Shown here piece after piece: positions 1-64,000 of a stretch of DNA of 64,000 nucleotides. The position numbers were made by a program, and so were the translations under genes. Source of the DNA: Alphaproteobacteria bacterium (GTDB lineage: Bacteria; Pseudomonadota; Alphaproteobacteria; CAAHEQ01; UBA3637). The notes under the pieces were generated by a model that saw nothing but the letters and a program-made list of their open reading frames with translations, was not told the origin of the DNA and searched no databases. The stretch covers positions 67,354 to 131,353 of the forward strand of contig JAFYHG010000008.1 in the NCBI GenBank assembly GCA_017539265.1. Direction: 5' to 3'. How positions within the stretch are numbered: the first letter of the stretch is position 1; the number at the start of each line of letters is the position of its first letter.

Positions 1-2
1 AA

Positions 3-2768
3 TTTGACCGCTGGGCCTATATTGTCGGGATTGCGTGGTTTTGGATTTTAGGCAGTCTTGTTTTCTTTTTCTCGGCGGAATATGGACACAGCATCTTAAA
101 TGCCCGTTGGTCTGTTGTTACTTTCCTAAGTGGCGGTGTTTTCACGGCCGGTTATCTAATCGGTGCATTTATTTACTATCGCCTCACAAAGAAAGGCAAC
201 CTCTTTTCATGGGCCGTCTGGGCCGGTCTTGGGATTAGTGTCTTTTTAATCGGTCTTATTATTGCAGGCGGCCATATTGTTTCTGTCCCCGGCGATAAAG
301 CCATTACCGTCCACAATATGATTTTCGGCGGTTTTAATTACTGGATTGTTATTTTATCCACCTTTATGTTGGGGGGATTATCGGTAAACTTTATTATTCC
401 GCTTTATGTTATGCTGCAAAAAGAAACACCAAAACCCCTCTTGGGCCGAATGATGGCGTTCAGCAGTGTCGTCAACGCCTGTGGAATTATGGCGGCCTTT
501 TTGATTGTACTATGCTTTTCGCTATTATTCGTTGATCTATTAAGCATTATGCTACTGTTTGCGGTGGCAAATGTGTTTGTCGCCCTCTATATGACAAGAC
601 TTCTTCCCTTGGAAACGCGTCGACATGTGTTCCAATATGTTTTCAAAAAGCTCTTCAAGGCTCGCATTGAAGGATTGGAACATCTTAAAAAAGCTGGCAA
701 CAAAGCTCTTATTGTTACAAACCATACTTCCTACTTGGATGTGCTTTTGATTTCGGCTTTTGTAGATCGGAAAATTGTCTTCGCCATCAGTGATAAACTC
801 CTCAACAAAGTGTTTGTCAAATTCATGACAAATCTTGTTGAGATTAAACCTCTCGATCCCGTTAGTCCCTTTGCCGTTAAAGACATGGCGGAAGAATTGA
901 ATCAAAACAAATGGTGTATGATTTTCACCGAAGGCCTTATCGAAGGCGGTAACACGCGGATGAAGATTTATGAGGCACCGGCCATGATGGCGGTTAAAGG
1001 GAACGCTCCCATCGTGCCGATTCGAATTGATGGGGCTTCACATGCCTTATTCTCACGCGTGTTGGGACAAAAAGCCGATTTCAGATGGTTCCCCAAAATC
1101 ACTTTGACCGTTTTGCCTCCTGTCAAGTTTGATGATTATCCGGCCGATATGCCGACACGGGAAATGCGTGAAAAATCCAGTTCACGCCTCTATGACGTCA
1201 TGACACAAATGACGTTTGACAGTTATGAAAAAGATAAAACCATTTTTCAAAAAATCATTCGGGCCATGTCCATGGCTGGCCGTTTCAAACCCGTTTTGGA
1301 AGATACGGCCCGTAAACCCGTCAAGTTCATATCACTATTTTTAAAATCCTTTGTATTGGGTGGTATGTTGCATCGGGCGGCGCCGGATGAAAAATATCTC
1401 GGTATCATGATCCCGACATCCAATGCTTGTGCCTTAACGGTTTTAGGGTTGCATGCTTACGGTAAAATTCCTGCCATGATCAACTTTACCAGTGGTCCAA
1501 AACAGGTCATTTCAACTTGCGAAACGATCGGGCTTAAAACCATCATAACGGCTCGAAAAGTCGTGGCTCTGGCCAAATTGGAAAACCTGGTAGCCACCGT
1601 TCAAGAAGCCGGCATCCGTATCCTTTATTTGGAAGACCTTGCTCCAACTTTGACTCTTAAAGATAAATTACGTGGCGTTTTATATGCCCTAATGCCGGAA
1701 AAGGCCTACAAAAAAACAAGCGGCGGCAAAATATCGGCTGACGATACAGCAGTTGTCCTCTTTACTTCCGGTTCCGAAGGTTTTCCAAAGGCTGTCTTTT
1801 TAACCCATAAAAACATGATATCAAATGCTTACCAGGTTCTGTCCAAATTTGATGTGTATCAATCGGATATTTTGTTAAACGTATTGCCGATGTTCCACTC
1901 ATTCGGACTGGGTGCGGGCTTATTCCTGCCGTTGATAGCAGGCCTTAAAGCCGTTTTGTATCCGACACCGCTACACTATCGGATTATTCCGCAACTGTGC
2001 GCTTCAACGCGGGCAACAATTTTCTTCGGCACGGATACCTTCTTATCCGGTTATGCCAAATGCGCCAATCCGTACGATTTCAATAGTTTGCGAATTGTTG
2101 CCGTCGGTGCCGAAAAATTAAAGGATGAAACCCGTAAAATCTGGTCGGAAAAATTCGGCGTTCGGGTATTGGAAGGCTATGGTGCCACCGAATGTTCACC
2201 CTTTATTTCGGTAAATACTTTCTTGCACCAGAAAAAAGGTTCCGTCGGCCGAATCTTTAATGGCCTCACCTATGAACTGAAACCTGTTGACGGTATCAAA
2301 GAAGGCGGTGAATTATGGCTCAAAGGCCCCAACATCATGCAAGGCTACATGCGCTATACGGATCCGTTAAAACTGGACCCGCCCGAAGACGGTTGGTATA
2401 ACACCGGCGATATTGTTGACATTGATTTGGAAGGTTATGTCTTCATTAAAGGGCGTTCCAAACGCTTTGCCAAAATCGGGGGCGAAATGGTCTCGCTTCT
2501 TTCCGTTGAAACCGTAATTAATACCAAGTGGGAAGGTTTCATCACCGGTGCGGTCAGTATCCCCGACCCCAAAAAAGGCGAACAAATTGTCCTCATTACG
2601 AACTGTCCCGACATTACCAAGGATGAAATGATAAAAGCCTTCAAAGCCGCCGGTGTCACCGAACTGGGACTTCCCAGCCGTGTGATTTATACCGATAATC
2701 CACCATTACTCGGAACCGGTAAATTCGATTACTTGACGGCAAAAGAATTAGCCCTAAAATCCGAATAA
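3..2768 (+). CDS. aas: MFS lysophospholipid transporter (LplT-like) fused to PlsC-type acyltransferase and acyl-ACP synthetase (Aas-type tri-domain protein); 5' end outside window
   Basis: The frame of the 816-aa ORF stays open back to the window edge and reads as hydrophobic TM segments (FDRWAYIVGIAWFWILGSLVFFF...). H(X)4D acyltransferase motif in VTNHTSYLDV. AMP-binding motif LFTSGSEGFPKAV, later GYGATE. A hairpin terminator follows. Confidence 0.85.
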   Translation, partial: FDRWAYIVGIAWFWILGSLVFFFSAEYGHSILNARWSVVTFLSGGVFTAGYLIGAFIYYRLTKKGNLFSWAVWAGLGISVFLIGLIIAGGHIVSVPGDKAITVHNMIFGGFNYWIVILSTFMLGGLSVNFIIPLYVMLQKETPKPLLGRMMAFSSVVNACGIMAAFLIVLCFSLLFVDLLSIMLLFAVANVFVALYMTRLLPLETRRHVFQYVFKKLFKARIEGLEHLKKAGNKALIVTNHTSYLDVLLISAFVDRKIVFAISDKLLNKVFVKFMTNLVEIKPLDPVSPFAVKDMAEELNQNKWCMIFTEGLIEGGNTRMKIYEAPAMMAVKGNAPIVPIRIDGASHALFSRVLGQKADFRWFPKITLTVLPPVKFDDYPADMPTREMREKSSSRLYDVMTQMTFDSYEKDKTIFQKIIRAMSMAGRFKPVLEDTARKPVKFISLFLKSFVLGGMLHRAAPDEKYLGIMIPTSNACALTVLGLHAYGKIPAMINFTSGPKQVISTCETIGLKTIITARKVVALAKLENLVATVQEAGIRILYLEDLAPTLTLKDKLRGVLYALMPEKAYKKTSGGKISADDTAVVLFTSGSEGFPKAVFLTHKNMISNAYQVLSKFDVYQSDILLNVLPMFHSFGLGAGLFLPLIAGLKAVLYPTPLHYRIIPQLCASTRATIFFGTDTFLSGYAKCANPYDFNSLRIVAVGAEKLKDETRKIWSEKFGVRVLEGYGATECSPFISVNTFLHQKKGSVGRIFNGLTYELKPVDGIKEGGELWLKGPNIMQGYMRYTDPLKLDPPEDGWYNTGDIVDIDLEGYVFIKGRSKRFAKIGGEMVSLLSVETVINTKWEGFITGAVSIPDPKKGEQIVLITNCPDITKDEMIKAFKAAGVTELGLPSRVIYTDNPPLLGTGKFDYLTAKELALKSE

Positions 2769-2775
2769 AAAAAAT

Positions 2776-2805
2776 TCCCGCCTCTTAACAGGCGGGAAAA
2801 TTTTA
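2776..2805 (+). terminator. Rho-independent terminator after aas
   Basis: tcccgcc-tcttaaca-ggcggga hairpin followed by an A/T run (aaatttt), 8 nt after the stop codon. Confidence 0.7.
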
Positions 2806-2935
2806 ACTATTTCTTTTTTGTTCCGCATCCGCAACCCGGCATGATTATCGCCTCCTTTCCCTCAATGAATACAAAAAATACATAAGCTGTTTTAAAGGAC
2901 TTGTCAAGATGATTTCTTTTTGCTATAAGAATGGT

Positions 2936-3688
2936 ATGAAAAAACTTTTTATCATTTTAGGTTGTTTAATTTTAGGTGCCTGCGCGCACAAAAATCCCTT
3001 ATCGGACATGGCGTTTCAAACAACGCCTGCCCCGCCCCATGTGATCGCCAGCTGGTATAAGATCACTACCCCCGGCACTCCGATAAAAGTCTATGTGGAA
3101 GGGGATGGGGCAGCTTTTGATGCCGATAATCGGCCCACCGATAACCCTACTCCAAAAAGTGAGTTTATGCGGGAGTTGGCTGCGGGTGATCCGTCCCCTA
3201 ATGTAGCCTATTTAGGACGTCCCTGCCAATACCTGCAAACGGGCGCCTGTTCCACTGCAGATTGGACAACGGGACGCTTTTCCAAAACCATTATCGACAG
3301 TATGGATACCGCCACCCATGCCCTTATGAAGAAAGCCCGCACCAATCAAGTCATCTTAATCGGCTTTTCCGGCGGTGCCCAAATTACGGGACAAATTGCC
3401 GCCCGCCATCCGGATCAGGTAAAAAAATGGATTACCCTCTCGGGCGTTCTGGATACACGGGCCTGGACAACCTATCACGGCGATTCACCTTTAACCGGTT
3501 CCCTCAATTTAAAAAAGGATCAAGTTAAATCCGTTAACCAAATTCACTACGCCGGCGGCCAAGACGATGTCGTCCCCCCTTCCCTTATCCAAGATTTTGC
3601 AGGGGCAGATAAAGTTGTCATTGTCAAAAAAGCCGGCCATGGCGATGGTTTTGAATCCATTTATGATGCAATTTATGAGGTAAAGTAA
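2936..3688 (+). CDS. Putative lipoprotein with alpha/beta-hydrolase fold
   Basis: Start moved to MKKLFIILGCLILGAC (lipobox LGAC). GFSGG nucleophile-elbow motif (GxSxG). C-terminal AGHGD. Stop overlaps the next ATG (TAATG). Confidence 0.6.
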   Translation: MKKLFIILGCLILGACAHKNPLSDMAFQTTPAPPHVIASWYKITTPGTPIKVYVEGDGAAFDADNRPTDNPTPKSEFMRELAAGDPSPNVAYLGRPCQYLQTGACSTADWTTGRFSKTIIDSMDTATHALMKKARTNQVILIGFSGGAQITGQIAARHPDQVKKWITLSGVLDTRAWTTYHGDSPLTGSLNLKKDQVKSVNQIHYAGGQDDVVPPSLIQDFAGADKVVIVKKAGHGDGFESIYDAIYEVK

Positions 3689-4641
3689 TGAAAATTTGGA
3701 TTTTAGCAGATGATCGGGCCGGCAACGTTAATCAACTCCTGGGTATTGCCGAAGCTTTGGGTGCACCTTTTGACCGTAAAGACATCCGTTACACCCAATG
3801 GGTAAAGCTCCCTAACTGCCTGCGCGGAAAATCCTTATTGGGCCTTGATGAAATCTCAAAAAAATCCCTCTCGGCTCCTTGGCCGGATGTGGTTTTAAGT
3901 GCCGGTCGACGTTCTTTCCCCGTTGCCCGTTTTATTCGTCGGGCATCCGGCAATAAAACAAAAATTGTGCAATTAATGAACCCCGGCTCAGCCGGCTTTC
4001 ATGAGGCTGCCCTCGTCGTCTTACCGGCGCATGATAATTACCGGGGGAAAGCCTCTAACGTCATGGTTGTTACCGGTTCTCCGCATCGGATTACCCCACA
4101 AAAATTACAGGAAGCCCGCACCCATTGGGAACCTACATTTACTCCTTATCCTCACAAGCGGATTTCCATCATTGTGGGCGGTGCTACAAAAAATAAACCT
4201 TTTACGGCCGAACGTGCTATTGAATTGGCCGCGGGTATAAAAAAACTCAATCCCGCTTCTGTTTTGGTTACAACCTCGCGACGCACCCCGATGGAAGTTA
4301 TCGATTGCCTTCAAAAAGAGCTTCCGCGCCCGATGTTTTTCTATCGGTTCGGTGATAAAGGGGAAAATCCCTATTTCGGGTTATTGGCATGCGCTGATGA
4401 AATTGTTGTTACAGGGGATTCCATGTCCATGTGTTCCGAAAGTTGCGCCGCCGGTGTTCCCGTTTCCATTTTTGCCCCGCCCGAGATGATGAGTCCCAAG
4501 CATCAACGTTTTCATCAAACCCTTTATCGGGATAGTTTCGCCGTTCCTTTGGGTGAGACACCGCACGCCCCCAAAAAATCATTGAACCCCGCCCAAGAAA
4601 TCGCCGAAAAAATAAAGGAAATTTGTTCCCATGAAGAATGA
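3688..4641 (+). CDS. ELM1/DUF1022-family protein (predicted glycosyltransferase-like)
   Basis: The N-terminus MKIWILADDRAGNVNQLLGIAEALG resembles the conserved start of bacterial 'mitochondrial fission ELM1' family proteins as I recall them. Length is about 317 aa. Translationally coupled on both sides. Confidence 0.55.
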   Translation: MKIWILADDRAGNVNQLLGIAEALGAPFDRKDIRYTQWVKLPNCLRGKSLLGLDEISKKSLSAPWPDVVLSAGRRSFPVARFIRRASGNKTKIVQLMNPGSAGFHEAALVVLPAHDNYRGKASNVMVVTGSPHRITPQKLQEARTHWEPTFTPYPHKRISIIVGGATKNKPFTAERAIELAAGIKKLNPASVLVTTSRRTPMEVIDCLQKELPRPMFFYRFGDKGENPYFGLLACADEIVVTGDSMSMCSESCAAGVPVSIFAPPEMMSPKHQRFHQTLYRDSFAVPLGETPHAPKKSLNPAQEIAEKIKEICSHEE

Positions 4642-5338
4642 AAAATTAACCCTTTGGCAGGGCGATTGCTTCCAAAAAATGAAGGAAATACCGGATCATT
4701 CCGTGGATTTGATTTTATGTGATCCGCCCTATAACCTCGCGCATTACAGCACCGGTAATATGACATTCGGCTGGCGTGGTGAAGTCAATAACGACGTAGC
4801 CGATTGGGATCAAAAAGCCCTCAACCCCGCAGATTTGGTCACGGAATTTAAGCGTGTTTTAAAGCCCAAAGGCAATATTTTCATCTTCTGCAGTTATAAC
4901 CTTATCGGTAAATTTCACGACGCCTTCAATGCCGAATTTGATACCTTTCAATTTATGGTTTGGCATAAAACAAACCCCATTCCGTGTATTCGTAAAGCCT
5001 CCTTTTTAAACAGTTGCGAACTGATTGTCTGCCTGTGGAATAAAGGTCACACTTGGAATTTTGGCAAACAAACGGAAATGCATAATTTTATTGAGGCTCC
5101 CATTTGCGCCGGTCGGGAAAGACTTCAAAATCCCAAGCACCCCACTCAAAAACCGCTCGCGGTTCTTGAACATATCATCAAAATCGCCAGCAATCCGAAC
5201 GATGTTGTCTTGGATATGTTCATGGGTGTCGGTTCAACGGGCGAAGCCGCCTTAAAAAACAATCGCCGCTTTATCGGTATCGAACTGGATTCCAAATACT
5301 TCACCGCCGCACAAAATAGGCTGAAAAATATAAAATAG
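4631..5338 (+). CDS. Beta-class N6-adenine/N4-cytosine DNA methyltransferase (N6_N4_Mtase family), no cognate nuclease nearby
   Basis: Catalytic motif IV DPPY (LILCDPPYNL) lies N-terminal and the SAM motif I FxGxG (DMFMGVGSTGEAA) lies C-terminal, which is beta-class order. HPTQKP motif present. Overlaps the upstream gene by 11 nt. Confidence 0.85.
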   Translation: MKNEKLTLWQGDCFQKMKEIPDHSVDLILCDPPYNLAHYSTGNMTFGWRGEVNNDVADWDQKALNPADLVTEFKRVLKPKGNIFIFCSYNLIGKFHDAFNAEFDTFQFMVWHKTNPIPCIRKASFLNSCELIVCLWNKGHTWNFGKQTEMHNFIEAPICAGRERLQNPKHPTQKPLAVLEHIIKIASNPNDVVLDMFMGVGSTGEAALKNNRRFIGIELDSKYFTAAQNRLKNIK

Positions 5339-5364
5339 GCCTTTCCTTCAAGGCCTATTTGTTT
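5335..5364 (+). terminator. Hairpin terminator after the methyltransferase gene
   Basis: ataggcct-ttccttca-aggcctat perfect 8-bp stem followed by ttgtttt. It abuts the 3' end of tRNA-Leu on the other strand. Confidence 0.65.
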
Positions 5365-5451
5365 TGGTGCCCAGAAGAAGACTCGAACTTCCACCCTTTT
5401 GACAGGACTAGCACCTGAAACTAGCGCGTCTACCAATTTCGCCATCTGGGC
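5365..5451 (-). tRNA. tRNA-Leu (anticodon CAG)
   Basis: The reverse complement reads gcccaga tg gcga aattggtaga cgc ... ctagt-ttCAGgt-gctag, then a long variable arm, gttcgagtc T-loop and tctgggc-a-cca. The 7-bp acceptor stem pairs perfectly. At 87 nt it is a class II tRNA. Confidence 0.93.
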
Positions 5452-5460
5452 AACGGGGGT

Positions 5461-5489
5461 ATTTTACCCAAAATTCATCAAAATGTCAA
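5461..5489 (-). promoter_or_regulatory. Sigma70-type promoter for tRNA-Leu
   Basis: Minus strand reads TTGACA-17 nt-TAAAAT. The -10 ends 9 nt before the mature tRNA 5' end. Confidence 0.6.
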
Positions 5490-5661
5490 TCTTTTTTTGA
5501 AAGACATCATCAAATGACTAAAAGATGTTCTTTCAAAGGTAAAATAATAATGCTGTATTTATACCATTTTTCAATCCATGACAATACTAAAAAGAGCCCA
5601 TATATTCATCTCATTATCGGTAACTACATTTTGATAATTAGGGCACATTTTAAAAAAGTTC

Positions 5662-5690
5662 TTGATTTTTTCACAGAAAAAGTGTATAAG
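5662..5690 (+). promoter_or_regulatory. Sigma70-type promoter for tRNA-Arg
   Basis: TTGATT-17 nt-TATAAG. The -10 ends 14 nt before the tRNA 5' end. Confidence 0.6.
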
Positions 5691-5704
5691 TATGTCCATG
5701 TGTT

Positions 5705-5781
5705 GCGCTTGTAGCTCAGCTGGATAGAGTATTGCCCTCCGAAGGCAAGGGTCGTGAGTTCGAATCTCGCCAAGCGCGCCA
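5705..5781 (+). tRNA. tRNA-Arg (anticodon CCG)
   Basis: gcgcttg acceptor pairs with caagcgc. D-loop agctcagctggatagagt. Anticodon stem-loop ttgcc-ctCCGaa-ggcaa. T-loop gttcgaatc. Encoded CCA. Length 77 nt. Confidence 0.94.
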
Positions 5782-5794
5782 CTATTAAATTAAC

Positions 5795-5818
5795 GCCTTG
5801 TTTATCAAGGCTTTTTTT
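5795..5818 (+). terminator. Rho-independent terminator after tRNA-Arg
   Basis: gcctt-gtttatc-aaggc hairpin followed by T7. Confidence 0.65.
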
Positions 5819-5903
5819 ATACCTACACAATCGCATAATAATATATTAGCGACCTATCCTTGACAAAAAAGTCTTAACATCCTAAAAACATGAATTTTTT
5901 ATG

Positions 5904-5932
5904 TTGACAAAACGGACAAAAGTATGTATAAT
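5904..5932 (+). promoter_or_regulatory. Perfect consensus sigma70 promoter of the giant autotransporter gene
   Basis: TTGACA (5904-5909), exactly 17 nt, TATAAT (5927-5932). AGGAG RBS at 5949-5953 sits 7 nt before the ATG at 5961. Confidence 0.75.
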
Positions 5933-5960
5933 CAAGGAAAATTTTCGTAGGAGTCGCAAT

Positions 5961-8900
5961 ATGAAAAGATTTCTTTGTTTTGCTCTATGTTTAATTTGCA
6001 TCTTATTTGGTATTTCCGCACAGGCGGGAATTAGTTGTGCCAAAGGCTACATTAACTACAATGGCGCCTGTATCAAAAAACTGGATTGTAAAAATGGTGG
6101 CAAACAAGAAGGTTACAGTTGTACTTGCCCTAAGGGATGGACAGGCGAACTGTGCCAAAAAGCGGCGACTTGTCCTTATAAGGATACCAAGTGTTCCACC
6201 GGATATCATGCAACGGGAAAAACGTGTAAGACAGGAAATAAAACCGTTATTCAATGTGCCGTCAATGAATGTAAGGACTATCCCCATATGAAATGTCCGA
6301 CGGGATATACTTCCACGGGAACTTGTCAATCGGGTAAAACAAAGAGATATAAATGTGATGCTTGTGCCAAAGGATATATCCGGTATAACGGTCAATGTAT
6401 CAAGAAGCTGGATTGTAAAAACGGCGGAAAACAAAAAGGGAACAGTTGCACTTGCCCCGAAGGTTGGACGGGATCAAAATGTGATAAAGCGGCCAGTTGC
6501 CCCTATAAAGACACAAAATGTGCCAAAGGATACCACGAAACGGGAAAAACCTGTAAGACTGGAAAGAAAACCGTTAAAGAATGTAAAGCAAATGCTTGCG
6601 AAGGGTACACATATACAAAGTGTCCGACGGGATATGCTTCCACGGGCAGTTGCCAATCGGGCAAAACAACGAAATATAAATGTGATGCTTGTGCCAAAGG
6701 CTATATCCGGTATAACGGTCAATGTATCAAAAAGTTAGATTGTAAAAACGGTGGAAAACAAAAGGGGAATAGCTGTACCTGCCCCGAAGGTTGGACAGGT
6801 AAACAATGCCAAACCGCTGCTTCTTGCTCCTATAAAACAACCTCTTGTTCCAGTAGTCAAGTTGAAACGGGAAACACCTGTAAATCCGGAAATAAGACAT
6901 ATATTCAATGTGCTTCGTCCTGTCCCAAAGGAAAAGTTAAACAAGGGAAAAAGTGTGTGCCGGCCCCGAATTGTCAAAACGGCGGACATGCAAATGGTCT
7001 AAATTGTGTTTGCCCTGACGGTTGGACGGGAACACTTTGTGAAAAGCCAAAAACATGCCCTGCCGATTATACACAAGAATCTTGTGGCGAAGGATATGAA
7101 CAGGTTGGATCATCCTGTAAGTCAGGGGATAAAACATATGTAGCCTGCACGGAAGCGACTTGCCCCTATAATACAACCAGTTGTACAAGGGGCTATGAAG
7201 AAACGGGTGATACCTGTTTATCGGGAACGACCCTTTACAAAAAGTGCCGTGAAAAATCTTGTGCCGGGTATATCATGGGTAGTTGCCCCCAGAATGCTGA
7301 AGGGTGTGAAATTTGTTATCAGGGTGAGATCGAAACTTTCACTTACACCAAATGTAAAGACGGTTGGACGGGGTTAACCTGTAATGTGCCGGCAAATTGT
7401 CCGTATGATACCATCACTTGTCCGGAGGGTTATGAAGAAACAGGGGAAACCTGCCAATCGGGCGATAATACTTATAGGAAATGTAAACCAACCGATTGTA
7501 CCGCGCAAGGATATAAAGCCACTTGTCCGGAGGGTTATAATTCAACACAAGAATGTTTAAGCGGAACAACGCCTTATTATACCTGTACCCCGAAACAAGT
7601 GCCGGCGGGATATCAATCCGAACCTTGCGGTGCGGGTTATAATCAAGTGGATACTTTCTTGTCGGGTGAAACGACTTATTATAAATGCGAGGCCAAACAG
7701 GTACCAAGCGGCTATCAATCTGCCTCTTGCGGTGCCGGTTATGATCAGGTTGATACCTTCCTGTCGGGTAAGACAACCTATTATAAATGTCAGGCCAAAG
7801 ATTGCTCGGCCTATCAAACCGGTTGTTCGGCGGGATATACCGCAGAGCAATCGTGCTTAAGCGGAACAACTCCTTACTATACATGTGTTCCCAAAGTTTG
7901 TCCGGACGGATATAATACAAAGGGGACCTCCTGTTCGCGGGGCTATGTCCAAGCAGGCGATGTCTGCTTATCGGGCGAAGATACCTATGTGAAATGTGTT
8001 CCCAACACGTGTCCTGATACCCATAATGTGCTCGGCAGTTGCGGGGAAGGATATGTGCAAGTTGGGGAAGCCTGTTATTCCGAAGACAGAACATATGTGG
8101 CGTGTACAGAGGCAACCTGCCCCTATGATACAACCAGTTGTACAAGGGGTTATGAAGAAACGGGCGATACGTGTTTATCGGGAACAACCCTTTACAAAAA
8201 ATGCCGTGAAAAATCCTGCGCCGGATATATCATGGGCAGTTGTCCCCAAAATGCGGAAGGGTGCGAAACCTGTTATCAAGGCGAGATTGAAACCTTTACC
8301 TACACCAAATGTAAAGACGGTTGGACAGGATTAACCTGTAATGTGCCGGCAAATTGCCCATTTGATACCCTTACATGCGAGGGTGGCTATGAAGAAACGG
8401 GTGAAACCTGTCAATCGGGTGATAAGACTTATAAAAAATGTCAACCGATTGACTGTAGCGCTCAAGGATATAAAACAAGTTGTACGGAGGGTTACGACGC
8501 CGTTCAAGGATGCCTAAGCGGAACAACTCCTTATTATACCTGTACCCCGAAACAAGTGCCGGCAGAGTATCAGGTCGCCCCTTGTGGTTCGGGATATAAT
8601 CAAATTAATACTTTCTTATCGGGCGAAACAACTTATTATAAATGCGAAGCCATTCAGGTACCGGATGGCTATCAATCTGCCTCTTGCGGTGCCGGTTATG
8701 ATCAGGTTGATACGTTCTTATCAGGTGAAACAACTTATTATAAGTGCCAAGAAACAGATTGTTCCGCATATCAGACCGCTTGCGGTGCCGGATATGATGC
8801 CACAGAAGCTTGTTTAAGCGGTACAACGCCTTATTATACTTGTACGGAAAAAGAAGTGCCAACCGGCTATGGTGCCGAACCATGCGGTACCGGTTATGAT

Positions 8901-11900
8901 TTGGCTGACACCTTCTTATCGGGGGATAAAACCTATTATAAATGTGTTGCCAAAGAAGTTCCCGCCAGATATCAAGCCACTCCCTGCGGTGCGGGATATG
9001 ATGAAATAAGTACGTTCTTATCGGGAACGGCAACGTATTACGAATGTCAAGAAAAAGATTGTTCTCAATATCAGGCCGGCTGTGGAGAAGGCTATGATGC
9101 CGCACAAGCATGCTTAAGCGGCACAACACCCTATTATACATGTACGGAAAAGCAGGTTCCTGATGGATATTCATCCGAATCTTGCGATGACGGATATAAA
9201 CAAACAGGGACGTTCTTATCGGGTACAACAACATATTATCAATGTGCACCCGCCGATGTTCCGAACGGATATGTTGCCACATCTTGTGGTGCCGGTTATG
9301 ATCAGGTTGATACGTTCCTGTCAGGCGAAACAACTTATTATAAGTGCCAAGAAACAGATTGTTCCGCATATCAGACCGCTTGCGGTGCCGGATATGATGC
9401 CACAGAGGCCTGTTTAAGCGGTACGACACCTTATTATACCTGTACGGCAAAACAAGTACCTGCAGAATATCAGGCTGACCCCTGCGGTGCGGGATATAAT
9501 ACGGCTTCCACTTTCTTATCAGGTGAAACAACCTACTATCAATGCGTTGCCAAGCAAGCTCCGGAAGGATATCAAATGCCGGAATGTGCAGCAGGTTATG
9601 ATGAAGTAGCAACATTCTTATCCGGTGATACCGTTTATCATCAATGTGTTGCTAAACAGGTTCCTCCCGAATACAATGCCGAACCGTGCGGCGCGGGGTA
9701 TGATCAGGTTGGTACATTCCTGTCGGGTGAAACAACTTATTATAAGTGCCAGGAAACAGATTGCTCGGCATATCAGACCGCTTGCGGTGACGGATATGAT
9801 GCAACAGAGGCCTGTTTAAGCGGTACAACACATTATTATACCTGTACGGCGAAAGAAGTACCTGCGGGATACGTTGCCGAACCGTGCGGCGCGGGGTACA
9901 ATACTACTTCTACTTTCTTATCAGGTGAAACAACCTACTATAAATGTGTTGCTAACGCTTGTGACGGTTATCCATATGCCAATGCCTGTCCGACAGGATA
10001 TGCGCCGTCATCCAGTTGTCTGTCGGGTGATACAACGATGTATCAATGTAATACTTGCGCGGAAGGGTATATATCAGACGGCAATGGCGGTTGCGTCCTT
10101 AACGTGCCTCAAATCGGGAAAACAGGAGAGACCAACAATGATACCATCGAGGTAGAAAATACGGGTAATGATGATGTATACGGATTGCATTATGATGTTC
10201 CCGATAAACCCCAATATCATGACGTATTAACCGTTGTAAATGCCAGAAACAGTGAAGCGCAAATATCAATCGAAAATGAAGGGGACGGTAATGTTTATGG
10301 TATCCATGCGACGGGATATGCCGATGCGACGAATGCTTTAGGTGAAAACGCAATCGGAACAATTAATATTTCCAATATCGGAGATGGCGCTGTTTACGGT
10401 CTTTACAGTGAACAGAAAAAAGCATTTAATACCGAAGATAACGGTTCGGGCAGTATATCTATCACCAACGAAGGCGATGGTAATATTTACGGCATTTGGG
10501 GAAATGATGAAGCCGTTAACGCCGATGATGAGGGAGAAGGTACCATTGAAATTTCCAATACCGGTGACGGAAATGTATTTGGCGTATATGCGAAGGCCGA
10601 TTACGCCTCTAACAGTGACGGAACAGGTTCAATATCTATCACTAATATTGGTAATGGTTCTGTCTACGGTGTTTGGGGAAAAGCCAATGATCACCCCAAA
10701 GGTCTGATTGACGCCTACAACGCGGATGACATGGGTTCAAATGGTACTATTGAAATTTCTAATACCGGTGACGGCAATGTTTACGGTGTTTGGGGAAATA
10801 ATGGAGCCGCAAATGCCGGTGAAGATGGTACGGATGGAAGCATTGAAATTTCCAATACCGGATCGGGAAATGTCTATGGTGTCTATGCGAATGGTTGGTG
10901 GGCCCTTAATGCTGCCGGTGGTTTAGGGAATATAACCTTGTCAAATACGGGTGATGGTTCAACTTATGGTTTGTATGCAAAAGAATTTGCTCACAACGGT
11001 TGGGATCCCGCTTTTGCCTCAAGATGGCTTACGGAAGATGATGGTGACGGATGGCTATCCGTGGGACATATCAATATCGAGAATAATGGAACCGGAACCG
11101 CCTATGGCGCACATGGGCTTGAGGGCGCCTTTAACTTTGCCAATGAAAAGGGTACTTCTTCAATTGAAATCGCTAATAACGGGAGTGGTTTAGCTGTTGG
11201 TATGTATGCGCCCGAGGTCAACAATATGGGCAATATCCATATTGAAAATTACGGGAATGGAACGGCCATTGGTCTGTATACTACCCAAACGGCAGAAAAT
11301 ACCGGAAATATTTCCATTGATAACTATAAAAACGGAGTTGCCGTCGGTATCATGGCCCAAGGTGAGGGTGATAAAACGGTAACGAACGCCGGAACAATTA
11401 CTATCCGCGGGAAGCAATCTTTGGTGGAAGAGTCTGAATATCTGTCTAGACCGCAGGTGTGGAGTAATGAGGATAAATTTTGGGATGCGCGTGAAACATA
11501 TGAATATTTTCTCGCTAATCTCGTTAATTTTGAACAATCATATGCTGATATAATTGGCAATTCTGTCTGGAGTGAATATTGGAATTCGAGTGGAAATTGG
11601 GTAGTAGATGCTGAAGATATAATTCCGGAAAGGGGAATAGATGAAGATCAAATTTATTTTGAAAAGAATGACCATAGGGTTACAATACGTGATGATGAGC
11701 ATAGACAAAATGAAGTATTCTGGGAACTAGCCAATGATCTTACATTCAATTCACAACAGGAGGGCGATATCCTCGTAAGAGATATCGTTGATTGGGATGA
11801 TGTTCGGTTTGAGGATGGAAAGTTTGCTGAAACTCCCAGATTAAGTGATTCGGTCTATTATTGGACCGATTCAAAGGGACAAAATCATGCCACATCGGCG

Positions 11901-14900
11901 GGTGAACCGAATACGAGTGATTATACCTATGAAGATTCGGAGGGTACTTCACATTATTTAACGATTGATGGAGAGGGTAATTTAATAATTCCGACTAATC
12001 TTCTTAGCGATTCTACTGCGACTACAAATGCATTAAATGTTTTAAATGAATATAATCAGGATAAGGAAAATTACACAGCGGCATTAGGGATTTTAGAAAA
12101 TGACAGGGGAGAACTTGAATACGCGATTTCCGATTTCAATCAATCCATAGATAATTTACGGGAAACACTTAACGCAGTAAAAGAAGCCTACGGGCGATTT
12201 GTGGATAATTATTACGTTGCCTATGATATGGCACATGAGGAATGGGAAAATGATCGGGAAGGTCTTGCCATCGGTATCTATGGGGATAGGAATACCCATA
12301 TCGTGAATACGGGTAAAATTGTTATTGATAACTCGAAATGGACCTTTGGTATCTATACCGAGGGCGGAGATGTCACAAACCGTGGCCAAATCATTATTGA
12401 CGGCGATTATCTTAGTAAAAATGCCATTGTTTTAAATGGTGGAAACCTGTTCCAAAACGGTTTAATTTATACATATTCGGATTGGAATAATATCCAGCAA
12501 AAAGATTCTCTTATTGGTAAAGAAGGTAGCGTTAACAATGATGTCATTACACTGACTAATAATATAGAACGAGATGTCTATGGAATAAAAGGGATTAGTT
12601 ATTCCGTCAAAAATGCATTTCCAATGATAAACGGAGCAGAAGCAACCGGTTATATTAATATATCCAATTATAGTGATGGCAATGTATATGGTGTTAGCGG
12701 AGATAGTCCAAGAAATGCCCATATAGATCAAAATAATACGATTGCTACGGCCCATATACAGCTTGATAATATTGGTAACGGTAATGTCTACGGTTTGTAC
12801 TCAGAAAGTGGATGGGCCGAAAATATACGTGAAGATGGTGTAACCACAAATGTACATAGTGAAATCATCATTAACAATAAAGGCAATGGTGTTGTTTGTG
12901 GTGTAAAAGGTGAGGGAGAAGGACACAACATAAATATTTGGGCTGACTCAATGCTAAATAGTGATGTCAATGCGTTGATTAATATCACAAACCAAGGAAA
13001 TGGTACGGTATATGGGGTGTATAGTTCAAGCAGAGCCTTTAATATCGGTGGGGCACGTGTTCCGATGGAAAATAGTGATATTTCCAGTATTATTCGTATC
13101 CATAATGATGGTGATGCAGATATTTATGGCGTATACGGTCATGAAGTCCATAATAATGAAATATTTACCACTAATCCCAGTCGGACAGGTCTAGCCAAAG
13201 TATCTATATCTAATACCGGTGCCGGAAATGCTTATGGATTGTTTGGATATAATCCGGATAACATGGATCAAGGGAACGCTTTGTCGATTGTTGAAATGGC
13301 TAATATCGGGAATGGCTTAGCCGTCGGTATGTACGCAAAAAGAGAGGCAAAGAATTCCGGTACGATTACCATTCATAACTTGGGTAACGGAACGGCTGTC
13401 GGGATGTTGGTGGATGATAATGGGAAGGGATCAAACTCGGGCACAATTACGATTGATCGAGAAGCCTACACGGATGATATGGGGACACCGGATGACACGT
13501 CGGATGATGTAACATATGAAGCCACTTTAGGTCGTGGTGGGATGGCCATCGGTATCTATGGTGGTGTTGGTAGTACGATCACCAATACAGAAACCGGTAT
13601 TATCAATATCAGTGGCATCAACAAAGCCTATGGTATCTATAGTGAAAGTGGAAATGTCACAAACCTTGGCCAAATCATCATTAACGGCAATTCAAATCAC
13701 GCCAATGCGATTAAGCTGAATAGTGGAAAATTATTCCAAGACGGAAAATTAATTGTTGCAATAAGTTCAGATGATTGTGACGAAGGATATGCCCTTGATG
13801 AAAACGGTAATTGCGTTTTGAAAGATGAAAATGTTTACGGAAAAGTTTCAGAAAGTAATGATTCTACTTTGAATGTGGTTAATTCAAAGTACGCGGATGT
13901 ATACGGCTTATACGGAAACGGGGAAGTCGTCAACGCCAGAGATAATGATGCTTCAATTTCCGTTACGAATACAGGAGATGGTAATGTTTATGGCGTTTAT
14001 TCACCCGATGATAAGGCGAACAATGTAACAAACGACTTAACCGGAACAATCAATATTTCGAATGCCGGTAACGGAAATGTTTATGGTGTGTATTCGGCCG
14101 AAAGCCTTGCGTTCAATGCCGGTTCCGGAGCCGGAAACATCTTTATTTCCAACGTCGGGACCGGCGATGTCTATGGCGTCTACGGAAAAGAAGAAGCCGT
14201 CAATTCGGATGATTTTTATACAACGGGCAATATTCGGATTTCCAATACCGGATCGGGTAATGTATACGGCCTCTTCTCACCGGAAGGATGGAGCGGAAAT
14301 GCTTGGGACGGAACGGGTAATATTTCTCTGTTAAATACGGGGAATGGTACGACCTATGGTATGTATTCCGGCGCATTGGCTCATAACGGTTGGAATTTTG
14401 ATTTCTTATCCCGTTGGGAAAGCGAAATAAATGCCGAAGATGAAGATCAAGACGAAGGCTATGGTCATATCAGCATCGTTAATAACGGTAATGGGAATGC
14501 TTATGGTATGTTTGGTGCCAGGGGTGCCTTTAACCACTATAATGATGAAGATATCTCCACCATTGAAATTGCCAATATTGGAAACGGTTTAGCCGTTGGT
14601 ATGTATTCAAATGAAGTGAATAATTTGGGTGATATCACTATCCATAACCTTGGCAACGGCACCGCCGTCGGTATGATGACGGGTGATTTCGGTATCGCCG
14701 AAAACAGCGGAAGGATTACAATTGATCGTGAAGCCTATACCGATAATAACGGTACGCCCGATGATACATCGGATGATACAACCTATTCGGCAGCTTCTTC
14801 CGGAAGGGGTGGAATGGCCTTTGGTATCTATGGCGGAAAGAACAGTTTAATCTACAATACCGGTACCATTGATATCCGTGATGCCGAAAAAGCCTATGGT

Positions 14901-17900
14901 ATCTACAGTGAAGGCGGACGGGTTATCAATGAAGGTTCCATTATCATTGATGGTGATGAATTTAGCGCCAACGCCATCAAGTTAAATGCCGGTCAATTCT
15001 TCCAAAACGGTATCTTGACGGCAACGACGGATCCGAACACTTGCCCGGTGGGTTATACTCGAGATGAGTTTGGTCGTTGTGCCTATATTATGAAGAATGA
15101 TTTCCTCAATGATGATACATTAAGTGTCGCTAATACAGACGATGTCAATATTTATGGGCTGTATTATACTGTGCCTAATCAACAAAATTCCGATAGCGAT
15201 ACTATGGTTGGTGTTACTAATGCTAAATATAGTGAAGCGGAAATCTCAATCACAAATGAAAGCGAAGGGAATGTTTATGGTGTGTATGCATCCGGTTATA
15301 CGGATACGTCAAACAGTGCCGGTTATCCGGATGGTATCAATGACGGCAAACAAAGATATTTGGGTGTAATTGATATTTCCAACACCGGCAATGGTAATGT
15401 TTATGGTGTTTATAATGCAGAACATAATGCCTTTAACACGGAAAGCGGTTTAGGCAGGATAAATATTACCAACGCAGGCAATGGTGATGTTTACGGTATT
15501 TGGGGCGGTAATGAAGCCGTGAACTCGGACGGTGATGATTCGTTGGCTAACCTTAGGATTTCCAATACCGGAACCGGAAATGTTTATGGCGTGTTTGCTC
15601 AAGAAAGTTGGGCGGGGAATGCTTGGAACGGAATCGGAAACCTCTCTATATCCAATACAGGAAACGGAACAACCTATGGTATCCGTGCGGGTGATGTTGC
15701 TCATAACGGTTGGGATATAGCCTTTGCGTCCAAATGGGTTCCGGAAGAAGAAATTACTGATGATGACTATTGTTTAGGGGTTGGTCATCTCAAAGTCGTG
15801 AACAATGGTAATGGAAATGCTTATGGTGTGTTTGGACCGGAAGGTGCTTTCAACTATACAACCGATGTGGGGACTTCTACCATTGAAATTGCCAATGTCG
15901 GGAGTGGTTTAGCCGTCGGTATGCATTCAAGTGAAGTAAATAATATGGGTGATATCACTATCCATAACCTTGGAAACGGCGTGGCCGTCGGTATGATGAC
16001 GGGTGATTTCGGTATCGTGGAAAACAGCGGTACGATTACGATTGATCGCGTGGCCTATATAGATGATAACGGCACACCCGATAATACGTCGGATGATGTG
16101 AGATATGAAGCCGCTTTAACGCGTGGAGGTACAGCCATCGGTATCTATGGCGGTGCGGGCAGTACGATTACCAATACGTCGACAGGTGTTATTAATATTA
16201 GCGGCGCTGAAAAAGCCTATGGTATCTATAGTGCTGGTGGACAAGTTGTCAACAATGGTCAAATCATTATCGATGGTATCTTAAAAGGTGATGAAGCCAT
16301 CACACTGGCCGGCGGGAAATTATTCCAAAACGGGAAACTGGTTGTTGGCTCTATTCCGGATAATCTCCAATCAAGGGCCCATATCGTCGGCAAGATTGGG
16401 GAAAAGAATAATGCCACCATAACGATAGAAAATTCGGACTATGTTGATGTTTATGGCATTAGTAGTGGTGTGGATGCTGCAAATGCATCGGCGGAAGATG
16501 ATAACGAAAATGTGGCCGGTACAATAAATATTACCAATACAAATAACGGTAATGTTTATGCCGTGTACAGTGACCAAATGGAAGCCTCTAATGCGGAAGA
16601 CGGATTTGGAGAAATATTCGTCAATAACATAGGAAACGGAGATGTCTATGGCGTCTATGGTAATACCGAGGCCGCCAATGCCGATGAATTTGAAACCGTC
16701 GGTAATATCCGAATTTCCAATGCCGGAAGCGGTAATGTCTATGGCGTATTCGCAAAAGGCGGATGGGCCGGTAATGCCTGGGCAGGTGCAGGAAACCTGA
16801 GCATTTCGAACACGGGTGACGGCACAACCTATGGTCTTTATGCCAGCCAATATGCCCATAACGGTTGGAATTACACCTTCGGTCAAAAATGGTCTATATT
16901 TGACCCGGATGATATCGGTAGTTTAGGCGTTGGCCATATCCGTATCGTTAATAATGGTAACGGAAATGCCTATGGTATGCAGGGTGTAGAAGGTGCCTTT
17001 AACTTTGCCCATGAAAAAGGCGCTTCTTCGATTGAAATTGCCAATGTCGGGAGTGGTTTAGCCGTTGGTATGCATTCAAGTGAAGTAAATAACATGGGTG
17101 ATATCACTATCCATAACCTTGGAAATGGTACAGCCGTCGGTATGTTGGTCAATGATAACGGTGTTGCAGAAAACAGCGGCACGATTACGATTGATCGCGT
17201 GGCCTATACCGATGATAACGGTACACCCGATGACACGTCGGATGATACAACCTATGAAGCTGCCTCAGAACATGGTGGTAGGGCAATCGGTATCTATGGT
17301 GGCAAAAACAGCACGATTACCAATACCGGAATCATCAGCATCACCGGTGCAGATGATGCCTATGGTATCTATGCTGAGGAAGGCTCAACCTTCACAAACA
17401 GCGGTCAAATTATTATTGACGGTGATTCCAATCATGCCAATGCAATTAAATTAAACGGCGGAAAGCTCTTCCAAAACGGTAAATTGATTGCTAATGCCGA
17501 TGTTGAAGATATTACTCATCCGGACACAGGTTCAGAAATTATTTTAAAAACACTGACAGAAGAAGATGATGGAAATAATGAGACAATTAAAGCAGTTGTC
17601 AATTCGACAAGTTCAATTATTGGGATAGAGGCTCAAAATTCTGTCAGTAATATAATACTTGACTCCGGTAGTATGACAGCAACTGTCGATATTACACAAA
17701 GAGGCGTTGGCGATGTTTACGGAATGCGTGGCAATGTCAGTTCTTCTCAAGATATAAAAAATGTCGATTTGGCAGGTGATTCTGCAATGGGGGCTATCAA
17801 AATAACGGATACAAGTGCAGGAACCGGTAATATCTATGGAATGTATTCCAATTCCAATAAACAGGTTGAGAATGCACATGTAGATGGTGAAAATGATTCA

Positions 17901-20447
17901 ATGGCTATGGGAATAATTGACATTACCAATACAAGCGATAAAGATATTTATGGTATTTTAAATTTAGCAGATAATGAATATGATGACGGAGAAAACGGAA
18001 CAATCAATTCGGAAGGTGATGAAGGAACATCCATTGGTTACATTATCATTGATAATTCAGGTAATGGAGATGTTTATGGAATTAAAGCCATAAATCCGCA
18101 ATTTAATTCTGAATCCACAAAGCATGCCGAAAGCAAAGCATACATTAATATTAAAAATTCAGGATTGGGATCTGTTTATGGTATGTATGGCGAAGAAGAA
18201 GTATATAATGCGCGGGCAGGACATGACAGAGAGTATGGAGAGCTTAAAGATTATTCTTCTTCTACCGGTGTCATAAGTATAGATAGTTTTGATTCCAGCG
18301 ATGTTTATGGAATAAAGTCGACATCAGAAACAGCTTCCATATATAATGCAATGGCTTGGGATGCTGCAATGGCAAAAGGAACTATTCGTATTCATAATGT
18401 ACTTGATGGCGATGTCTATGGTATGAGTGGTAAATATATTCAATCTGCAGGAACAGCCACTAATAATGGAATCGCATTACCCAAAGCACCAAATGCCGAA
18501 AGTGTTATTAATATTATAAATCATTCATTGGGCGATAGTTATGGATTATATTCAGATATACAAGACAATATAATCAATCATAGTTCTTATACTAGAGATG
18601 ATGGAATAGCTAAATCTACCCTTGAAATGGCAAATATTGATAATGGTTTTGTTGTCGGTATTTACAGCAAGAACGGAACTGTAAATAACTCAGGGGATAT
18701 TAAAATTCATAACCTCTATAACGGAACTGCGGTTGGTATTTACGCTGATGGAACAACAAATGTTACAAACAGTGGAACCATCACAATCGATCGTGGAAAC
18801 TTTACAGATGATATGGGAACGGAAGATACATCAGACGATGTCACTTACACTTCTCGATCCACAACGGGCGGATTGGCAATCGGTATCTATGGCGGTGCGG
18901 GTAGCACGATTACCAATACCGGAACCATCAGCATCACCGGTGCAGATGATGCTTATGGTATTTACAGCGAAGGTGAAAGTGTTGTCAATAACGGACAAAT
19001 CATGATTGACGGCGTTTTGAAAAATGGGAATGAGGCAGTTGTGCTAAACGGCGGCCGGTTATTCCAAAATGGTAAACTTGTGGCCGCGGGCGGTGCTTCA
19101 TCGATAGAGTTAGGATTAGGAGGATCCACGACATCGGTATCCGAAACAGGTACCTCCACCGAAACACCTAAGGCTTCGTTGAACTTGAACGATTTCGGGG
19201 GTAGCGTTATTGCCTCCGAAACATCTGAATTCATTGTTGAAGGGGCTTTGTCCGGTGATTTAACCATGAACAACAGCGTGATTTCAAACGGTTTCCGGAC
19301 GGTTTATACGGTTCCTGATATGATATTGGCCGGCGATACCAGCGGATTGAACCTGATATCCGAATCGGCTTTGTTTGACGTTTCGTTGGCGGATAACGGA
19401 CACGATGTCGTGATGACAATGCGCGGCTTTGATGCGGCAACGGATAATCGCAGTTTTGCGAATTTCTTGGCCCGTAACTATGCCCTTAAAAACAATGAAG
19501 CGTTCTTTAATACCCTTAAAGAAATCGGGAATATGGCCACTCTGACGGATGGTTTGGATAAGATGATGGGTAAAGAGATGCTGAGTCGCTTTAACTTTGA
19601 AGACATGACGATGATGCGTGAACTCAATTTTGATATGAATAATCACTTATTCAACAATAAGGATTATTACTTCAGCATGGGCGGTTCAGTATCTTCACCG
19701 ATGGCCTTCCGCGGTGATAACGGATCCAACAGTCGGTATAGTCTGGCCAGTAAGAAGAAGGACTCTTGGTCACTGGGCCTTGGAATTGCCTTCACCGATA
19801 TTCGTAGCGATGATGACCATGACAATAACTCGCGTTCGGATACGATGTATCAGATGATTGTGCCTGTTGGGTATCAGGCAAATGGGTTCAAGTTTGTTAT
19901 GTCGCCTCGTATCGGATATGCACGCGGTCATTATGATCGGACCGGGTTCGATAATAAAAACTATGACGGAACGATTGAAAAGAGAATCTTTGGCTTAATG
20001 AACGAAGTCAGATACCCGATTGCTTTGGATAGTTGGCGGTTTGAACCGGCAATGGAATTCAATGCTTTAGGCTATGAACAAAAAGGTTGGGAAGACAAAA
20101 AAGAGTTCAGTTTGAATATCCCGCGGCAGAGAACATACTCTATTGAAAGCGGTATCGGTCTATATGCAACCCATGAAACCAAATGGGGTAAAGATACGCA
20201 ATTCAAATTTACAGCAGGTGTGGCAGCTTACCATGAATTTGCGGATCCTTACCGGATTGATGTGGGTATGGACGGCATGAACGGACGCTTTACTTTACGG
20301 GATGAAAAACGGTCGGATAACCGCGGTGTCGTTCGGGCCGGATTTGAAATCGAAAAGAAAGATTATTCTGTGTATGGCTCCTTTATCTCTTATGTGGATA
20401 AAGAAGTCCGCAGTAAGGCAAAGCTTGGATTTAAGTGGAAGTTCTAA
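5961..20447 (+). CDS. Giant (~4,828 aa) type Va autotransporter / surface adhesin-like protein with EGF-like modules, Cys-rich repeats and a beta-solenoid repeat passenger
   Basis: Uninterrupted ORF. Start placed at MKRFLCFALCLICILFGISAQA (signal peptide, good RBS) because the ORF-track ATG at 5901 overlaps the -35 box. The C-terminal ~260 aa show alternating hydrophobic strands and end in GFKWKF, with the terminal aromatic typical of OMP barrels. Upstream lies a helical linker region (NRSFANFLARNYALKNNEAFFNTLKE...), as in autotransporter domains. Confidence 0.85.
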   Translation: MKRFLCFALCLICILFGISAQAGISCAKGYINYNGACIKKLDCKNGGKQEGYSCTCPKGWTGELCQKAATCPYKDTKCSTGYHATGKTCKTGNKTVIQCAVNECKDYPHMKCPTGYTSTGTCQSGKTKRYKCDACAKGYIRYNGQCIKKLDCKNGGKQKGNSCTCPEGWTGSKCDKAASCPYKDTKCAKGYHETGKTCKTGKKTVKECKANACEGYTYTKCPTGYASTGSCQSGKTTKYKCDACAKGYIRYNGQCIKKLDCKNGGKQKGNSCTCPEGWTGKQCQTAASCSYKTTSCSSSQVETGNTCKSGNKTYIQCASSCPKGKVKQGKKCVPAPNCQNGGHANGLNCVCPDGWTGTLCEKPKTCPADYTQESCGEGYEQVGSSCKSGDKTYVACTEATCPYNTTSCTRGYEETGDTCLSGTTLYKKCREKSCAGYIMGSCPQNAEGCEICYQGEIETFTYTKCKDGWTGLTCNVPANCPYDTITCPEGYEETGETCQSGDNTYRKCKPTDCTAQGYKATCPEGYNSTQECLSGTTPYYTCTPKQVPAGYQSEPCGAGYNQVDTFLSGETTYYKCEAKQVPSGYQSASCGAGYDQVDTFLSGKTTYYKCQAKDCSAYQTGCSAGYTAEQSCLSGTTPYYTCVPKVCPDGYNTKGTSCSRGYVQAGDVCLSGEDTYVKCVPNTCPDTHNVLGSCGEGYVQVGEACYSEDRTYVACTEATCPYDTTSCTRGYEETGDTCLSGTTLYKKCREKSCAGYIMGSCPQNAEGCETCYQGEIETFTYTKCKDGWTGLTCNVPANCPFDTLTCEGGYEETGETCQSGDKTYKKCQPIDCSAQGYKTSCTEGYDAVQGCLSGTTPYYTCTPKQVPAEYQVAPCGSGYNQINTFLSGETTYYKCEAIQVPDGYQSASCGAGYDQVDTFLSGETTYYKCQETDCSAYQTACGAGYDATEACLSGTTPYYTCTEKEVPTGYGAEPCGTGYDLADTFLSGDKTYYKCVAKEVPARYQATPCGAGYDEISTFLSGTATYYECQEKDCSQYQAGCGEGYDAAQACLSGTTPYYTCTEKQVPDGYSSESCDDGYKQTGTFLSGTTTYYQCAPADVPNGYVATSCGAGYDQVDTFLSGETTYYKCQETDCSAYQTACGAGYDATEACLSGTTPYYTCTAKQVPAEYQADPCGAGYNTASTFLSGETTYYQCVAKQAPEGYQMPECAAGYDEVATFLSGDTVYHQCVAKQVPPEYNAEPCGAGYDQVGTFLSGETTYYKCQETDCSAYQTACGDGYDATEACLSGTTHYYTCTAKEVPAGYVAEPCGAGYNTTSTFLSGETTYYKCVANACDGYPYANACPTGYAPSSSCLSGDTTMYQCNTCAEGYISDGNGGCVLNVPQIGKTGETNNDTIEVENTGNDDVYGLHYDVPDKPQYHDVLTVVNARNSEAQISIENEGDGNVYGIHATGYADATNALGENAIGTINISNIGDGAVYGLYSEQKKAFNTEDNGSGSISITNEGDGNIYGIWGNDEAVNADDEGEGTIEISNTGDGNVFGVYAKADYASNSDGTGSISITNIGNGSVYGVWGKANDHPKGLIDAYNADDMGSNGTIEISNTGDGNVYGVWGNNGAANAGEDGTDGSIEISNTGSGNVYGVYANGWWALNAAGGLGNITLSNTGDGSTYGLYAKEFAHNGWDPAFASRWLTEDDGDGWLSVGHINIENNGTGTAYGAHGLEGAFNFANEKGTSSIEIANNGSGLAVGMYAPEVNNMGNIHIENYGNGTAIGLYTTQTAENTGNISIDNYKNGVAVGIMAQGEGDKTVTNAGTITIRGKQSLVEESEYLSRPQVWSNEDKFWDARETYEYFLANLVNFEQSYADIIGNSVWSEYWNSSGNWVVDAEDIIPERGIDEDQIYFEKNDHRVTIRDDEHRQNEVFWELANDLTFNSQQEGDILVRDIVDWDDVRFEDGKFAETPRLSDSVYYWTDSKGQNHATSAGEPNTSDYTYEDSEGTSHYLTIDGEGNLIIPTNLLSDSTATTNALNVLNEYNQDKENYTAALGILENDRGELEYAISDFNQSIDNLRETLNAVKEAYGRFVDNYYVAYDMAHEEWENDREGLAIGIYGDRNTHIVNTGKIVIDNSKWTFGIYTEGGDVTNRGQIIIDGDYLSKNAIVLNGGNLFQNGLIYTYSDWNNIQQKDSLIGKEGSVNNDVITLTNNIERDVYGIKGISYSVKNAFPMINGAEATGYINISNYSDGNVYGVSGDSPRNAHIDQNNTIATAHIQLDNIGNGNVYGLYSESGWAENIREDGVTTNVHSEIIINNKGNGVVCGVKGEGEGHNINIWADSMLNSDVNALINITNQGNGTVYGVYSSSRAFNIGGARVPMENSDISSIIRIHNDGDADIYGVYGHEVHNNEIFTTNPSRTGLAKVSISNTGAGNAYGLFGYNPDNMDQGNALSIVEMANIGNGLAVGMYAKREAKNSGTITIHNLGNGTAVGMLVDDNGKGSNSGTITIDREAYTDDMGTPDDTSDDVTYEATLGRGGMAIGIYGGVGSTITNTETGIINISGINKAYGIYSESGNVTNLGQIIINGNSNHANAIKLNSGKLFQDGKLIVAISSDDCDEGYALDENGNCVLKDENVYGKVSESNDSTLNVVNSKYADVYGLYGNGEVVNARDNDASISVTNTGDGNVYGVYSPDDKANNVTNDLTGTINISNAGNGNVYGVYSAESLAFNAGSGAGNIFISNVGTGDVYGVYGKEEAVNSDDFYTTGNIRISNTGSGNVYGLFSPEGWSGNAWDGTGNISLLNTGNGTTYGMYSGALAHNGWNFDFLSRWESEINAEDEDQDEGYGHISIVNNGNGNAYGMFGARGAFNHYNDEDISTIEIANIGNGLAVGMYSNEVNNLGDITIHNLGNGTAVGMMTGDFGIAENSGRITIDREAYTDNNGTPDDTSDDTTYSAASSGRGGMAFGIYGGKNSLIYNTGTIDIRDAEKAYGIYSEGGRVINEGSIIIDGDEFSANAIKLNAGQFFQNGILTATTDPNTCPVGYTRDEFGRCAYIMKNDFLNDDTLSVANTDDVNIYGLYYTVPNQQNSDSDTMVGVTNAKYSEAEISITNESEGNVYGVYASGYTDTSNSAGYPDGINDGKQRYLGVIDISNTGNGNVYGVYNAEHNAFNTESGLGRINITNAGNGDVYGIWGGNEAVNSDGDDSLANLRISNTGTGNVYGVFAQESWAGNAWNGIGNLSISNTGNGTTYGIRAGDVAHNGWDIAFASKWVPEEEITDDDYCLGVGHLKVVNNGNGNAYGVFGPEGAFNYTTDVGTSTIEIANVGSGLAVGMHSSEVNNMGDITIHNLGNGVAVGMMTGDFGIVENSGTITIDRVAYIDDNGTPDNTSDDVRYEAALTRGGTAIGIYGGAGSTITNTSTGVINISGAEKAYGIYSAGGQVVNNGQIIIDGILKGDEAITLAGGKLFQNGKLVVGSIPDNLQSRAHIVGKIGEKNNATITIENSDYVDVYGISSGVDAANASAEDDNENVAGTINITNTNNGNVYAVYSDQMEASNAEDGFGEIFVNNIGNGDVYGVYGNTEAANADEFETVGNIRISNAGSGNVYGVFAKGGWAGNAWAGAGNLSISNTGDGTTYGLYASQYAHNGWNYTFGQKWSIFDPDDIGSLGVGHIRIVNNGNGNAYGMQGVEGAFNFAHEKGASSIEIANVGSGLAVGMHSSEVNNMGDITIHNLGNGTAVGMLVNDNGVAENSGTITIDRVAYTDDNGTPDDTSDDTTYEAASEHGGRAIGIYGGKNSTITNTGIISITGADDAYGIYAEEGSTFTNSGQIIIDGDSNHANAIKLNGGKLFQNGKLIANADVEDITHPDTGSEIILKTLTEEDDGNNETIKAVVNSTSSIIGIEAQNSVSNIILDSGSMTATVDITQRGVGDVYGMRGNVSSSQDIKNVDLAGDSAMGAIKITDTSAGTGNIYGMYSNSNKQVENAHVDGENDSMAMGIIDITNTSDKDIYGILNLADNEYDDGENGTINSEGDEGTSIGYIIIDNSGNGDVYGIKAINPQFNSESTKHAESKAYINIKNSGLGSVYGMYGEEEVYNARAGHDREYGELKDYSSSTGVISIDSFDSSDVYGIKSTSETASIYNAMAWDAAMAKGTIRIHNVLDGDVYGMSGKYIQSAGTATNNGIALPKAPNAESVINIINHSLGDSYGLYSDIQDNIINHSSYTRDDGIAKSTLEMANIDNGFVVGIYSKNGTVNNSGDIKIHNLYNGTAVGIYADGTTNVTNSGTITIDRGNFTDDMGTEDTSDDVTYTSRSTTGGLAIGIYGGAGSTITNTGTISITGADDAYGIYSEGESVVNNGQIMIDGVLKNGNEAVVLNGGRLFQNGKLVAAGGASSIELGLGGSTTSVSETGTSTETPKASLNLNDFGGSVIASETSEFIVEGALSGDLTMNNSVISNGFRTVYTVPDMILAGDTSGLNLISESALFDVSLADNGHDVVMTMRGFDAATDNRSFANFLARNYALKNNEAFFNTLKEIGNMATLTDGLDKMMGKEMLSRFNFEDMTMMRELNFDMNNHLFNNKDYYFSMGGSVSSPMAFRGDNGSNSRYSLASKKKDSWSLGLGIAFTDIRSDDDHDNNSRSDTMYQMIVPVGYQANGFKFVMSPRIGYARGHYDRTGFDNKNYDGTIEKRIFGLMNEVRYPIALDSWRFEPAMEFNALGYEQKGWEDKKEFSLNIPRQRTYSIESGIGLYATHETKWGKDTQFKFTAGVAAYHEFADPYRIDVGMDGMNGRFTLRDEKRSDNRGVVRAGFEIEKKDYSVYGSFISYVDKEVRSKAKLGFKWKF
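6036..7040 (+). repeat. Four EGF-like six-cysteine modules; the first three lie in a 327-nt (109-aa) tandem triplication
   Basis: Modules at 6036-6155, 6363-6482, 6690-6809 and 6921-7040 share the spacing C-x10-C-x5-C-x10-C-x-C-x8-C, with CKNGGKQxGxSCTCPxGWTGxxC. Copies 1-3 start exactly 327 nt apart. Confidence 0.8.
7041..10094 (+). repeat. Array of ~36-aa Cys-rich repeats (C-G-x-G-Y ... L-S-G-x-T-x-Y-Y-x-C) with nested large duplications
   Basis: The units PCGAGYDQVDTFLSGETTYYKC and DCSAYQTACGAGYDATEACLSGTTPYYTC recur dozens of times. The block at 7138 repeats at 8095 (offset 957 nt). Segments 8688-8845 and 9288-9445 are near-identical at an offset of exactly 600 nt. A third copy lies near 9700-9840. 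Confidence 0.85.
10095..19085 (+). repeat. Six super-repeats (about 1.15-2.4 kb each) made of ~28-32-aa units with the core I-x-I-S-N-x-G-x-G-N-V-Y-G-[VIL]; predicted beta-solenoid passenger
   Basis: Each super-repeat ends with ...TITIDR-AYTDD-GTPDDTSDD-TYEA...GG-AIGIYGG...AYGIYSEGG-V-N-GQIIIDG...ANAIKLNGGKLFQNGKL. The end motifs lie near 12480, 13770, 15033, 16352, 17500 and 19085. Confidence 0.8.
19664..20444 (+). other. Predicted autotransporter beta-barrel translocator domain
   Basis: Amphipathic strand pattern (WSLGLGIAFTDI, YQMIVPVGYQ, FKFVMSPRIGYA, FGLMNEVRYPI, FEPAMEFNALGY, IESGIGLYAT, FKFTAGVAAYHEF, VRAGFEIEK, VYGSFISYV) and the terminal KLGFKWKF. Confidence 0.75.
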
Positions 20448-20465
20448 CCAACTTTTCCAAACAAA

Positions 20466-20485
20466 CCTCCCCCAAACGGGGGAGG
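20466..20485. terminator. Shared hairpin between convergent genes
   Basis: cctccccc-aaac-gggggagg 8-bp GC-rich stem. A T-rich tract follows on the minus strand (tttgtttgg), so it reads as a terminator at least for the minus-strand gene. Confidence 0.6.
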
Positions 20486-20521
20486 TAATAATTGTTGCTT
20501 TGATTACCTATCGCTATTTTC

Positions 20522-22411
20522 TTACTTTTTTGCACGATGAAATGCCAACACCATCATTGTGATATCATCGGATTGCGCGGCCCCTTTTACAAAGCGTTGG
20601 ATGGCCTTGCGCACCACTGCAATCGTCCCTTCAGGCGAAACTATCTTCTGGTTCAGTGCTTTTTGAAGTCTCTCCGGTCCAAATAATTTTTCTTTATCCG
20701 TTTGCGCTTCGGTTACCCCATCCGTATAGAGGAACAACCGCTCCCCGTTTTTCAATTTAAACTTTCCGCTTTCGTATTGATAGTTCGGTGTAATCCCCAA
20801 GACCAAATTCCGCACCACCGTCACATAGTCATATCCTTTTTTTGTCAACTGCAAAGGCGGACAGTGCCCCGCATTCACGTATTGTATTTCTCCCGTTTTA
20901 ACATCCAAAATACCGATAAAGGCCGTTACAAACATCCCTCGAACGTGGTTATCGCATAAACCTTTATTTGCCTTGTTTATAGCCTCTGCAATAGGATACC
21001 CCGCCTGTAACATATTCTTAATCATTGCCTTAGCCGACATCATATATAAGGCCGCCGTAATTCCTTTACCGGATACATCTGCCATAACAAAAGCATAGTA
21101 CCCTTCACCAACAGGAAAAAAGTCATAAAAATCCCCACCGACTTCCCGCGCCGGTGTCATTGAAGCCACCAACTCAAATCGTTCATTTTTAGGAAAGTCT
21201 GTCGGTAGAGCCGATGTTTGGATGGTATGAGCAATCGCCAATTCCGATTCTATTTTTTCTTTTTCGCCGGAAACTCGCGCCAATTCCAACAGATGCGTTT
21301 TGATATCCGTTTTCATCTTATTGAAGGCACCTGCCAATTGCGCCAACTCCGATGGCTCTGCCAGATGAATAGTTCTGTCTAAGTCCCCGCCACTAATTTT
21401 TTTGGCAATATCCGTCAATTCCGCAATCGGCTGATTGATATTGCGCCGTAAAACGCGATATAAAATCCCTACAATCACAAGTGCACTTATCAATAAAACA
21501 GTCAACAAGTTTCGTAAATGTTTCACAGCTTTTTGAAATAATTCCCACTGTGGCACATTTACAATCAAAAAGAATCCGTTATTCAACCGTTTTATATAAG
21601 GAATATATTTCTTTCCTTTATAGTCAAATGCCTCACCCTCTTTCAATTTATCGGAATACCATTTTGTTTCTTTTAATGATTTTCCCATAATGGTATTGTT
21701 ATCTACCCCGGGTTCGGTCGTTGCGATAATGCAATCATTTGTTTTATCAGCAAACAGAACAAAACTACCTTTTGTCGGTTTTATCTTTAAAATGGATTTT
21801 AAAATCGTATCCATTTCCCAATCCACCGTTGCCATACCGACTAAATTGCCTTGATTATAAATGCCGGCCCCAACCGTCGTCATCAAATTCCCCAATTGTG
21901 TGCTTCTATAGGGTCTTACCCAGGACACCCTCTTCTTGCGGTCGATGTTTTTCAAAATCTCACTATACCAATTCTGACCAAAGTAATCAAAAATCGCCTT
22001 AACGCAAGACGGCAATAATTCTATTTTTCCGTTGTCCCCCCAAACGGCATGTATGCAAAAAATCTTTTGGTCGTTGCTTATCTGGTACGGCAAAAAATAA
22101 ATACCGTTTCCCATGGAATTTGGGTAATTATGCAAAATTCCCTTAGCAAAAAATTCCCCAACATCCTGCTGTTTTCCCTTTTGATAATATATCTCCCCCA
22201 TTAAGGCCAAGTCCAAAGCATTCTTTTCCAGTTCAGCAATTTCGGCATTCATCTGCCCTTCAAAAGAGGTAATAGACACATTATTTGCCGCAATAATTTG
22301 CTCTTTATCCCGATAAAAGGCAATAACGGCAGAACTTATCACGACAAGTGCCAATACAAACAACAACGATATCGACACACCAACAATTTTAGATTTAATG
22401 CTTTTAAACAT
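20522..22411 (-). CDS. Membrane sensor: periplasmic Cache-like domain, HAMP, and PP2C/SpoIIE serine phosphatase (RsbU-like)
   Basis: N-terminal TM (IVGVSISLLFVLALVVISSAVIAF). About 270 aa of extracytoplasmic region. Second TM (LLTVLLISALVIVGILY). HAMP-like INQPIAELTDIAKKISGGDLD. PP2C motifs GGDFYDFF, ADVSGKGITAAL, LYTDGVTEA and SDDITMMVLAF. Confidence 0.8.
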   Translation of the reverse strand: MFKSIKSKIVGVSISLLFVLALVVISSAVIAFYRDKEQIIAANNVSITSFEGQMNAEIAELEKNALDLALMGEIYYQKGKQQDVGEFFAKGILHNYPNSMGNGIYFLPYQISNDQKIFCIHAVWGDNGKIELLPSCVKAIFDYFGQNWYSEILKNIDRKKRVSWVRPYRSTQLGNLMTTVGAGIYNQGNLVGMATVDWEMDTILKSILKIKPTKGSFVLFADKTNDCIIATTEPGVDNNTIMGKSLKETKWYSDKLKEGEAFDYKGKKYIPYIKRLNNGFFLIVNVPQWELFQKAVKHLRNLLTVLLISALVIVGILYRVLRRNINQPIAELTDIAKKISGGDLDRTIHLAEPSELAQLAGAFNKMKTDIKTHLLELARVSGEKEKIESELAIAHTIQTSALPTDFPKNERFELVASMTPAREVGGDFYDFFPVGEGYYAFVMADVSGKGITAALYMMSAKAMIKNMLQAGYPIAEAINKANKGLCDNHVRGMFVTAFIGILDVKTGEIQYVNAGHCPPLQLTKKGYDYVTVVRNLVLGITPNYQYESGKFKLKNGERLFLYTDGVTEAQTDKEKLFGPERLQKALNQKIVSPEGTIAVVRKAIQRFVKGAAQSDDITMMVLAFHRAKK

Positions 22412-22658
22412 AAATACCCCTTTTTCGGGGATTTTAACCTGTTTTTTTCCGCCCTGTCAAGATTTTTTACTTAAAAAATCATCATTTTTGGGTCTGATAT
22501 TAGGCCAATTTTAATAAAATTATAAAAAGTTTCCGAAAAAATTATACAAAAAATATAGTGACGCCCGTTTTGGGCTTCCTTTTCTGGTCGGCCCCCGCTT
22601 TATATGATATACTGACAGTGTAGCCAACAGGGCTATATAACAACAAAAGGAGAGAAAA

Positions 22659-23573
22659 ATGATAGATTTACATAACCACAGTAATTACTCGGACGGACTA
22701 TACGAGCCATCCAAAGTAATTGAAAATGCAGTTCGTGACGGCTTATCCGCCGTTGCCCTCTGTGACCATGATTGCACATGGGGATTGGCCGAAGCAAAAC
22801 GCAAGGCCGCCGAACTCGGCATCGATTTTGTGCCAGGCGTTGAGTTAACAGTCAACGTTGACGGCGATAAAGATCGCGCAGCCGAAATTCACATGCTTGG
22901 CCTGTTCGTAGAGCCAACATCACATCTGGAAGACATTCATGCCCGTGTCAAACAGGAAAAAGATGCCTTCAGTTATGACTTGGCCGCCGCCATTCGCAAA
23001 AACCTTGGCATTCCGGTCGAAGTAGATGACATGCGGCGTCAATTCCACGGAGCCATCAGCATGGGAGCTTTCGGTGAATACATGGTTCAACATGGCATGA
23101 TTGAAAAATTTTCCGATCGGAAAAAGATGACCAATCAATTAATTGCTGAAGGCAAATTGCCCCCGAAACCGGAATTCGGTATTTCCGCGGCAGAAGCCAT
23201 TGAAGCCATTCACGGTGCCGGCGGCTATGCGATTTTGGCGCATCCTTTCCGGACAAAATTGCCGGAACAAACCCTCTTTGAACGGATCAAAGAATACAAA
23301 GCCATGGGCTTAGACGGACTTGAATGCTTTTATAAGAAGTATGACAAAGAAGACGAAGCCGACAAGATTAAGAAAAGTCTTCAAATGGCTACCATTCTTG
23401 GCCTGCTCATCAGCGGTGGCTCCGACTACCATCGGGATTCGTCCAAGGGTCGTTTCAAAAACGGTGGCGATATTCCGGACCAAGTCTTGGCCGATCTGAA
23501 AGAAGCACGTGTTGTTCGGGATGCCGAATATCAAAAACGCTTAATCGCTTCTTACGCCAGGGTTCATGAATAA
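22659..23573 (+). CDS. PHP-domain phosphoesterase (TrpH/YciV-like)
   Basis: MIDLHNHSNYSDG start (the H-x-H plus SDG of PHP domains). Internal ILAHP and GGSDYH metal-ligand motifs. RBS aaaggagag. Confidence 0.8.
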   Translation: MIDLHNHSNYSDGLYEPSKVIENAVRDGLSAVALCDHDCTWGLAEAKRKAAELGIDFVPGVELTVNVDGDKDRAAEIHMLGLFVEPTSHLEDIHARVKQEKDAFSYDLAAAIRKNLGIPVEVDDMRRQFHGAISMGAFGEYMVQHGMIEKFSDRKKMTNQLIAEGKLPPKPEFGISAAEAIEAIHGAGGYAILAHPFRTKLPEQTLFERIKEYKAMGLDGLECFYKKYDKEDEADKIKKSLQMATILGLLISGGSDYHRDSSKGRFKNGGDIPDQVLADLKEARVVRDAEYQKRLIASYARVHE

Positions 23574-23617
23574 CAATCGGGGTGGCTAGCCCACCCCACA
23601 ACAAAAGGAGGAAAAAA

Positions 23618-24508
23618 ATGATAAACACAAATAAACTGAAAGGGGTAAAAACAACTGTCCTAACGGCTCTATTAGCCGCCGGTGCAACACTCACCCCGCT
23701 TAAGGGGCAATCGGAAACGACTGTCCCGCTTACCAACGATACCGTTACGGCTATCACGCCTAAGGATACAGCCAAACGCAAACAACTGTTTGAAATGGCC
23801 GTTCGGGCAAATCTGCCGACAAAAGAAATCACAAAATACATTGATTTTCCTGATTTCATTCCCGTCGACAAAAACGGGCAATTGGATGAAAAGAAAGTAG
23901 CAGAATGTGTAAAAGCACTGAATATCCAAAAGAATTTGCCCTATTTTCAAGACTACTGCAGGGAAGTTTGGTTGGGCTACGTCAAAAAAGGCGGAGAATA
24001 CATTATAGATACCAACAGATACACCCAAACAATGGCCGTAGCTCTCCCGAAATTGCTTGATAAACTGACGACAGATTTGCCCACCCAGAAAAAGCAAGAA
24101 ATTCAAAAATATTTCAAGCCGTTGGGAAAGGAATTAAAAAATATCTCAGGACAAATCCCTTTACACATAAGAAGTCAAGTTTTAGGCATATCAGATCCGC
24201 TGCTAGCCATGCTTGGAACAGTAGGGGTAATTATGCTTTCTTGTGGTGCTTTTAAGCGCCTAAAAGGGGATGCAATAACTGTTTCTGCAATGGCCGGATT
24301 ATTGGCTGTAGCCCTTCTTCCCGCCAGCATTATCCCGCGTATTGATAATGCCCTTAAAGGCGGAAACTCGGGATATGTAGAAAAATGTTTAAAAGACACA
24401 TTTTCCCAAAATTATAACACCTATGTGAATAATACCATCCAAACCGAAAAGGATCGCCAAACTCTTTTGGCCAGGCAACAACTCAACCAACAGATACAAA
24501 AATATTAA
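23618..24508 (+). CDS. Hypothetical secreted/membrane protein (ORFan cassette gene 1)
   Basis: Start moved to MINTNKLKG, 7 nt after AAGGAGG. Signal-peptide-like TTVLTALLAAGATLTPL. Two C-terminal hydrophobic segments (LLAMLGTVGVIMLSCGAF and VSAMAGLLAVALLPASII). No family recognised. Confidence 0.6.
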   Translation: MINTNKLKGVKTTVLTALLAAGATLTPLKGQSETTVPLTNDTVTAITPKDTAKRKQLFEMAVRANLPTKEITKYIDFPDFIPVDKNGQLDEKKVAECVKALNIQKNLPYFQDYCREVWLGYVKKGGEYIIDTNRYTQTMAVALPKLLDKLTTDLPTQKKQEIQKYFKPLGKELKNISGQIPLHIRSQVLGISDPLLAMLGTVGVIMLSCGAFKRLKGDAITVSAMAGLLAVALLPASIIPRIDNALKGGNSGYVEKCLKDTFSQNYNTYVNNTIQTEKDRQTLLARQQLNQQIQKY

Positions 24509-24518
24509 GGAGGAAAAA

Positions 24519-25634
24519 ATGCCTAAAAAGTTTAAAATTCAATTAATTGATGAGCCCGTCAGTTATAAGAAAAAATGCGCTTACGAAAAATTTCTCATAG
24601 ATGTCCTGCCGGTTCGATCCGGAACCTTTCACGGGACACTACCGGTTGAATGTATCCCCGATTCAATTAAGGAAAAACTAGAAATCGAAAGATTCGTTTG
24701 GAGGATTCACTTCTTTAAAACAGAAGAAGGTCTGTTTTACAGTTCTTATCAATACCAAACCGGATATGACAGGGAAAAAATCTGCCGTGATGACGGCTAC
24801 ACAAGCGGCGATATTTATGTTTATAAACCGACTATAAAAGGCGCCGTTGTTTCGGCAGCAGGTGACATGATCATTTATCCCGATAAAGATTACTACTTTG
24901 TTGGTAGCCACAGGGATACTGAATTTGACGGTATGTGCGGCATTTATAATCCCACCTATAACTATTATGCCAAAGATATCCGAATTGAATTTGGCGGATC
25001 AAAAATGTCCACAACAACACCGGCAAAAACATTACAGGAATTTGCATCCCAAAATATGGGATACGGATGCCCGCCGGCCCTACGCAAAATTCTGGGAGCC
25101 TTTGCCGAAAAGGAAACAGAGGTCAAACAGCCCGATCAAGACCTTCCCGTTTATATATATCACCCAAAACCGACGGAAAGTGTCTGTATTGCTTCTTTAC
25201 CCGTTCAAGAATTTAACAACGGACTGACGTTATTCTCAACTTATGTCATGTCCAAAACCCGTGGTGCGGATAAGCGTTCTATTCATTTGTTTATCCCCGA
25301 AGCCAATACCCATATCGTTTTGGCGAAAACGGAACAAAACGGTCAATCCGCTGCCTCTTTGGCGATTAACGGGAACGAACTTTCGACATTTCCTGATTTT
25401 ACGGGATTATCCGACGCCCGTCAAAAGGCATTGGCAATACCATCGGCCGGCCGTTTTTCTGAGGTTTTAGAAACATATGTTTTTTCGGATCCACGAAAGC
25501 GCCTGTTAAAGATTTTTAACTTGTTGGATTCTTATGTTATTCGGGAAAATGCACTTGTTCCTAAATGTGTAAAAATAACCCGCAAAAAGAGTCCGCAAAA
25601 ACCCGCATCAACCGGTCGGATACGGGAAGAATAA
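24519..25634 (+). CDS. Hypothetical protein (ORFan cassette gene 2)
   Basis: 371-aa ORF with RBS AAGGAGG 6 nt upstream. Soluble, Tyr-rich, with a basic tail (KITRKKSPQKPASTGRIREE). No family recognised. Confidence 0.6.
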   Translation: MPKKFKIQLIDEPVSYKKKCAYEKFLIDVLPVRSGTFHGTLPVECIPDSIKEKLEIERFVWRIHFFKTEEGLFYSSYQYQTGYDREKICRDDGYTSGDIYVYKPTIKGAVVSAAGDMIIYPDKDYYFVGSHRDTEFDGMCGIYNPTYNYYAKDIRIEFGGSKMSTTTPAKTLQEFASQNMGYGCPPALRKILGAFAEKETEVKQPDQDLPVYIYHPKPTESVCIASLPVQEFNNGLTLFSTYVMSKTRGADKRSIHLFIPEANTHIVLAKTEQNGQSAASLAINGNELSTFPDFTGLSDARQKALAIPSAGRFSEVLETYVFSDPRKRLLKIFNLLDSYVIRENALVPKCVKITRKKSPQKPASTGRIREE

Positions 25635-25673
25635 CAATCGCGGTGTCTGACCACCACCCAAAAGGAGAAAAAA

Positions 25674-26333
25674 ATGAGTATAATATACGATAGAAACGGA
25701 CAAAGACATGGAACTTTGGACAAGGATTGTGAAGAAGAACGTGAATACAATGATGATGGCTACTGGCACTCTTATACAGTAACGGTATCTTATCCGTATG
25801 CGTGGTATTGGCACGGTAAAGAAGTCAGCAGTTCCGAATATCGGGAACAACAGGAAAAACAGGCCCGATTTATTCAGCAAATTCCTCAAGCAACATATCC
25901 GCAGGTTCAAAAACTACTCACCGATCCTGATTTTATCACTGATCTGGTCGGCGAACAAAAGGTTGAACAAGCTTTTCATAAAAATCCCAACCTGACGTAT
26001 ATGAATTATTTGCGCCTGTCTCGCAAAAAAGGGATATCCGAACAGGCAAAAAAAATCCTGTTTGACTTATCCGTTCACCGCCTAGAGCAAGATAAAAAAG
26101 AACGGGAAGAAACACGCGTTCTTAGCGAATTAAAGCAAATAAAAAAACTTCAGGTATTTGCATCCTTTTTAACCGAGGAAAACCTGCGCATTTTGGGGGC
26201 TCAAAAGATTTTTGAAACCGTCACGTTTCCGGTTGAAAAAGTCCTCCCCATCGCTCAGGAAAAATTATCCGGCGACAATCTTAAAATTGCCAATAAAGTT
26301 TTACAAAAACGCTTTTGTGCGCAACAAGAATGA
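25674..26333 (+). CDS. Hypothetical protein (ORFan cassette gene 3)
   Basis: 219-aa ORF with RBS AAAGGAG. The N-terminus is Trp/Tyr-rich (YNDDGYWHSYTVTVSYPYAWYWHGKE) and the remainder is K/E-rich and helical. No family recognised. Confidence 0.55.
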   Translation: MSIIYDRNGQRHGTLDKDCEEEREYNDDGYWHSYTVTVSYPYAWYWHGKEVSSSEYREQQEKQARFIQQIPQATYPQVQKLLTDPDFITDLVGEQKVEQAFHKNPNLTYMNYLRLSRKKGISEQAKKILFDLSVHRLEQDKKEREETRVLSELKQIKKLQVFASFLTEENLRILGAQKIFETVTFPVEKVLPIAQEKLSGDNLKIANKVLQKRFCAQQE

Positions 26334-26362
26334 AAGTTTATAGCAACAGAAGGGAGAATAAA

Positions 26363-27187
26363 ATGCAATTAAAAATGTTATCAAAAGATCAAATTTGGGG
26401 TGGACAAAATCTGCAAGCCATCCGCGCCCAAGGCGGTCGCCCTTTCGTCACAGACCTGTGCCTGGGCCTGGGCAGTTGGGGAGACTCTCTCAAAGACCAC
26501 AACAACGTCGGCAGTACTTTTGTAGACGGCTATTCTTACGGCAGTGTCTGTGTTTGGCACCAAACGGGGGGTTCCAATTCCTGTGGCGAAGATGATCCCA
26601 AATACTCAATCCGCCCCATTATTGACGGCTCCGATGCCGAAAAAGTTTATCAATCAGTCGCCGTTAAAAAGGTTGAAAAGATAAACGGTTATTTTGTGGA
26701 AGTTATCCAACACGGTTCCTATCCGCAGGATGTTGACTGGAACTATGGCGAATTAGAGAAGCGCTATCAAAACAGAACCCTACAAATGACCGGGCGAAGC
26801 TTTACATTTAACGGCATTAACGTTAAAAATGATTACGGCTTTATCCCCTATAAATCGCCCGAGTTTGTCCTAAATAACCGAAGATATGTTCGGGCAATTG
26901 TTTCTTCATTTGCGGACTGTCTGTATCTGGATGGACGAAGGGCCTCCAACGGCTACCCCTGTTGGTATCGGGTGCAACCGATTGAATGGATTTGCGAACC
27001 GAACGGCCTGTTGATTTCCCGTAAAGGTTTGGTTGCCGGTATTCCTTTCTCTGTTGCGCGGGATTATGTGGCAAACACTTTATCCAAAGAAATTGAAAAC
27101 GATCCGCCGGCCCCCCGCTGTCTGGAAAAATCACGTCCGCTCATGTCGGATTTACTCTTGAAAAGAAAGGTGGGACACATTCGTTAA
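26363..27187 (+). CDS. Hypothetical protein (ORFan cassette gene 4)
   Basis: Start moved to MQLKMLSKDQ (RBS AGGGAG). Cys/Trp-rich. Segments LSKDQIWG, YSIRPII and QPIEWICEPNGLLISRKGL faintly recall DUF6273-type domains of Firmicutes, but this is a weak impression only. Confidence 0.5.
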   Translation: MQLKMLSKDQIWGGQNLQAIRAQGGRPFVTDLCLGLGSWGDSLKDHNNVGSTFVDGYSYGSVCVWHQTGGSNSCGEDDPKYSIRPIIDGSDAEKVYQSVAVKKVEKINGYFVEVIQHGSYPQDVDWNYGELEKRYQNRTLQMTGRSFTFNGINVKNDYGFIPYKSPEFVLNNRRYVRAIVSSFADCLYLDGRRASNGYPCWYRVQPIEWICEPNGLLISRKGLVAGIPFSVARDYVANTLSKEIENDPPAPRCLEKSRPLMSDLLLKRKVGHIR

Positions 27188-27199
27188 AATAAATATCGT

Positions 27200-27490
27200 T
27201 TACTCACACCGGAAAAAAGCCGTATTCGGTGCAAACAGACGACAGTTAAAATAATTGGTATCCTCTAAAACGGCTTTCTTATTTTTCTTGGCACATTCCT
27301 CATCTGCCATGGCTTGCAATGTTTCTTCTCCCGTCCAAAACGGCATATAGCATACCGCCGGTCGATCAGGGGCAGACTGTCCAACCGTTTTGACCTGACC
27401 AGCCTCACGCCGGCTGTCAATAAAGGGAGCACATCCCGCCATAACACCAGTTAATAAAATCACACCGATCAATAAGATTTTTTTGCTCAT
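27200..27490 (-). CDS. Small lipoprotein, unknown function
   Basis: MSKKILLIGVILLTGVMAGC lipobox. 96 aa with four further Cys. Start overlaps the mscS stop by 4 nt. Confidence 0.6.
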   Translation of the reverse strand: MSKKILLIGVILLTGVMAGCAPFIDSRREAGQVKTVGQSAPDRPAVCYMPFWTGEETLQAMADEECAKKNKKAVLEDTNYFNCRLFAPNTAFFRCE

Positions 27491-28464
27491 TTCTTAAGGT
27501 AAACCACCTGTTGTGGGAACGGAATTTCGATACCTTCTGCCTCAAACACTTTAGAAATTTGAATCATCAAATCACTCCGAATAGCCCCCTTGCTCATCAC
27601 ATCACCGGTCACACCGCGCAATTCCAACTCAATCCCACTGTCTGCGAACTTGGTAATCCATACATAGGGAGCCGGATCCGCCAACAATCTGGGGTCAGCC
27701 TTTGCAATATCCGTCAACACATACCGCACTTTTTCCAAATCCGTTCCATAGGCTACACTAACCGGCACAACCACCCGACCATTTAAATTAGCATGTGTCC
27801 AGTTAACCACCTTTCCCGATAAAATATCGGCATTCGGGATAAGGATACTGGCATTATCAAATGTTTCCAGTTCTGTCGCCCGTATCCGTACATGGCGCAC
27901 AATTCCTTCCAAATCATTGATAACGACCCAATCGCCTTCCTTAATCGGCCGTTCAAACAGGATGATGATACCCGATACAAAGTTGTTCACAATATTTTGA
28001 AGCCCAAAACCGATACCGACCGACAAAGCACCAAATAAAATTGCCAAATTTTTTAACTGGATACCCAAAATGGATAAGGTCACCAAAGCAATAAAGATCC
28101 AAATACCATAATTCATCAAAGTAATGATGGTATGCTTTATCCCGGTATCCATTTTAAGTTTTGCCAATAAATAGTTTTCCAAAATTTTCTTAAACCGGCG
28201 CACGATATAGGTTGCACATAAGAAAAATAAAGTTGCCTGAAAAAGGGCTTCAAATGTGATATTTGTTCCCGCTTCCCCTGAATAAGACCTCAATCCCGTC
28301 CACATTTTCGTCAGCATTTCCGGGTAAAAATAAATATAGAGTCCTAAAATCGCCGCAATCACAAATAATAAATATTTATTTGTTAATTTTGCTGCTTTAG
28401 CCATCTTATCTCGCACCTGACCGCGCACCGCAGCCGCAGCCTGTTTTGTCTTTTCTTTTAACAT
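27487..28464 (-). CDS. mscS: Small-conductance mechanosensitive channel (MscS family)
   Basis: Three TM segments followed by the MscS signature region GFGLQNIVNNFVSGIIILFERPIKEGDWV and a beta-domain. Confidence 0.88.
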   Translation of the reverse strand: MLKEKTKQAAAAVRGQVRDKMAKAAKLTNKYLLFVIAAILGLYIYFYPEMLTKMWTGLRSYSGEAGTNITFEALFQATLFFLCATYIVRRFKKILENYLLAKLKMDTGIKHTIITLMNYGIWIFIALVTLSILGIQLKNLAILFGALSVGIGFGLQNIVNNFVSGIIILFERPIKEGDWVVINDLEGIVRHVRIRATELETFDNASILIPNADILSGKVVNWTHANLNGRVVVPVSVAYGTDLEKVRYVLTDIAKADPRLLADPAPYVWITKFADSGIELELRGVTGDVMSKGAIRSDLMIQISKVFEAEGIEIPFPQQVVYLKK

Positions 28465-28476
28465 TGATTTTCCTTT

Positions 28477-29001
28477 TTATGATAAAGAACTTTTAGAAGA
28501 AGACGATTTACTTTGTAAAATTGACTCAACTTTGGCTGCTGCCTCTGACTCATTCAATTTATTTACTACCGCATATTCTGAAGCGAAACGCCCCAATGCT
28601 TGTTCGTAAATCTGCCGTTCACTATATGTTTGCTCTGAAATAGCGGGATTTTTATAAAGGTCCCGCAACACTTCCGCCGTAGCAATCGGATCACCCGAAT
28701 TAATCTTTGAAAGATATTCTTGCGACCGTTTGCTCCATTGAATTCGTTTAATTTTTGCTTTTCCTTTTAAGGTATGAACTGCGCTATCCATTACCGAGGC
28801 ATCTGCCACTCTTCTTAATCCTGTCTTTTGGGCCCGATCAAGCGGGATTCTTAACATCATTTTATCTTTATTAAAGTTAATGGCGATTAAGTCCAAATTC
28901 TGCCCCGCAACTGCTGTTTGCTGAATTTCTTTGACTTGGCCGACACCATGTGCCGGATATACAACAAAATCACCAGGATTAAATGTGTAGTCTTTTGACA
29001 T
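28477..29001 (-). CDS. cdnL: CarD/CdnL-family RNA polymerase-binding transcription factor
   Basis: Start moved to MSKDYTFNPGDFVVYPAHGVGQV, the canonical CarD_CdnL_TRCF N-terminus, preceded by AAGGAG. The upstream 56 codons of the track ORF read as AT-rich noise. Confidence 0.88.
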   Translation of the reverse strand: MSKDYTFNPGDFVVYPAHGVGQVKEIQQTAVAGQNLDLIAINFNKDKMMLRIPLDRAQKTGLRRVADASVMDSAVHTLKGKAKIKRIQWSKRSQEYLSKINSGDPIATAEVLRDLYKNPAISEQTYSERQIYEQALGRFASEYAVVNKLNESEAAAKVESILQSKSSSSKSSLS

Positions 29002-29218
29002 ATCATGTTCTCCTTTCGGTTGGAATGAGCGCAGTATAGCACACTTTTTTTCATTTGAAAAGCCCCAAAATGCATTTTTTTCATTTTTTTTGTATAAAAA
29101 CACAATATATAGTGTTTGAAAATTAAAAATTATACTATATATTATAACATCATAGCAGAAAATAGACAAAATTCACAAAAAAAATGCCGAATAAAACCTT
29201 TTTAGTGAAAAATAACGG

Positions 29219-30469
29219 CTATTTTTTCCGAATCAGGCACGCATAAAAGCCATCAAAACCGTTCAAAGGCAGTATTCTCAGGCTTCCAAACGGGGTTATA
29301 AATTCTTTTAGGCGATTCGCTTGCGGTTTTACCACTTCCGCCTCACCTAAAACGGATTGAATAACTTCATCTCCCTCCTTAGGATCCAATGAACAGGTGG
29401 AAAAAACAATCTCACCCCCTTTTTTCACCAATCCAATCGCCTTTAAAAGCAATTCTTTCTGCATTTCGGCCAATCGCGCCACGTCATCGGCCGATCGATG
29501 ATATTTGATTTCGGGATGTCGCGCAAGCGTTCCCGTTGCCGAACACGGGGCATCTAATAAAACGGCATCAAAGCACTCTTCTTCCGTCAAACTTAAAATA
29601 TCCGCTATCCACACCTCTATATTCAGGCCCAATCTCTTCATATTTTCTTTTAATCTTTGGACACGATTTTCCGATATGTCAAAGGCCACAACCTCCGCCC
29701 CCCGATGGGCCAGTTGCGCCGTTTTTCCTCCGGGCGCTGCACATAAATCCGCCACCCGTTTTCCCCGCACATCAGTAAACAACTGCGCCGGTATTGCGGC
29801 TGCCGCATTTTGAACCCAACATCCGCTTTCTTGAAAACCTTCCAATAAATCCGGCGCAGAAACAGGCACACGCACACCACTCGTCGGCAACACAATCCCC
29901 TTCCATTTTCGCGCCCAAGCTTCGGGGTTTTCAGGCACAGATATATCCAGCGGCGGTTCACTTAATACGGCTTCAGCCATTTCTTTTGCCTTCTGCGCAC
30001 CATAGGCCTTTTGCCAACTTTCGCTTATCCACTCGGGCAGATTTATCATCGGATTTTTAAGGCCTTTCAAAGGGTCCTTCATCCGAAAAAAGCCACGTAA
30101 AACCGCATTAACCAAACCTGATAACCCGTCAAAATGAAATTTTTTCGTCAACGCCACTGATGTATTTACCACCGCATACGGGGGCGTTTTTAGAAAGAGA
30201 GCCTGCGCGATCCCCAATCTTAAAATTTGCCGTACCGTTTGTTGTTTCTTGGGTAGTGGCCGTTTTAATAATTTTGCCAACACCCCATCAATTTGCCCCA
30301 ATCGCCGCAGGGTTGTTAAAATCAACAATCGTATGAAATTTCTATCCGAATCTGCATATTCTGCAAAATCATTTTCTTCCGACACAGCCCCGATAACCGT
30401 CTTCCCCTCGTTTAGCACACGCGTCAATATCCGGACGGCGCTTTGTCTGGGTTTTAAGGATTCTGCCAT
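29219..30469 (-). CDS. rsmB: 16S rRNA (cytosine967-C5)-methyltransferase RsmB/Sun
   Basis: NusB-like N-terminus. SAM motif DLCAAPGGKT. Catalytic-Cys motifs DAPCSATG and FSTCS. Confidence 0.88.
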   Translation of the reverse strand: MAESLKPRQSAVRILTRVLNEGKTVIGAVSEENDFAEYADSDRNFIRLLILTTLRRLGQIDGVLAKLLKRPLPKKQQTVRQILRLGIAQALFLKTPPYAVVNTSVALTKKFHFDGLSGLVNAVLRGFFRMKDPLKGLKNPMINLPEWISESWQKAYGAQKAKEMAEAVLSEPPLDISVPENPEAWARKWKGIVLPTSGVRVPVSAPDLLEGFQESGCWVQNAAAAIPAQLFTDVRGKRVADLCAAPGGKTAQLAHRGAEVVAFDISENRVQRLKENMKRLGLNIEVWIADILSLTEEECFDAVLLDAPCSATGTLARHPEIKYHRSADDVARLAEMQKELLLKAIGLVKKGGEIVFSTCSLDPKEGDEVIQSVLGEAEVVKPQANRLKEFITPFGSLRILPLNGFDGFYACLIRKK

Positions 30470-30475
30470 TGGTTT

Positions 30476-31996
30476 TTATTTCCCTTGTTTAAAAAATGAC
30501 GGCAACTCATCATCCAAACCATCCAAAAAAGACGGTTCTACCGACACTTCTTTTTTAGGTATCGGTTTAACGGCCTTTCTTTTCATCGGCCGGAAAATGT
30601 TCCAAATACTGCTGGTTGCAGGCTTTACATTTTCTTCTGCCCGTTTGGTTTCAACATTGATTGCCGGTTGAATATCGGGAATATCCACAATGGGCGTAAT
30701 TTCCGGCATAACGGGTACAGGCTCGTCAATCAAGCTTGGCTCGGCCAATACCGGTGATTCATCTAACTCCACCACCAAATCTGCCGGCAATGGTTCAATA
30801 GCAGGTTTTGGCATTATTAAATCTTCCGTTTCTTTTTTCACAACGGGAATATCCATTAAAACCGGTTCTTCTACCGACTTTACTTCCGTATCCAAACTTT
30901 CCAGTTCTATCGGTTTAATTTCTGGAATAACCTCTACAGGCTTTTGGGCCGGAATAGTCGGTTTTTCCGCCACAACAGGCTCTGCCGAACCGTTCACCAT
31001 ATCATCAATGCCGGTTGCGACCAAGGAAATCCGAATTTTTCCTGATAATTCCTCATCCATAATGGATCCGAAAATAATGTTGGCGTCAGGGTCCAATTCT
31101 TCCCGAATACGTTCTGCGGCCGTCATCACTTCATCCATTTTTAAATCCATACCGCCCGATATATTCAAAAGCAAACTCTTTGCCCCTTTAACCGATGTAT
31201 TATCGAGCAGCGGATTAGAGATTGCTTTTTCTGCAGCTTCCAAAGCCCGATTTTCGCCGCTTGCTTCGCCCGATCCCATCATGGCCCGTCCCATAGACGA
31301 CAAAACTGTTTTTACATCCGCAAAATCAAGGTTAATCAATCCCTGTTTTACAATTAAATCCGTAACGTTTCGAACCCCTTGGCACAAAACGCCGTCCGCA
31401 ATTTTAAATCCGTCCGCAAAAGTCATCTTTTCCGTTGCGATTCGATAAAGATTTTGATTCGGAATCACAATCAGCGTATCCACATATTTTTGCAGTTCGA
31501 TAATTCCCTGCTCGGCCGTTTTCATCCGGCGGGTACCTTCAAAAGTAAACGGTTTAGAAACAACACCCACCGTCAAAATATTCATCTCTTTGGCTAATTT
31601 TGCCACCACCGGCGCTGCACCCGTTCCGGTACCGCCCCCCATACCGGCGGTCAGGAATAACAAATGCAACCCCGTTAATGCTTCTTTAATTTTATCAATG
31701 GACTCTTCGGCCGAAGCTTTCCCGATTTCGGGATTCGCACCGGCTCCCAGCCCTTTTGTAACGGCCACACCCAATTGAATTTTATCCGCCGCCAACGATT
31801 TGGAAAGCGTTTGTGCATCTGTATTCGCCGCAAAGAACGATACTCCCGATAAACCCGATTCAATCATATTATTCACGGCATTCCCGCCGGCACCGCCCAC
31901 ACCGATAACACCGATATTCGGCGTCATTAAAACTTCCGGTTGCGGGGTCGCCAACGCCAGCCCCAAATCATTACTGTCCATTATTTCATTAACCAT
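30476..31996 (-). CDS. ftsZ: Cell division GTPase FtsZ
   Basis: [16 protein letters not shown] and the tubulin signature [11 protein letters not shown]. Long Pro/Glu/Val-rich linker. C-terminal conserved peptide [10 protein letters not shown]. Confidence 0.97.
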
Positions 31997-33234
31997 TGTA
32001 GTACCCTTCCAAAGCGCCCTTTTTGTTTTTCGGACTTCTTAAAGCGTGGTGCCGCTGCCGGACGAAAAGACATCAACACATACTTTAATAATCCGATGCA
32101 TGTTATAAATGTATACGAATCAAATTGATTTGGCAAGTTTTTTATGATACTTCCCCGCCCTAATCTCACATTTGCATTTAAAACAGACTCTGTTTTCTCT
32201 TTAATTCCCTGTAGTTCCGCGGTTCCTCCGCATAGGACAATTCGTCTGGCCGCCACCATAAAAACTTCCCGTTCCGTCAACAGAGCCCCCACCTGTTCCA
32301 AAATATTTTCCAGTCTCGGCACAATCACTTTAATCAGTTCTGCCCGTGGAACATGTGCATTTGTTTCCGATTCTTCCCCGATTAACGGCACGATTAAGCG
32401 TTCCAATTCGTCCCGCGGCGATAGAAATGCCGCCCCGTTTAACGTCTTTAACCGTTCCGCGGTAGCCAACGAACAACTCATCACCTGCGCAATATCACGG
32501 GTAATGATGGCGCCTCCTTGCGGCACCAATCCCATATGGACAAGCCCTCCGTTCATAAACACGGCAAACGAAGCCGATCCTGCCCCAAAATCCAATACCG
32601 TTACCCCGATACCGTCTTCTTTTTCTTTTTCATTCAGAACCGCCAAAGCCGTTGCATACGGCGTTGCCACTTTTTTATCAATTCCCACATGGCACCGATC
32701 CAATACCGTTACCAAATTTTTCAAATGCGTCTCTGGTATAGTTACCACGTGGACATATGCTTTTAAAACATCCCCGTAAAGACCGCGCGGATCCGGTAAT
32801 CCTTGCTCTTTCCCGACCGTATAACTTAAAGGAATTTTGTGGATAACTTCTTCATCGGCCGGAACGGAAGCAACAATATCATTCACCAAATGCGTCACAT
32901 CTGCCGCCGATACGGGGCGATCTTCTGAAATAGCAATTTCCTTCGATAAATGATGCGATTTCAGGTGCGCCGAAGAAATATTAACCGTTACGCTTTCCAC
33001 CGTATGACCGGATTGTTTTTCAATTTGTGCCAGAACCGATCCGATACACTCGGTCGCTTTATCCAAATCGATAATGGCGCCGGTTCTTATCCCTTTTGAT
33101 TCGGCAAAACCGCTTCCGACAATTTCCGGCGTTCCGTCTGCCAAAATATGCGCCATCAACCCGCAAACTTTAAACGTCCCGATATCCAAAACAGTTACAT
33201 ACGGCTTGACGGAAGAACGAAAAATTGAGATCAT
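31981..33234 (-). CDS. ftsA: Cell division protein FtsA
   Basis: Actin-like ATPase motifs ([28 protein letters not shown]) and its position between ftsQ and ftsZ. Confidence 0.95.
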
Positions 33235-34004
33235 TTTTTACCTCCCGTTGTAACAATTAAGCGATCTCCTTCACGCAAATTAACGGAAGTGATATCTTTT
33301 TGAAACAGTTTATCTTCTTGAATACTTTTCTGCAGGCGTTCCAAGGCATTCGCCACATCTTTTTCCGGCAGTTCCACCACCAATCCATCCACGGCATCCA
33401 ACCGTAAATTCCACCGCCTGTTTCCGACACGCACGGCCGATTTTACCCGTTCACGAATAAGGGGATAATTCTTCAAAGTATTCAATAACTCCACCGTATG
33501 CTCAGGCGCATCACCACCGACCACCAAAATTAAGTCCGACAATTTTGTTTTTTCGTCCGGTATCGGGTGCCCTTCTTCATCCAACGGCATATATTTTTTA
33601 TTGTTTTGCCACATAGCAATCGGCGTTTTTTCCATAACCGTAATAACCAAAGACGACGGTAGCTGCCGTTCAATCAAAACAGATTTTATCCACGGCAGCG
33701 CACTGATTTTCTCATGAATTTCCTTTAAATCCACATCAAAAATCGGCATACTCTGACTTAAATTTGTGACTTGATGAATATCTTTAAGTTCCGTTCGAAT
33801 ATGTCCTTTTACTTTCACTTTTTTAAGGACCAACTGCATCTTTTCCATCAAGCCCACATAGGATTCCTGCGCCTCTTTTACCAATCGATTTTTGTATTCC
33901 GACCTATAGAACCACACACCCCCACCGATTAAGGCCAACACAATCAAAAACCATACTTTTGATTTTAAAGAAATCGTTTGCTTTTTCTTTTTTACGCGTC
34001 GCAT
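33231..34004 (-). CDS. ftsQ: Cell division protein FtsQ
   Basis: Single N-terminal TM (VWFLIVLALIGGGVWF) followed by POTRA-like and FtsQ-type domains. Canonical position. Confidence 0.88.
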   Translation of the reverse strand: MRRVKKKKQTISLKSKVWFLIVLALIGGGVWFYRSEYKNRLVKEAQESYVGLMEKMQLVLKKVKVKGHIRTELKDIHQVTNLSQSMPIFDVDLKEIHEKISALPWIKSVLIERQLPSSLVITVMEKTPIAMWQNNKKYMPLDEEGHPIPDEKTKLSDLILVVGGDAPEHTVELLNTLKNYPLIRERVKSAVRVGNRRWNLRLDAVDGLVVELPEKDVANALERLQKSIQEDKLFQKDITSVNLREGDRLIVTTGGKK

Positions 34005-34900
34005 ACTGCTTCCTCCACCAATCGGGATACAATCCGTTCATAGCTCGTTCCCTGACACACCCGCATAATATCCGGCACCAGTGATAAAGCGGTCATTCCC
34101 GGATTTGTGTTAATTTCCAAGAAAACAAGCCTGTTTGCCTCATTCGGATCAAACCTGAAATCACTGCGCGATACACCGCGACATCCCAACATTTTATGGA
34201 TAGTCGCCGCCTGATTTAGGGCTTTTTCATAAACATCGGCCGGAATTGGCGCCGGAATAATATGCTCGGCACCGCCGTCCGAATACTTATTTTTGAAATC
34301 ATAATATCCCGTTTTGGGGGCGATTTCAACCACGCCTATTCCCTGATTATCCCAAACGGCCACCGATAATTCCCGTCCCGCAATATATTCTTCCACCAAC
34401 CGATATTCCCCATCCGGCCAAGCATTCAATGCCGCTTCTTTATCTCCTTCTTCCCGCACAATAAAAACGCCCACGGACGATCCGTTATCATTGGGCTTCA
34501 CCACATAAGGCCTTGGCGGTTCTCGGTTTAAAAATTCTTCTTTTGTCATCAATCCGCCCGCGGCGATATCCAATCCGGCACTTTTGGCCAAAAGCCTTGT
34601 TTTATTTTTATCCATTCCGATACTGGATGCCAACACCCCCGAATGTGTATAGGGTATTTTCATCAAATTCAACAGACCCTGCACACATCCGTCTTCCCCG
34701 TATTTTCCGTGTAAAGCATTAAACACCACATCCGGCCGTTCCCGATTGAGTGTTTCTACAAAATCCGCCACATCTTTTAAGTCGTAAGAGGTTACCTCAT
34801 ACCCCGATTGTTTTAAAGCATCTGCCACTTGATGTCCGCTTAGCAGAGAAATTTCCCGTTCATCTGAAAAACCGCCCATCACAACCAATACTTTTTTCAT
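33992..34900 (-). CDS. ddl: D-alanine--D-alanine ligase
   Basis: MKKVLVVMGGFSDEREISLLSG, HGKYGEDGCVQGLL and ATP-grasp motifs (FLEINTNPGMT). Confidence 0.95.
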   Translation of the reverse strand: MKKVLVVMGGFSDEREISLLSGHQVADALKQSGYEVTSYDLKDVADFVETLNRERPDVVFNALHGKYGEDGCVQGLLNLMKIPYTHSGVLASSIGMDKNKTRLLAKSAGLDIAAGGLMTKEEFLNREPPRPYVVKPNDNGSSVGVFIVREEGDKEAALNAWPDGEYRLVEEYIAGRELSVAVWDNQGIGVVEIAPKTGYYDFKNKYSDGGAEHIIPAPIPADVYEKALNQAATIHKMLGCRGVSRSDFRFDPNEANRLVFLEINTNPGMTALSLVPDIMRVCQGTSYERIVSRLVEEAVCDA

Positions 34901-35829
34901 TTACGAACCCCCAATTTTTTCACTTCCCATTCCAATTTAACCCCTTGCTCGCGATGCACTTTTTCCCGAATTTTTTCGCCCAGCATTTCGATATCATCGG
35001 CCGTAGCCCCTTTATCGTTAATCAGGAAATTAGCATGCTTATCCGACACAACGGCTCCTCCGACGCGTGTTCCTCTCAGCTTTGCCTTATCGATTAATTT
35101 CCAAGCCATCAACCCATCCGGATTTTTAAAGGTTGAACCGGCCGTCCGAACCCCTTGTGGCTGTGTGGATTCACGCTTTTTCTTATATTCGGCCATTTTA
35201 TCCCGAATAACAGAGGCATCTCGCACCCGTTTGCCTTCCAAAACCACTTCCAAAAAGATCCAATCATCCGGCAAATAGCATTTTCTGTATTCAAAAATAT
35301 TCATTTCCTTCGGGTCAATTTCGGAAATATCACCATTTCCCGTCATTGCGGTTAAGGCCACCATCCGATCACTTAAAGATTGCTTAAAGGCTCCCGCATT
35401 CATGCGTACCGCACCGCCAACGGATCCCGGAATTCCCGATAAAAATTCCAACCCCGTAATTTTATGCTTTTCCGCGGTTTTTGCCACTTCCCTCAGGGTT
35501 GCCCCTGCCCCGCACGTCAGCTTGTTTCCCTTCACCCGCACATAGGAAAAGGGCTTTCCCAAGTGGACGGTAATGCCCGGAATTCCGCCATCTAAAATCA
35601 AAACGTTACTCCCCGCTCCCAATACGGTCAACGGTTCATCCGGCAACGTTTTTATCAGGTGCGATAGGTCTGCCGCATCCGCCGGTTCCACATAAATTTC
35701 GGCCGCACCGCCGACACCAAACCAAGTTTTCTTGGCCATAGGTTCATCTTTGGCCACCCGTCCCCTCATTTTCGGTAGCCTATGCATCAGCCGATTTCGA
35801 TGAAAAAAACGTTTAATCAATCCCCACAT
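34897..35829 (-). CDS. murB: UDP-N-acetylenolpyruvoylglucosamine reductase
   Basis: FAD-binding TWFGVGGAAE and LGAGSNVL. C-terminal GSTFKNP and GGAVVSDKHANFLIN. Start overlaps the murC stop (TAATG). Confidence 0.93.
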   Translation of the reverse strand: MWGLIKRFFHRNRLMHRLPKMRGRVAKDEPMAKKTWFGVGGAAEIYVEPADAADLSHLIKTLPDEPLTVLGAGSNVLILDGGIPGITVHLGKPFSYVRVKGNKLTCGAGATLREVAKTAEKHKITGLEFLSGIPGSVGGAVRMNAGAFKQSLSDRMVALTAMTGNGDISEIDPKEMNIFEYRKCYLPDDWIFLEVVLEGKRVRDASVIRDKMAEYKKKRESTQPQGVRTAGSTFKNPDGLMAWKLIDKAKLRGTRVGGAVVSDKHANFLINDKGATADDIEMLGEKIREKVHREQGVKLEWEVKKLGVRK

Positions 35830-37217
35830 TATCTCTTACCTTTCACCAATTCTACCGCCGCACCCGAGATTGATCCCGCCCCCAAACAGACGACAGTATC
35901 ATGACCGACCGCATGCTTCAAAATGGTATCTTTTAATTCTTTTAAATCCGATATAAAATCAACATTTTTATGGGTTAAAGCCAACTCTTTGGCAAATAAA
36001 TCCGCACGCACATCCGGAATCGGTGTCTCCCCGGCCGGATACACCGGGCAAACAATAACGCTGTCGGCTACATCGAAAGCGGTTAAGAAGTCCGCCCACA
36101 AATCTTTCAAACGTGAATACCTATGTGGTTGGAACACGGCAACCAGATGATTTTTTGCCACCGGTTTTAAGGCTTTTAATGTTGCTTTTATCTCAGCCGG
36201 ATGGTGCGCGTAATCGTCATAGATAGCGATATCATTTGTGATTTTTCCGCGTAGAGTCAGACGCCGTTGAATTCCTTGGAACGAAGCCAATGTCTTTTTA
36301 ATCACCCGATCCGAAAAGCCCAAATATGCCCCTACCGCTACCGCCGCCATGGCATTGGCGATATTGTGTTCCCCCATCAGGGATAATTCGACATCTTTAA
36401 TTTTATGAAATTTCGCCCCGCGCCGAATAAAGACATCCAAAACAAATCCCCTCTCCGTCGGCCGAATATGATCGGGATGCACATCTGCCTGCTTATTCAA
36501 CCCATAGGTAATAATTTTTCTGTCCGAAACGGTGGTAATCAACTCCCGCACCACCGGATGATCAAAGCACGCCACGGTACACCCGTAAAAGGCTGTCCGT
36601 TTAATAAAAGTCTGATAGGCATGGCATTCGTTTTCAAAAGTTTTATAGTAATCTAAATGTTCCGGATCAATATTTGTAATAACGGAAATCGTTGTCGGAA
36701 GTCTTAAAAAAGAACCGTCCGATTCGTCGGCTTCCACCACCACCCAGTCTCCTTTTCCCAACTGCGCATTGGATGCCTTGGCATTTAAAATTCCACCGAT
36801 GATGAAACTCGGTTTTTGACCGGCCTCCACCATTAAACTTGCGATTAAAGAAGACGTTGTTGTTTTCCCGTGTGTTCCGGACACACAAATACTTTGTTTA
36901 TATTTTAAAATTTCCGCCAGCATTTCCGACCGGTGTCCAACCGGTAGTCCCCGTCGCCGCGCTTCTACCAATTCGGGATTATCGGGTTTAATGGCACTTG
37001 AAATAACAACTGCATCCGCCCCATCCAAATGCCCTGTATCATGCCCGATAAAGAGGGGAATTCCCTGTTCGGAAATCCGCTCCGTATTGGCATTTTTCAC
37101 ATTATTCGATCCCTGTACGGTAATACCGATATCGTGTAGCATTTCGGCAATGGCACTCATGCCGATTCCCCCGATTCCGATAAAGTGAATTTTTTTCAGC
37201 GGCAACGGTAGCTTCAT
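35829..37217 (-). CDS. murC: UDP-N-acetylmuramate--L-alanine ligase
   Basis: Start moved to MKLPLPLKKIHFIGIGGIGMS, downstream of the murG stop at 37231. Motifs GTHGKTTT and DDYAHHP. Confidence 0.95.
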   Translation of the reverse strand: MKLPLPLKKIHFIGIGGIGMSAIAEMLHDIGITVQGSNNVKNANTERISEQGIPLFIGHDTGHLDGADAVVISSAIKPDNPELVEARRRGLPVGHRSEMLAEILKYKQSICVSGTHGKTTTSSLIASLMVEAGQKPSFIIGGILNAKASNAQLGKGDWVVVEADESDGSFLRLPTTISVITNIDPEHLDYYKTFENECHAYQTFIKRTAFYGCTVACFDHPVVRELITTVSDRKIITYGLNKQADVHPDHIRPTERGFVLDVFIRRGAKFHKIKDVELSLMGEHNIANAMAAVAVGAYLGFSDRVIKKTLASFQGIQRRLTLRGKITNDIAIYDDYAHHPAEIKATLKALKPVAKNHLVAVFQPHRYSRLKDLWADFLTAFDVADSVIVCPVYPAGETPIPDVRADLFAKELALTHKNVDFISDLKELKDTILKHAVGHDTVVCLGAGSISGAAVELVKGKR

Positions 37218-37230
37218 GTCGGGTTTCCCT

Positions 37231-38322
37231 TCACAACATCCAGTATTGCCTCGGCCATCTTTTCGGCCGCTTTTCCGGATAGTGTGCCGCCGCATGTTCG
37301 GCTGCCTCGGCTAACATTTCCGGCGAATCAATCAATTGCGACAGGCGTTTTGAAAATGCTTCCGGCTCAAAATCTTTCTCCAGAACAAGCCACCCTGCCC
37401 CTGTATCACAAAAGATTCGGGCATTTTCGGCCTGATGGTTATCCGCCGCCGTCGGCAAAGGCACAATAATGGCCGGCCGGCCGACCGCCATCAATTCCGT
37501 TAACGTTCCGGCCCCACCACGTCCGATAACCAAATGCGCTTTTTTCAATTGCTCGGGCATATCTGTGAAAAAGGATTTTAACGTCACTTTTTTAAATCCC
37601 GCGTCATCATAAAACTTATGCGCCGCTTCCATATCTTCGGGACGCACCTGTTGCACCAACTCTATTTCGGCGCGTTGTTTTTCGGGTAGTGCCAATAGGG
37701 CTTCCGGTAATTTTTGACTAAAGAATCGTGCCCCCTGACTGCCTCCAAAAATAAACAGATGAAAACCTCCCTTTACTTTTGGATACGGTGCATTTCTGCA
37801 CATCAGGACCGCCGGCCGCACCGGCAACCCCACCTGAATTTGCGGAACATTTTCTGGCACCCGCAGCGTCGGTGCAAAAGATGTTCCGATTAATTTTGTT
37901 CCTTTCGCCAACAACCGGTTTGCCCGCCCTAAGACGGCATTTTGCTCGTGTAAAATCACCGGCACCAATCGCGTCAAATGAGCCGCCATCACGGCGGGAA
38001 TAGAGGCATATCCCCCAACCCCCACAACGGCATTCGGTTTTAACTTATACATATAATACACGGCTTGAACGGTCCCGATATATAGCTTAACGGCCGCCCA
38101 TATTTTTCCAAATATAGACCGCCCCGTCACCGATTCGGCCATCAATCGATACACCGGCACATTTTTCATACCTTGAAAAGCCGACCCGCGCTTATCCGTA
38201 ATAAAGACAACATCTGCCCCCCGATCCACCAAAGCCGAAGCGATGGCCTCCGCCGGAAAAATATGACCGCCGCTACCACCCGTTGTAACGATAACTAAAG
38301 GTTTTTTATCTTGTTTTTTCAT
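37231..38322 (-). CDS. murG: Undecaprenyl-PP-MurNAc-pentapeptide GlcNAc transferase
   Basis: TTGGSGGHIFPA N-terminal motif, GGSQGA, and C-terminal GRGGAGTLTEL. Confidence 0.95.
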   Translation of the reverse strand: MKKQDKKPLVIVTTGGSGGHIFPAEAIASALVDRGADVVFITDKRGSAFQGMKNVPVYRLMAESVTGRSIFGKIWAAVKLYIGTVQAVYYMYKLKPNAVVGVGGYASIPAVMAAHLTRLVPVILHEQNAVLGRANRLLAKGTKLIGTSFAPTLRVPENVPQIQVGLPVRPAVLMCRNAPYPKVKGGFHLFIFGGSQGARFFSQKLPEALLALPEKQRAEIELVQQVRPEDMEAAHKFYDDAGFKKVTLKSFFTDMPEQLKKAHLVIGRGGAGTLTELMAVGRPAIIVPLPTAADNHQAENARIFCDTGAGWLVLEKDFEPEAFSKRLSQLIDSPEMLAEAAEHAAAHYPEKRPKRWPRQYWML

Positions 38323-39449
38323 TATTCCAATCCTCTGCTCAACGTTCGACTATGAATCAGCCCCAGAATAAATCCGAATGCCAATCCCATCGACACCAAA
38401 GACGAACCGCCATACGAAATAAATGGCAGAGTCATCCCCTTTGTCGGTATCATGTTTAAGGTCGAACCCATGTTTACAATAACCTGAAAAGCAATCTGTG
38501 TCAATAATCCCGCGACTGCAATTTGGCAAAAATAATTATTTTCTTTGCGAACCATCCAAAATCCGCGCAAAATTACAACGGCAAACACCAAAATCAAAAT
38601 GGCAGTCATGATAAATCCGAATTCTTCCGCCGACACGGCCAAAATAAAGTCCGTATGCGCATCGGGCAGTTCATATTTCACAATTCCTTCTCCCGGTCCT
38701 TTACCGAACCACCCCGCGTTTTGAAGTGTTTCCAATGATTTTTCCACCTGATAAGTCTTCCCCTCTTCAAATCCCAAAAAGTGGTCCAACCGATACCGCA
38801 CGTGATCTAGTGTCATGTATGCTATCGGTAAGATTCCCGCCCCTGCGATTAAAAGTCCTGAAATCAAAACCCAAGAAATACCCGACAGAAACAACTGTAC
38901 CCCGAAAATCGCCGTAATCGTCAGGAACATACCGAAATCCGGTTGCCGTATCAATAAAAAGCCGATCATTCCATATAGGATAAACGCAATCATGTACCCT
39001 GGAAATTTTTTAATCAACCTGCCCGAGGCCAACAACCACGCACACACCACCGCAAATACAGGCTTTACAAACTCAGACGGCTGTAACCCCACGGGACCGA
39101 TGTTAATCCATCTGGCCGCCCCTTTTGTTTTTCCCACAAACAGTAAGATATAAATCATACATATAATCCCGCCGATTAAGATAACACCCGACAACTGACG
39201 AATGCGTTTAACCGGCATCATTGCCACGCCCAACATAACCACCAACGTCGGTATCACCCAAATCGCTTGCCGAATGACAAAGTGATATAAATTCGGCATA
39301 TGCGTGCGTTCTGCCACGGCGGGACTGGCCGCCAGGGTTAAGAAAAATCCGCACACCATTAGGATAAACGCCCCATACAGGATTGTTTTATCTAATCCCC
39401 TATATTGACTAATCAAATTCGACTTGATTTTTTTCAGGAACGGGAACAT
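38322..39449 (-). CDS. ftsW: Peptidoglycan glycosyltransferase / cell division protein FtsW (SEDS family)
   Basis: Start moved to MFPFLKKIKSN, 2 nt after the mraY stop. Polytopic membrane protein with SEDS motifs (QPSEFVKP, TDFILAV, GMTLPFISYGGSS). Confidence 0.92.
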   Translation of the reverse strand: MFPFLKKIKSNLISQYRGLDKTILYGAFILMVCGFFLTLAASPAVAERTHMPNLYHFVIRQAIWVIPTLVVMLGVAMMPVKRIRQLSGVILIGGIICMIYILLFVGKTKGAARWINIGPVGLQPSEFVKPVFAVVCAWLLASGRLIKKFPGYMIAFILYGMIGFLLIRQPDFGMFLTITAIFGVQLFLSGISWVLISGLLIAGAGILPIAYMTLDHVRYRLDHFLGFEEGKTYQVEKSLETLQNAGWFGKGPGEGIVKYELPDAHTDFILAVSAEEFGFIMTAILILVFAVVILRGFWMVRKENNYFCQIAVAGLLTQIAFQVIVNMGSTLNMIPTKGMTLPFISYGGSSLVSMGLAFGFILGLIHSRTLSRGLE

Positions 39450-39451
39450 TT

Positions 39452-40534
39452 TTACCTCAATTTCAAAGTCGCCAACGCAAACAATGCCAATAAAATAGAC
39501 ACAATCCAGAACCGCACCACCACCGTGGTTTCCGACCACCCTTTCTTTTCAAAGTGGTGATGAATGGGCGCCATTAAAAAGACGCGTTTATGCCTTAATT
39601 TAAAAGATCCCACTTGAATAATGTCCGATAAGGCTTCTATCACAAAAATTCCGCCCGATATGGCTAATACAATTTCATGCTTGGTCGCAACTGCCAAAGC
39701 TCCCAACGCCCCTCCCAGCGCCAACGATCCCGTATCTCCCATAAAAACTTGGGCCGGATGGGCATTATACCATAAAAAGCCAAGCGTTCCCCCAATCAAT
39801 GCCCCACATAAAACGGTTAGTTCCCCCGCCCCGTGCACATGATAGATTTGCAGGTATTCCGCATAATCTCCCCGTCCCGCAACATAGGCAATAACGGCAA
39901 AGACCAAAGTCGACATAATCACGGGTATACTCACCAATCCGTCCAATCCGTCTGTTAAATTGACGGCATTGGCCGTTCCCACAATTACCACTAAAACAAA
40001 GGGGATATAGAACCACCCCAAATCCAATAAAATATCCTTAAAAAACGGAATTGTCAAAGTTGTCGCCATTGATCCGTTTTCCATACAAATCATTGCCATA
40101 CAGGCGGCGAAACTGAACCCAAACTCAATCCCCAACCTTTTCTTGCCCGAAATACCGGCCGAATTATGTTTTGTTAATTTTAGGTAATCATCAACAAATC
40201 CGATAGCCCCAAAACCGACAAAGACTGCCAAAATCACCCACACATATGCATTTACCGGATTTGCCCACAAAAGCGTTGCCAACACACCCGCCACAACGAT
40301 TAAAAGTCCACCCATTGTCGGCGTTCCTTTTTTTGCCAAATGCGATGCCGGTCCGTCATCCCGAATAGGTTGACCTTCGCCCTGCTTAGATTTCAACCAC
40401 CGAATAAACCGCGGTCCACCCAATAAAACAATTAGGAACGCGGTTATCAATGCCCCTCCCGTCCGAAACGTCAGGTATTGAAACACATTCAACGCGTGCC
40501 AATTTTCTTTTAATAAACTCAACCAATAAAGCAT
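39452..40534 (-). CDS. mraY: Phospho-N-acetylmuramoyl-pentapeptide transferase
   Basis: [33 protein letters not shown] and APIHHHFE motifs. Confidence 0.96.
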
Positions 40535-40535
40535 T

Positions 40536-43349
40536 TTATTTTCCTTTCAATTCTCGAATAATTATCCCAAGTCCCGTTCCGTGTGAAGCTTTCACCAAAA
40601 CGACATCTCCATTTAACAATTCCCGCTTTAAAATCGGAACCATTTCTACCGCTGTCGGGGTAATAGCCCCCTTTAAATCCGGTGGCAATTTATTCCAAAG
40701 GGCCTGCATCAACGACCCTACCAAATAAACTTTTTCGATTCCGCTTTGGACAAGTACCTCTCTCAATCCCGCATGCATACTTTCGGCCAAATCCCCTAAT
40801 TCCAGCATATCGCCCAATACCGCTACTTTGCGCTTTGCGGGTCGTAGCCCCAAGGCCTCAATCGACGCCCGCATCGATGACGGATTGGCATTATAGGCAT
40901 CATCAATTATGGTTATGGTTTTATCCTGAATTTTTACTTCAATACTCAATCCCCGTCCCTCTGCCGGCAGCATTTTTTTGAGCGCCTCAATGGCTTTAGG
41001 GATATTTCCACCGACGGCTTCCACCACCGCCAACGCACCCAAGGCATCTTCGGCAAAATGCTTTCCCCAAAAAGCCAATCGGAAATCATATTGTTTTTCG
41101 CCATGCGTACACTTAACCATCATACCTGTTTCAGTCGGTTCCGCCTGGTTTAGACACCAATCCGCCTTGGCATTTTCCCCAAAGGAAACTAGATGCTGTA
41201 TTCCTTGTGCCTCGGCTGCCTGTTTTAAGAAATCATAAAATTTATCCGTTCGTTTCAGAACCGCCGTCCCCTGCCTGTTTTGACAATCAAAGATTTCGGA
41301 TTTAGCCCGCGCTACATCCTGCTCGGTCGGGAAAAATTCCCGATGCGCCGCCCCGATAGAGGTAATAATCGTTACATCCGGTCGCACCAAATTGGATAAG
41401 TGCATCAATTCACCGGCATGGTTCATCCCCATTTCCACAACGGCATAGCGTGTTTCATCCGGCATTGTCGCCAACGTCAACGGCACACCGATTTGATTGT
41501 TGAAATTTCCTTGGGTGGCGTGGGTTATTCCTTGCCCGGACAAACAAGCCTTTATCATCTCTTTCGTGGTTGTTTTTCCCGAAGATCCCGTAACACCTAT
41601 GATTACCGCATCACATCGCATCCGCCGGTATCTGGCCAAAGTCTCCAATGCCTCCATGGTATTTGATACCACGATTTGTTTATCCGCCGGCACACCATCC
41701 ACCAAATGCGCAACCAAACACACCGCAGCTCCTAACTCAACGGCTTTTTTCACGTAGGCATGCCCGTCTGCTTTTTCCCCGTTCAGAGCAATAAACAAAT
41801 CCCCCAATTTCAACGTTCTTGTGTCAATCGACAGGCCATAGGCCGCAATTCGCCGCGGCACTTTGACCGACAGGGCCAAAGTCAAATCTTCCGCCGACCA
41901 AACCGGCTTTTGTGTTTCGTTCAATAGGGCCAATTTTGCTTCCACCCTGTCGTCCATGGCAAAAGTAATTCCTTTGATCGTTTGCCCCGCTTCATGCCCT
42001 TTCCCGAGTATGGCTAGGACATCTCCTTCCTTCAGGTTATGTATGGCTTCATGAATGGCAATTTCCCGATTATCGTATTCATTGGCCGCCGGACAAGCTT
42101 CCAAAATCGCCCGCCGAATATCCGCCGGGTTTTCGCTTCTGGGATTATCATCCGTCACATAAACCACATCGGCATATTTCGCCGCTGCCGCCCCCATTAA
42201 GGGGCGCTTTAACTTATCCCGATCACCCCCACATCCCATCAGGCATACCAACTTTCCTTGCGTATGCTCTTTTAAAGAAATCAAAACCCGTTCCACCGCA
42301 TCAGGCGTATGGGCATAATCCACAAAAACTTGTGCTCCGTTCGGTAAACTACCCATCAATTCTATCCGCCCTGCCGGCGCTTTTAATTTTTCCAACAACG
42401 GAATCAATTCTTCTATTTTGGCACCGGCCCCTACGCACAGGCCCAACGCCGCAAACAAATTCATGACCTGAAAATCCCCCACAATTCGGATTTTAAGGGT
42501 ATACTGTTTTCCAAAAACCTCAAAAGTAATCTCCTGACCGTCCGTACACGGTTTTTGGATTTTCAATTTTAATTCTTGTCCGTTTTTGCCATAGGATATG
42601 ACCCGCTCGCCACACGCTTCGGCTGTTTTCTTAAGCCGTTCAAACTCCGGCACATCGGCATTTAAAACGGCCACTCCGCCTTTTGTCCCATATTCCGAAA
42701 ACAGTTTCTCCTTTGCGGTCAAATAGGCTTCCATTGTCCGATGATAGTCCAAATGATCCTGCGTCAGGTTGGTAAAAGCCCCCGCCGCAAAGGCCAATCC
42801 CTTTAGCCGACCTTGATCCAAGCCATGACTGGATGCTTCCATGGCCACCACACGCACGCCTTCCTTTTCCAAATCATGAAGCACTTTATTTAAGGTTACC
42901 GCATCGGGTGTTGTCATACTGCCGCCCCGATGTTGATCCCCCATATCCACTCCGATAGTTCCCAAACTGGCTGCTTTTATCCCGACGGCATTTAATAATT
43001 GTTGCACATAAAATACGGTTGATGTTTTTCCGTTCGTCCCCGTCACCGCCACTTTAATCAAGTCCTTTGACGGATACATCAGGCTTGATAAAACAGATAC
43101 TTTTTGTCTTAATTCCGGCACAACAATCACAGGTACATTTGCTTCCACTCCATGTTCGGCCAATACCAAAGCCGCCCCGTTTTGAACAGCCTCAGGCACA
43201 AAATCGGCTCCATCTTTTTGTGTTCCTTTTAAGGCTACAAAAATGAATCCCTTTTTTACTTCATCGGCCTTTAAGGCTATACCCGTCACTTCCGGCAAGG
43301 TCCCAACTACTTCAATTCCCGATAATTTTAATAATTCTGCCGTATTCAT
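40536..43349 (-). CDS. murE-murF: Fused MurE (meso-DAP-adding ligase) and MurF (D-Ala-D-Ala-adding ligase), single 937-aa polypeptide
   Basis: The N-terminal half has [10 protein letters not shown] and the DAP-specific DNPR motif ([11 protein letters not shown]). After about aa 490 a second complete Mur ligase begins ([47 protein letters not shown]). There is no stop or frame change between the halves. Confidence 0.9.
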
Positions 43350-45103
43350 CGTTTTTTATGCTCCTGACTGATTTCAATGGCCCGCTCGATATAGGCCGGT
43401 TGTTCCCACCGATCACGCGGTTTAACCCGTAAATAGGGTGCAATTCGCGCAATAATTTCTTCGCCCGTCGGTTTTGCCGTCCAACCGGCATTATTGAAGT
43501 ACCAATTCTCTTTTAATTTTTTCGGATCTTCTATCGTCACCAAGACAAGGTATTCCGGCTTATCCATCGGGAAGACCCCCACAAAACTGGTTCGAGAACT
43601 CTTTTTGTTATACTTCCCCGAGCTCATCATATCCGCCGTTCCCGTTTTACCCCCGACCGCATAGCGTAAAATAGGGCTTTTTTTCTTAATATCCCAATTC
43701 ACAACCCCCCACATCAAATGACGCATCTTATCCGAAATTTCTTTAGATAGAACCCGTACTTCGGGCTTTCCGTCATTTCCGCCTTTAATGAAAGTCGGCA
43801 CCCGATAATATCCCCCGTTGGCCAAAGCCGCCACCGCCGCCACCAAATGCAGCGGCGATACCATAACCCCGTATCCGTAAGCCGCCGTTGCCGATGTAAT
43901 TTCCGGCCATTTTGCTTCCTTCGGCCCTCTTGCCCGTCCCCGTTCCGGCAAATTGATGGCTATTTGATCATAGAATCCCATCTTTTCAAAAAAGGCCTTT
44001 TGTTTTTGCCATCCGGCTTTCAGGGCGATTCTGGCCGACCCGATATTGGATGAATGCATCAACACTTCCGGCACGGTCAACCACCGATTTTCGCCCCCGT
44101 TAAAGTCCTCTATTATTTTTACTCTACCCTTCCCGAGGGGGATTTTTAAAGATCCTCTGCCGGCATCTACCGAATCCGTTACTTTTATATCACCGCTTTC
44201 CAATGCCAAAGCCGTATTGAACAGTTTAAAGATAGACCCGAATTCATAACTTCCCAACGTCGCTTTATTGAACCGATTTTCAATTGTCTCTTTGGTTGCC
44301 GGCTGCTCAGGGTCATAGTCCGGTAAAGACACCATTGCCAATATCTCCCCGTTATTGACATCCATTACGATACTGAATCCCCCGACCCCCTGATATTTTT
44401 TGATTCGCTCGGTCAAAACCTGATGCACAATTCCCTGCACCGCGGTATCCAAAGACAGCTGCACATCTTTTTCCTTCAGGTCTTCTTCATGCGCTTTTTC
44501 AAGACCCGCAGTTCCCACATTATCCACGTCAACTCCGCCCAACACGTGGGAAAAGAGTGTCCCCTGCGGATAGGCACGTTTTTCATTATTCGTTTGCTCC
44601 AGATAAGGATTTCCCACCCATTTAAGGGCTTCTTCTTCCTCTGGCGTAATATTGCGCTTAATGTATTGGAACGCCCGCGGACTTTTAAATTTTTCTAAGA
44701 CTTCTTCGTATGTTAAATCCGGTAAAGCCTTTACCAATTCTGCGGCCGTCCGTTCGGGATACTTGATTTTGCGGGGATTAACGGACAAATCCTTTGTCGG
44801 AATGCTGGTTGCCAAAACCATACCGTTTCTGTCCAAGATATTTTGCCGCTTAAAAGCCACCGTTGTTTTCAAAACAGACGGCTTAAAACTGCGTGCTTCA
44901 TAATGCATTACCGTCAAAAAGAAAAGTTTTCCCAAAATTAATCCAAAGGCAATTACCAATGCCCCAATGATAATCCCAGCTCGTGCCTGAGCCGTCTGCA
45001 AAACCCCTTTTGTCGCCGCATCCAAACACCGATATCGGTCCAACTTTTGTTGAGGAATTTCCTGACCGGCATAATAAAAGATCTCTTTTTTCTTTCCGAA
45101 CAT
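43346..45103 (-). CDS. ftsI: Penicillin-binding protein 3 / FtsI transpeptidase
   Basis: N-terminal TM. Transpeptidase motifs SxxK (GSIFK), SSN (HSSNIG) and KTGT (GGKTGTA). Confidence 0.93.
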   Translation of the reverse strand: MFGKKKEIFYYAGQEIPQQKLDRYRCLDAATKGVLQTAQARAGIIIGALVIAFGLILGKLFFLTVMHYEARSFKPSVLKTTVAFKRQNILDRNGMVLATSIPTKDLSVNPRKIKYPERTAAELVKALPDLTYEEVLEKFKSPRAFQYIKRNITPEEEEALKWVGNPYLEQTNNEKRAYPQGTLFSHVLGGVDVDNVGTAGLEKAHEEDLKEKDVQLSLDTAVQGIVHQVLTERIKKYQGVGGFSIVMDVNNGEILAMVSLPDYDPEQPATKETIENRFNKATLGSYEFGSIFKLFNTALALESGDIKVTDSVDAGRGSLKIPLGKGRVKIIEDFNGGENRWLTVPEVLMHSSNIGSARIALKAGWQKQKAFFEKMGFYDQIAINLPERGRARGPKEAKWPEITSATAAYGYGVMVSPLHLVAAVAALANGGYYRVPTFIKGGNDGKPEVRVLSKEISDKMRHLMWGVVNWDIKKKSPILRYAVGGKTGTADMMSSGKYNKKSSRTSFVGVFPMDKPEYLVLVTIEDPKKLKENWYFNNAGWTAKPTGEEIIARIAPYLRVKPRDRWEQPAYIERAIEISQEHKKR

Positions 45104-45405
45104 CAGGGTTTAACCTCCTCATTAACCTGCTTTTCAGGTAGGTCTTGAACCTCTTGTATTTGGTCGGCCATAATTGGGACTAAGTGCGTTTGATTTTTCA
45201 CAAGTTCCATCAATCGTTTCGGATGATTTTCAACCGCCCATTCTGCTTCCAACATATGGATAGCCCGGCTATCTTCAATAATTTTCCTATGGATAGCTTT
45301 TAACTCGTCTTCCTTCTCAATGACATGATATTTTAGTGTAAACATCATCAAACATGTTCCGAATGTTCCTATTAAGCACAACAGCCACACCACCCACCGT
45401 TTCAT
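45103..45405 (-). CDS. ftsL: Cell division protein FtsL-like
   Basis: 100 aa with a single TM (WVVWLLCLIGTFGTCLMMF) and then a coiled coil. Lies between rsmH and ftsI. Confidence 0.75.
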   Translation of the reverse strand: MKRWVVWLLCLIGTFGTCLMMFTLKYHVIEKEDELKAIHRKIIEDSRAIHMLEAEWAVENHPKRLMELVKNQTHLVPIMADQIQEVQDLPEKQVNEEVKP

Positions 45406-46322
45406 TTCGGAAGCCTCCGTGCCGCACGTAATTTTGCCGAATGTGCCCGTGGATTTCTTCTCAACTCCGCCTCTCCAGCCACAACGGGTTTTTTCGTTAA
45501 AATGGTATAAAGCCCCGCTTCTCCCGTCATTTCGGGGGCATATCTGTTTTGATGCGTATGCGCTTTTGAATTTTGTATCAGGAAATTTTTAATCAACCTG
45601 TCTTCCAACGAATGGAAAGACACCACCACCAATCGCCCGTTCGGTTTTAATAAATGAACGGAAGCATCCAAAGCCCGTTCCAATTCGCCCAATTCATCAT
45701 TGACATAAATGCGCAAAGCCTGAAAAGACCGCATCGCACTATCCGATCCGTCTTTAGGCCGTGGCATTACAGAATGAATAATATCCGCCAGTTGCATTGT
45801 TGTAACAATTGGTGTTTCACGTCTGGTTGCCACAATAGCTGCGGCAATTCGACGCGAAGCCTTTTCTTCCCCATAGGTAAACAAAATATCCGCCAATTCT
45901 TTTTCCGACAGGCTGTTTACATAATCTTTGGCCGATCGCCCGCTTTGCCCCATCCGCATATCCAAAGGCCCGTCCAATCGGAAGGAAAATCCCCGTTCCG
46001 CTTCATCAATTTGCATGGATGACACCCCTAAATCCAACACAATTCCGTCCACGGGCTCATCCAAGTGCGCCGCCATGTTACCAAAGCAATCATGGATGAA
46101 AGAAAATCTGTGCGGATACTGCCCTTCGGTTGCCAAAGCCGTCTTCATAGCATTCGGATCTCGATCGAAACCGATAACCCGATTTTGGGAATTAGCCTTT
46201 AAAATTGCCCGCGTATAGCCGCCCGCACCAAAAGTGCCGTCAATAAAGACACCTCCTCCTGCGCAGTCCAAGTACTCCAAGACTTCGTCCAATAGCACCG
46301 GTATATGTGGTTCCGTATTCAT
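45402..46322 (-). CDS. rsmH: 16S rRNA (cytosine1402-N4)-methyltransferase RsmH (MraW)
   Basis: HIPVLLDEVLE, DGTFGAGGY, DLGVSSMQ and SFHSLEDR motifs. Confidence 0.96.
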   Translation of the reverse strand: MNTEPHIPVLLDEVLEYLDCAGGGVFIDGTFGAGGYTRAILKANSQNRVIGFDRDPNAMKTALATEGQYPHRFSFIHDCFGNMAAHLDEPVDGIVLDLGVSSMQIDEAERGFSFRLDGPLDMRMGQSGRSAKDYVNSLSEKELADILFTYGEEKASRRIAAAIVATRRETPIVTTMQLADIIHSVMPRPKDGSDSAMRSFQALRIYVNDELGELERALDASVHLLKPNGRLVVVSFHSLEDRLIKNFLIQNSKAHTHQNRYAPEMTGEAGLYTILTKKPVVAGEAELRRNPRAHSAKLRAARRLPK

Positions 46323-46349
46323 TTAACCTCTTTAAGATTTCACTTCGCC

Positions 46350-46378
46350 ACTATACCTGATTTTCAATTTTTTTGCAA
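46350..46378 (-). promoter_or_regulatory. Candidate sigma70 promoter of the dcw cluster
   Basis: Minus strand reads TTGCAA-17 nt-TATAGT, about 27 nt upstream of the rsmH ATG. Confidence 0.5.
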
Positions 46379-46491
46379 TCTTTTTATGGTAATTTTTTAT
46401 GCAAATAGGTGCCTTTTAAAAACGCCAAAAAAAATCGCTTATTTTTAAAGTACTTTCACTTGAAAGTGCCTTATTATTATAACACAAAAAT

Positions 46492-48066
46492 CTATCTTCC
46501 CTGATTATTCGGATTGGGCCTTGCCTTTTGCGTCTGAATTTCATACTTTTCTTTTTCCTGTTTCAGGTAAGTTTCGACCTGAACCCTTCCGGAACTATTC
46601 GGAATTTTTTGTGCTTTTTCCAACAGCTCCTCAATCAACCGATTTTGGTTCGACTCAGACAACTTTGCTTTTTTGATTTCCGGATACAAAAACGGTAAGT
46701 TTTCGGGCTTTGCCGGCGATAAAATATATTTTGAAATATGCCATGCTTTCATTTGATCCGTTATAGCATCAACCGACCGCCGATCTCCCCGTTTCATGGC
46801 CTCTTGAACCTCCTGCGCTGCTATTTCCGGCGCCAACTTTCCCCCGACTTTTTTCAAAATCGATACCAAAGAGGCCTGATCACCAACTGCCAACGCCCGT
46901 TTTTTCGCCTGTTGATAAAAATATTCCCCATTTGACATTCTTTGCAGATAGAAAGCCGCATCCCCTGATTCTATCCGAACGGAATGCTGTGACAGTAAAT
47001 CCAACATGGCTTTTCCAAACTGTTTTTCTTCGGACATTTTTTCTGTTAATTTATGTCCTTCTTTGATGTTTTTTATTGTAAATCCGCTATTTACCCCGCG
47101 CATAATATCCTTCATTGATCGGAAATCATCAGGGTACTCAACAAAGTGCCGCAACATCGTCCGCACAAAATTCAAGCCGTCCTCGTTTTCCTGTGCTTCC
47201 GGATCATCAATCCCCCTTTCCTTTCCCGAAACAACCTTCATAAAATGGGAATGATCATCTCTGTTCTCGCCGAAAGTTTTCTGGGTTGTCAATTCCTTAA
47301 AAACCATTAAAGCTTCGTTTTCTGAAGTCGGTATGATAGCGCTTCTGCCCTCCATGGTTTGCCCATGTAACAACTTGTATACATTGTCCTCTGCCAATAT
47401 ATCTTTATCCGCATACGAATCGTCTGCCAATGAAACTACATTCAAGTGCTTAACACCCGTATCCTGTTCCATCGGTTTTCGAGATGCCAAATGAAGCATC
47501 CGCACATTTCCCAAAACTTCCTTTTCCCGTCCCGGATAAAACTCCTTTACTTTTTCCTGCAGCATCAATTCCATTTGCCGGGCAAACATACTGCCGTGAC
47601 AGTGCGTAACAAAAGTTACGTTTTGCAAATTACGAACACTTTCCTCAATCGGGCGAGGTTTTCCGTCCGGCGATTGAACCAAAGCCAATAAGTAAGCATC
47701 AAAAAAAGGCTTCCAATAATCGGTAATTTTATCAGGTTCCTGTAATCCGTATCGGGTCATCCCTTCTTTTTCCAACATTTGTTGTCGATGATCTTGCGTA
47801 TCGGTATCAAATCCCACACTATAAAAATCGGGCATATCTTCCGGTGCCATACCGGCATTTTCCAGCATTCGCCGCATATTTGAACAACATCCGTTCATTT
47901 CTTCATCATAAATAACACCGTCGCCGGGGAAACAAATCATGCTCTTTTTCCCCAACCAAGATTCTTCTGATAAAGGTCCCCTTCGATGGGTATAGATAAT
48001 CTTCCACCCTTCCGGATATTCTTCCGTTTTGGGAACTCTTTTCCCTAATTTCAGTGTGGCACCCAT
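46492..48066 (-). CDS. Hypothetical protein (524 aa), no recognised family
   Basis: Start moved to MGATLKLGKR, preceded by AAGGAG. Soluble and charged. Contains VTFVTHCHGSMF, a possible nucleophile-elbow-like segment, and a helical K/E-rich C-terminal half. Confidence 0.6.
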   Translation of the reverse strand: MGATLKLGKRVPKTEEYPEGWKIIYTHRRGPLSEESWLGKKSMICFPGDGVIYDEEMNGCCSNMRRMLENAGMAPEDMPDFYSVGFDTDTQDHRQQMLEKEGMTRYGLQEPDKITDYWKPFFDAYLLALVQSPDGKPRPIEESVRNLQNVTFVTHCHGSMFARQMELMLQEKVKEFYPGREKEVLGNVRMLHLASRKPMEQDTGVKHLNVVSLADDSYADKDILAEDNVYKLLHGQTMEGRSAIIPTSENEALMVFKELTTQKTFGENRDDHSHFMKVVSGKERGIDDPEAQENEDGLNFVRTMLRHFVEYPDDFRSMKDIMRGVNSGFTIKNIKEGHKLTEKMSEEKQFGKAMLDLLSQHSVRIESGDAAFYLQRMSNGEYFYQQAKKRALAVGDQASLVSILKKVGGKLAPEIAAQEVQEAMKRGDRRSVDAITDQMKAWHISKYILSPAKPENLPFLYPEIKKAKLSESNQNRLIEELLEKAQKIPNSSGRVQVETYLKQEKEKYEIQTQKARPNPNNQGR

Positions 48067-48215
48067 TTTTTCTCCTTCATATTTAATTATAGCATTTTTT
48101 TGCCTTCTGTCCAGAAAAAACACCATTTAAAAAAATGTAATTACTTTGTGATTATTTTTGTTGCTTTTTTATTTTTTATCCGATATAGTGGATTTGTAGT
48201 TGTCAGGAGGTCCTT

Positions 48216-49742
48216 ATGAAAAAGAGAAACAGAGAAACTTTAACCATTTTAGAACCCGAAATTCCCCAAAAGCGCCTATGGTGGCAAAATAAGTATATGT
48301 GGCTGTCTTTGGGCTTTTGCATTGGCTGGATAGCATTTATCGGTTATTACCTCATCGAAACGGGGTGGTGGCAAAGCCGATTTGATTTAACCCTTACGCA
48401 ATTCATCGGTGATTTGGGCGGTATGGCCATGCCGATGGTGATATTTTGGTTGATTTGCGCCTACGTCGATCGTACCAATCAGTTAGAGGCCGAAGCCGAA
48501 ACCCTCAAATCTTATCTTAACGAACTCGTTTATCCGACCGAAGAAGGCGCGATTTACACGCGTACATTAACCGATGCCCTACGCACACAGATTAAGGAAT
48601 TTCGTTCTGTTTTTCAAGAGGTTAACACAGAAACCCAAGTCGTCCGTGATGATTTAAAGCGTTGGGTTCGGGACTTAAGTGCGGTTATTAAGCACGCCAA
48701 CACCAAAACGATCGCCTCTATTCGTGAAATTGCGCGCCACATTCAGAATATAGCGGCCTCAACGGAACTTGCGAATGCGCAAGCCGAAAAGACTTCCGCT
48801 CTTTTTTCCGAACAGGCTGCCATCTTGGAACGCGTGGTGGAAAGTACCGTACGATCCACACGGGCTCTGTCGCAATCCTTAAACGGTAATGCGGTCGATA
48901 TGAATAAGCTGTTGCAGGAAATCAATTCCGTCAACGTTCAAACGGCGCAAGTTTTGGCCAAATCCGACCAAGTTATGACCTCTCTGGGCCAAAACGGAGT
49001 TAAGATTGAAGAATCCATCAATTTGTATGAGAGCAGCGCCCGTCAACAAAACGCCCGTCTGTTCGGTAATCTGGAAAAAGTACTTTCCGTCTTTCGGGCA
49101 CACGGTGATTTGCTTGAGCAAGAGGTTGAACGCACCACAAACCGTTTAACCGCCGTAGAAAACACCCTCAAGACTCAGGCCACAGCCACCTTTGCCGCTG
49201 CCGATAAAGCCATTACAAAGGTGGATGAAACCACCGCGGCCATCGGCAACATTAAGACCGAAATGGCCGAAGCCGTCAATACTTTCCGGGCCGAAGCCGC
49301 CACGGTTATCGGGCAAATTGATAAAGCCGGTAAGAAAATCGGTAAAACGCCTGTCGTTCATCAAATTCGGACGGATGATTTATTGCAAAAAGCCTCCGAA
49401 ATTCTGGCGCGACTTCAAACCTATTCGGTGGACATGGCTCATTTATTCGCGCCCAAGGCCGAAGAATCGCTGTGGGAGCGCTATTATAACGGCGACAAAA
49501 CCGTCTTTATGCGGCATATAAAGTCAGAATTGAAACCCGCCAAGTATAAAAAATTGACGGACTTATACGCATCGGATACGGAATTCCGTGATTCGGTGGA
49601 TAAATACATGTCCGCGTTTGAAGAAATGACTCAATCCCTCGGTAAAGGGGACGAAAGCAAGCTGCTCATGAGTGTTGTCATCGGCTCGGATGTCGGGCGC
49701 CTGTATATGGTGCTGGCTGATATCCTGAAAGGAAAGAAATAA
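48216..49742 (+). CDS. Hypothetical membrane-anchored coiled-coil protein
   Basis: RBS AGGAGG. Two N-terminal TM segments (YMWLSLGFCIGWIAFIGYYLI and LGGMAMPMVIFWLICAYV). About 400 aa of Ala/Gln/Glu-rich helical sequence follows. Confidence 0.65.
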   Translation: MKKRNRETLTILEPEIPQKRLWWQNKYMWLSLGFCIGWIAFIGYYLIETGWWQSRFDLTLTQFIGDLGGMAMPMVIFWLICAYVDRTNQLEAEAETLKSYLNELVYPTEEGAIYTRTLTDALRTQIKEFRSVFQEVNTETQVVRDDLKRWVRDLSAVIKHANTKTIASIREIARHIQNIAASTELANAQAEKTSALFSEQAAILERVVESTVRSTRALSQSLNGNAVDMNKLLQEINSVNVQTAQVLAKSDQVMTSLGQNGVKIEESINLYESSARQQNARLFGNLEKVLSVFRAHGDLLEQEVERTTNRLTAVENTLKTQATATFAAADKAITKVDETTAAIGNIKTEMAEAVNTFRAEAATVIGQIDKAGKKIGKTPVVHQIRTDDLLQKASEILARLQTYSVDMAHLFAPKAEESLWERYYNGDKTVFMRHIKSELKPAKYKKLTDLYASDTEFRDSVDKYMSAFEEMTQSLGKGDESKLLMSVVIGSDVGRLYMVLADILKGKK

Positions 49743-49963
49743 TGCGCGTAAAACTCGTCAAAATCGGAAATTCTACGGGCATTCGCCTTCCGAAAAACGT
49801 GATTCAAGATTGCGGTTTCGAAGGTGAAGTTGAACTTTCCGTTCAGAATAAAAATGTCATTTTATCCTCTCCCAAAGAGGGACGCACCGCTTGGGCAGAA
49901 TTATTTCAAGAAAGTATCCGGCAAAAACCGGTTCAGGAAAAAGGAGGCGAATGGGAATGGTAA
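49742..49963 (+). CDS. mazE: Type II antitoxin, AbrB/MazE (SpoVT-AbrB) family
   Basis: MRVKLVKIGNSTGIRLPKNVIQ is the canonical looped-hinge-helix start. 73 aa. The ATG overlaps the upstream stop (TAATG). Confidence 0.85.
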   Translation: MRVKLVKIGNSTGIRLPKNVIQDCGFEGEVELSVQNKNVILSSPKEGRTAWAELFQESIRQKPVQEKGGEWEW

Positions 49964-50256
49964 AACGGTTTGATGTCTATTTATGTGAAGATCATGCGAA
50001 ATTGCGCCCGTGTGTTATTTTATCACCGGACGAAATGAACGGGGCTCTTCCCTATGCTTTAATGGCGCCGATTACAACAAATGAGCGTCTGTTCCCCTCA
50101 CGGGTCGGTATCCGCCTCAAAGGGAAACAAGGCCAAGTTGCCCTTGACCTGATGCGTACGGTTTTACAATCTTCCTTAAAGGATAAGATGGGTACATTAC
50201 CTGAAAACACGCGCCTTGAAATCGCGGACATTTTGAAACGTATGTTCACAATTTAG
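49951..50256 (+). CDS. mazF: Type II toxin, PemK/MazF-family endoribonuclease
   Basis: Start at MGMVKRFDVYL overlaps the mazE 3' end. PemK-like segments RPCVILSPDEM, APITTN and VALDLMRTV. Confidence 0.82.
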   Translation: MGMVKRFDVYLCEDHAKLRPCVILSPDEMNGALPYALMAPITTNERLFPSRVGIRLKGKQGQVALDLMRTVLQSSLKDKMGTLPENTRLEIADILKRMFTI

Positions 50257-50284
50257 GAAAGGAATATAATTTAACTTTATCAAA

Positions 50285-50313
50285 AACCTCCACTCGTTTC
50301 GTGGAGGTTTTTC
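50285..50313. terminator. Hairpin terminator between convergent mazF and the DUF2059-like gene
   Basis: aacctccac-tcgtttc-gtggaggtt 9-bp stem followed by tttt. Confidence 0.7.
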
Positions 50314-50314
50314 A

Positions 50315-50812
50315 TTACATGCCCATTTTGGACTTAATGCAAATTTCCTTCTGATCTTGGGAACGTTTCGGATATTTTTGGGCGTATTTTTTCCCCAATT
50401 CCATAAATTTCGGACCCTTGTCCTGCCCCCATTTTTGGCCTTCTGTCATAGCAAATTGCATATATTGCGGCATTAATTCTATGGTCTTTTTACCGGCATC
50501 TGTTTTATAAAAAGCAAGCACTTGATCTAATTCCTTGTCCGTATAATTTTGAATCCAAAATTGGGAAAAGGTATGCATCAATGATTGTATATCAAGAATT
50601 TCCATAAATTCTTTTTTGAATTCCTCTTCTTCTGCCGGTGTCATCTCCAATTCACAGGTTACTTGTGGTATGGTTTGGTCATACATGGAATCAAACATTG
50701 CCTGAGTATTCATTAAAGCAAGCAATTCTTCGGCTTTTTCTTGTTTCGTGGAACCAAAGGCCGACCCCGCCATCATCAAGACACCTACCGATACGGCAAC
50801 TATTTTTTTCAT
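50315..50812 (-). CDS. Periplasmic DUF2059-like protein
   Basis: Start moved to MKKIVAVSVGVLMMAGSAFG (signal peptide, RBS AGGAG). YTDKELDQVLAFYKTDAGKKTIELMP matches my recollection of the DUF2059 core. Confidence 0.65.
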   Translation of the reverse strand: MKKIVAVSVGVLMMAGSAFGSTKQEKAEELLALMNTQAMFDSMYDQTIPQVTCELEMTPAEEEEFKKEFMEILDIQSLMHTFSQFWIQNYTDKELDQVLAFYKTDAGKKTIELMPQYMQFAMTEGQKWGQDKGPKFMELGKKYAQKYPKRSQDQKEICIKSKMGM

Positions 50813-51058
50813 TTTAATTCTCCTAAAATTTACATAGATTTTCAAGGTTCGATATCTCCCCTTATCCCCAGATTAGTCCAAAACAGATCCCATGTCAAAG
50901 AAAATTATTTTTATTTTCAGGATTATCTTTGATGTTTTTTAGCCCTTCCTTCAACAAATTTATCTTGCATTTCAAGGAAATCTGTGTAATTTTGGTCAGA
51001 TAGGTTATCTGATACCTTATTTATTCACTCAACCCTGTCATATAAAAGGAGTTTTAAA

Positions 51059-51721
51059 ATGGCAAACATAAAAGATCTTAACATCAAGCATTATTTCATA
51101 AAGAAAAATCTGTATCAATCTTATTTAAACGAACAAAAACACCACAAAAAAGAAATTTTAAAGGAAGAAGAAAGACTAAAAAAACAACATCTTCAAAATG
51201 AAAAATATAAATCCCTTCCCGAATATGAATGGCTTCGTTCGGATAAGTTTTTGTATGACGAACAACTTCAACTGGAATCTTCTATTTCTTCCATTGTTTC
51301 CTATTACAAACATCGTTTGGAAAAACTTCCCCAAGAAATCGCTTATGAAAAATCCGAAATGAACCGGTTAAAAAAACTTATTTTAGCCCAAAATCCCTCT
51401 TTTGATTTCAATGTTTCGGAAAAACCCGCAAAAAGAAATTACAAAAAAGAAATTGAATTTCAAATTGAAAAATTAGGTTCATACGAAAAAATCTTACAAG
51501 AAAAGAACCAGGAATTAAAATCTCTAAACGATAAATTGAATAAAGTCCAATCTGTCGGCAGAAAATCAAAAGACGATAAAAAACATGAGCAAGACTACAT
51601 TAAATCCATATCGGACGTTCGCTTTTCAATCAATCGGATGATGAACTGCATTACCGGTGTCAACATTCAACTGGCCGATATTGTTAAGGATGAATATCAA
51701 AGTAAGGTATCCAAGAAATAA
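51059..51721 (+). CDS. Hypothetical Lys/Glu-rich coiled-coil protein in an A/T-rich islet
   Basis: RBS AAAGGAG 8 nt upstream. 220 aa of highly charged helical sequence. A hairpin terminator follows. Confidence 0.55.
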   Translation: MANIKDLNIKHYFIKKNLYQSYLNEQKHHKKEILKEEERLKKQHLQNEKYKSLPEYEWLRSDKFLYDEQLQLESSISSIVSYYKHRLEKLPQEIAYEKSEMNRLKKLILAQNPSFDFNVSEKPAKRNYKKEIEFQIEKLGSYEKILQEKNQELKSLNDKLNKVQSVGRKSKDDKKHEQDYIKSISDVRFSINRMMNCITGVNIQLADIVKDEYQSKVSKK

Positions 51722-51753
51722 TTTCTTTTCAAAGTTTAGAAACTTTCACTTTT

Positions 51754-51782
51754 TAGGCGGGCATCAACCCGCCTAAATTTTT
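51754..51782. terminator. Hairpin terminator between convergent genes
   Basis: taggcggg-catcaa-cccgccta 8-bp stem followed by aattttt. Confidence 0.7.
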
Positions 51783-51801
51783 CATCCGTTTGAACCTTAA
51801 A

Positions 51802-52485
51802 TTACTTCTGGAAACAAGCCAACGCCACAATGGATGCCGTTTCCGCACGCAAGATTGTATGCCCAAAATGCCAAAATTTCGCGCCTTTCCGTTCAAACAG
51901 AGCCAGTTCTTTATCCGTCCATCCGCCCTCGGGCCCCACACATAGGGCCGGCACAAAATCTCCCTTAATTTTCCCCATACTTTTTCCCCGCTCGGCCAAA
52001 CAAACCACTTGTATCTCTGTGGGCAAAACACTCCATAGTTCCGCCAATTTCACGGGTTCATGCACCACGGGAACGGTCAATCGTTCACACTGTTCGGCAG
52101 CCTCTGTCACGATACTTTGTGCGCGCACCAAATTTAATTTCGCCACAACCGTTCTTTCGGTTACAAGGGGGAAAATTTCACTTACCCCCAATTCGGTCGC
52201 CTTTTGAAGGACAAGATCCATATTTTCTTTTTTAATCAACGCCGGACATAAAATAATTCGGGATTCTGCTTCTTGCGGGCGCAGTTGTTTTTCCGTTTGC
52301 ACGCTCCCCCGCTTTTTATTCAACACCCCAATAACGCTCTGCCATTCACCATCCACACCGTTAAACAGGATCAGTTTATCACCTTCTTTTTGGCGCATCA
52401 CGTGCAGCAAATAGTGGACTTGATTTTCGGCTAATTCCACCGTTTTTTGAATTCCCAAAGGCGTATTCGCGAAAATCCGAATCAT
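51802..52485 (-). CDS. rsmE: 16S rRNA (uracil1498-N3)-methyltransferase RsmE
   Basis: MIRIFANT...HYLLHVMRQKEGDKLILFNGVDGEW N-terminal PUA-like region. C-terminal GPEGGW and LRAETA SPOUT-knot motifs. Confidence 0.88.
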   Translation of the reverse strand: MIRIFANTPLGIQKTVELAENQVHYLLHVMRQKEGDKLILFNGVDGEWQSVIGVLNKKRGSVQTEKQLRPQEAESRIILCPALIKKENMDLVLQKATELGVSEIFPLVTERTVVAKLNLVRAQSIVTEAAEQCERLTVPVVHEPVKLAELWSVLPTEIQVVCLAERGKSMGKIKGDFVPALCVGPEGGWTDKELALFERKGAKFWHFGHTILRAETASIVALACFQK

Positions 52486-54485
52486 TATTCTTTCACCCGA
52501 AACAGAACGGCCGTCACATCATCCGGCGGGGGCGGCGGCGCAAATTCAAAGAACGCCCCCATAATGTTATGCAACGCTAAAGACGTATTTTCATTCTTGA
52601 TATTTTTTTCAACCAGTTTTTTAAATCCGGCTGTTCCCAACCTTTCTCCGTCATCTGACGGTGATTCGGTTAAGGCGTCGCTATATAATACCAAACTGTC
52701 GCCAGCCTTCATTTGAATTTGATGAGATTCATAGGTTGCCTTTTGCCGGATTCCCAAAGGCATTCCTGCCGTTTCCAACAGGGTTGTTTTCTTTCCAGAT
52801 ATCCAAAACGGCTGCGGAGCTCCGGCTGCCGCGTAATCCAATGTTTTAGCCTTCGGATCATAAATTCCAAAGAAGAAAGTCGCAAACTGTCCTCGCGGTA
52901 ATAAATCAAACAACCGTCCGTTCACCGTTTGTAAAAATTTAGCCGGTGATGTAATCTCCCTTTTATTCATCTGGGCAATAATCCCGTGCAAACGGAATGT
53001 GTTTAGAGCCGCCGCCACCCCATGTCCCGAAAAGTCGCACAGGTAAATTCCCAAATATTCTCCCCGAATCGGGAACATCTGCCAATAATCGCCCCCCAGC
53101 ATCGAGGACGGTTCAAAATATTGTGCCAAATCAATATGATAGGTTTCGCATACTTCTTTAATATGATCGGCATGCGGCAACATATCCACCTGCATTCGCC
53201 GGGCATTTTGCATTTCCGTTTCAATTTGATCCAACTGATGACGCAGGCTGTAGATTAAGATTCTGTTTTCCAAATGGACCTTTACCCGTGCAAAAAATTC
53301 CAACGGGTTAATCGGTTTTGTAATGAAGTCCGTTGCACCGGATGAAAAAGCCTTTTCGCGCATTTCCCGTGTATCCGATGCCGTTTGCACCAATACCGGT
53401 ATATGTTTTGTTTCCGGCGTAGCCTTCAAGTGATAAAGCACTTCTTGCCCGTTCATACGCGGCATGGTAATATCCAAAATAATCAGGTCCGGCTTAAACG
53501 ATAATACTTTATGCAACCCTTCAATTCCATCGGCTGCAATCTGAATATTCGTAATCCCCGCCACATTCAAAAGCCGTGTCAAAACCGCCTGATTACTGGG
53601 ATTATCCTCCATCACCAATACCCGACTTTGTGATAAATCCGGATCATCCGTTGGTGCTTCTTCATCCAACCGATCCTCTCCCATTGTCTCACTCGACACA
53701 AGATGTTCAATCCGGTCATGGAGCAAAAATGACAACGTAATTTCCCGACCGAAATCATCTAACGTACATGAATCGGCAATCCCTGCAATTAAACGTAGTC
53801 CCCGCCCTGATTTAGCCTGTGGCAGAGGCTGATTCACCTTCGGCACATTTGTTACCGAAGAATATCCCGCCCCTTCATCTTTAATTTTAATTTCCAATCG
53901 TTCATCCGTCCAAGACGCCCACAAACTCATGGATCTTTGGGCATAAGTCGGATCGCTTAATCGCTCACTTAGAATACGAGCATATTCGATAAAGTCCCGT
54001 GCAGATTGACGCAAATTACTGGACAACTGTAAATTTCCGTGGATAAGGCCGTTCACGATTGATTCATGCAAGGCCAAATGGATACTTTCCGCCAAACTTT
54101 TGGAAAAGAATAACCGTTTTTGCAGGGCTTCCGTAAAAATCCGCGCAATATCACATGAATAGATCGTCGGGCAAGTCATCAAAACCCCCAACGTTTCCAC
54201 ATTTTTTTCTTTAGATTTTTGCGTCGTAAAGTTCTGCACGGACGCCTCTTGAGCATGCGCGTCAATCACACTGACAATCGGTAAATGCAGCAAGCGTATC
54301 AACTTATCTTCCGTTATCTCACCGGCCAAAACGGATAAATTTTCGGGAAAGCTTCCCTGATTCATCATTTGCTGCGTTAAAAAAGGCTCTTTATCATTCG
54401 GCCACGGCAAACTGTCCAATGTGCTTGCCACCTGCAATAATTGCTGTTTTGAAATATCTTGACCGACCAAAAAAGTGTCCGACAT
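52485..54485 (-). CDS. Tri-domain signalling protein: HATPase_c-like (RsbW/SpoIIAB-type) N-terminal region, receiver (REC), and PP2C/SpoIIE phosphatase
   Basis: N-terminal HESIVNGLIHGN, IKDEGAGY and GRGLRLI read as N-, G1- and G2-box-like. REC: VLVMEDN, LIILDITMP, VLVQTA and ITKP. PP2C: GGDYWQMF, CDFSGHGVAAAL, LYSDALTE and DDVTAVLF. Confidence 0.75.
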   Translation of the reverse strand: MSDTFLVGQDISKQQLLQVASTLDSLPWPNDKEPFLTQQMMNQGSFPENLSVLAGEITEDKLIRLLHLPIVSVIDAHAQEASVQNFTTQKSKEKNVETLGVLMTCPTIYSCDIARIFTEALQKRLFFSKSLAESIHLALHESIVNGLIHGNLQLSSNLRQSARDFIEYARILSERLSDPTYAQRSMSLWASWTDERLEIKIKDEGAGYSSVTNVPKVNQPLPQAKSGRGLRLIAGIADSCTLDDFGREITLSFLLHDRIEHLVSSETMGEDRLDEEAPTDDPDLSQSRVLVMEDNPSNQAVLTRLLNVAGITNIQIAADGIEGLHKVLSFKPDLIILDITMPRMNGQEVLYHLKATPETKHIPVLVQTASDTREMREKAFSSGATDFITKPINPLEFFARVKVHLENRILIYSLRHQLDQIETEMQNARRMQVDMLPHADHIKEVCETYHIDLAQYFEPSSMLGGDYWQMFPIRGEYLGIYLCDFSGHGVAAALNTFRLHGIIAQMNKREITSPAKFLQTVNGRLFDLLPRGQFATFFFGIYDPKAKTLDYAAAGAPQPFWISGKKTTLLETAGMPLGIRQKATYESHQIQMKAGDSLVLYSDALTESPSDDGERLGTAGFKKLVEKNIKNENTSLALHNIMGAFFEFAPPPPPDDVTAVLFRVKE

Positions 54486-54548
54486 GTTTTCTCCTTTTTT
54501 GTCAGTATAAAGACGCTTTTATCGGGTGTCAAGCAAAAAGAAACTTTG

Positions 54549-54568
54549 GGCCCTTTAAAAGGGCCCCG
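54549..54568 (-). terminator. Hairpin terminator after the DUF378 gene
   Basis: gggccctt...aagggccc palindrome immediately downstream of the stop, followed on the minus strand by a T-rich stretch. Confidence 0.6.
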
Positions 54569-54571
54569 TTA

Positions 54572-54778
54572 CTATTTTTGTTCGCTCACTGCTTTGGATG
54601 TTGCCATTTCCAATATTAACCAAACCGCTCCCAAACCGACTAATGAATAAATCAAACGGCTTAAAAATCCTGTACCGAACAAAAAGCCGACCAAATTCCA
54701 ATCGAACAGGCCCACAAGCCCCCAATTCAGTCCCCCGACAATCACAAGTCCCAATGCAATTTGTGTTATAATTTTCAT
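54572..54778 (-). CDS. DUF378-family small membrane protein
   Basis: MKIITQIALGLVIVGGLNWGLVGLFDWNLV matches the GGLNWGLVG core I associate with DUF378. 68 aa with two TM segments. Confidence 0.7.
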   Translation of the reverse strand: MKIITQIALGLVIVGGLNWGLVGLFDWNLVGFLFGTGFLSRLIYSLVGLGAVWLILEMATSKAVSEQK

Positions 54779-54865
54779 CTGTTCCTCCTATAAAAAAACA
54801 CACGGGATATATAAAATCTCCGATTTTTGTTGTCAATACATAACAAAGTTGGTTGTATTTCTATA

Positions 54866-54890
54866 ATAAAAAAAGCCGGATTTCTCCGGC
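54866..54890 (-). terminator. Rho-independent terminator after the PPIase gene
   Basis: gccgga-tttc-tccggc hairpin with an A8 run on the plus strand, which is a T-run downstream on the minus strand. Confidence 0.7.
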
Positions 54891-54896
54891 TTATCT

Positions 54897-55874
54897 TTAT
54901 TTCTTTAACGTATTCAATTTCGGTTTTCTGATACGCACTTTTAACTTAGCCCGCTCATCCGCCAAAACTTTTGATACATCTTGTTTCATCAATAATTCTT
55001 TCAACTCCTCTTTCACATCTTCAAAGGCAGGAGGTTCGGCCATCCGCCGATCTTCCAGCAAAATCAGATGCCACCCGAGAGGTGTTTGAACCGGCTCAGA
55101 AATTTGCCCCTTTTGAAGGGCAAAAGCCGCCCGACTAAATTCCGGAATCATATCATCTTCCGTAAAGTATCCTAAATCTCCATCCTGCGCTGCCCGATCC
55201 AAAGAATATTTGTTTGCCGCCATAGCAAACGAACCGCCGGCCCGTAACCGAATTAAGATATTTTTGGCTTCCTGTTCGGTTTTCACCAAAATATGCTTGG
55301 CATGAATTTCCTCCACGGGGCGAGCTTTTTTTATTTCGCTTTCATATAAGGCTTTTAACCTTTCCGTCGTCGCTCGTTTTTTGAGCTCCTCTTCCAAATA
55401 AGCCTTCGCTATAACCTCTTCATGTGCCAGTTCTAAGGCTTTCTGCACCTCTTTACGTTTAATTGTTCCGGCTTTATCGGCAGCCATCCTTAACACTCTG
55501 GAATCTACCATTGCCTGCAATAATTGCGGATAAATAACCTCAAAGGGCATATCCGCCAACTGCGGTATCGTTTTGGCATAATCTCTAACCTCTGACATAT
55601 ACAAACTTTCATCCCCGATAATGGCAACAACTTCACCGGCCGGTTTAGGTTTATCACTCCGCCGAATGTGGCAGAAGTTTTCCTCCACAGCCATTTCCAT
55701 GAACATGCTGCCCACAAAGAACCAAATGACTAATGCCGCCACAAACAGGATAAATGATAACACCGGATAATTAATTTGGCGTCCTCCCTCGGTCGGTAAA
55801 CCTGTCTTTTGTGTACTTACTTCTTTATTTTCTTTCGGCAAAGGTTTCTTTGCTGATACTTTTTTCTGAACCAT
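54897..55874 (-). CDS. Membrane-anchored parvulin-type peptidyl-prolyl isomerase (SurA/PpiD/PrsA-like)
   Basis: N-terminal TM (VLSFILFVAALVIWFFVGSMF). Chaperone-like helical region. PpiC rotamase core: AKHILV, DGDLGYF, EFSRAAFALQKGQISEPVQTPLGWHLI. Confidence 0.82.
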   Translation of the reverse strand: MVQKKVSAKKPLPKENKEVSTQKTGLPTEGGRQINYPVLSFILFVAALVIWFFVGSMFMEMAVEENFCHIRRSDKPKPAGEVVAIIGDESLYMSEVRDYAKTIPQLADMPFEVIYPQLLQAMVDSRVLRMAADKAGTIKRKEVQKALELAHEEVIAKAYLEEELKKRATTERLKALYESEIKKARPVEEIHAKHILVKTEQEAKNILIRLRAGGSFAMAANKYSLDRAAQDGDLGYFTEDDMIPEFSRAAFALQKGQISEPVQTPLGWHLILLEDRRMAEPPAFEDVKEELKELLMKQDVSKVLADERAKLKVRIRKPKLNTLKK

Positions 55875-55940
55875 TTTGAATTTCCCCTTTCGTTGGTTAT
55901 TTCCAATATAAATCGCTTTTTTTGAAAAAGCAATTCTTTT

Positions 55941-56363
55941 TTAAAGATTTTTTATCTGTGTTTGTCGAAGCCTTTTTGACAGCTCTCCAATGAACCCATA
56001 GGCCAGTGATGGATGCAATGCCATCATGCGATAAAGTTGATCGCCCGACACTTTTAAAAAAGTCGTTTGTGTTTGTGCCTGTATCCGATAAGGTAAGATA
56101 GCCGGGCTTAGCACCGTTGTTTCTCCAAAAACCTGCCGGGCCCCCACCTCGGTAATCAAGTGCCCATCCGTTCCCACAATATGAACTGTCCCGGCCAAAA
56201 TCATAAACAGGTATTTATTTTCCGTTCCGGCATCCAGGATAACCTCATCGGCCTTTACGGTTTGTTCTTCACACACAGCAATCAGGTCCGACAAAGCCAA
56301 TTCCGATGCCTCGGCAAAAAAAGGAATATTTTTTAAAACCAACACTTTTTCATAGGTAATCAT
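55941..56363 (-). CDS. Cyclic-nucleotide-binding (cNMP) domain protein
   Basis: 140 aa. The beta-roll pattern ...GTENKYLFMILAGTV...GARQVFGETTVL... is typical of CAP/cNMP-binding domains. It has its own RBS (AAGGGAG). Confidence 0.72.
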   Translation of the reverse strand: MITYEKVLVLKNIPFFAEASELALSDLIAVCEEQTVKADEVILDAGTENKYLFMILAGTVHIVGTDGHLITEVGARQVFGETTVLSPAILPYRIQAQTQTTFLKVSGDQLYRMMALHPSLAYGFIGELSKRLRQTQIKNL

Positions 56364-56380
56364 TGTTTTATTTCTCCCTT

Positions 56381-56875
56381 TTATGTTTCCAATATTTTAT
56401 CCAACGACAGACCCGACAGCCGGCTTGTCGGAATAGCCAATAATTTTTGATGCAACGCCTTTTGGTCTTTTTCCAACCGCACCAACGTCCAGACAGCCGC
56501 TTCCAACACGACGGGATGCTCATCCGCCAAAGCCGCTTCGGCCACCTCTGCCCCCAAGGGCGATCCCAACCGCCGCAAAGCGTACAAGGCTGTTGCTCGT
56601 ATCCAATGGTTTAAGTGTATTTTGGGATTTTGGATAATTTCTCCCAGGGCTTTTACCGATTCTTCCACAGTCATTCCCGACAAAGTCGCCCGCCTCTTTT
56701 GCGACAGCGGTAATATCAGGACAGATTTTAATTTTTGATACAAACGATTGGGCAAAAGATCTTGAATAACCCCCAAGGCCGGCAAATATAACTCATAAGA
56801 ATCCGTCAAAAGTATGCGAACTGCCCGCACAAACATTTCATTGCTTTTAAATAATAGTAATTGATACAAAATCAA
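56381..56875 (-). CDS. HEAT/armadillo-like repeat protein; possibly the detached C-terminal part of the upstream ORF
   Basis: Helical repeats (IRATALYALRRLG, PVVLEAAVWTLVRL). The track start is a TTG overlapping the upstream stop (TTGA). The same frame remains protein-like upstream of that start (see findings). Confidence 0.5.
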   Translation of the reverse strand: MILYQLLLFKSNEMFVRAVRILLTDSYELYLPALGVIQDLLPNRLYQKLKSVLILPLSQKRRATLSGMTVEESVKALGEIIQNPKIHLNHWIRATALYALRRLGSPLGAEVAEAALADEHPVVLEAAVWTLVRLEKDQKALHQKLLAIPTSRLSGLSLDKILET

Positions 56876-59142
56876 GTCGCGGGTATCATTAATATCTTCT
56901 TGCAGGGCCCGTTACAAAAATTCAAACGATTCTTCCGATTCAAGGTCGGCGCATTAACAAACACTTCCCGCATATGGAGTAACCATTGAATGCGATCTAC
57001 GTCTTTTTGCAGGCATTGCCGCAAAATCATTCCCTTTTCTTTGGTCGTCCAAACGATACCGGAATCCAAAATATTTTGCGCAATTGCTTTCTTTAATTTT
57101 TGGTTTTCAACCGTCAAAGCACGCAACAGGATTTGCTTTCCTTCCCCGCTTTTTATCGCCCCCAAAAATAGAACCAACTGCTTTCGCCTCAATGGGTTTG
57201 TCTGTGGTTTCATAATTGCCTTTTCAATCGGCGGGAAAGCCGCTTTTCCATAGTATGTCAATGCCCTCAGTGCCGTTTCTTGCAGGTCCGTATCATCCAG
57301 CGCCCGCAAAACCTGCGGCAGATATTGGGCCGCCTGTAATGCCCCTGCTGCCAATATAGCCTGCCGCACCACCGCTCGATTAGGATGCTTTAAAAACGGA
57401 GCAACCAAAGGAATAAACTCCGACATCGGATGCCCGACAATTAAGGATAACGCTGTTATATTATCCCGCACATTTTTAGATTTGATTAACACGTTCAATG
57501 CTTCCAAAACCGGTGGCACCCATTCGGATCCCCGTTCCAAAAATCCCGCAATAGCCCCTGCCCGTACACCATGATTCTTAAGGCCCGCCAAATATTTTTG
57601 GGGATAAAGTTCCGTTAAAATCAAATCACTATATGCCTCATTACGTACCCGTTTATTCGGATCATTTTTCATCAGGGAATAAAACCTGTTGCGATACGCC
57701 GGAAAGTGATATAATTCTTTCATGCCGTCCAGCGCAAACAAGCGCACATCCTTTGCCGGATGATTTAACGCCTCCGAAAGAGCCGTCTCATAATACGGAT
57801 GATTCGCTATTTTTAATAAACTCAACGCATAAATGGCATCATCGGCCTCCGGCCCGGATAATAATTTTTTTAAATAATTCAATAACTTTTTATACGACAG
57901 CATAATCGGCCCTTTTCGCCACAGGCGCATTTGGAATTGCCGCTTTAATATCAACGAATAAATCCGCACCGTATGCAGGGTTACAACAATCATCATTCCC
58001 CCCACTGCCATCAGACAATACGCCGGAATTTGATGTCTGAAATTCAGGTATATACTGCCGCATAAAATAAACCCCAACGGTGTTGCCGTTGTCATCATTC
58101 TTTTTTTAAGGCGCGTTCCCTTTCCGCCCGATAAGACTCGGGGTAACAAACGTAAAAATCCGTTTAGGTAAAAGTGTCCCCCTAGTAGCATCATCAAATA
58201 TCCTGTCGCCACCGGTCCGCTATGACGCCCCAGGGCAACATAGCCCGTAAAGATAATACTCAATCCGAAAACCATCATCCCCGCCAAAGTGGTATAGATA
58301 TATCTTGTATGATAAAGCACCGCCACCATCAATAACCCCAAGGCTCCAAATAATATCCATACAAGCCCCAACACCGTCATCGGCATAATACCCGTTTGAG
58401 ATAGCTTCGTGTATAAAACAGCCTCACACAAAACGCGTGCCACCGTTCCTAAAAATGATAAAATCAAAATATCCCAAACCAGGGGGCGCTCAAACACATC
58501 TTGAATTCCATCCGTTTTCCGCACAAATGTTTCTTTAATCAGCGGTGCCAAATCAAAAATCGTCATTAAAATCAATATAAAAGCCATTAAACAGAACAAG
58601 GCTGTAATTAACAACCCCATTGGTGAAAACCATCCCGATAAAGGAAGTAATCCCGCCAAAATAAAGCTTAAAAAATCAAGGCAAAACAAGGATAAAAATT
58701 TTAATGAATTAAATCGCTCGTCCACAAATCGTCTGGCCACCGACCAAAATGCTACCGATATCATAAAAAAGAAGACATATTTTAAGATAAACAAGATATT
58801 TCCCCATCCCAAAACATCTGTGTATTCTTTCACGCTTAAGGCCGTTATCGCTAATATCAGACATATTATGCACCACCCGACAGATCCGGCCCCTTTACGG
58901 CGTTCCATCTGCCAAACGGAAAACCCGATCATGGCCATCAAAACCGCCACCCCGATAAAGTCAATCCCCATCATCAATAAACTTTTATCGGCAATCAACA
59001 AACTTGCCGCACCGATATCCCACAGCACCACAACCAACGTTTTTAAAAACAGGCCCATTGTCAACAAGGCCAAAATTCGAACCTTGAATTTCGATAGCCT
59101 TGATGCTTTTAAAAACAGCCGGTTTAGCAGGCGCTTCATCAC
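56872..59142 (-). CDS. Polytopic membrane domain (MFS / nucleotide-transporter-like, about 10-12 TM) fused to HEAT repeats
   Basis: About 400 aa of TM segments are followed by HEAT-like repeats (DAIYALSLLKIANHP, KDVRLFALDGM, RAVVRQAILAAGAL, LQETALRALTYYG). The last ~25 codons read poorly (NRKNRLNFCNGPCKKILMIPAT). Confidence 0.65.
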   Translation of the reverse strand: MMKRLLNRLFLKASRLSKFKVRILALLTMGLFLKTLVVVLWDIGAASLLIADKSLLMMGIDFIGVAVLMAMIGFSVWQMERRKGAGSVGWCIICLILAITALSVKEYTDVLGWGNILFILKYVFFFMISVAFWSVARRFVDERFNSLKFLSLFCLDFLSFILAGLLPLSGWFSPMGLLITALFCLMAFILILMTIFDLAPLIKETFVRKTDGIQDVFERPLVWDILILSFLGTVARVLCEAVLYTKLSQTGIMPMTVLGLVWILFGALGLLMVAVLYHTRYIYTTLAGMMVFGLSIIFTGYVALGRHSGPVATGYLMMLLGGHFYLNGFLRLLPRVLSGGKGTRLKKRMMTTATPLGFILCGSIYLNFRHQIPAYCLMAVGGMMIVVTLHTVRIYSLILKRQFQMRLWRKGPIMLSYKKLLNYLKKLLSGPEADDAIYALSLLKIANHPYYETALSEALNHPAKDVRLFALDGMKELYHFPAYRNRFYSLMKNDPNKRVRNEAYSDLILTELYPQKYLAGLKNHGVRAGAIAGFLERGSEWVPPVLEALNVLIKSKNVRDNITALSLIVGHPMSEFIPLVAPFLKHPNRAVVRQAILAAGALQAAQYLPQVLRALDDTDLQETALRALTYYGKAAFPPIEKAIMKPQTNPLRRKQLVLFLGAIKSGEGKQILLRALTVENQKLKKAIAQNILDSGIVWTTKEKGMILRQCLQKDVDRIQWLLHMREVFVNAPTLNRKNRLNFCNGPCKKILMIPAT

Positions 59143-60020
59143 GAATCTCCCAACAAAGACGTCACATATTCATCGGCGGTAAAGGGGCGCAAATCATCAA
59201 TTTTTTCTCCCACACCCAACGCATACACCGGTAATTTAAACTGATCGGCCAAAGCCACCAAAATTCCGCCTTTTGCCGTTCCGTCCAGCTTCGTCATAAT
59301 CAGGCCCGTCACCCCTGCCATTTCCCGAAAAGTCTTAACTTGAGAAATTGCATTCTGCCCCACGGTTGCATCCAAAACAAGGACAGTTTCCTGCGGTGCC
59401 TCGGGATCCAATTTTTTAATCACACGTGTGATTTTCTTCAATTCTTCCATTAAATCCGACCGATTTTGCAACCGCCCCGCGGTATCGATAAACAATATGT
59501 CCGTCCCATCTTTTTGGCTTTTTTGAACGGCGTCAAAAACCAAACCGGCCGCATCGGCTCCGGCCCCTGCGGTATAGGTCGGCACATTCAACTTTTCGCC
59601 CCATCGACATAATTGTTCCGTTGCGCCGGCCCGAAAAGTATCCGCCGCCACAAAAGCAACTTTTAACCCTCTTGCCTGATAAATCGACCCCAATTTACCG
59701 ATTGTTGTCGTTTTGCCGGCTCCGTTCACACCTATCATTAAAATAATCGCGGGTTTATGGGTTGTATCCGGCATCATGGGCTTGGCAATCGGCGTAATTT
59801 TTCGGATCATCACATCGCGTACAACCTGCCGAAAAGCGGCTTCATCTTTCGGTTTTTCGCGCCGCACGGCATCCATGATTTCGGTTGTTGTTCCATACCC
59901 GACATCTGCTTTTAAAAGGGCCTCTTCCACATCATCCAGATTTTTCAGTCCCGCCCCTCCGAATGAAAACAAAGCTGCCGTTTTAGATAACCCCTGTTTT
60001 AGTTTAGATAACCAACTCAT
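59139..60020 (-). CDS. ftsY: Signal recognition particle receptor FtsY (short form, NG domain only)
   Basis: GVNGAGKTTTIGKL (G1), DTAGR, TKLDGTAKGG and GVGEKIDDL motifs. Confidence 0.94.
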   Translation of the reverse strand: MSWLSKLKQGLSKTAALFSFGGAGLKNLDDVEEALLKADVGYGTTTEIMDAVRREKPKDEAAFRQVVRDVMIRKITPIAKPMMPDTTHKPAIILMIGVNGAGKTTTIGKLGSIYQARGLKVAFVAADTFRAGATEQLCRWGEKLNVPTYTAGAGADAAGLVFDAVQKSQKDGTDILFIDTAGRLQNRSDLMEELKKITRVIKKLDPEAPQETVLVLDATVGQNAISQVKTFREMAGVTGLIMTKLDGTAKGGILVALADQFKLPVYALGVGEKIDDLRPFTADEYVTSLLGDS

Positions 60021-61200
60021 TTTGTTCCTTTCCCTTGATTAAGGCTTCGACAATCCGACCCGCCAGATCCGATTTTCCCACCCGCACCGGAAAATAGTTT
60101 TCCGTATATCCGATTCCTGTTTGTTCAACCAATACTGATACTGTTTTTCCTACCATATTGTCAAGTGCTTTTTGATACAGACTCTCCCCCAATTCCCGTG
60201 CCAAAGCCGCCCGTTTTACCCTTTCCGCTTTAGGTACTTGCGGCATTTTAGCCGCCGGTGTTCCATTTCTTGCCGAATAGGGGAAAATATGGGTATGGGT
60301 TATATTTGCTTCCCGAATTAAGTTTAGTGTCTGCTTAAATTGCGCTTCCGTTTCCGTGGGGAATCCCGCAATAAAATCCGCACCCAACGTTGCTTCCGCC
60401 CGCACTTTTTTCAATTTTTCCGCAAACTGCAACACATCTCTCCGCGTATGCCGGCGCCCCATACGTTTCAAGATTAGGTCATCTCCCGATTGCACCGATA
60501 AGTGAATATAGGGCATCAAATTTTCATGCTTTGCCAACAATTCTAATAATTCTTCCCCCACCATCGCCGGATCCAGCGACCCATATCGCAATCGTTTTAG
60601 TCCCTTAACTTCCGTTAATAGCCGCTTGCTAAGGGCCCATAAACCATCCGGATAGGAGGCCACATCCACCCCCGTCAATACAATTTCGGGGTAACCCTGT
60701 TCTACAAAAAGCCTCGCTTGTGCCAAAACCTGTTCCGGCGGCAACCCTGTATTTTTACCGCGTAGTGTATGCACAATACAGAAAGTGCATGCATGATCAC
60801 ACCCCTGTTGAATTTGCAAAAAGGCCCTGTTTCGTCCTTCCATTTCGTGGATGAGGGGAATTTGGGGCGGTTCTTCCGACAAGTCCCCGACTGCGATTTT
60901 ATCTCCCCCTTTTAACAGATTGATATCCAATTTTTCATGATTTCCCAAGACCCGATAAACTTCCGGCATTTGGGCAAAGACCTCCGGATGCAGTTGTGCA
61001 GCACATCCCGCCACAATAATCTTTTTATCCGGGTTTTTGCGTGCGGCTTGGCGAATGGCCTGCCGACATTGACGTTCGGCTTCCGCTGTCACCGCACAAG
61101 TATGAACCATAATTACATCATCCAACTGATGCCCCGCCAACTGTTTCATAACGGCAGTTTCAAAAGTATTTAATCGACATCCGAAAGTAATAATTTGCAT
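60004..61200 (-). CDS. mtaB: tRNA t6A37 methylthiotransferase MtaB (radical SAM, MiaB-like)
   Basis: MQIITFGCRLNTFE UPF0004 N-terminal domain. Radical-SAM CDHACTFC. C-terminal TRAM-like region. Confidence 0.85.
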   Translation of the reverse strand: MQIITFGCRLNTFETAVMKQLAGHQLDDVIMVHTCAVTAEAERQCRQAIRQAARKNPDKKIIVAGCAAQLHPEVFAQMPEVYRVLGNHEKLDINLLKGGDKIAVGDLSEEPPQIPLIHEMEGRNRAFLQIQQGCDHACTFCIVHTLRGKNTGLPPEQVLAQARLFVEQGYPEIVLTGVDVASYPDGLWALSKRLLTEVKGLKRLRYGSLDPAMVGEELLELLAKHENLMPYIHLSVQSGDDLILKRMGRRHTRRDVLQFAEKLKKVRAEATLGADFIAGFPTETEAQFKQTLNLIREANITHTHIFPYSARNGTPAAKMPQVPKAERVKRAALARELGESLYQKALDNMVGKTVSVLVEQTGIGYTENYFPVRVGKSDLAGRIVEALIKGKEQNELVI

Positions 61201-61286
61201 TGGTGCTTATTTTACCCGAAAAGCCGCCTAAAATCAAGAATATTTCATAACCTCGGGAAAAAATTAAAAAAAATGAAAAAAAAATC

Positions 61287-61315
61287 TTGATTTTTCGAAT
61301 AAATATCTGTATATT
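61287..61315 (+). promoter_or_regulatory. Sigma70-type promoter placed for a leaderless transcript
   Basis: TTGATT-17 nt-TATATT. Only 7 nt separate the -10 from the ATG at 61323, and there is no Shine-Dalgarno sequence. Confidence 0.5.
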
Positions 61316-61322
61316 CACGCCC

Positions 61323-62123
61323 ATGAAACATTCTATTATATGCTTATTAACGGGATTACTGCTTTCTTTTTCGGCATTTGCGGAAGACGCCGCAACGAAA
61401 GAGGTTGCGTCCAAGGATGTATCTTGGCCTACCGTTCAAAATTTGAAAGAAAAAGACCCCAATGCCGCCAACGTCTACGACAGGCCCTATTCCTTAACGG
61501 AAAATAAGGTTGATACAAAACTGTTGCTTCAAAACACCGGCGGTTTGGTGGGGCTCAGTGTCGTTACCATGGGCCTTTTATACATCGCCCCGTCTAGTTT
61601 TACCAACTGGGATGATGAAGATCGCAAACACCCCCTATCCAAATGGTGGGATAACGTTTCACGTGCCCCTGTTTGGGATAAGGATGACTTTTTCCTAAAC
61701 TATGTCACACATCCGTATGCCGGCGCTGTTTATTACATGGGTGCCCGTTCGGCCGGTGCCAATGCGGGTTATTCGTTTTTGTATTCATTTGCACTTTCCA
61801 CCTTTTTCTGGGAATGTGGTATAGAGGCTTTGGCCGAACGTCCCTCTATTCAAGATTTAATCGTTACCCCCGTCTTCGGGGCCATCTTCGGTGAAGGATT
61901 TTATCAGGCCAAAAGGCATATCGTAGACAATAACCGTGAATTATTGGGTTCTCGTATTTTGGGTCAAACTACCATCTTTTTGATGGACCCTTTAACTGAG
62001 ATGAGTGAATTTTTCTTTGCCGATAAGCCCGAAGAAAAACAAAAATTCTCCTTTTCTTCTCAACCGTTCGTATCCAAAAACAATTCTTTCGGATATGGAC
62101 TTAGGATGACCTATCACTTCTAA
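61323..62123 (+). CDS. Secreted hypothetical protein (DUF3943-like)
   Basis: Start moved to MKHSIICLLTGLLLSFSAFA (signal peptide). The WDKDDFFLNYVTHPYAGAVYYMGARSAG segment resembles the DUF3943 core as I recall it. Confidence 0.55.
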   Translation: MKHSIICLLTGLLLSFSAFAEDAATKEVASKDVSWPTVQNLKEKDPNAANVYDRPYSLTENKVDTKLLLQNTGGLVGLSVVTMGLLYIAPSSFTNWDDEDRKHPLSKWWDNVSRAPVWDKDDFFLNYVTHPYAGAVYYMGARSAGANAGYSFLYSFALSTFFWECGIEALAERPSIQDLIVTPVFGAIFGEGFYQAKRHIVDNNRELLGSRILGQTTIFLMDPLTEMSEFFFADKPEEKQKFSFSSQPFVSKNNSFGYGLRMTYHF

Positions 62124-63049
62124 CCGATTAGCATTCGCTTGGCCGATAGGGCTGCCCGACATCCCGCTGCCGCGGCAATAACGGCCTGCTGATACGATTG
62201 TTCTTGTACATCACCGCAAGCAAAAACTCCCCGCACAGATGTTTCCAATGTTTCCGGCTTTGTTACAATATACCCATCCGGCGTCAAGTCCAGTTGTTTT
62301 TGAAATAATTGCGTATTCGGTATACGCCCCACCGCTTCAAAAACACCGGCCACAAACAACTTTGTTACCAAATTTGTTTTTTTATTTTTAATCACGATAT
62401 CACTTAATTTTTTATCGCCTTCAAACGCCAACACTTCCGTTTCCGCAAGGATTTGAATATTTTGTTTTCCTTTGATTTTTCTTAAAAGTATTTCTTCGGC
62501 TCTCAATGCTTTTTCCGTATGAATTAAATAAACTTTCTCGCACATTTTTGCCAGAAATAAAGATTCATAAGCCGCCGAGTTTCCACCCCCGATAACGGCA
62601 ACCTGCTTGTTTTTAAATAGCGGCCCATCGCATGTTGCACAAACAGAAATCCCATGCCCGATTAGGCGACTTTCCCCCTGTATTCCCATCCATTTTGCCG
62701 AAGCCCCCGTGGCAATAATCACACTATCCGCCTCTATTTTCAGGCCTGTACTCGTCCGCACAATGAACGGCAGCCGTTCCCAATAAACCTGTTCGGCTTG
62801 CTCATAAATCAATTTTGCCCCTGCTTTTTCGGCCTGCCGGATCAGTTTTTCCGTTAAATCCAATCCAGATATACCGACCTCCCCCGGAAAATTATCGATT
62901 TCATCCGTCAGGATTAGTTGTCCCCCAGGACAAATTCCCATCAACATTGTTGTCTTAAACCCGGCCGACGCGGCATAAAGCGCCGCCGTACAACCGGCTG
63001 GTCCCGATCCCAAAATCAAAATTTGAGTTTGCATTGTTTTCTCCTCCAA
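62120..63049 (-). CDS. trxB: Thioredoxin-disulfide reductase
   Basis: FAD motif ILGSGPAGCTAALYAA, redox-active CATCDG, NADPH motif VIGGGNSAAYE. Confidence 0.95.
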   Translation of the reverse strand: MEEKTMQTQILILGSGPAGCTAALYAASAGFKTTMLMGICPGGQLILTDEIDNFPGEVGISGLDLTEKLIRQAEKAGAKLIYEQAEQVYWERLPFIVRTSTGLKIEADSVIIATGASAKWMGIQGESRLIGHGISVCATCDGPLFKNKQVAVIGGGNSAAYESLFLAKMCEKVYLIHTEKALRAEEILLRKIKGKQNIQILAETEVLAFEGDKKLSDIVIKNKKTNLVTKLFVAGVFEAVGRIPNTQLFQKQLDLTPDGYIVTKPETLETSVRGVFACGDVQEQSYQQAVIAAAAGCRAALSAKRMLIG

Positions 63050-63069
63050 TGCAAACCATATAGGGTGCG

Positions 63070-63546
63070 TTAGATATATTTTACAGAGAGAATTTCATAA
63101 GATTTTTCACCGCGGGGAGTATTCACTTCCACAATATCCCCCAATTCTTTCCCGATTAAGGCTTTCGCCAGCGGTGATAACAGGGAAATCAATCCCTTTT
63201 CCAAATTAGCCTCATATTGGCCGACAATTTGATAGGTTGATTCTTCTTCGGTATCCGCATCGGACAATTTTACCGTCGCCCCAAAAAGGACCTTGTCTCC
63301 CGATAAAGCAGCCGTATCAATCACTTGCGCATGGGAAAGAGCGCCTTCCAATTCTTGGATGCGCCCTTCAATAAAGGATTGTTGTTCCCGTGCCGAATGG
63401 TATTCCGCATTTTCGGATAAATCGCCATGACCGCGTGCTTCTTCAATAGCGGCAACAATGCGCGGCCGTTCTTCAAACTTCAAATGTTTCAATTCATCAT
63501 TCAGGTTTTGATATCCCTGTTTTGTCATAGGCACTTTTTCTTCCAT
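63070..63546 (-). CDS. greA: Transcription elongation factor GreA
   Basis: [28 protein letters not shown] coiled-coil signature. C-terminal [18 protein letters not shown]. Confidence 0.96.
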
Positions 63547-63692
63547 AGCGTTTATCCTTTCAAAAGTGTTTTAAAAAAGAACCACCGCACAAATGCGCGG
63601 TAGAATGATTATTTTATGGAAAGAATATAACACGAAAAAAAACAAAAATCAAGCTTTTTTTCGGAAAAAATCACCGTTTACGGTATCACGCC

Positions 63693-63721
63693 TTGATTTA
63701 CTAAATAAATCCTGTTATAAT
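63693..63721 (+). promoter_or_regulatory. Near-consensus sigma70 promoter divergent from greA
   Basis: TTGATT-17 nt-TATAAT, followed 14 nt later by GGAGGG and the ATG at 63742. Confidence 0.55.
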
Positions 63722-63741
63722 GGAAAAAGTGGAGGGAACAA

Positions 63742-63966
63742 ATGTCGACTTTTGTTGATGAATTAAAGCGCGAACATCGCCTCAGATATCGTTACATATT
63801 GGCCACGGATATCCAAAGAATACGGAATCGCGTGCTCAGGCATAACCGGATAGATGCCGAACCGCCCTCGGAACCCATACTCATATCCAAATTTGCTTTA
63901 CATCCGGGGCGAAAAACAACCAAAAATATTCCCCTTCCGCACTCCCCTTTGCACGAAAGAACTTAG
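63742..63966 (+). CDS. Questionable small Arg-rich ORF (74 aa)
   Basis: It has a good promoter and RBS, but the composition is odd (RLRYRYILATDIQRIRNRVLRHNR) and it overlaps an alternative minus-strand reading frame entering from the window edge. Confidence 0.3.
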   Translation: MSTFVDELKREHRLRYRYILATDIQRIRNRVLRHNRIDAEPPSEPILISKFALHPGRKTTKNIPLPHSPLHERT

Positions 63967-64000
63967 TTTCCTCAGATACTTTAACTTTTTGATTGAAATA
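63881..64000 (-). CDS. Possible 3' end of a minus-strand gene that starts beyond the window
   Basis: My manual translation of the minus strand from 64000 is open for 39 codons (YFNQKVKVSEETKFFRAKGSAEGEYFWLFFAPDVKQIWI, then stop). It is absent from the ORF track because no start codon lies inside the window. Confidence 0.3.
   Translation of the reverse strand, partial: YFNQKVKVSEETKFFRAKGSAEGEYFWLFFAPDVKQIWI

Follow-up and report, generated by a model that had tools for sequence, protein, structure and literature searches.

The window analysed here, a stretch of 64 kb of alphaproteobacterial DNA, carries a very large gene near its start. The mechanically called open reading frame runs from 5901 to 20447 (+) and encodes 4,848 aa. 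A sigma-70-type promoter (TTGACA-17 nt-TATAAT, 5904-5932, +), matching the consensus at 12 of 12 positions, sits within the extension that a start at 5901 would give, and the ATG at 5961 is therefore the better start; a ribosome-binding site GGAG (5950-5953, +) can be read 7 nt upstream of it. From this ATG, the coding sequence (5961-20447, +) comprises 4,828 codons plus a stop. It spans 14,487 nt, or 22.6% of the window, and translates without internal stop, in agreement with the uninterrupted frame of about 14.5 kb covering about 23% of the window that an initial sequence-only reading had reported. Downstream, a G+C-rich 9-bp hairpin (20465-20486) lies between this gene and a convergent gene for a SpoIIE-type phosphatase and is likely to be a bidirectional terminator. 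Promoter, coding sequence and hairpin would form a single-gene chromosomal unit.

The protein begins with a Sec signal peptide (aa 1-22, MKRFLCFALCLICILFGISAQA, followed by G; 5961-6026, +), as proposed previously. By inspection, it shows a KR n-region, a hydrophobic core and an AQA cleavage motif before the G. A lipoprotein signal is unlikely on the same basis: the GIS-C following AQA is a poor lipobox, and a signal peptidase I site fits better.

At the other end, aa 4570-4828 (19668-20444, +) form a Cys-free type Va translocator β-barrel. Pfam profile PF03797 (Autotransporter) matched the last 325 aa with 70.9 bits (cut-off 26, E 1.8e-19), the alignment covering aa 4600-4807. In the AlphaFold2 (AF2) model of the C-terminal region (pLDDT 87.4) a helical linker is followed by a barrel with 12-13 DSSP strand segments, which we read as consistent with a 12-stranded barrel. 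Foldseek searches with this model retrieved AaaA, EstA, EspP, AIDA-I, NalP, Hbp and BrkA (E 7e-12 to 2e-6), and the C-terminal barrel ending in KWKF, postulated from the letters alone, is thereby substantiated. The protein terminates with LGFKWKF, and at least 90% of the 31 relatives aligned share the terminal F. Searching the PDB by sequence with the barrel gave nothing useful. Segments of 748-1,400 aa and the 452-aa C-terminus had missed the barrel in Pfam and NCBIfam searches; we attribute this to a HMMER filter artefact and discard the apparent absence of a barrel match. Upstream of the barrel, the AF2 model places an α-helical linker at aa 4497-4565 (19449-19655, +; model helices 121-189), whose last long helix (model residues 168-189) probably spans the pore. 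It is preceded by a predicted β-domain in the autochaperone position, the junction (aa 4406-4487; 19176-19421, +; model strands 40-111, pLDDT around 90). Neither junction nor linker had a Pfam match. With its barrel profile, predicted fold and helix, signal peptide and aromatic end, the protein is a classical type Va autotransporter.

Between head and junction, the passenger contains the roughly 3,000 aa of GNVYG-type repeats noticed originally. They extend over aa 1379-4376, with at least 47 G-x-G-N-V-Y-G coils of 24-31 aa period arranged in six super-repeats, and an end motif, NAIKLN.GKLFQ[ND]G, occurs six times. Super-repeat 1 (aa 1366-2172; 10056-12476, +) opens with a C-x2-GY-x2-D-x2-G-x-C mini-hairpin (Cys 1366 and 1378) before its GxGNVYG coils. 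It also carries an acidic insert that is unique to it (about 324 aa, spanning aa 1790-2113; 11328-12299, +; pI 4.2) where, on loop comparison, the other super-repeats have a short ‘REAYTDD..TSDD’ loop; no homologue of this insert was found in any fetched family member, nor any Pfam match. Super-repeat 2 (aa 2173-2600; 12477-13760, +) was delimited by the end motif and by alignment. Super-repeats 3 (aa 2601-3022; 13761-15026, +) and 4 (aa 3023-3463; 15027-16349, +) again open with a Cys mini-hairpin (Cys 2606 and 2618, Cys 3028 and 3040, respectively), super-repeat 5 (aa 3464-3845; 16350-17495, +) was recognised by its end motif, and super-repeat 6 (aa 3846-4376; 17496-19088, +) diverges more than the others. 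No useful match was obtained in the PDB by sequence with a super-repeat or with a profile built from 13 super-repeat sequences, and the local Pfam copy had no match for any super-repeat, including the sixth. From their periodicity, the super-repeats most likely fold as a β-solenoid.

The remaining, N-terminal part is extremely rich in cysteine. Of the 151 Cys in the protein, the signal peptide holds 3 and aa 23-1378 hold 142, which leaves only 6 beyond. The mature protein thus contains 148, an even number, and the Cys-poor passenger that is typical of type Va systems, although not a formal criterion for them, is absent here. Cys 2313 and Cys 3271 stand alone without obvious partner. A Cys-rich head of about 1,350 aa had been described from the sequence, with 14 Cys in its first 109-aa unit; that unit (aa 26-134) contains exactly 14. 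The head is composed of four canonical and two variant EGF-like domains and about 32 truncated-EGF hairpin modules of around 33 aa each.

The basic distal tip (aa 23-360; 6027-7040, +) is supported by the PF21700 match, the Cys pattern and the AF2 model. In each of its three 109-aa units, one 6-Cys EGF is combined with two 4-Cys modules, and a fourth canonical EGF closes the tip; aa 23-352 have a net charge of +38 and a pI of 9.2. The canonical spacing C-x10-C-x5-C-x10-C-x-C-x8-C is found exactly in four units (at aa 26, 135, 244 and 321), and the head contains the EGF signature C-x-C-x5-G-aromatic-x-G-x2-C. Profile PF21700 (EGF_DL_JAG) matched three stretches of the head (45.7 bits, cut-off 27, E 6.7e-12), while PF00008 scored below its cut-off on this protein (16.1 versus 21.5). 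Residues 23-243 were modelled by AF2 entirely as β-hairpins (pLDDT 90.2). Foldseek ranked NELL2 EGF1-6 (E 1.9e-4) and Notch1 EGF20-24 (E 3.4e-4) first for this model, with moderate E-values, and further matches were to Jagged and Del-1 EGF arrays. Profile, Cys spacing and predicted fold agree, and the head belongs to the EGF-like domain superfamily; the distal third of the passenger is indeed packed with Cys, in EGF-like modules. The calcium-binding EGF consensus D-x-[DN]-E-C before the first Cys (C1) is absent from the protein in a regular-expression search, and a calcium-binding EGF identity was rejected. The NCBI name ‘calcium-binding protein’ of one relative (P0046) is accordingly not supported for the window protein.

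The acidic Cys-rich stalk (aa 361-1365; 7041-10055, +), defined by module pattern and by a 300-nt DNA period, adds about 28 truncated-EGF modules of 32-34 aa and the two variant EGF-like domains. The module reads C1-x6-7-C2-xx-GY-x5-6-C3-x-[ST]G-x5-6-C4, or takes a 2-Cys form lacking C1 and C3. From aa 841 on, the stalk has a 100-aa, three-module period, and copies of the underlying 300-nt repeat are 60-84% identical. The head modules had just 41 matches among 1.84 billion (1.84e9) representative proteins.

A gene of this size and repetitiveness could be an assembly artefact, either a chimera of paralogous autotransporter genes or a repeat array inflated by short reads. Related genomes carry several paralogues each, which makes mis-joins easier, and the exact protein, from either start codon, is absent from the public gene index. 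Comparison of the window flanks with 80 related loci also revealed no syntenic orthologue, the sole matches being a tRNA and a distant acyltransferase/AMP-ligase. However, DNA repeats within the gene do not exceed 84% identity over 300 nt, within the resolving range of assemblers, so that its length is unlikely to result from repeat collapse or mis-joining. The frame stays open across 14.5 kb, G+C content and the positive GC skew show no abrupt break along the gene, and signal peptide, head, six super-repeats with a common end motif, junction and barrel follow in coherent order. In addition, separately assembled proteins of 2,300-5,209 aa follow the same plan. We therefore consider an artefact very improbable.

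These proteins are part of a larger group. Of 56 complete ORFs with this barrel, from metagenome-assembled genomes of gut and rumen Alphaproteobacteria, 49 contain 10 Cys or more; 30 Cys or more are found in 29 and 100 or more in 6, and the Cys always lie within the N-terminal 50-70% of the protein. Independently assembled relatives sharing the architecture include P0059 (5,209 aa), P0066 (3,079 aa), P0077 (2,752 aa), P0058 (2,324 aa), P0048 (1,051 aa) and L011 (more than 3,766 aa). Cys-rich blocks lie between solenoid blocks in P0058 and P0059, and in P0061 the place of the solenoid repeats is taken by an S8 subtilase joined to the same Cys modules. NCBI names relatives as autotransporter barrels. 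The window protein is thus a member of an expanded family in which Cys-rich passengers are the rule and no member has been characterised. Our literature search on EGF-like or Cys-rich autotransporters in Alphaproteobacteria and on Enterousia adhesins returned no description of it. The initial suggestion of an undescribed adhesin class holds insofar as the searches revealed no characterised homologue built in this way; the protein is not singular, given its 56 complete relatives, and its size has a precedent in BigE. The latter reaches 10,429 aa by eight-fold replication of a passenger unit (PMC3419190), and the window protein likewise appears enlarged by tandem replication, in this case probably by duplication of a passenger unit which relatives of 1,000-1,600 aa carry only once.

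The protein can be compared with several known systems. With AIDA-I, Ag43, pertactin, BrkA and BigE it shares the Sec signal peptide, the PF03797 barrel preceded by a helix and a Gly/Asn-rich repetitive passenger. It differs from them by its distal 28%, an EGF-like array with 142 Cys where classical passengers are typically Cys-poor (PMC9769942), by super-repeats without detectable sequence relative in the PDB or the local Pfam copy, and by a multi-helix linker ahead of the barrel that is unusually long, at about 70 aa. A possible likeness to Salmonella BigA comes from relatives of the super-repeats, those of super-repeat 3, which carry weak precomputed PF27417 (‘BigA_3rd’) matches. Two distant barrel relatives also match BigA_beta (PF25783) weakly, below the gathering cut-off, whereas this profile was not detected in the window protein. 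The BigA passenger is described as AIDA-I-like, and an EGF-like head is not mentioned there (PMC3419190). The chlamydial PmpD/Pmp21 proteins are comparable as type V adhesins with many Cys, and they too belong to a family of paralogues that has expanded in a host-dependent bacterium with a small genome; in the N-terminal fragment of Chlamydia PmpD, a Cys-rich type V passenger, all 18 Cys are disulfide-bonded (PMC6005502). Nevertheless, the window protein has about eight-fold more Cys, in discrete EGF-type modules, whereas those of Pmp proteins are dispersed through a β-helix. No similarity to Pmp sequences was detected. The window protein has no GGA[ILV] motif, and its 12 FxxN motifs are at chance level, given that its composition predicts about 9.5; a Pmp identity was rejected. 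Finally, Notch, Jagged/Delta, NELL2, Del-1 and Plasmodium Pvs25/Pfs28 have a similar 6-Cys spacing with C-x-C-x5-G-W-x-G-x2-C, and the predicted rod of β-hairpin beads resembles theirs. In contrast to these eukaryotic arrays, the present one is bacterial and fused to an autotransporter, is 15-27% identical to them and lacks the calcium-binding consensus; most of its units are about 33 aa long with 4 or 2 Cys and have no C5-C6 sub-domain.

How could such a passenger be secreted? The sequence-only reading had seen a conflict with classical type Va secretion. The passenger is Cys-rich as stated, but the conflict was overstated. Across the 142 Cys of the head, consecutive ones are never more than 20 residues apart. 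In the modules of the window protein, C1 and C3 are both present in 19 cases and both missing in 13, and never does one occur without the other; in modules of the relatives the corresponding numbers are 102, 22 and 0 (Fisher p = 7e-25). The number of Cys is even in 41 of the 56 relatives. Because Cys are present or absent in pairs, this covariation suggests strictly local disulfides, C1-C3 and C2-C4 within each module, spanning about 17-21 residues. With such bonds, the head would be a string of tiny independently folding units instead of a globally cross-linked domain, which would remove most of the apparent conflict. Closely spaced Cys pairs and small loops are reported as tolerated in two sources (PMC9769942, PMC3546941) summarising Leyton 2011 and Jong 2007, and PmpD offers a precedent. 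Passage in the oxidised state is not assured, since interleaved 1-3/2-4 bonds would yield a compact, roughly 30-residue knot that has more bulk than the simple loops used in experiments.

We hold it to be probable, on the whole, that the protein is a single-gene type Va autotransporter forming a long fibre, an adhesin with an EGF head held by local disulfides, which owes its size to tandem duplication. By analogy with type Va systems, the polypeptide would be exported by Sec through its signal peptide (aa 1-22), and BAM would insert the Cys-free barrel (aa ~4570-4828). The passenger would then thread out from C- to N-terminus, the junction first, the six super-repeats (380-810 aa each) next and the head of about 1,350 aa last. 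Small disulfide loops might pass the barrel/BAM pore or form solely after export. A dedicated export factor, considered at the outset, was not found beside the window gene or those of the relatives: no chaperone or oxidoreductase is a conserved neighbour of family members, and the biggest cluster, in 5 of about 75 loci, consists of serine recombinases. The idea of a dedicated factor encoded next door was accordingly rejected.

Another explanation is that the lineage lacks a periplasmic thiol oxidase (DsbA/DsbB, quinones), that the passenger passes the outer membrane in a reduced, unfolded form, and that the EGF modules oxidise and fold solely outside the cell or near a micro-oxic host surface. 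The close Cys spacing would then reflect the EGF fold and not a constraint of secretion. DsbB requires quinones. The family is represented in Ca. Enterousia (order Rs-D84) and among rumen Proteobacteria with small genomes, lineages that are reported to have no respiratory chain and a genome of only about 1 Mb (PMC12306168, PMC6785717). No Dsb-like gene was found in the 64-kb window. Moreover, E. coli without DsbA exports Cys-containing passengers better (Jose 1996, as cited in PMC9769942). However, the window's organism may lie outside Rs-D84: its barrel shares only about 40% identity with the Enterousia copies but 60-67% with those of UBA3637 and UBA3650. In the same lineage, EGF-like Cys-rich domains are also fused to prepilin-type N-termini (P0049, L014, L036), and these fusions hint at periplasmic oxidation capacity, because pilin globular domains normally fold in the periplasm. 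An anoxic lumen, in addition, has no obvious extracellular oxidant. Export in the reduced state thus appears the less probable course, although a serious competitor. The rumen/gut habitat itself is anoxic and reducing, so that disulfides may not form at all.

As for the function of the autotransporter that we favour, its architecture makes a fibrillar adhesin with a basic tip plausible. From a rough module count, the fibre may reach tens of nanometres or more; its acidic shaft (net charge about -330) would hold the basic EGF tip (+38) off the cell, for binding anionic surfaces of a host or partner. The passenger could instead be a surface coat or spacer fibre, or it could imitate eukaryotic ligands of the EGF family (Notch/Delta/EGFR-type), with host epithelium or rumen protists as its target. 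Its top Pfam match is a Delta-like/Jagged EGF model, its predicted fold matches Notch, Jagged, NELL2 and Del-1, and there is a weak sequence match to Spitz/LIN-3 EGF; the modules attached to the S8 subtilase in P0061 imply a general stalk or targeting device. These matches are nevertheless generic to the EGF fold (15-27% identity, E at best 1.9e-4). With the calcium-binding consensus absent, no receptor-binding residues identified and most modules truncated to 4 or 2 Cys unlike signalling EGFs, a role other than adhesion seems to us quite improbable. Large repetitive autotransporter passengers are typically adhesins, as illustrated by AIDA-I, Ag43 and Pmp.

A broader proposal, which we put forward as speculative and rather unlikely, is that a lineage-specific autotransporter family secretes, as a matter of routine, tens to about 90 disulfide-bonded EGF modules of eukaryote type in each molecule, and that the EGF-tipped fibres are docking organelles of small-genome, possibly partner-dependent Alphaproteobacteria on a eukaryotic host or protist.

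Studies of type V secretion treat a Cys-poor passenger, with at most a close pair, as a signature of the mechanism, a view derived from loops engineered into a small number of enterobacterial model systems. The present family is a natural experiment at the opposite extreme, with 100-180 Cys in EGF-like beads distal to, and sometimes between, solenoid blocks. It makes testable the size or cross-link limit of the pore at the barrel/BAM, and oxidation before versus after export. Under the broader proposal, oxidation of the modules in the periplasm would mean that compact, doubly cross-linked mini-domains can travel by the type Va/BAM route, well beyond the reported tolerance for small loops. Without such oxidation, small-genome, non-respiring gut symbionts would have an undescribed way to fold disulfide-rich proteins after export in an anoxic habitat. 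Should the organism merely be an anaerobe without Dsb, the mechanistic interest would drop, yet the adhesin architecture would still be new. In small-genome gut and rumen Alphaproteobacteria, animal-type tandem EGF modules have been co-opted to form the stalk of bacterial surface fibres, and apparently of pilin-like proteins too. Such bacteria may be partner-dependent, and the EGF-bearing molecules probably mediate their attachment.

The autotransporter gene lies in a single open frame, 5901..20447 (+), that is uninterrupted on translation. A perfect sigma-70 consensus (TTGACA-17-TATAAT, 5904-5932) falls within the extension of this longer ORF and a GGAG (5950-5953) stands ahead of the ATG at 5961, which is the biologically sensible start. 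Counted from this ATG, the gene has 14,487 nt and 4,828 codons and reads through to 20447 without a stop, confirming the uninterrupted 14.5-kb ORF (5961-20447) of the sequence-only reading. A G+C-rich hairpin of 9 bp (20465-20486) separates it from a convergent gene for a SpoIIE/HAMP/Cache phosphatase. With its own promoter and a 3′ hairpin, the gene is therefore monocistronic. The context is an ordinary chromosomal one: tRNA-Leu and tRNA-Arg are located immediately upstream, an Elm1-like gene and a DNA methylase are also found upstream, and a complete dcw cell-division cluster, FtsY, GreA and TrxB lie farther along the window. Since the DNA repeats inside the gene are only 60-84% identical, its length is unlikely to result from collapsed or mis-joined identical repeats, and an assembly chimera appears highly improbable.

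Several neighboring genes were noted as well. The convergent phosphatase (20522-22411, −) is of SpoIIE-type PP2C with Cache and HAMP sensor domains, while a second one (52485-54485, −) is fused to a receiver domain and a HATPase-like domain; as far as can be seen, both represent partner-switching-type signalling with no visible tie to the autotransporter. Mur ligase domains are present in two complete sets in a 937-aa ORF of the dcw cluster (40536-43349, −), which looks like a fusion of MurE-MurF type. A SurA/PpiD-like PPIC-type peptidyl-prolyl isomerase of 325 aa (54897-55874, −) is a candidate periplasmic chaperone for biogenesis of outer-membrane proteins and autotransporters, 34 kb off and without specific link to the gene. 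ORFs of 220-544 aa at 23582-27187 (+), 46492-49742 and 51059-51721 gave no Pfam match and none is Cys-rich.

The C-terminus of the protein is a true type Va translocator. Its last 325 aa matched Autotransporter PF03797 (E 1.8e-19, 70.9 bits compared to a cut-off of 26). No such match was obtained by hmmscan with queries of 748 aa (18201-20444) and 452 aa (19089-20444), a result which we rejected as a HMMER filter artefact in view of the score of the 325-aa query. For long repeat proteins of biased composition, the absence of a Pfam match should therefore not be relied on. When the last 452 aa served as query, a homology search retrieved 45 proteins, all from uncultured Alphaproteobacteria, the closest only 62% identical; many carry PF03797 and some are named 'autotransporter outer membrane beta-barrel domain-containing protein' by NCBI. 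In an AF2 model of the C-terminus (31-sequence alignment, mean pLDDT 87.4), a small beta-domain is followed by a helical part of ~70 residues and then by the barrel, for which the top Foldseek matches in the PDB were AaaA, EstA, EspP, AIDA-I, NalP, Hbp and BrkA. The protein ends in KWKF, with the terminal F conserved among family members. The profile match, the model and the structural search all agree with the barrel-like domain first recognized from the sequence.

Residues 1366-4376 form six super-repeats, each with an end motif NAIKLN.GKLFQ[ND]G, and comprise at least 47 coils of consensus G-x-I-x-I-x-N-x-G-x-G-x-V-Y-G-x-Y...N with a period of 24-31 aa, in agreement with the ~3,000 aa of GNVYG-type repeats reported initially. 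A 13-residue Cys hairpin, C-x2-GY-x2-D-x2-G-x-C, opens three of the six. As short relatives such as P0048 (1,051 aa) contain a single unit of this kind, the giant size results from tandem replication, the same route by which BigE (10,429 aa) was enlarged (PMC3419190). Neither single nor profile queries with the super-repeat matched any PDB sequence, so that a beta-solenoid shaft is suggested by periodicity. Relatives of the super-repeat carry a precomputed Pfam assignment marked weak, PF27417 ('BigA_3rd'), and the protein is not demonstrably BigA-type. The first super-repeat includes a unique acidic insert of ~324 aa (aa 1790-2113, window 11328-12299), the sole non-repetitive segment of the passenger. 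This insert is partly helical in predicted character, with heptad-like NxLxxL stretches; no Pfam match and no relative among the fetched family members were found for it, and it could serve as a functional domain or in ligand binding. Two isolated cysteines of the solenoid region, at aa 2313 (nt ~12897) and aa 3271 (nt ~15771), are separated by 958 residues, and neither has a partner close by; one of them stands where a VYG coil has its Tyr. These residues may remain as free thiols or take part in intermolecular bonds.

The protein contains 151 cysteines, of which 142 are located in the head (aa 23-1378), 3 in the signal peptide and 6 beyond. These counts reproduce the ~1,350-aa Cys-rich part described before, including 14 Cys in the first 109-aa unit. 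Two kinds of unit compose the head: EGF domains, four of them canonical with 6 Cys (C-x10-C-x5-C-x10-C-x-C-x8-C, at aa 26, 135, 244 and 321) and two variant, and ~32 modules of ~33 aa, C1-x6-7-C2-xx-GY-x5-6-C3-x-[ST]G-x5-6-C4, which behave as an EGF minus its C5-C6 sub-domain. The EGF units matched PF21700 (E 6.7e-12). An AF2 model of aa 23-243 (pLDDT 90.2) consists solely of beta-hairpins; its pTM of 0.51 is low, as expected of a rod. Eukaryotic tandem EGF arrays were the best Foldseek matches, NELL2 EGF1-6 (1.9e-4) being followed by Notch1, Jagged, Del-1 and Pvs25. The head is thus a member of the EGF-like superfamily. A motif search of the protein detected neither the calcium-binding EGF consensus nor Pmp motifs, and both identities were rejected. 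Residues 23-352 (window 6027-7016) have a net charge of +38 and a pI of 9.2, while each remaining passenger segment (window 7017-19088) has a pI of 4.0-4.8, with a summed net charge of about −330. Such a distribution corresponds to a long acidic shaft with a basic tip.

Using one genome per GTDB species, we found 100 loci with a barrel of this type, all in uncultured Alphaproteobacteria of the gut, rumen or faeces (UBA, RUG and RGIG series, Hadza and Nepali human gut MAGs, Ca. Enterousia), often several per genome. Genomes of ~1 Mb have been described for Ca. Enterousia (order Rs-D84) and for related Proteobacteria of the rumen, and Rs-D84 is reported to lack a respiratory chain and probably to depend on partners (PMC12306168; PMC6785717). 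Of the 56 complete ORFs, 10 or more Cys are present in 49, 30 or more in 29, 50 or more in 20 and 100 or more in 6, with a maximum of 180 Cys in 2,510 aa. These residues are always within the N-terminal 50-70% of the protein, and the last 300 aa contain 0-3. The head modules themselves are rare: 4 proteins out of 5.8 billion were matched in a word-indexed search, and 41 out of 1.84 billion representatives in a full HMMER pass. The latter include giants of the same plan, P0059 (5,209 aa), P0066 (3,079 aa), P0077 (2,752 aa, ~1,900 of them in Cys-rich modules) and P0058 (2,324 aa). In P0061 (1,802 aa), 4-Cys modules are joined to an S8 subtilase (PF00082, E 8.6e-40), and these modules seem to be a portable stalk for different cargoes; the C-terminus of P0061 resembles an outer-membrane domain.

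Other features were observed in this family. The N-termini of P0047, P0048, P0058, P0060, P0066 and P0077 carry a signal peptide and, ahead of the Cys-rich modules, two further elements: a segment resembling ankyrin (weak Ank_2 matches) and then a hydrophobic stretch rich in Gly/Ala (FLGMG..GW...GAVVAGG..AAAGGGGGG). Such a transmembrane-like stretch within an autotransporter passenger is odd, and the protein studied here has neither of these two elements. A prepilin-type N-terminus (GRSxxEMLGVLAIxG...) is fused to Cys-rich/EGF-like domains in P0049 and at two loci of relatives, L014 (7643-9025, +) and L036 (6884-7906, −), so EGF-type modules appear to be placed on pilin-like proteins too. Serine recombinase/invertase-type genes adjoin some members (4-5 of ~75 loci, e.g. 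L018 15036-16727 and L039 12622-13254), which may reflect phase variation or association with mobile elements. No syntenic orthologue of the gene was found among related loci.

The modules occur in two forms, with 4 Cys or with 2 Cys where C1 is replaced by Pro and C3 by Phe. C1 and C3 are both present in 19 modules of the protein, both absent in 13 and never found singly (two regex edge cases having been set by eye); in relatives the figures are 102, 22 and 0 (Fisher p = 7e-25). Joint loss is explained if C1 pairs with C3, hence C2 with C4, and bonds each spanning ~17-21 residues would be expected. The largest step between consecutive head cysteines is 20 residues, and the Cys number is even in the mature protein (148) as in 41 of 56 relatives. 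From this spacing and co-loss, all inferred loops are small and local. According to PMC9769942 and PMC3546941, which summarise Leyton 2011 and Jong 2007, autotransporters tolerate closely spaced Cys and small loops, while large loops block export. The conflict with classical type Va secretion initially attributed to the Cys packing is therefore eased, the packing itself being real. The tolerated local disulfides then proposed fit these data, except that an interleaved 1-3/2-4 arrangement is bulkier than the simple loops of published experiments. Passage of the modules in the oxidised state is plausible. The main alternative is transit in the reduced state, in a lineage without Dsb or quinones. 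It is compatible with the architecture, but the EGF-like domains on prepilin-type N-termini in the same lineage argue weakly for periplasmic oxidation; we regard it as a fair possibility and lean to neither oxidised nor reduced transit. A dedicated export factor, also suggested at first, found no support, as no neighbouring gene recurs regularly beside members of the family.

On the favored route, the protein would be exported by Sec, its barrel inserted with assistance of BAM and the passenger threaded C-to-N, leaving a solenoid shaft with a distal bead-chain stalk whose local disulfides would either slip through the pore as small loops or be made once export has taken place. The head would be distal and exported last here; in P0058 and P0059, Cys-rich blocks are also placed between solenoid blocks, so head-type modules are not always last.

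By each criterion tested this is a classical autotransporter, an identity of which we are confident. The nearest precedent for a Cys-rich type V passenger, PmpD, has 18 Cys (PMC6005502) compared to 100+ here; giant size by unit replication is shared with BigE. In the literature searched, we found no description of type Va passengers bearing tandem EGF-type modules with at least 100 Cys as a trait of a whole lineage. Of the undescribed adhesin class put forward by the sequence-only reading, the architecture holds up, within a classical type and a wider Cys-rich family. An adhesin function is somewhat favored, and the basic tip on an acidic shaft supports it; a surface coat or an EGF-ligand mimic is unlikely, the Notch and Jagged matches being generic to the EGF fold. 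Taken together, the barrel of type Va, the EGF-like head rich in Cys, the six replicated blocks, the gene's own promoter and the Cys-rich family, with the proposed route and adhesin role, form a picture we hold to be probable. The host bacterium is uncultured and the resolution of the Cys question may be mundane; the protein would nevertheless surprise a specialist of type V secretion and offers a natural test of the loop-size rule.

What the first reader, a model, noticed from the sequence alone, without database searches (positions are those of the whole stretch)
6036..7040. Eukaryote-type EGF-like modules at the tip of a bacterial surface protein
Seen: four modules share the six-Cys spacing C-x10-C-x5-C-x10-C-x-C-x8-C. 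The motif CTCPKGWTGELC (variants CTCPEGWTGSKC and CVCPDGWTGTLC) fits the EGF signatures C-x-C-x(5)-G-x(2)-C and C-x-C-x(2)-[GP]-[FYW]-x(4,8)-C as I recall them from PROSITE. An NGG turn precedes the C-x-C, as in Notch- or laminin-type EGF repeats. The first three modules sit in an exact 327-nt tandem triplication. Two further half-modules (CKDGWTGLTC) occur near 7351-7381 and 8311-8340. Established: EGF domains are overwhelmingly metazoan or eukaryotic extracellular modules and are rare in bacteria. Inference: this is host-mimicry or receptor-binding modules, possibly acquired or convergently evolved in a eukaryote-associated bacterium.
Basis: partly seen in the sequence, partly recalled or inferred. 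Interest (0 to 1): 0.78.

Follow-up and report, generated by a model that had tools for sequence, protein, structure and literature searches.

The report
EGF-like tip on giant bacterial autotransporter
A 4,828-residue surface protein of an uncultured gut bacterium carries real but non-standard EGF-like modules at its outer tip, as part of a 1,350-residue cysteine-rich array that is unusual for this secretion type, and nothing shows they were recently copied from a host.

Summary
The four six-Cys modules are real and sit exactly at the stated coordinates. None of 5000 shuffles reached four matches. The "exact 327-nt triplication" is wrong: the copies are 72-87% identical in DNA, with synonymous changes dominating.

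The modules open a monocistronic gene (5961-20447). It encodes a classical type Va autotransporter: signal peptide, a 1,353-aa array of 38 small Cys modules (142 Cys), six large Cys-poor passenger units, and a PF03797 beta-barrel.

The last four Cys of each module form an EGF-like core:
- A profile of these modules finds only EGF domains in the PDB (Notch1, E=2.5e-8).
- The AlphaFold model (pLDDT 96) overlays Jagged, Notch and fibrillin EGFs over about 30 residues at 0.9-2 Å.
- Homologues pass the Pfam teneurin-EGF cut-offs.

The module is not a canonical EGF. The canonical C3 is absent. The first two Cys are gained and lost together (100 both, 52 neither, 4 one; p=2e-36), so they probably close a separate hairpin.

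At least 76 related long proteins exist. All named members come from Alphaproteobacteria MAGs, and the source-labelled ones from ruminant guts. The same four-Cys core also occurs in small secreted proteins, including one from a Caulobacteraceae MAG.

The most likely role is the distal, disulfide-stabilised part of an adhesin fibre. Host mimicry and recent transfer from a eukaryote are unsupported.

The parts
5904..5932 (+). Sigma-70-type promoter-like site, TTGACA-17 nt-TATAAT (12 of 12 matches). It lies inside the 5' extension of the mechanical ORF.
5949..5963 (+). AGGAG ribosome-binding site (5949-5953) and the probable true start codon ATG at 5961
   Evidence: sequence read; the spacing is 7 nt
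5961..20447 (+). Coding sequence of the giant autotransporter: 4,828 aa from ATG 5961. The mechanical ORF starts at 5901 and is 4,848 aa.
5961..6026 (+). Predicted Sec signal peptide MKRFLCFALCLICILFGISAQA, with cleavage after AQA (by inspection)
   Evidence: no signal-peptide predictor was available
6036..10094 (+). Cys-rich array, aa 46-1398, with 142 Cys. It holds 4 A modules, 2 H half-modules, 20 four-Cys B modules, 12 two-Cys B modules and a terminal two-Cys hairpin.
6036..6155 (+). A module 1: two-Cys hairpin (6036-6071) followed by the four-Cys EGF-like core (6087-6155)
6363..6482 (+). A module 2 (hairpin plus EGF-like core)
6690..6809 (+). A module 3 (hairpin plus EGF-like core)
6921..7040 (+). 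A module 4 (hairpin plus EGF-like core; the most divergent copy)
7305..7382 (+). H half-module 1: CxxC-x13-C-KDGWTG-x2-C. It keeps the EGF C5-C6 sub-loop but lacks C4.
8262..8339 (+). H half-module 2. It lies within a duplicated block (aa 734-843 matches aa 415-524) that is 86% identical in DNA, with 36 synonymous against 7 non-synonymous codon differences.
6171..10049 (+). 32 B modules (about 30 aa each, C-x6-7-C-x2-GY-x5-6-C-x-SG-x3-Y-x-C, or a two-Cys variant), interspersed with the A and H modules. No Pfam or PDB sequence match.
10056..10094 (+). Lone two-Cys hairpin CAEGYISDGNGGC (aa 1386-1398) at the junction with the passenger
10095..19073 (+). Cys-poor passenger: six large units with GNxYG-type repeats, each ending in LNGGxLFQNG (aa 2178, 2606, 3028, 3469, 3851, 4382). 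It includes an acidic non-repeat insert at 11406-12257.
13776..13814 (+). Lone two-Cys hairpin CDEGYALDENGNC (aa 2626-2638) just after passenger unit 2
15042..15080 (+). Lone two-Cys hairpin CPVGYTRDEFGRC (aa 3048-3060) just after passenger unit 3
19758..20444 (+). Autotransporter beta-barrel translocator domain, ending in KWKF. PF03797 scores 71.3 bits against a cut-off of 26, and TIGR01414 scores 37.2 against 16.
20465..20486 (.). GC-rich hairpin (9 bp stem) between the convergent genes; a bidirectional terminator-like site

Best explanation
The finding is the extreme N-terminus of a monocistronic gene for a giant classical (type Va) autotransporter. The organism is probably an uncultured Alphaproteobacterium of an animal gut.

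The protein has four parts:
- a Sec signal peptide;
- a 1,353-residue array of 38 small disulfide modules;
- about 3,000 residues of Cys-poor repeat passenger;
- a C-terminal beta-barrel.

Each six-Cys module is composite. A 12-residue beta-hairpin, closed by its own disulfide (Cys1-Cys2), is followed by a four-Cys EGF-like core. That core corresponds to EGF C2, C4, C5 and C6, with inferred bonds Cys3-Cys4 and Cys5-Cys6. The canonical C1-C3 bond is absent.

Inferred mechanism:
1. The barrel is inserted in the outer membrane.
2. The passenger emerges C-terminus first, so the Cys-rich array emerges last and ends up farthest from the cell.
3. All inferred disulfide loops are short (8-20 residues). 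This is the only kind reported to be compatible with autotransporter secretion.
4. The array forms a long, protease-resistant, rod-like extension whose first four modules present EGF-like surfaces for adhesion to a so far unknown ligand on host mucosa or on other gut organisms.

The EGF-like core belongs to a bacterial lineage of the EGF fold. It is not a recent copy of a host gene.
For: Shown:
- Gene anatomy.
- Autotransporter beta-domain: PF03797 71.3 bits against 26; TIGR01414 37.2 against 16. The 39 homologues of the C-terminus are mostly PF03797, and NCBI names them autotransporters of Alphaproteobacteria MAGs.
- EGF-likeness by curated models: PF21700 scores 50 bits (cut-off 27) on aa 1-1333. 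Homologue P0098 scores 91.9 against 65 on PF25024 and 87.4 against 24.3 on PF23106. P0001 and P0045 also pass.
- EGF-likeness by reverse search: a profile of 23 modules finds 79 PDB sequences at E<1, and all those listed are EGF domains (Notch1 2.5e-8, DLL4 1e-7, WIF-1 5e-7).
- EGF-likeness by fold: AlphaFold2 gives pLDDT 89.8 for a 121-aa unit and 96.4 for a single module. Every top Foldseek hit is an EGF domain. The core overlays Jagged-1 (30 columns, 0.9 Å), fibrillin (28 columns, 0.9 Å) and Notch1 EGF26 (31 columns, 1.9 Å, 42% identity).
- Rewired cysteines: alignments put the canonical C3 on Q/K. Among 156 distinct cores from 76 family proteins, Cys1 and Cys2 are both present in 100, both absent in 52, and singly present in 4 (Fisher p=2e-36). 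The hairpin also occurs alone, with only two Cys, at aa 1386-1398, 2626-2638 and 3048-3060.
- B-module cysteines Ca and Cc are both present in 98, both absent in 29, and singly present in 1 (p=6e-28).
- Purifying selection between paralogous copies.
- Bacterial family: 233 representatives at E<=1e-3, with the top roughly 80 being 1,000-5,200-aa proteins ending in outer-membrane-protein motifs. Related loci lie in ruminant-gut Alphaproteobacteria MAGs.
- The four-Cys core also occurs in small secreted proteins, one from a Caulobacteraceae MAG.
- Short-loop tolerance of autotransporters is stated in PMC3546941.

Inferred: export order, rod shape and adhesive role.
Against: - Disulfide pairing rests on Cys co-occurrence and on alignment to EGF, not on measured geometry.
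- Pfam scores for the window protein depend on how it is cut: PF21700 scores 20.5 bits on the whole protein and 23.9 on 6036-7040, both below 27. Classical PF00008 is below its cut-off (16.5 against 21.5).
- Foldseek E-values never reach 1e-3 (best 5e-3 and 4.5e-2), as is usual for 30-45-residue domains.
- No ligand, expression or localisation data exist.
- The organism's taxonomy is inferred from homologues only.
- Whether disulfides form at all in an anoxic gut organism is unknown.
Confidence: 0.7

Rival explanations
1. Host mimicry by recently acquired eukaryotic EGF modules. The bacterium captured EGF repeats from an animal or protist host and uses them to engage host EGF-recognising receptors (ErbB, Notch, integrins).
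For: - Outside the bacterial family, the closest sequence relatives are metazoan tenascin, Notch-like and Delta-like proteins, and PDB hits are Notch, Delta and Jagged.
- The organisms are gut-associated.
- The modules are at the distal tip.
- An unrelated autotransporter, Chlamydia Pmp21, is reported to use EGFR as its receptor (abstract of PMC3635982).
Against: - The canonical C1-C3 disulfide is missing and an extra hairpin is added.
- The four-Cys form is shared with small secreted proteins, one from a Caulobacteraceae MAG, and is not the standard metazoan form.
- At least 76 divergent bacterial representatives at 50% identity imply long evolution inside bacteria.
- GC content is 44.8%, like the flanks.
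- There is no DSL domain or calcium-binding EGF consensus.
- Receptor-binding residues were not testable.
Confidence: 0.1
2. Purely architectural stalk. The EGF-like and B modules only act as a rigid, protease-resistant spacer. Ligand binding, if any, resides elsewhere, for example in the repeat passenger or the acidic insert at 11406-12257.
For: - Tandem EGF arrays are rod-like spacers in many eukaryotic proteins (established knowledge).
- 32 of the 38 modules are B modules of uniform sequence.
- The array length varies widely between relatives: about 1,350 aa here, against about 500-650 aa in L001 and L002.
Against: - In type Va autotransporters the N-terminus is the distal, usually functional end.
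- The Cys-rich region is better conserved than the passenger between this protein and L001/L002 (42-47% against 25-28% identity), although invariant Cys inflate this figure.
- The A modules are kept nearly identical in protein sequence despite many synonymous changes.
Confidence: 0.2
3. Convergence. The modules are an independent bacterial Cys-rich motif that merely resembles EGF, with no common ancestry.
For: - The domain is about 30 residues and dominated by Cys and Gly, so similarity scores are modest: 20 bits or less per domain, and Foldseek E above 1e-3.
- One canonical disulfide is missing.
Against: - Every listed PDB profile hit and every top fold hit is an EGF domain.
- Identity to EGF domains is 33-42% over the core.
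- Family members contain fully canonical six-Cys EGFs next to four-Cys ones, for example CADVNCGTNGTCSEGVCVCSNNYYGTNC in P0098 and CLNVSCGEHGQCSAGTCVCEDGFVGATC in P0067. They also pass the Pfam teneurin-EGF cut-offs by a wide margin.
Confidence: 0.1

Closest known systems
Tenascin/teneurin-type EGF repeats (Pfam PF23106 EGF_Teneurin, PF25024 EGF_TEN)
   Same: - About 30-residue modules in tandem, with the C-x-C-x2-G-[WFY]-x-G-x2-C C-terminal signature and the major beta-hairpin.
- Homologues P0098, P0001 and P0045 exceed the curated cut-offs.
- Lamprey tenascin is among the first non-family hits.
   Different: - The window modules lack the canonical C1-C3 disulfide and carry an extra N-terminal two-Cys hairpin.
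- The host is a bacterial autotransporter, not a eukaryotic matrix or transmembrane protein.
Delta/Jagged atypical EGF1-2 (Pfam PF21700 EGF_DL_JAG) and Notch EGF repeats
   Same: - It is the best Pfam model for the window protein (50 bits on aa 1-1333).
- The GW-x-G motif is shared.
- The C-x-NGG motif aligns with Notch C2-x-NGG.
- The core overlays Jagged-1 at 0.9 Å over 30 columns.
   Different: - No DSL domain and no calcium-binding consensus.
- The canonical C3 is replaced by Q or K.
- The Pfam score falls below the cut-off for other fragmentations of the protein.
Classical (type Va) autotransporter adhesins
   Same: N-terminal signal peptide, a long repeat passenger, a C-terminal PF03797 barrel and a terminal aromatic residue.
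   Different: - A 1,353-residue passenger segment with 142 Cys.
- By my own knowledge, autotransporter passengers are typically Cys-poor. PMC3546941 reports that only closely spaced Cys pairs are tolerated.
- Pfam found no known passenger domain.
Small secreted bacterial proteins with three four-Cys EGF-like cores (P0132 from a Caulobacteraceae MAG; P0157, labelled 'EGF-like domain' in IMG)
   Same: The identical four-Cys core C-x9-10-C-x-C-x2-GW-x-G-x2-C, without the C1-C3 pair.
   Different: They are 125-150-aa stand-alone proteins with high-GC-type (Ala/Gly/Arg-rich) sequences. They have no hairpin, no B modules and no autotransporter domain.

Membership tests
EGF-like domain superfamily (Pfam EGF clan: PF00008, PF21700, PF23106, PF25024) | Score above the curated cut-off of an EGF-family profile HMM | tested here: inconclusive
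   - Window protein: PF21700 scores 50.0 against 27 on aa 1-1333, but 20.5 on the whole protein and 23.9 on 6036-7040. PF00008 scores 16.5 against 21.5.
- Homologues pass clearly: P0098 scores 91.9 against 65 on PF25024 and 87.4 against 24.3 on PF23106. P0045 scores 48.8 on PF21700. P0001 scores 33.0 on PF21700 and 31.8 on PF23106.
EGF-like domain superfamily | A reverse search with a profile of the modules recovers EGF domains of known structure | tested here: met
   There are 79 PDB sequences at E<1, and every one listed is an EGF domain. The best are Notch1 2.5e-8, DLL4 9.9e-8 and WIF-1 5.3e-7.
EGF-like domain superfamily | EGF fold: a major two-stranded hairpin carrying C4, then a small C-terminal loop closed by C5-C6 | tested here: met
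   - AlphaFold2 pLDDT is 96.4, with strands 25-27/30-32 and a bridge at 38/44.
- The top Foldseek hits are all EGF domains: 26-31 columns at 0.9-2.9 Å and 33-42% identity. E-values are only 0.045-0.7.
EGF-like domain superfamily | Six cysteines bonded C1-C3, C2-C4, C5-C6 | tested here: not met
   - The canonical C3 column holds Q or K.
- Cys1 and Cys2 of the module co-occur (100 both, 52 neither, 4 one; p=2e-36) and also occur alone as two-Cys hairpins.
- The inferred pairing is therefore 1-2, 3-4, 5-6.
EGF-like domain superfamily | C-terminal signature C-x-C-x2-[GP]-[FYW]-x4-8-C | tested here: met
   Four matches against 0.11 expected in shuffles. C, C, G, G and C are invariant in 65 aligned family modules.
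Calcium-binding EGF (cbEGF) | The D/N-x-D/N-E/Q-C consensus before C1, and an EGF_CA profile match | tested here: not met
   No EGF_CA hit at E<=10. The residues before the first Cys are IS, DA, DA and SS.
Type Va (classical) autotransporter | C-terminal autotransporter beta-barrel domain | tested here: met
   PF03797 scores 71.3 bits against 26 (E=1.4e-19, model positions 37-253 of 255). TIGR01414 scores 37.2 against 16. The homologues are named autotransporters.
Type Va (classical) autotransporter | N-terminal Sec signal peptide, and a single polypeptide carrying both passenger and barrel | tested here: met
   There is one ORF. The sequence MKRFLCFALCLICILFGISAQA follows the RBS and ATG 5961. 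This is by inspection only, because no predictor was available.
Type Va (classical) autotransporter | Beta-helical passenger | not tested
Pfam finds no passenger family.
Host receptor ligands (ErbB ligands, DSL Notch ligands) | Three canonical disulfides plus receptor-contact residues, or a DSL domain | tested here: not met
   One canonical disulfide is absent. No DSL or MNNL family hit was found. Actual binding is not testable with these tools.

The most novel reading that the evidence does not exclude
The four-Cys 'GWxG' core may be an indigenous and old bacterial lineage of the EGF fold. It is used both in giant autotransporter fibres and in small secreted proteins of Alphaproteobacteria. 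Animal tenascin/teneurin-type EGF repeats could then descend from such bacterial modules rather than the reverse. In addition, this family would show that type Va secretion can export arrays of more than 1,000 residues built from disulfide-knotted modules.
Probability: 0.1. Interest if true: 0.8.

Novelty: new variant of a known kind. Interest (0 to 1): 0.55.

Why it matters
- **Autotransporter biology.** Passengers are considered poorly compatible with disulfides. This family carries up to 142 cysteines in short-loop modules on the passenger. It is a natural test case for what the Bam/autotransporter pathway can export, and a possible scaffold for displaying disulfide-rich proteins.
- **Domain evolution.** The family documents a bacterial EGF-like variant with one canonical disulfide lost and a separate hairpin added. 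It sits next to canonical six-Cys EGFs in the same family, and next to a second, undescribed 30-residue Cys module.
- **Gut microbiology.** It identifies the probable major adhesin fibre of an uncultured ruminant-gut alphaproteobacterial lineage.

Tried and rejected
- A word-indexed search with the 45-column module profile found only 4 candidates and no hits. That search was wasted.
- An exact look-up of the window protein from either start codon found nothing on record, so the source sample stays unknown.
- Pfam on long fragments missed the beta-domain. A 295-aa fragment recovered it, so the miss was a filter artefact.
- The B-module profile against the PDB gave only a chance-level Kazal match at E=0.42. 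No known family can be assigned.
- Literature searches for bacterial EGF-like domains or EGF-bearing autotransporters returned nothing relevant.
- The key paper on disulfide loops in autotransporters (Leyton 2011, PMC3234927) is not held. I used its summary in PMC3546941 instead.
- AlphaFold coordinates are not exposed, so S-S distances could not be measured.
- Rejected: a chance Cys pattern; an exact DNA repeat; compositional evidence of foreign origin.
- Rejected: the overlapping ORFs at 6003-6434 (-) and 6355-6738 (+) as real genes. The main frame has homologues and a synonymous-dominated substitution pattern.
- Zinc binding instead of disulfides was considered unlikely, given the confident EGF-like model and the extracytoplasmic location. 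It is not excluded.
Full report

The region lies in a single 14.5-kb ORF, 5901-20447 on the + strand. The pattern C-x10-C-x5-C-x10-C-x-C-x8-C matches exactly four times, at nt 6036-6155, 6363-6482, 6690-6809 and 6921-7040. GWTG half-modules lie at nt 7362 and 8319. In 5000 shuffles of the Cys-rich region, which keep its 10.5% Cys content, the six-Cys pattern averaged 0.002 matches and never reached four.

The claim of an exact 327-nt triplication is wrong.
- Tandem Repeats Finder gives 2.3 copies at 79% matches.
- The EGF-like segments are 72-87% identical in DNA, and the third unit is shorter.
- Most differences are synonymous: 18 synonymous against 7 non-synonymous codons for modules 1 and 2, and 12 against 2 for modules 2 and 3.
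- A second duplicated block (aa 415-524 and 734-843) shows 36 synonymous against 7 non-synonymous codon differences.

These are old paralogous copies kept under purifying selection at the protein level.

**2. Gene and protein anatomy**

- **Transcription unit.** A perfect sigma-70 consensus (TTGACA-17-TATAAT, 5904-5932) and an AGGAG site (5949-5953) precede ATG 5961. The likely product is 4,828 aa. A GC-rich hairpin at 20465-20486 separates the gene from a convergent gene, so the gene is monocistronic.
- **Signal peptide.** The product starts with MKRFLCFALCLICILFGISAQA. The first Cys of module 1 is then the fourth residue of the mature protein.
- **Beta-barrel.** The C-terminal 295 aa match the autotransporter beta-domain: PF03797 at 71.3 bits against a cut-off of 26, and TIGR01414 at 37.2 against 16. 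The protein ends in KWKF. The 39 homologues of this part mostly carry PF03797, and where NCBI names them they are autotransporters of Alphaproteobacteria MAGs.
- **Passenger.** Between the two ends lie about 3,000 nearly Cys-free residues. They form six large units with GNxYG-type repeats, each ending in LNGGxLFQNG.

The protein is therefore a classical type Va autotransporter. By established knowledge of these proteins, the N-terminus is the part farthest from the cell.

**3. The Cys-rich array**

Residues 46-1398 hold 142 Cys, and all of them fall into recognisable modules:
- four A modules, which are the finding;
- two H half-modules (CxxC ... C-KDGWTG-x2-C);
- twenty four-Cys B modules (C-x6-7-C-x2-GY-x5-6-C-x-SG-x3-Y-x-C);
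- twelve two-Cys B modules;
- one terminal two-Cys hairpin.

The B module has no Pfam hit and no PDB sequence relative.

**4. Are the A modules EGF?**

Sequence evidence:
- PF21700 (Delta/Jagged EGF) scores 50 bits against a cut-off of 27 on aa 1-1333. It scores only 20.5 on the whole protein and 23.9 on 6036-7040. Classical PF00008 scores 16.5 against 21.5. On curated cut-offs alone the window protein is borderline.
- Homologues are not borderline. P0098 shares the same passenger and the same FKWKF end. It scores 91.9 against 65 on PF25024 and 87.4 against 24.3 on PF23106. P0001 and P0045 also pass.
- A profile of 23 modules, searched against all PDB sequences, returns 79 hits at E<1. All of those listed are EGF domains, led by Notch1 EGF8-12 (2.5e-8), DLL4 (1e-7) and WIF-1 (5e-7).
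- An unbiased profile search of 1.84 billion representative proteins finds the bacterial family first. After it come metazoan tenascin, Notch-like and Delta-like proteins.

Fold evidence:
- AlphaFold2 models are confident: pLDDT 89.8 for a 121-aa unit and 96.4 for a single module.
- Every top Foldseek hit is an EGF domain. About 30 residues overlay Jagged-1 and fibrillin at 0.9 Å and Notch1 EGF26 at 1.9 Å, with 33-42% identity.
- Foldseek E-values stay above 1e-3, as expected for such small domains.

I conclude that the C-terminal two-thirds of each module is an EGF-like core.

**5. The module is not a canonical six-Cys EGF**

- The PDB alignments place the module's third Cys on EGF C2 (the C-x-NGG motif of Notch). 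The last three Cys fall on C4, C5 and C6. The canonical C3 column is Q or K.
- I examined 156 distinct cores from 76 family proteins. The first two Cys are both present in 100 cores, both absent in 52, and singly present in only 4 (Fisher p=2e-36). At least two of the four exceptions come from the scoring window or are canonical EGFs.
- The same C-x2-GY-x7-C hairpin stands alone, as the only Cys pair for hundreds of residues, at aa 1386-1398, 2626-2638 and 3048-3060. Each one starts a passenger unit.
- The most economical reading is a self-contained hairpin disulfide (1-2) followed by a four-Cys EGF core (3-4 equivalent to C2-C4, and 5-6 equivalent to C5-C6).
- The same logic gives Ca-Cc and Cb-Cd for the B module: both present in 98, both absent in 29, one exception, p=6e-28.

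I could not read disulfide geometry directly, because model coordinates are not exposed. This is the main gap in the argument.

**6. Distribution and origin**

- The profile search gives 233 representatives at E<=1e-3 and 32 at E<=1e-30. The top roughly 80 are proteins of 1,000-5,200 aa with N-terminal Cys modules and C-terminal outer-membrane-protein motifs.
- Named members and related genome loci are all uncultured Alphaproteobacteria. The labelled sources are water buffalo colon, rumen and RUG MAGs.
- Relatives share the architecture at 25-47% identity, but the length of the Cys array differs greatly.
- Canonical six-Cys EGFs occur in the same family, in P0098 and P0067.
- The four-Cys core also forms small secreted proteins with three repeats, for example in a Caulobacteraceae MAG.
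- GC content of the region matches the flanks.

None of this indicates a recent capture from a host. An ancient transfer in either direction cannot be resolved with 30-residue domains.

**7. Mechanism (inferred)**

After Sec export and barrel insertion, the passenger is threaded out C-terminus first. The Cys-rich array therefore emerges last and becomes the distal part of a very long fibre.

All inferred disulfide loops span 8-20 residues. That fits the reported rule that autotransporters tolerate only closely spaced Cys pairs (PMC3546941, citing Leyton 2011 and Jong 2007).

The array probably forms a stiff, protease-resistant extension whose first four modules present EGF-like binding surfaces. 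An adhesive role is the best guess. The ligand is unknown.

**8. Surroundings**

- Two tRNA genes lie just upstream.
- The neighbouring genes are housekeeping or unrelated: an Aas-like acyltransferase, an ELM1-like protein, a CcrM-like methyltransferase, a PP2C-type phosphatase, MscS, CarD, RsmB and FtsZ.
- No accessory secretion or Dsb genes were seen nearby.

**9. Verdict**

The canonical six-Cys mapping, the exact DNA repeat and the host-acquisition story are not supported.

The finding is a new variant of known kinds: an autotransporter adhesin with an EGF-like module. Its most unusual aspect is a very large disulfide-rich passenger segment.

Noticed in passing
window 5365-5451 (-) and 5705-5781 (+): tRNA-Leu(CAG) and tRNA-Arg(CCG) lie immediately upstream of the giant gene, with a terminator-like hairpin at 5795-5811. 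tRNA genes are common island insertion sites, but the gene's GC content is not atypical.
   Followed up: partly
window 5901-5960: The first 20 codons of the mechanical ORF contain a perfect sigma-70 consensus promoter. The real start is probably ATG 5961, which is preceded by AGGAG.
   Followed up: yes
homologues P0002, P0044, P0045, P0053, P0098 (N-terminal about 200 aa): Many family members carry a signal peptide, an ankyrin-like segment (weak Ank_2 hits) and a Gly/Ser-rich hydrophobic stretch before the first EGF-like core. This holds for 34 of 44 full-length-like members. The window protein lacks this region. Its role in an autotransporter is unexplained.
   Followed up: partly
window 11406-12257 (aa 1836-2119): A 284-aa acidic, Trp/Tyr-containing, non-repeat insert sits inside the first passenger unit. 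It has no Pfam hit and could be a separate functional domain.
   Followed up: no
proteins P0132, P0157, P0116, P0120, P0149, P0174: A family of 125-150-aa secreted proteins made of three four-Cys EGF-like cores (C-x9-10-C-x-C-x2-GW-x-G-x2-C). P0132 comes from a Caulobacteraceae MAG, and P0157 is labelled 'EGF-like domain' in IMG.
   Followed up: partly
L006 about 9914-10560 (+); L005 about 10001-10162: A Saprospiraceae MAG encodes a lipoprotein-like protein with a canonical six-Cys EGF ([28 protein letters not shown]). A Bacteroidales MAG has tandem C-x-NGG...CxCxC-PEGWTG modules. EGF-like modules therefore also occur in Bacteroidota.
   Followed up: no
window 3688-4641 (+): This ORF has a strong match to PF06258 'Mitochondrial fission ELM1' (269 bits). 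It lies next to a CcrM-like DNA methyltransferase at 4631-5338.
   Followed up: no
window 23582-27187 (+): Four consecutive ORFs (308, 371, 219 and 290 aa) have no Pfam or NCBIfam match.
   Followed up: no
window aa 2333 and 3291 of the ORF (nt about 12897 and 15771): Two isolated single cysteines lie in the otherwise Cys-free passenger. Their partners, if any, are unknown.
   Followed up: no
L003 about aa 3320 of frame +1; L001 C-terminal part: In relatives, EGF-like cores and hairpins also occur between passenger units, for example directly after ...LNGGKLFQDG. The modules are therefore shuffled along the fibre and are not confined to the tip.
   Followed up: partly

Follow-up and report, generated by a model that had tools for sequence, protein, structure and literature searches.

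Introduction

The locus raises two questions: what kind of protein is built from a repeat of two levels, in which units of about 30 aa are grouped into six super-repeats, and whether such a protein forms one continuous helix or a chain of separate segments. The repeat region lies at positions 10095-19085 of the window, the whole stretch of 64,000 nucleotides that was analysed, and the source genome is a MAG. With good confidence, the region can be regarded as the beta-helix stalk of a giant autotransporter adhesin of type Va, produced by an uncultured alphaproteobacterium of the gut or rumen whose genome is small.

Results and discussion

Layout of the gene and its modules

The repeat region is enclosed by an ORF of 4,848 aa at 5901-20447 on the forward strand. 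A database copy (P0002) of 4,828 aa is 100% identical to the protein of the window. A Sec-type signal peptide was recognized by inspection from the ATG at 5961, MKRFLCFALCLICILFGISAQA, followed by G. The features are as follows.

5961-20447, + strand: giant autotransporter gene; the probable ATG at 5961 gives 4,828 aa, and the frame is open from 5901
6027-10094, + strand: Cys-rich EGF-like array; 146 Cys, ending in the first Cys clasp (10056-10094)
10095-12482, + strand: module 1, aa 1399-2194; approximately 10 long coils, then the conserved block
12483-13772, + strand: module 2, aa 2195-2624; conserved short-coil block at 13287-13772
13773-15035, + strand: module 3, aa 2625-3045; Cys hairpin at 13776-13814; AlphaFold2 model
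15036-16352, + strand: module 4, aa 3046-3484; Cys hairpin at 15042-15080; conserved block at 15879-16352
16353-17501, + strand: module 5, aa 3485-3867; conserved block at 17031-17501
17502-19085, + strand: module 6, aa 3868-4395; conserved block at 18618-19085
19086-19667, + strand: linker, pre-barrel and helix; second AlphaFold2 model, linker of low confidence
19668-20447, + strand: C-terminal beta-barrel translocator, ending in ...KLGFKWKF and a stop codon; identified with Foldseek

The EGF-like array, which gave weak Pfam matches (EGF_DL_JAG / EGF), forms the portion of the passenger farthest from the membrane. At the other end, a pre-barrel beta region (approximately 19203-19421) and a helical region with a long pore helix (approximately 19428-19655) were seen in the AlphaFold2 model.

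Six homologous modules of 383-796 aa each were found within the repeat region. When module 3 was compared with the entire protein by BLASTP, five more full-length copies were recovered (E 1e-70 to 1e-153), with identities of 56-58% to modules 4 and 5 and 40-45% to modules 1, 2 and 6. The module ends at 12482, 13772, 15035, 16352, 17501 and 19085 agree within 3 nt with the six super-repeats of the original prediction, which were to end at 12480, 13770, 15033, 16352, 17500 and 19085. A module is made up of approximately 7-10 coils, each 28-34 aa long, and after them a conserved block of about 160 aa. Module 3 has 7 long coils of 28-48 aa and then 6 short coils (14559-15035), and in module 1 an insertion of about 270 aa (11409-12224) divides the conserved block. 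Module 6, which adjoins the barrel, is the most divergent of the six. At the DNA level no two modules shared more than about 80% identity over 300 nt, and long identical tracts were absent. The modules are therefore old duplications, and both an assembly artefact and a recent duplication were ruled out.

The 30-aa coil

The consensus of the repeated unit was G-x-I-x-I-S-N-x-G-x-G-N-V-Y-G. A strict GNVYG-type pattern occurred 35 times and a looser coil pattern 59 times within the modules and once outside them, compared to a mean of 3.4 and a maximum of 9 for the looser pattern in 200 shuffles. This confirmed that such units recur dozens of times, as had been claimed. In the leading part of a module most units were 29-31 aa apart, whereas the distance in the terminal block was about 24 aa.

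No match to the 30-aa coil was found in the searched Pfam and NCBIfam libraries or in PDB sequences, the searched Pfam library being one that did not include the newer family PF27417. Scans of the Pfam and NCBIfam libraries with the whole protein, the modules, the insert of module 1 and the C-terminus gave only weak EGF matches in the N-terminal array. Neither phmmer of one module and of the C-terminus nor the module profile gave a match in the PDB. When the whole protein and individual modules were run through hmmscan (E <= 1-10), PF12951, PF02415 and PF03212 were not detected; in this search the HMMER filters could mask very weak PATR, Chlam_PMP or pertactin matches. The unit had been described as different from the PATR and chlamydial Pmp repeats, and this was upheld in the libraries searched. 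PATR and Chlam_PMP (PF12951, PF02415) are likewise short Gly/Asn-rich repeats forming autotransporter beta-helices, whereas a GNVYG and ISN motif with a period of 30 aa is found here.

Fold of the module and secretion class

AlphaFold2 modelling of a single module, module 3, resulted in an all-beta solenoid (pLDDT 86.7) of 14 coils with three strands per coil, and thus in neither a non-solenoid nor a disordered structure. The AlphaFold alignments were shallow, with 14 and 7 rows that were partly paralogous modules. One unit of about 30 aa corresponds to one three-stranded coil in the model, in agreement with the beta-solenoid proposed earlier. In Foldseek the best matches of the module model were the autotransporter beta-helices Fap2, Ag43, pertactin and TibA, with low TM-scores of 0.1-0.3 that support the fold class alone. 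By the module model and Foldseek, a beta-helical passenger is situated between the signal peptide and the barrel.

The model of the C-terminal 424 aa (AlphaFold2, pLDDT 75) contained helices at model residues 262-337 followed by about 12 long strands; the exact strand count of the barrel is uncertain because the last strand was of low confidence. Foldseek matched this model to the barrels of AaaA, EstA, EspP, NalP, Hbp, AIDA-I and BrkA (probability 1.0, E down to 5e-8). The C-terminal domain is predicted to fold as a type Va autotransporter barrel, and the match to barrels of this class supports the assignment of the protein to the autotransporters that was made originally. A match to PF03797 is supporting evidence for the type Va class and not a defining feature of it. 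No match of the C-terminus to PF03797 was observed at E <= 10. Homologous C-termini are present in the relatives P0024 (E 1e-129) and P0062 (E 1e-40), which match PF03797 at 1e-16 and 6e-27, respectively. The C-terminal aromatic beta-signal, KLGFKWKF at the end of the protein of the window, is represented by the ends KYNF or KWKF in relatives. The 146 Cys of the passenger fit awkwardly with classical type Va secretion.

The conserved block

Each module was originally thought to terminate in the same cap. The block is indeed present in all six modules, but it is no capping structure. The AlphaFold2 coil table resolves its approximately 160 aa into six shorter coils of 24-32 aa, which prolong the helix and are of a more conventional type than the long GNVYG coils. 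Identity among the six modules was 62% in the conserved block versus 40% in the coil region. Across the family the mean frequency of the top residue was 0.58 in the block versus 0.23 in the coils, and column occupancy was 0.96 versus 0.54. Judged from these alignments, the block is the conserved core of the family and its most conserved part. Of 103 relatives, 101 have their last conserved block directly adjoining the translocator, and 85 possess only one module. Therefore the super-repeat is a duplicated whole passenger. At the sequence level the block resembles the membrane-proximal end of ordinary passengers such as YdbA and Fap2. Fap2 was the sole PDB match of the conserved-block profile (E 1.5e-6), a repeat-biased match confined to the short-coil block, the best single stretch having an i-Evalue of 0.0037.

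At the first level of the proposed architecture, one unit of about 30 aa (x-I-x-I-S-N / G-x-G-N-V-Y-G-V-Y / x-A-x-N-A) would make one turn of a three-stranded parallel beta-helix. At the second level, a whole-passenger module would comprise a short N-terminal hairpin, variable long GNVYG coils and the invariant six-coil block of about 160 aa. A total of about 85-90 coils would give a beta-helix of roughly 40 nm, a stalk that would hold the 1,350-aa EGF-like Cys-rich array off the cell. Secretion through the barrel would proceed from the C- to the N-terminus, so that the conserved C-terminal block of each module would emerge first. Its conservation and position suggest that the block may template the folding of the more variable coils emerging after it, in which case the stalk would fold module by module.

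The block also carries a protruding Asp-rich loop, ITIDR-x-x-Y-TDDxGTxDTSDDxTY. Occurring once per module, this acidic loop could, by its conservation and position, be a repeated binding or Ca2+ site. A further reading is that the entire block is a ligand- or Ca2+-binding domain, present in six copies for multivalent adhesion and conserved for binding rather than folding. The loop, which projects from the helix, shows strong conservation: R, D, T, S, D and Y do not vary among the six modules, the loop as a whole is partly conserved family-wide, and the insertion of module 1 is located in the same loop, as would fit an exposed functional site. However, the loop is shorter and non-acidic in many relatives, and conservation is strongest in the structural strand and turn motifs HNLGxGTAVG, AIGIYG and NxGxIxIxG. 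A binding domain is accordingly possible but rather unlikely as the reason for the conservation.

Junctions between modules

Cys pairs of the form C-x-x-G-Y-x7-C are located at aa 1386/1398, 2626/2638 and 3048/3060 (window positions 10056-10094, 13776-13814 and 15042-15080), immediately before modules 1, 3 and 4. Clasps had been noted at junctions 1, 3 and 4, and are present there; the spacing of five to six residues given for them was not confirmed, as 11 residues separate the two Cys of each clasp and the spacer after Tyr is x7. Across the family, junctions measured 1-477 aa, and 34 of 55 contained at least 4 Cys, i.e. EGF-like inserts. Such variable, insert-tolerant junctions agree with the "beads on a stalk" suggested for this protein. 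The suggestion fits less well with its own junctions, where the distance from the last strand to the first coil of the next module is only about 20-30 aa and the AlphaFold model is poor (pLDDT 47-63).

The short junctions would also suit a single rigid rod, in which the six modules are stacked coaxially into an uninterrupted beta-helix, as in Fap2, and the super-repeat is a mere trace of duplication without structural meaning. The junction motif IGKxGExNNDTIxVxN is conserved and was itself modelled as strands, and in Fap2 a beta-helix runs for about 2,900 residues and kinks only once (PMC12397386). A coaxial stack is nevertheless hard to require when homologous junctions in the family take up 40-477 aa of EGF-like, Cys-rich sequence; the low pLDDT of the junction and the disulfide hairpin predicted at three junctions also argue against the rod, which is considered the less probable arrangement. 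The comparative evidence favours a stalk segmented into discrete modules over one continuous helix, and the short, insert-tolerant junctions would make the rod segmented and not seamless. A more far-reaching form of the segmented stalk is put forward only tentatively: a type Va passenger in which EGF-like modules with disulfide bonds take turns with beta-helix cassettes that fold independently, each from a conserved nucleus at its C-terminal end.

The family and its duplication history

The family comprised 168 representatives among 1.84 billion proteins, and its members were confined to gut and rumen Alphaproteobacteria. Several paralogues occur per genome, with five in the genome of the window. 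The 'family' and 'order' genome searches covered the same 80 genomes. From 1 to 8 conserved blocks are present per protein, and the number of coils per module also varies widely. The single-module genes at loci L058 and L074 extend past the edge of the locus. The NCBI name of relative P0011, DUF2807, stems from a separate short-repeat region at residues 1108-1230, and no DUF2807 match was observed for the protein of the window.

In a tree of conserved blocks, modules 3-5 formed a clade (99/94) that was joined by module 2 (93/99), and module 6 grouped with the single-module relative P0026 (98/86). The tree indicates that modules were amplified independently in different proteins. Modules 2-5 would have arisen by tandem duplication within the lineage, module 6 being the ancestral copy adjoining the barrel.

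The array could instead be chiefly a variable surface coat, its module and coil numbers shifting by recombination and thereby varying antigenicity or length, with no specific mechanical role. The wide variation in coil and module number, the several paralogues per genome and the independent amplifications are what such a coat would be expected to show. Ongoing recombination within the gene is, however, unlikely because of the limited DNA identity between modules and the lack of long identical tracts. The block furthermore appears more conserved than the coils, which is consistent with purifying selection. A variable coat is thus regarded as improbable. It is hardly credible that the modules are surface-displayed enzymatic beta-helices (polysaccharide lyase, hydrolase or depolymerase-like), and this was rejected since the polygalacturonases, alginate and capsule lyases and phage tailspikes in the Foldseek list were weak matches (E > 0.1, probability < 0.15), no Pfam enzyme family was matched, and conservation falls not on any catalytic motif but on the Gly, Asn, Ile, Tyr and Ala residues that make up the helix core.

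Comparison with known systems

A precomputed match to PF27417.1, which we take to be Pfam BigA_3rd, is recorded for the protein of the window and for relatives, including P0016, which lacks a translocator. The match is placed in the module, at an approximate position that was derived indirectly. P0179 and P0180 differ in this match although their modules are identical over residues 240 to 653. Since PF27417 is recorded on the protein of the window, within the module, the conserved block probably belongs in part to an existing family, whereas the 30-aa unit matches none in the libraries searched. No mention of PF27417 was found in a literature search.

The last 280 passenger residues of E. coli YdbA align collinearly with the conserved block and pre-barrel (hhalign 86%, E 5e-6), compared to a probability of only 22% against the whole module profile. 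Unlike the protein of the window, YdbA has no GNVYG coils, tandem whole-passenger modules or Cys-rich domains. BigA_beta repeats (PF25783) were not matched anywhere in the genome of the window, with a positive E. coli control.

Fap2 of Fusobacterium nucleatum (PDB 9qe7) is, like the protein of the window, a giant type Va adhesin with a beta-helix passenger, and was the top Foldseek match of the module model (E 2.4e-4, TM 0.16), a weak and repeat-driven likeness of high bias. The Fap2 passenger has been solved as a beta-helix rod about 47 nm long that bears lateral extensions and binds receptors at its distal end. It provides a structural precedent for autotransporter rods of giant size, and no sequence relatives were reported outside Fusobacteriales (PMC12397386). 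In contrast to the protein described here, Fap2 is one continuous helix and lacks a recurrent module of about 420 aa, EGF-like inserts and a 30-aa GNVYG coil. Sequence homology to the Fap2/RadD adhesins across the passenger was not found, the only profile match being the repeat-biased one in the short-coil block.

Ag43 / AIDA-I / TibA and pertactin also combine a right-handed, three-sided beta-helix passenger with a 12-strand barrel, and this group appeared in Foldseek for both models. They differ in having coils of about 19-25 aa in a single helix of about 500 aa with no super-repeat, and no Pfam or PDB sequence match connected them to the protein of the window. Both the overall fold and the class of secretion are already known; it is the modular version of a well-known protein class that is unusual.

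Implications

The usual view of an autotransporter passenger is of one beta-helix whose folding starts at a single C-terminal nucleus and proceeds in one direction. The present family is a natural series of 1 to 8 tandem complete passenger modules, sometimes with disulfide-rich domains between them. It thereby makes testable whether each module needs its own nucleus for folding during secretion, and how very long (about 40 nm or more), Cys-containing passengers pass through a type V system. If the segmented passenger is real, it would be a jointed fibre of beads and spacers like eukaryotic matrix proteins, its cassettes could be freely duplicated, lost and interleaved, and many disulfide-forming segments would have to cross the classical autotransporter pathway. 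The members are lineage-specific surface proteins of uncultured gut and rumen Alphaproteobacteria, with several paralogues per genome of 1-2 Mb, and are likely the main contact organ of these bacteria.

Gene and protein layout

The repeat region at window positions 10095-19085 lies entirely inside one plus-strand open reading frame (5901-20447), which encodes 4,848 aa. The public database copy of this giant autotransporter has 4,828 aa, 20 aa fewer than the mechanical ORF. Because of this length and the typical signal peptide read from there (MKRFLCFALCLICILFGISAQA), the start codon is probably the ATG at 5961.

Layout of the giant autotransporter (plus strand)
N-terminus, from the probable start ATG 5961: signal peptide, by its typical sequence
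About 1,350 aa: cysteine-rich EGF-like array, holding 146 of the protein's 152 Cys
aa 1399-4395: six super-repeats (modules 1-6), from the module alignment
453 aa: C-terminal region, ending ...KLGFKWKF, from the sequence

Many relatives from the protein database searches (P0004, P0007, P0008, P0016, P0179) carry a leader of signal peptide, ankyrin-like segment, hydrophobic Ala/Gly stretch and poly-Gly run ahead of their Cys-rich or beta-helix parts. This leader is missing from the window's protein. A long same-strand gene run elsewhere in the window (27487-48126, minus strand) has a strong negative GC skew.

The two-level repeat

The original prediction of GNVYG-type units of about 30 aa inside six super-repeats was fully borne out. 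When module 3 was compared with the entire protein by BLASTP, five further full-length copies emerged (E 1e-70 to 1e-153). Modules 4 and 5 share 56-58% identity with it, and modules 1, 2 and 6 share 40-45%. The six module ends proposed earlier agreed with a six-way alignment to within 3 nt. The strict GNVYG-type motif was found 35 times in the protein. A looser coil pattern occurred 59 times in the modules, compared to a mean of 3.4 and a maximum of 9 in shuffled sequence; the rest of the protein has a single instance. Units were mostly spaced 29-31 aa apart, and about 24 aa within the terminal block. DNA identity among modules was at most about 80%, which excludes an assembly artefact as the source of the copies and indicates that they are old.

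The Cys clasps proposed at junctions 1, 3 and 4 were located as pairs at aa 1386/1398, 2626/2638 and 3048/3060, immediately ahead of modules 1, 3 and 4, each with 11 residues between its two Cys. Isolated Cys2333 (window 12897) and Cys3291 (window 15771), inside modules 2 and 4, have no obvious partner; one of them stands for the Tyr of the GNVYG motif (GNGVVCGV).

Fold of a module

AlphaFold2 was used to model the last part of module 2 together with the entire module 3 (aa 2463-3050), from a 14-row alignment of paralogous and homologous modules. The predicted structure was all beta (mean pLDDT 86.7, pTM 0.75) and had three strands per coil, in agreement with the predicted beta-solenoid. One GNVYG unit is modelled as one three-stranded coil, as exemplified by the strands LTGTINISN, VYGVYS and LAFNA. 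Module 3 comprised 14 coils in the model.

Elements of module 3 (plus strand, AlphaFold2 model)
N-terminal hairpin: holds the Cys pair
Seven long coils: 28-34 aa; in one of them a Trp-rich loop (low confidence) brings the length to 48 aa
Six short coils: 24-32 aa, together the conserved terminal block

The terminal block had been described as a capping domain. It is not one: in the model its six shorter coils carry the helix onward, so the block is a second coil class extending the helix. The Asp-rich segment TDNNGTPDDTSDD forms the loop leaving one short coil.

The Trp-rich loop (AHNGWxxxFxSxW and an acidic tail; window 14325-14470, aa ~2820-2852 in module 3) had pLDDT 56-61; equivalents of this loop and the 48-aa coil are present in modules 1, 3, 4 and 5. 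In module 1, the exact loop that reads TDDNGTPDDTSDD in the other modules accommodates about 270 aa of inserted, non-repetitive sequence that is acidic and rich in Trp/Tyr (window 11409-12224, aa 1837-2108). The insertion had no Pfam matches.

Foldseek of the module model against the PDB gave autotransporter beta-helices as top matches, Fap2 (9qe7, E 2.4e-4), Ag43, pertactin and TibA, and also listed tailspikes and lyases; with low TM-scores of 0.1-0.3, these matches speak for the fold class only.

Secretion class

The C-terminal region had no Pfam match of its own. Its AlphaFold2 model (pLDDT 75) combined a beta region with a helical region, in which one helix is long, and about 12 long strands, and matched the type Va barrels AaaA, EstA, EspP, NalP, Hbp, AIDA-I and BrkA in Foldseek with a probability of 1.0. 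The region is homologous to the C-termini of relatives P0024 (E 1e-129) and P0062 (E 1e-40), both of which match Pfam Autotransporter PF03797. Furthermore, the conserved block and the pre-barrel region are collinear with the final portion of the YdbA passenger from E. coli (hhalign probability 86%, E 5e-6, 251 columns). Barrel model, relatives and YdbA alignment together establish the protein as an autotransporter, of secretion class type Va.

The super-repeat as a duplicated passenger

A six-module profile matched only 168 proteins among 1.84 billion representatives (E <= 1e-3), nearly all of them sharing the giant autotransporter's C-terminal domain. Among the 103 relatives having both conserved block and translocator, the last block directly adjoins the translocator region in 101 and is the single block in 85, which indicates that the family's basic unit is a one-module autotransporter. 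By this comparison, the super-repeat of the giant autotransporter is that entire passenger module, repeated in tandem.

The conserved block was 62% identical among the protein's own modules, and the coil region 40%. In a set of 94 non-redundant modules, the most common residue had a mean frequency of 0.58 in the block and 0.23 in the coil region, and column occupancy was 0.96 and 0.54, respectively. The block is thus the invariant core of the family module, and the difference in occupancy implies that long-coil number differs among modules.

Duplication history was taken from a maximum-likelihood tree of conserved blocks, from which the module 1 block was left out because the insertion splits it. 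Modules 3-5 formed one clade (99/94), joined by module 2 (93/99), and the module 6 block paired with that of a single-module protein (98/86). These groupings indicate that module 6 is the ancestral copy adjoining the barrel and that modules 2-5 are within-lineage duplications. In other giant relatives, module amplification is independent. Some giant relatives have a third type of repeat, in which short GNGNI / NxGxG coils follow one another in long runs (P0004 aa ~1860-2300, P0005 ~1410-2030, P0007, P0011 1108-1230), which the window's protein does not have; the NCBI name of P0011, 'DUF2807 domain-containing', stems from this region.

Relation to known repeats

The modules had no matches in local Pfam, NCBIfam or PDB sequences. 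The proposed distinction from PATR and chlamydial Pmp repeats held, as PATR, Chlam_PMP and pertactin were not matched in local Pfam. Precomputed database annotation places a newer Pfam family, PF27417.1, on the giant autotransporter and relatives. It appears to lie in the module, since P0016 carries it without a translocator and others carry it alongside PF03797. P0179 and P0180 differ in their PF27417 match, yet their modules are identical over residues 240-653, and the conserved-block profile matched Fap2 weakly, in the short-coil block. From these observations and the YdbA alignment, we think that PF27417 would extend over the short coils and the pre-barrel part rather than over the 30-aa GNVYG coil. 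BigA_beta repeats were absent from the genome, which places the protein outside the BigA family.

Junctions and stalk length

The 55 module-to-module junctions of the family were 1-477 aa long (median 51), with no Cys in 17 and at least four in 34. In many, the two modules are separated by a single EGF-like unit or several, with the pattern CAEGYIxxNGxCYxxLxC... The mini Cys clasp shares the C-x-x-G-Y...C pattern with the first hairpin of this unit and may be read as its minimal version. The original prediction of beads on a stalk was partly supported: junctions that accept insertions argue for modules as discrete folding units, but the protein's own junctions are short (~20-30 aa) with a conserved motif, IGKxGExNNDTIxVxN, and the modelled junction between modules 2 and 3 had pLDDT 47-63. 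The joints may be flexible or may stack coaxially.

The typical rise of a beta-helix is 0.48 nm per coil. With about 85-90 coils, extrapolated from module 3 and the unit counts, the stalk would be about 40 nm long. This is comparable to the 47 nm rod of Fap2 (PMC12397386).

Distribution

Nearly all relatives come from MAGs of uncultured Alphaproteobacteria, from rumen, ruminant gut and the guts of humans, mice and rabbits. In an even class-wide sample the module was found in 4 of 401 genomes, all four in the own genome's family, within which it occurs in 14 of 80 species, for the most part in one copy. A literature search found no paper describing this autotransporter family. The own genome (1.47 Mb, 98.6% complete) holds five paralogues of the translocator domain.

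Further translocator-domain paralogues (four, two at contig ends)
G000:C4:12236-13504
C27:31047-32228
C17:1-966
C21:1-381

At least two of these paralogues have lengths of 1,370-1,505 aa, and their module matches are fewer and weaker.

Mechanism and meaning

By analogy with other type Va proteins, the passenger would be exported C-terminus first. Each module's conserved block would then emerge first and may act as a template for the variable coils that come after it. The array could serve as a long, possibly jointed spacer presenting the EGF-like tip, and the conserved acidic loop, one per module, is a putative repeated binding or Ca2+ site. The two-level repeat forms the beta-helix stalk in a family of autotransporters that is undescribed and restricted to one lineage. 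Beta-helix fold and type Va secretion are both ordinary and already known; new are the tandem whole-passenger modules with insertion-tolerant junctions and the family-specific 30-aa coil.
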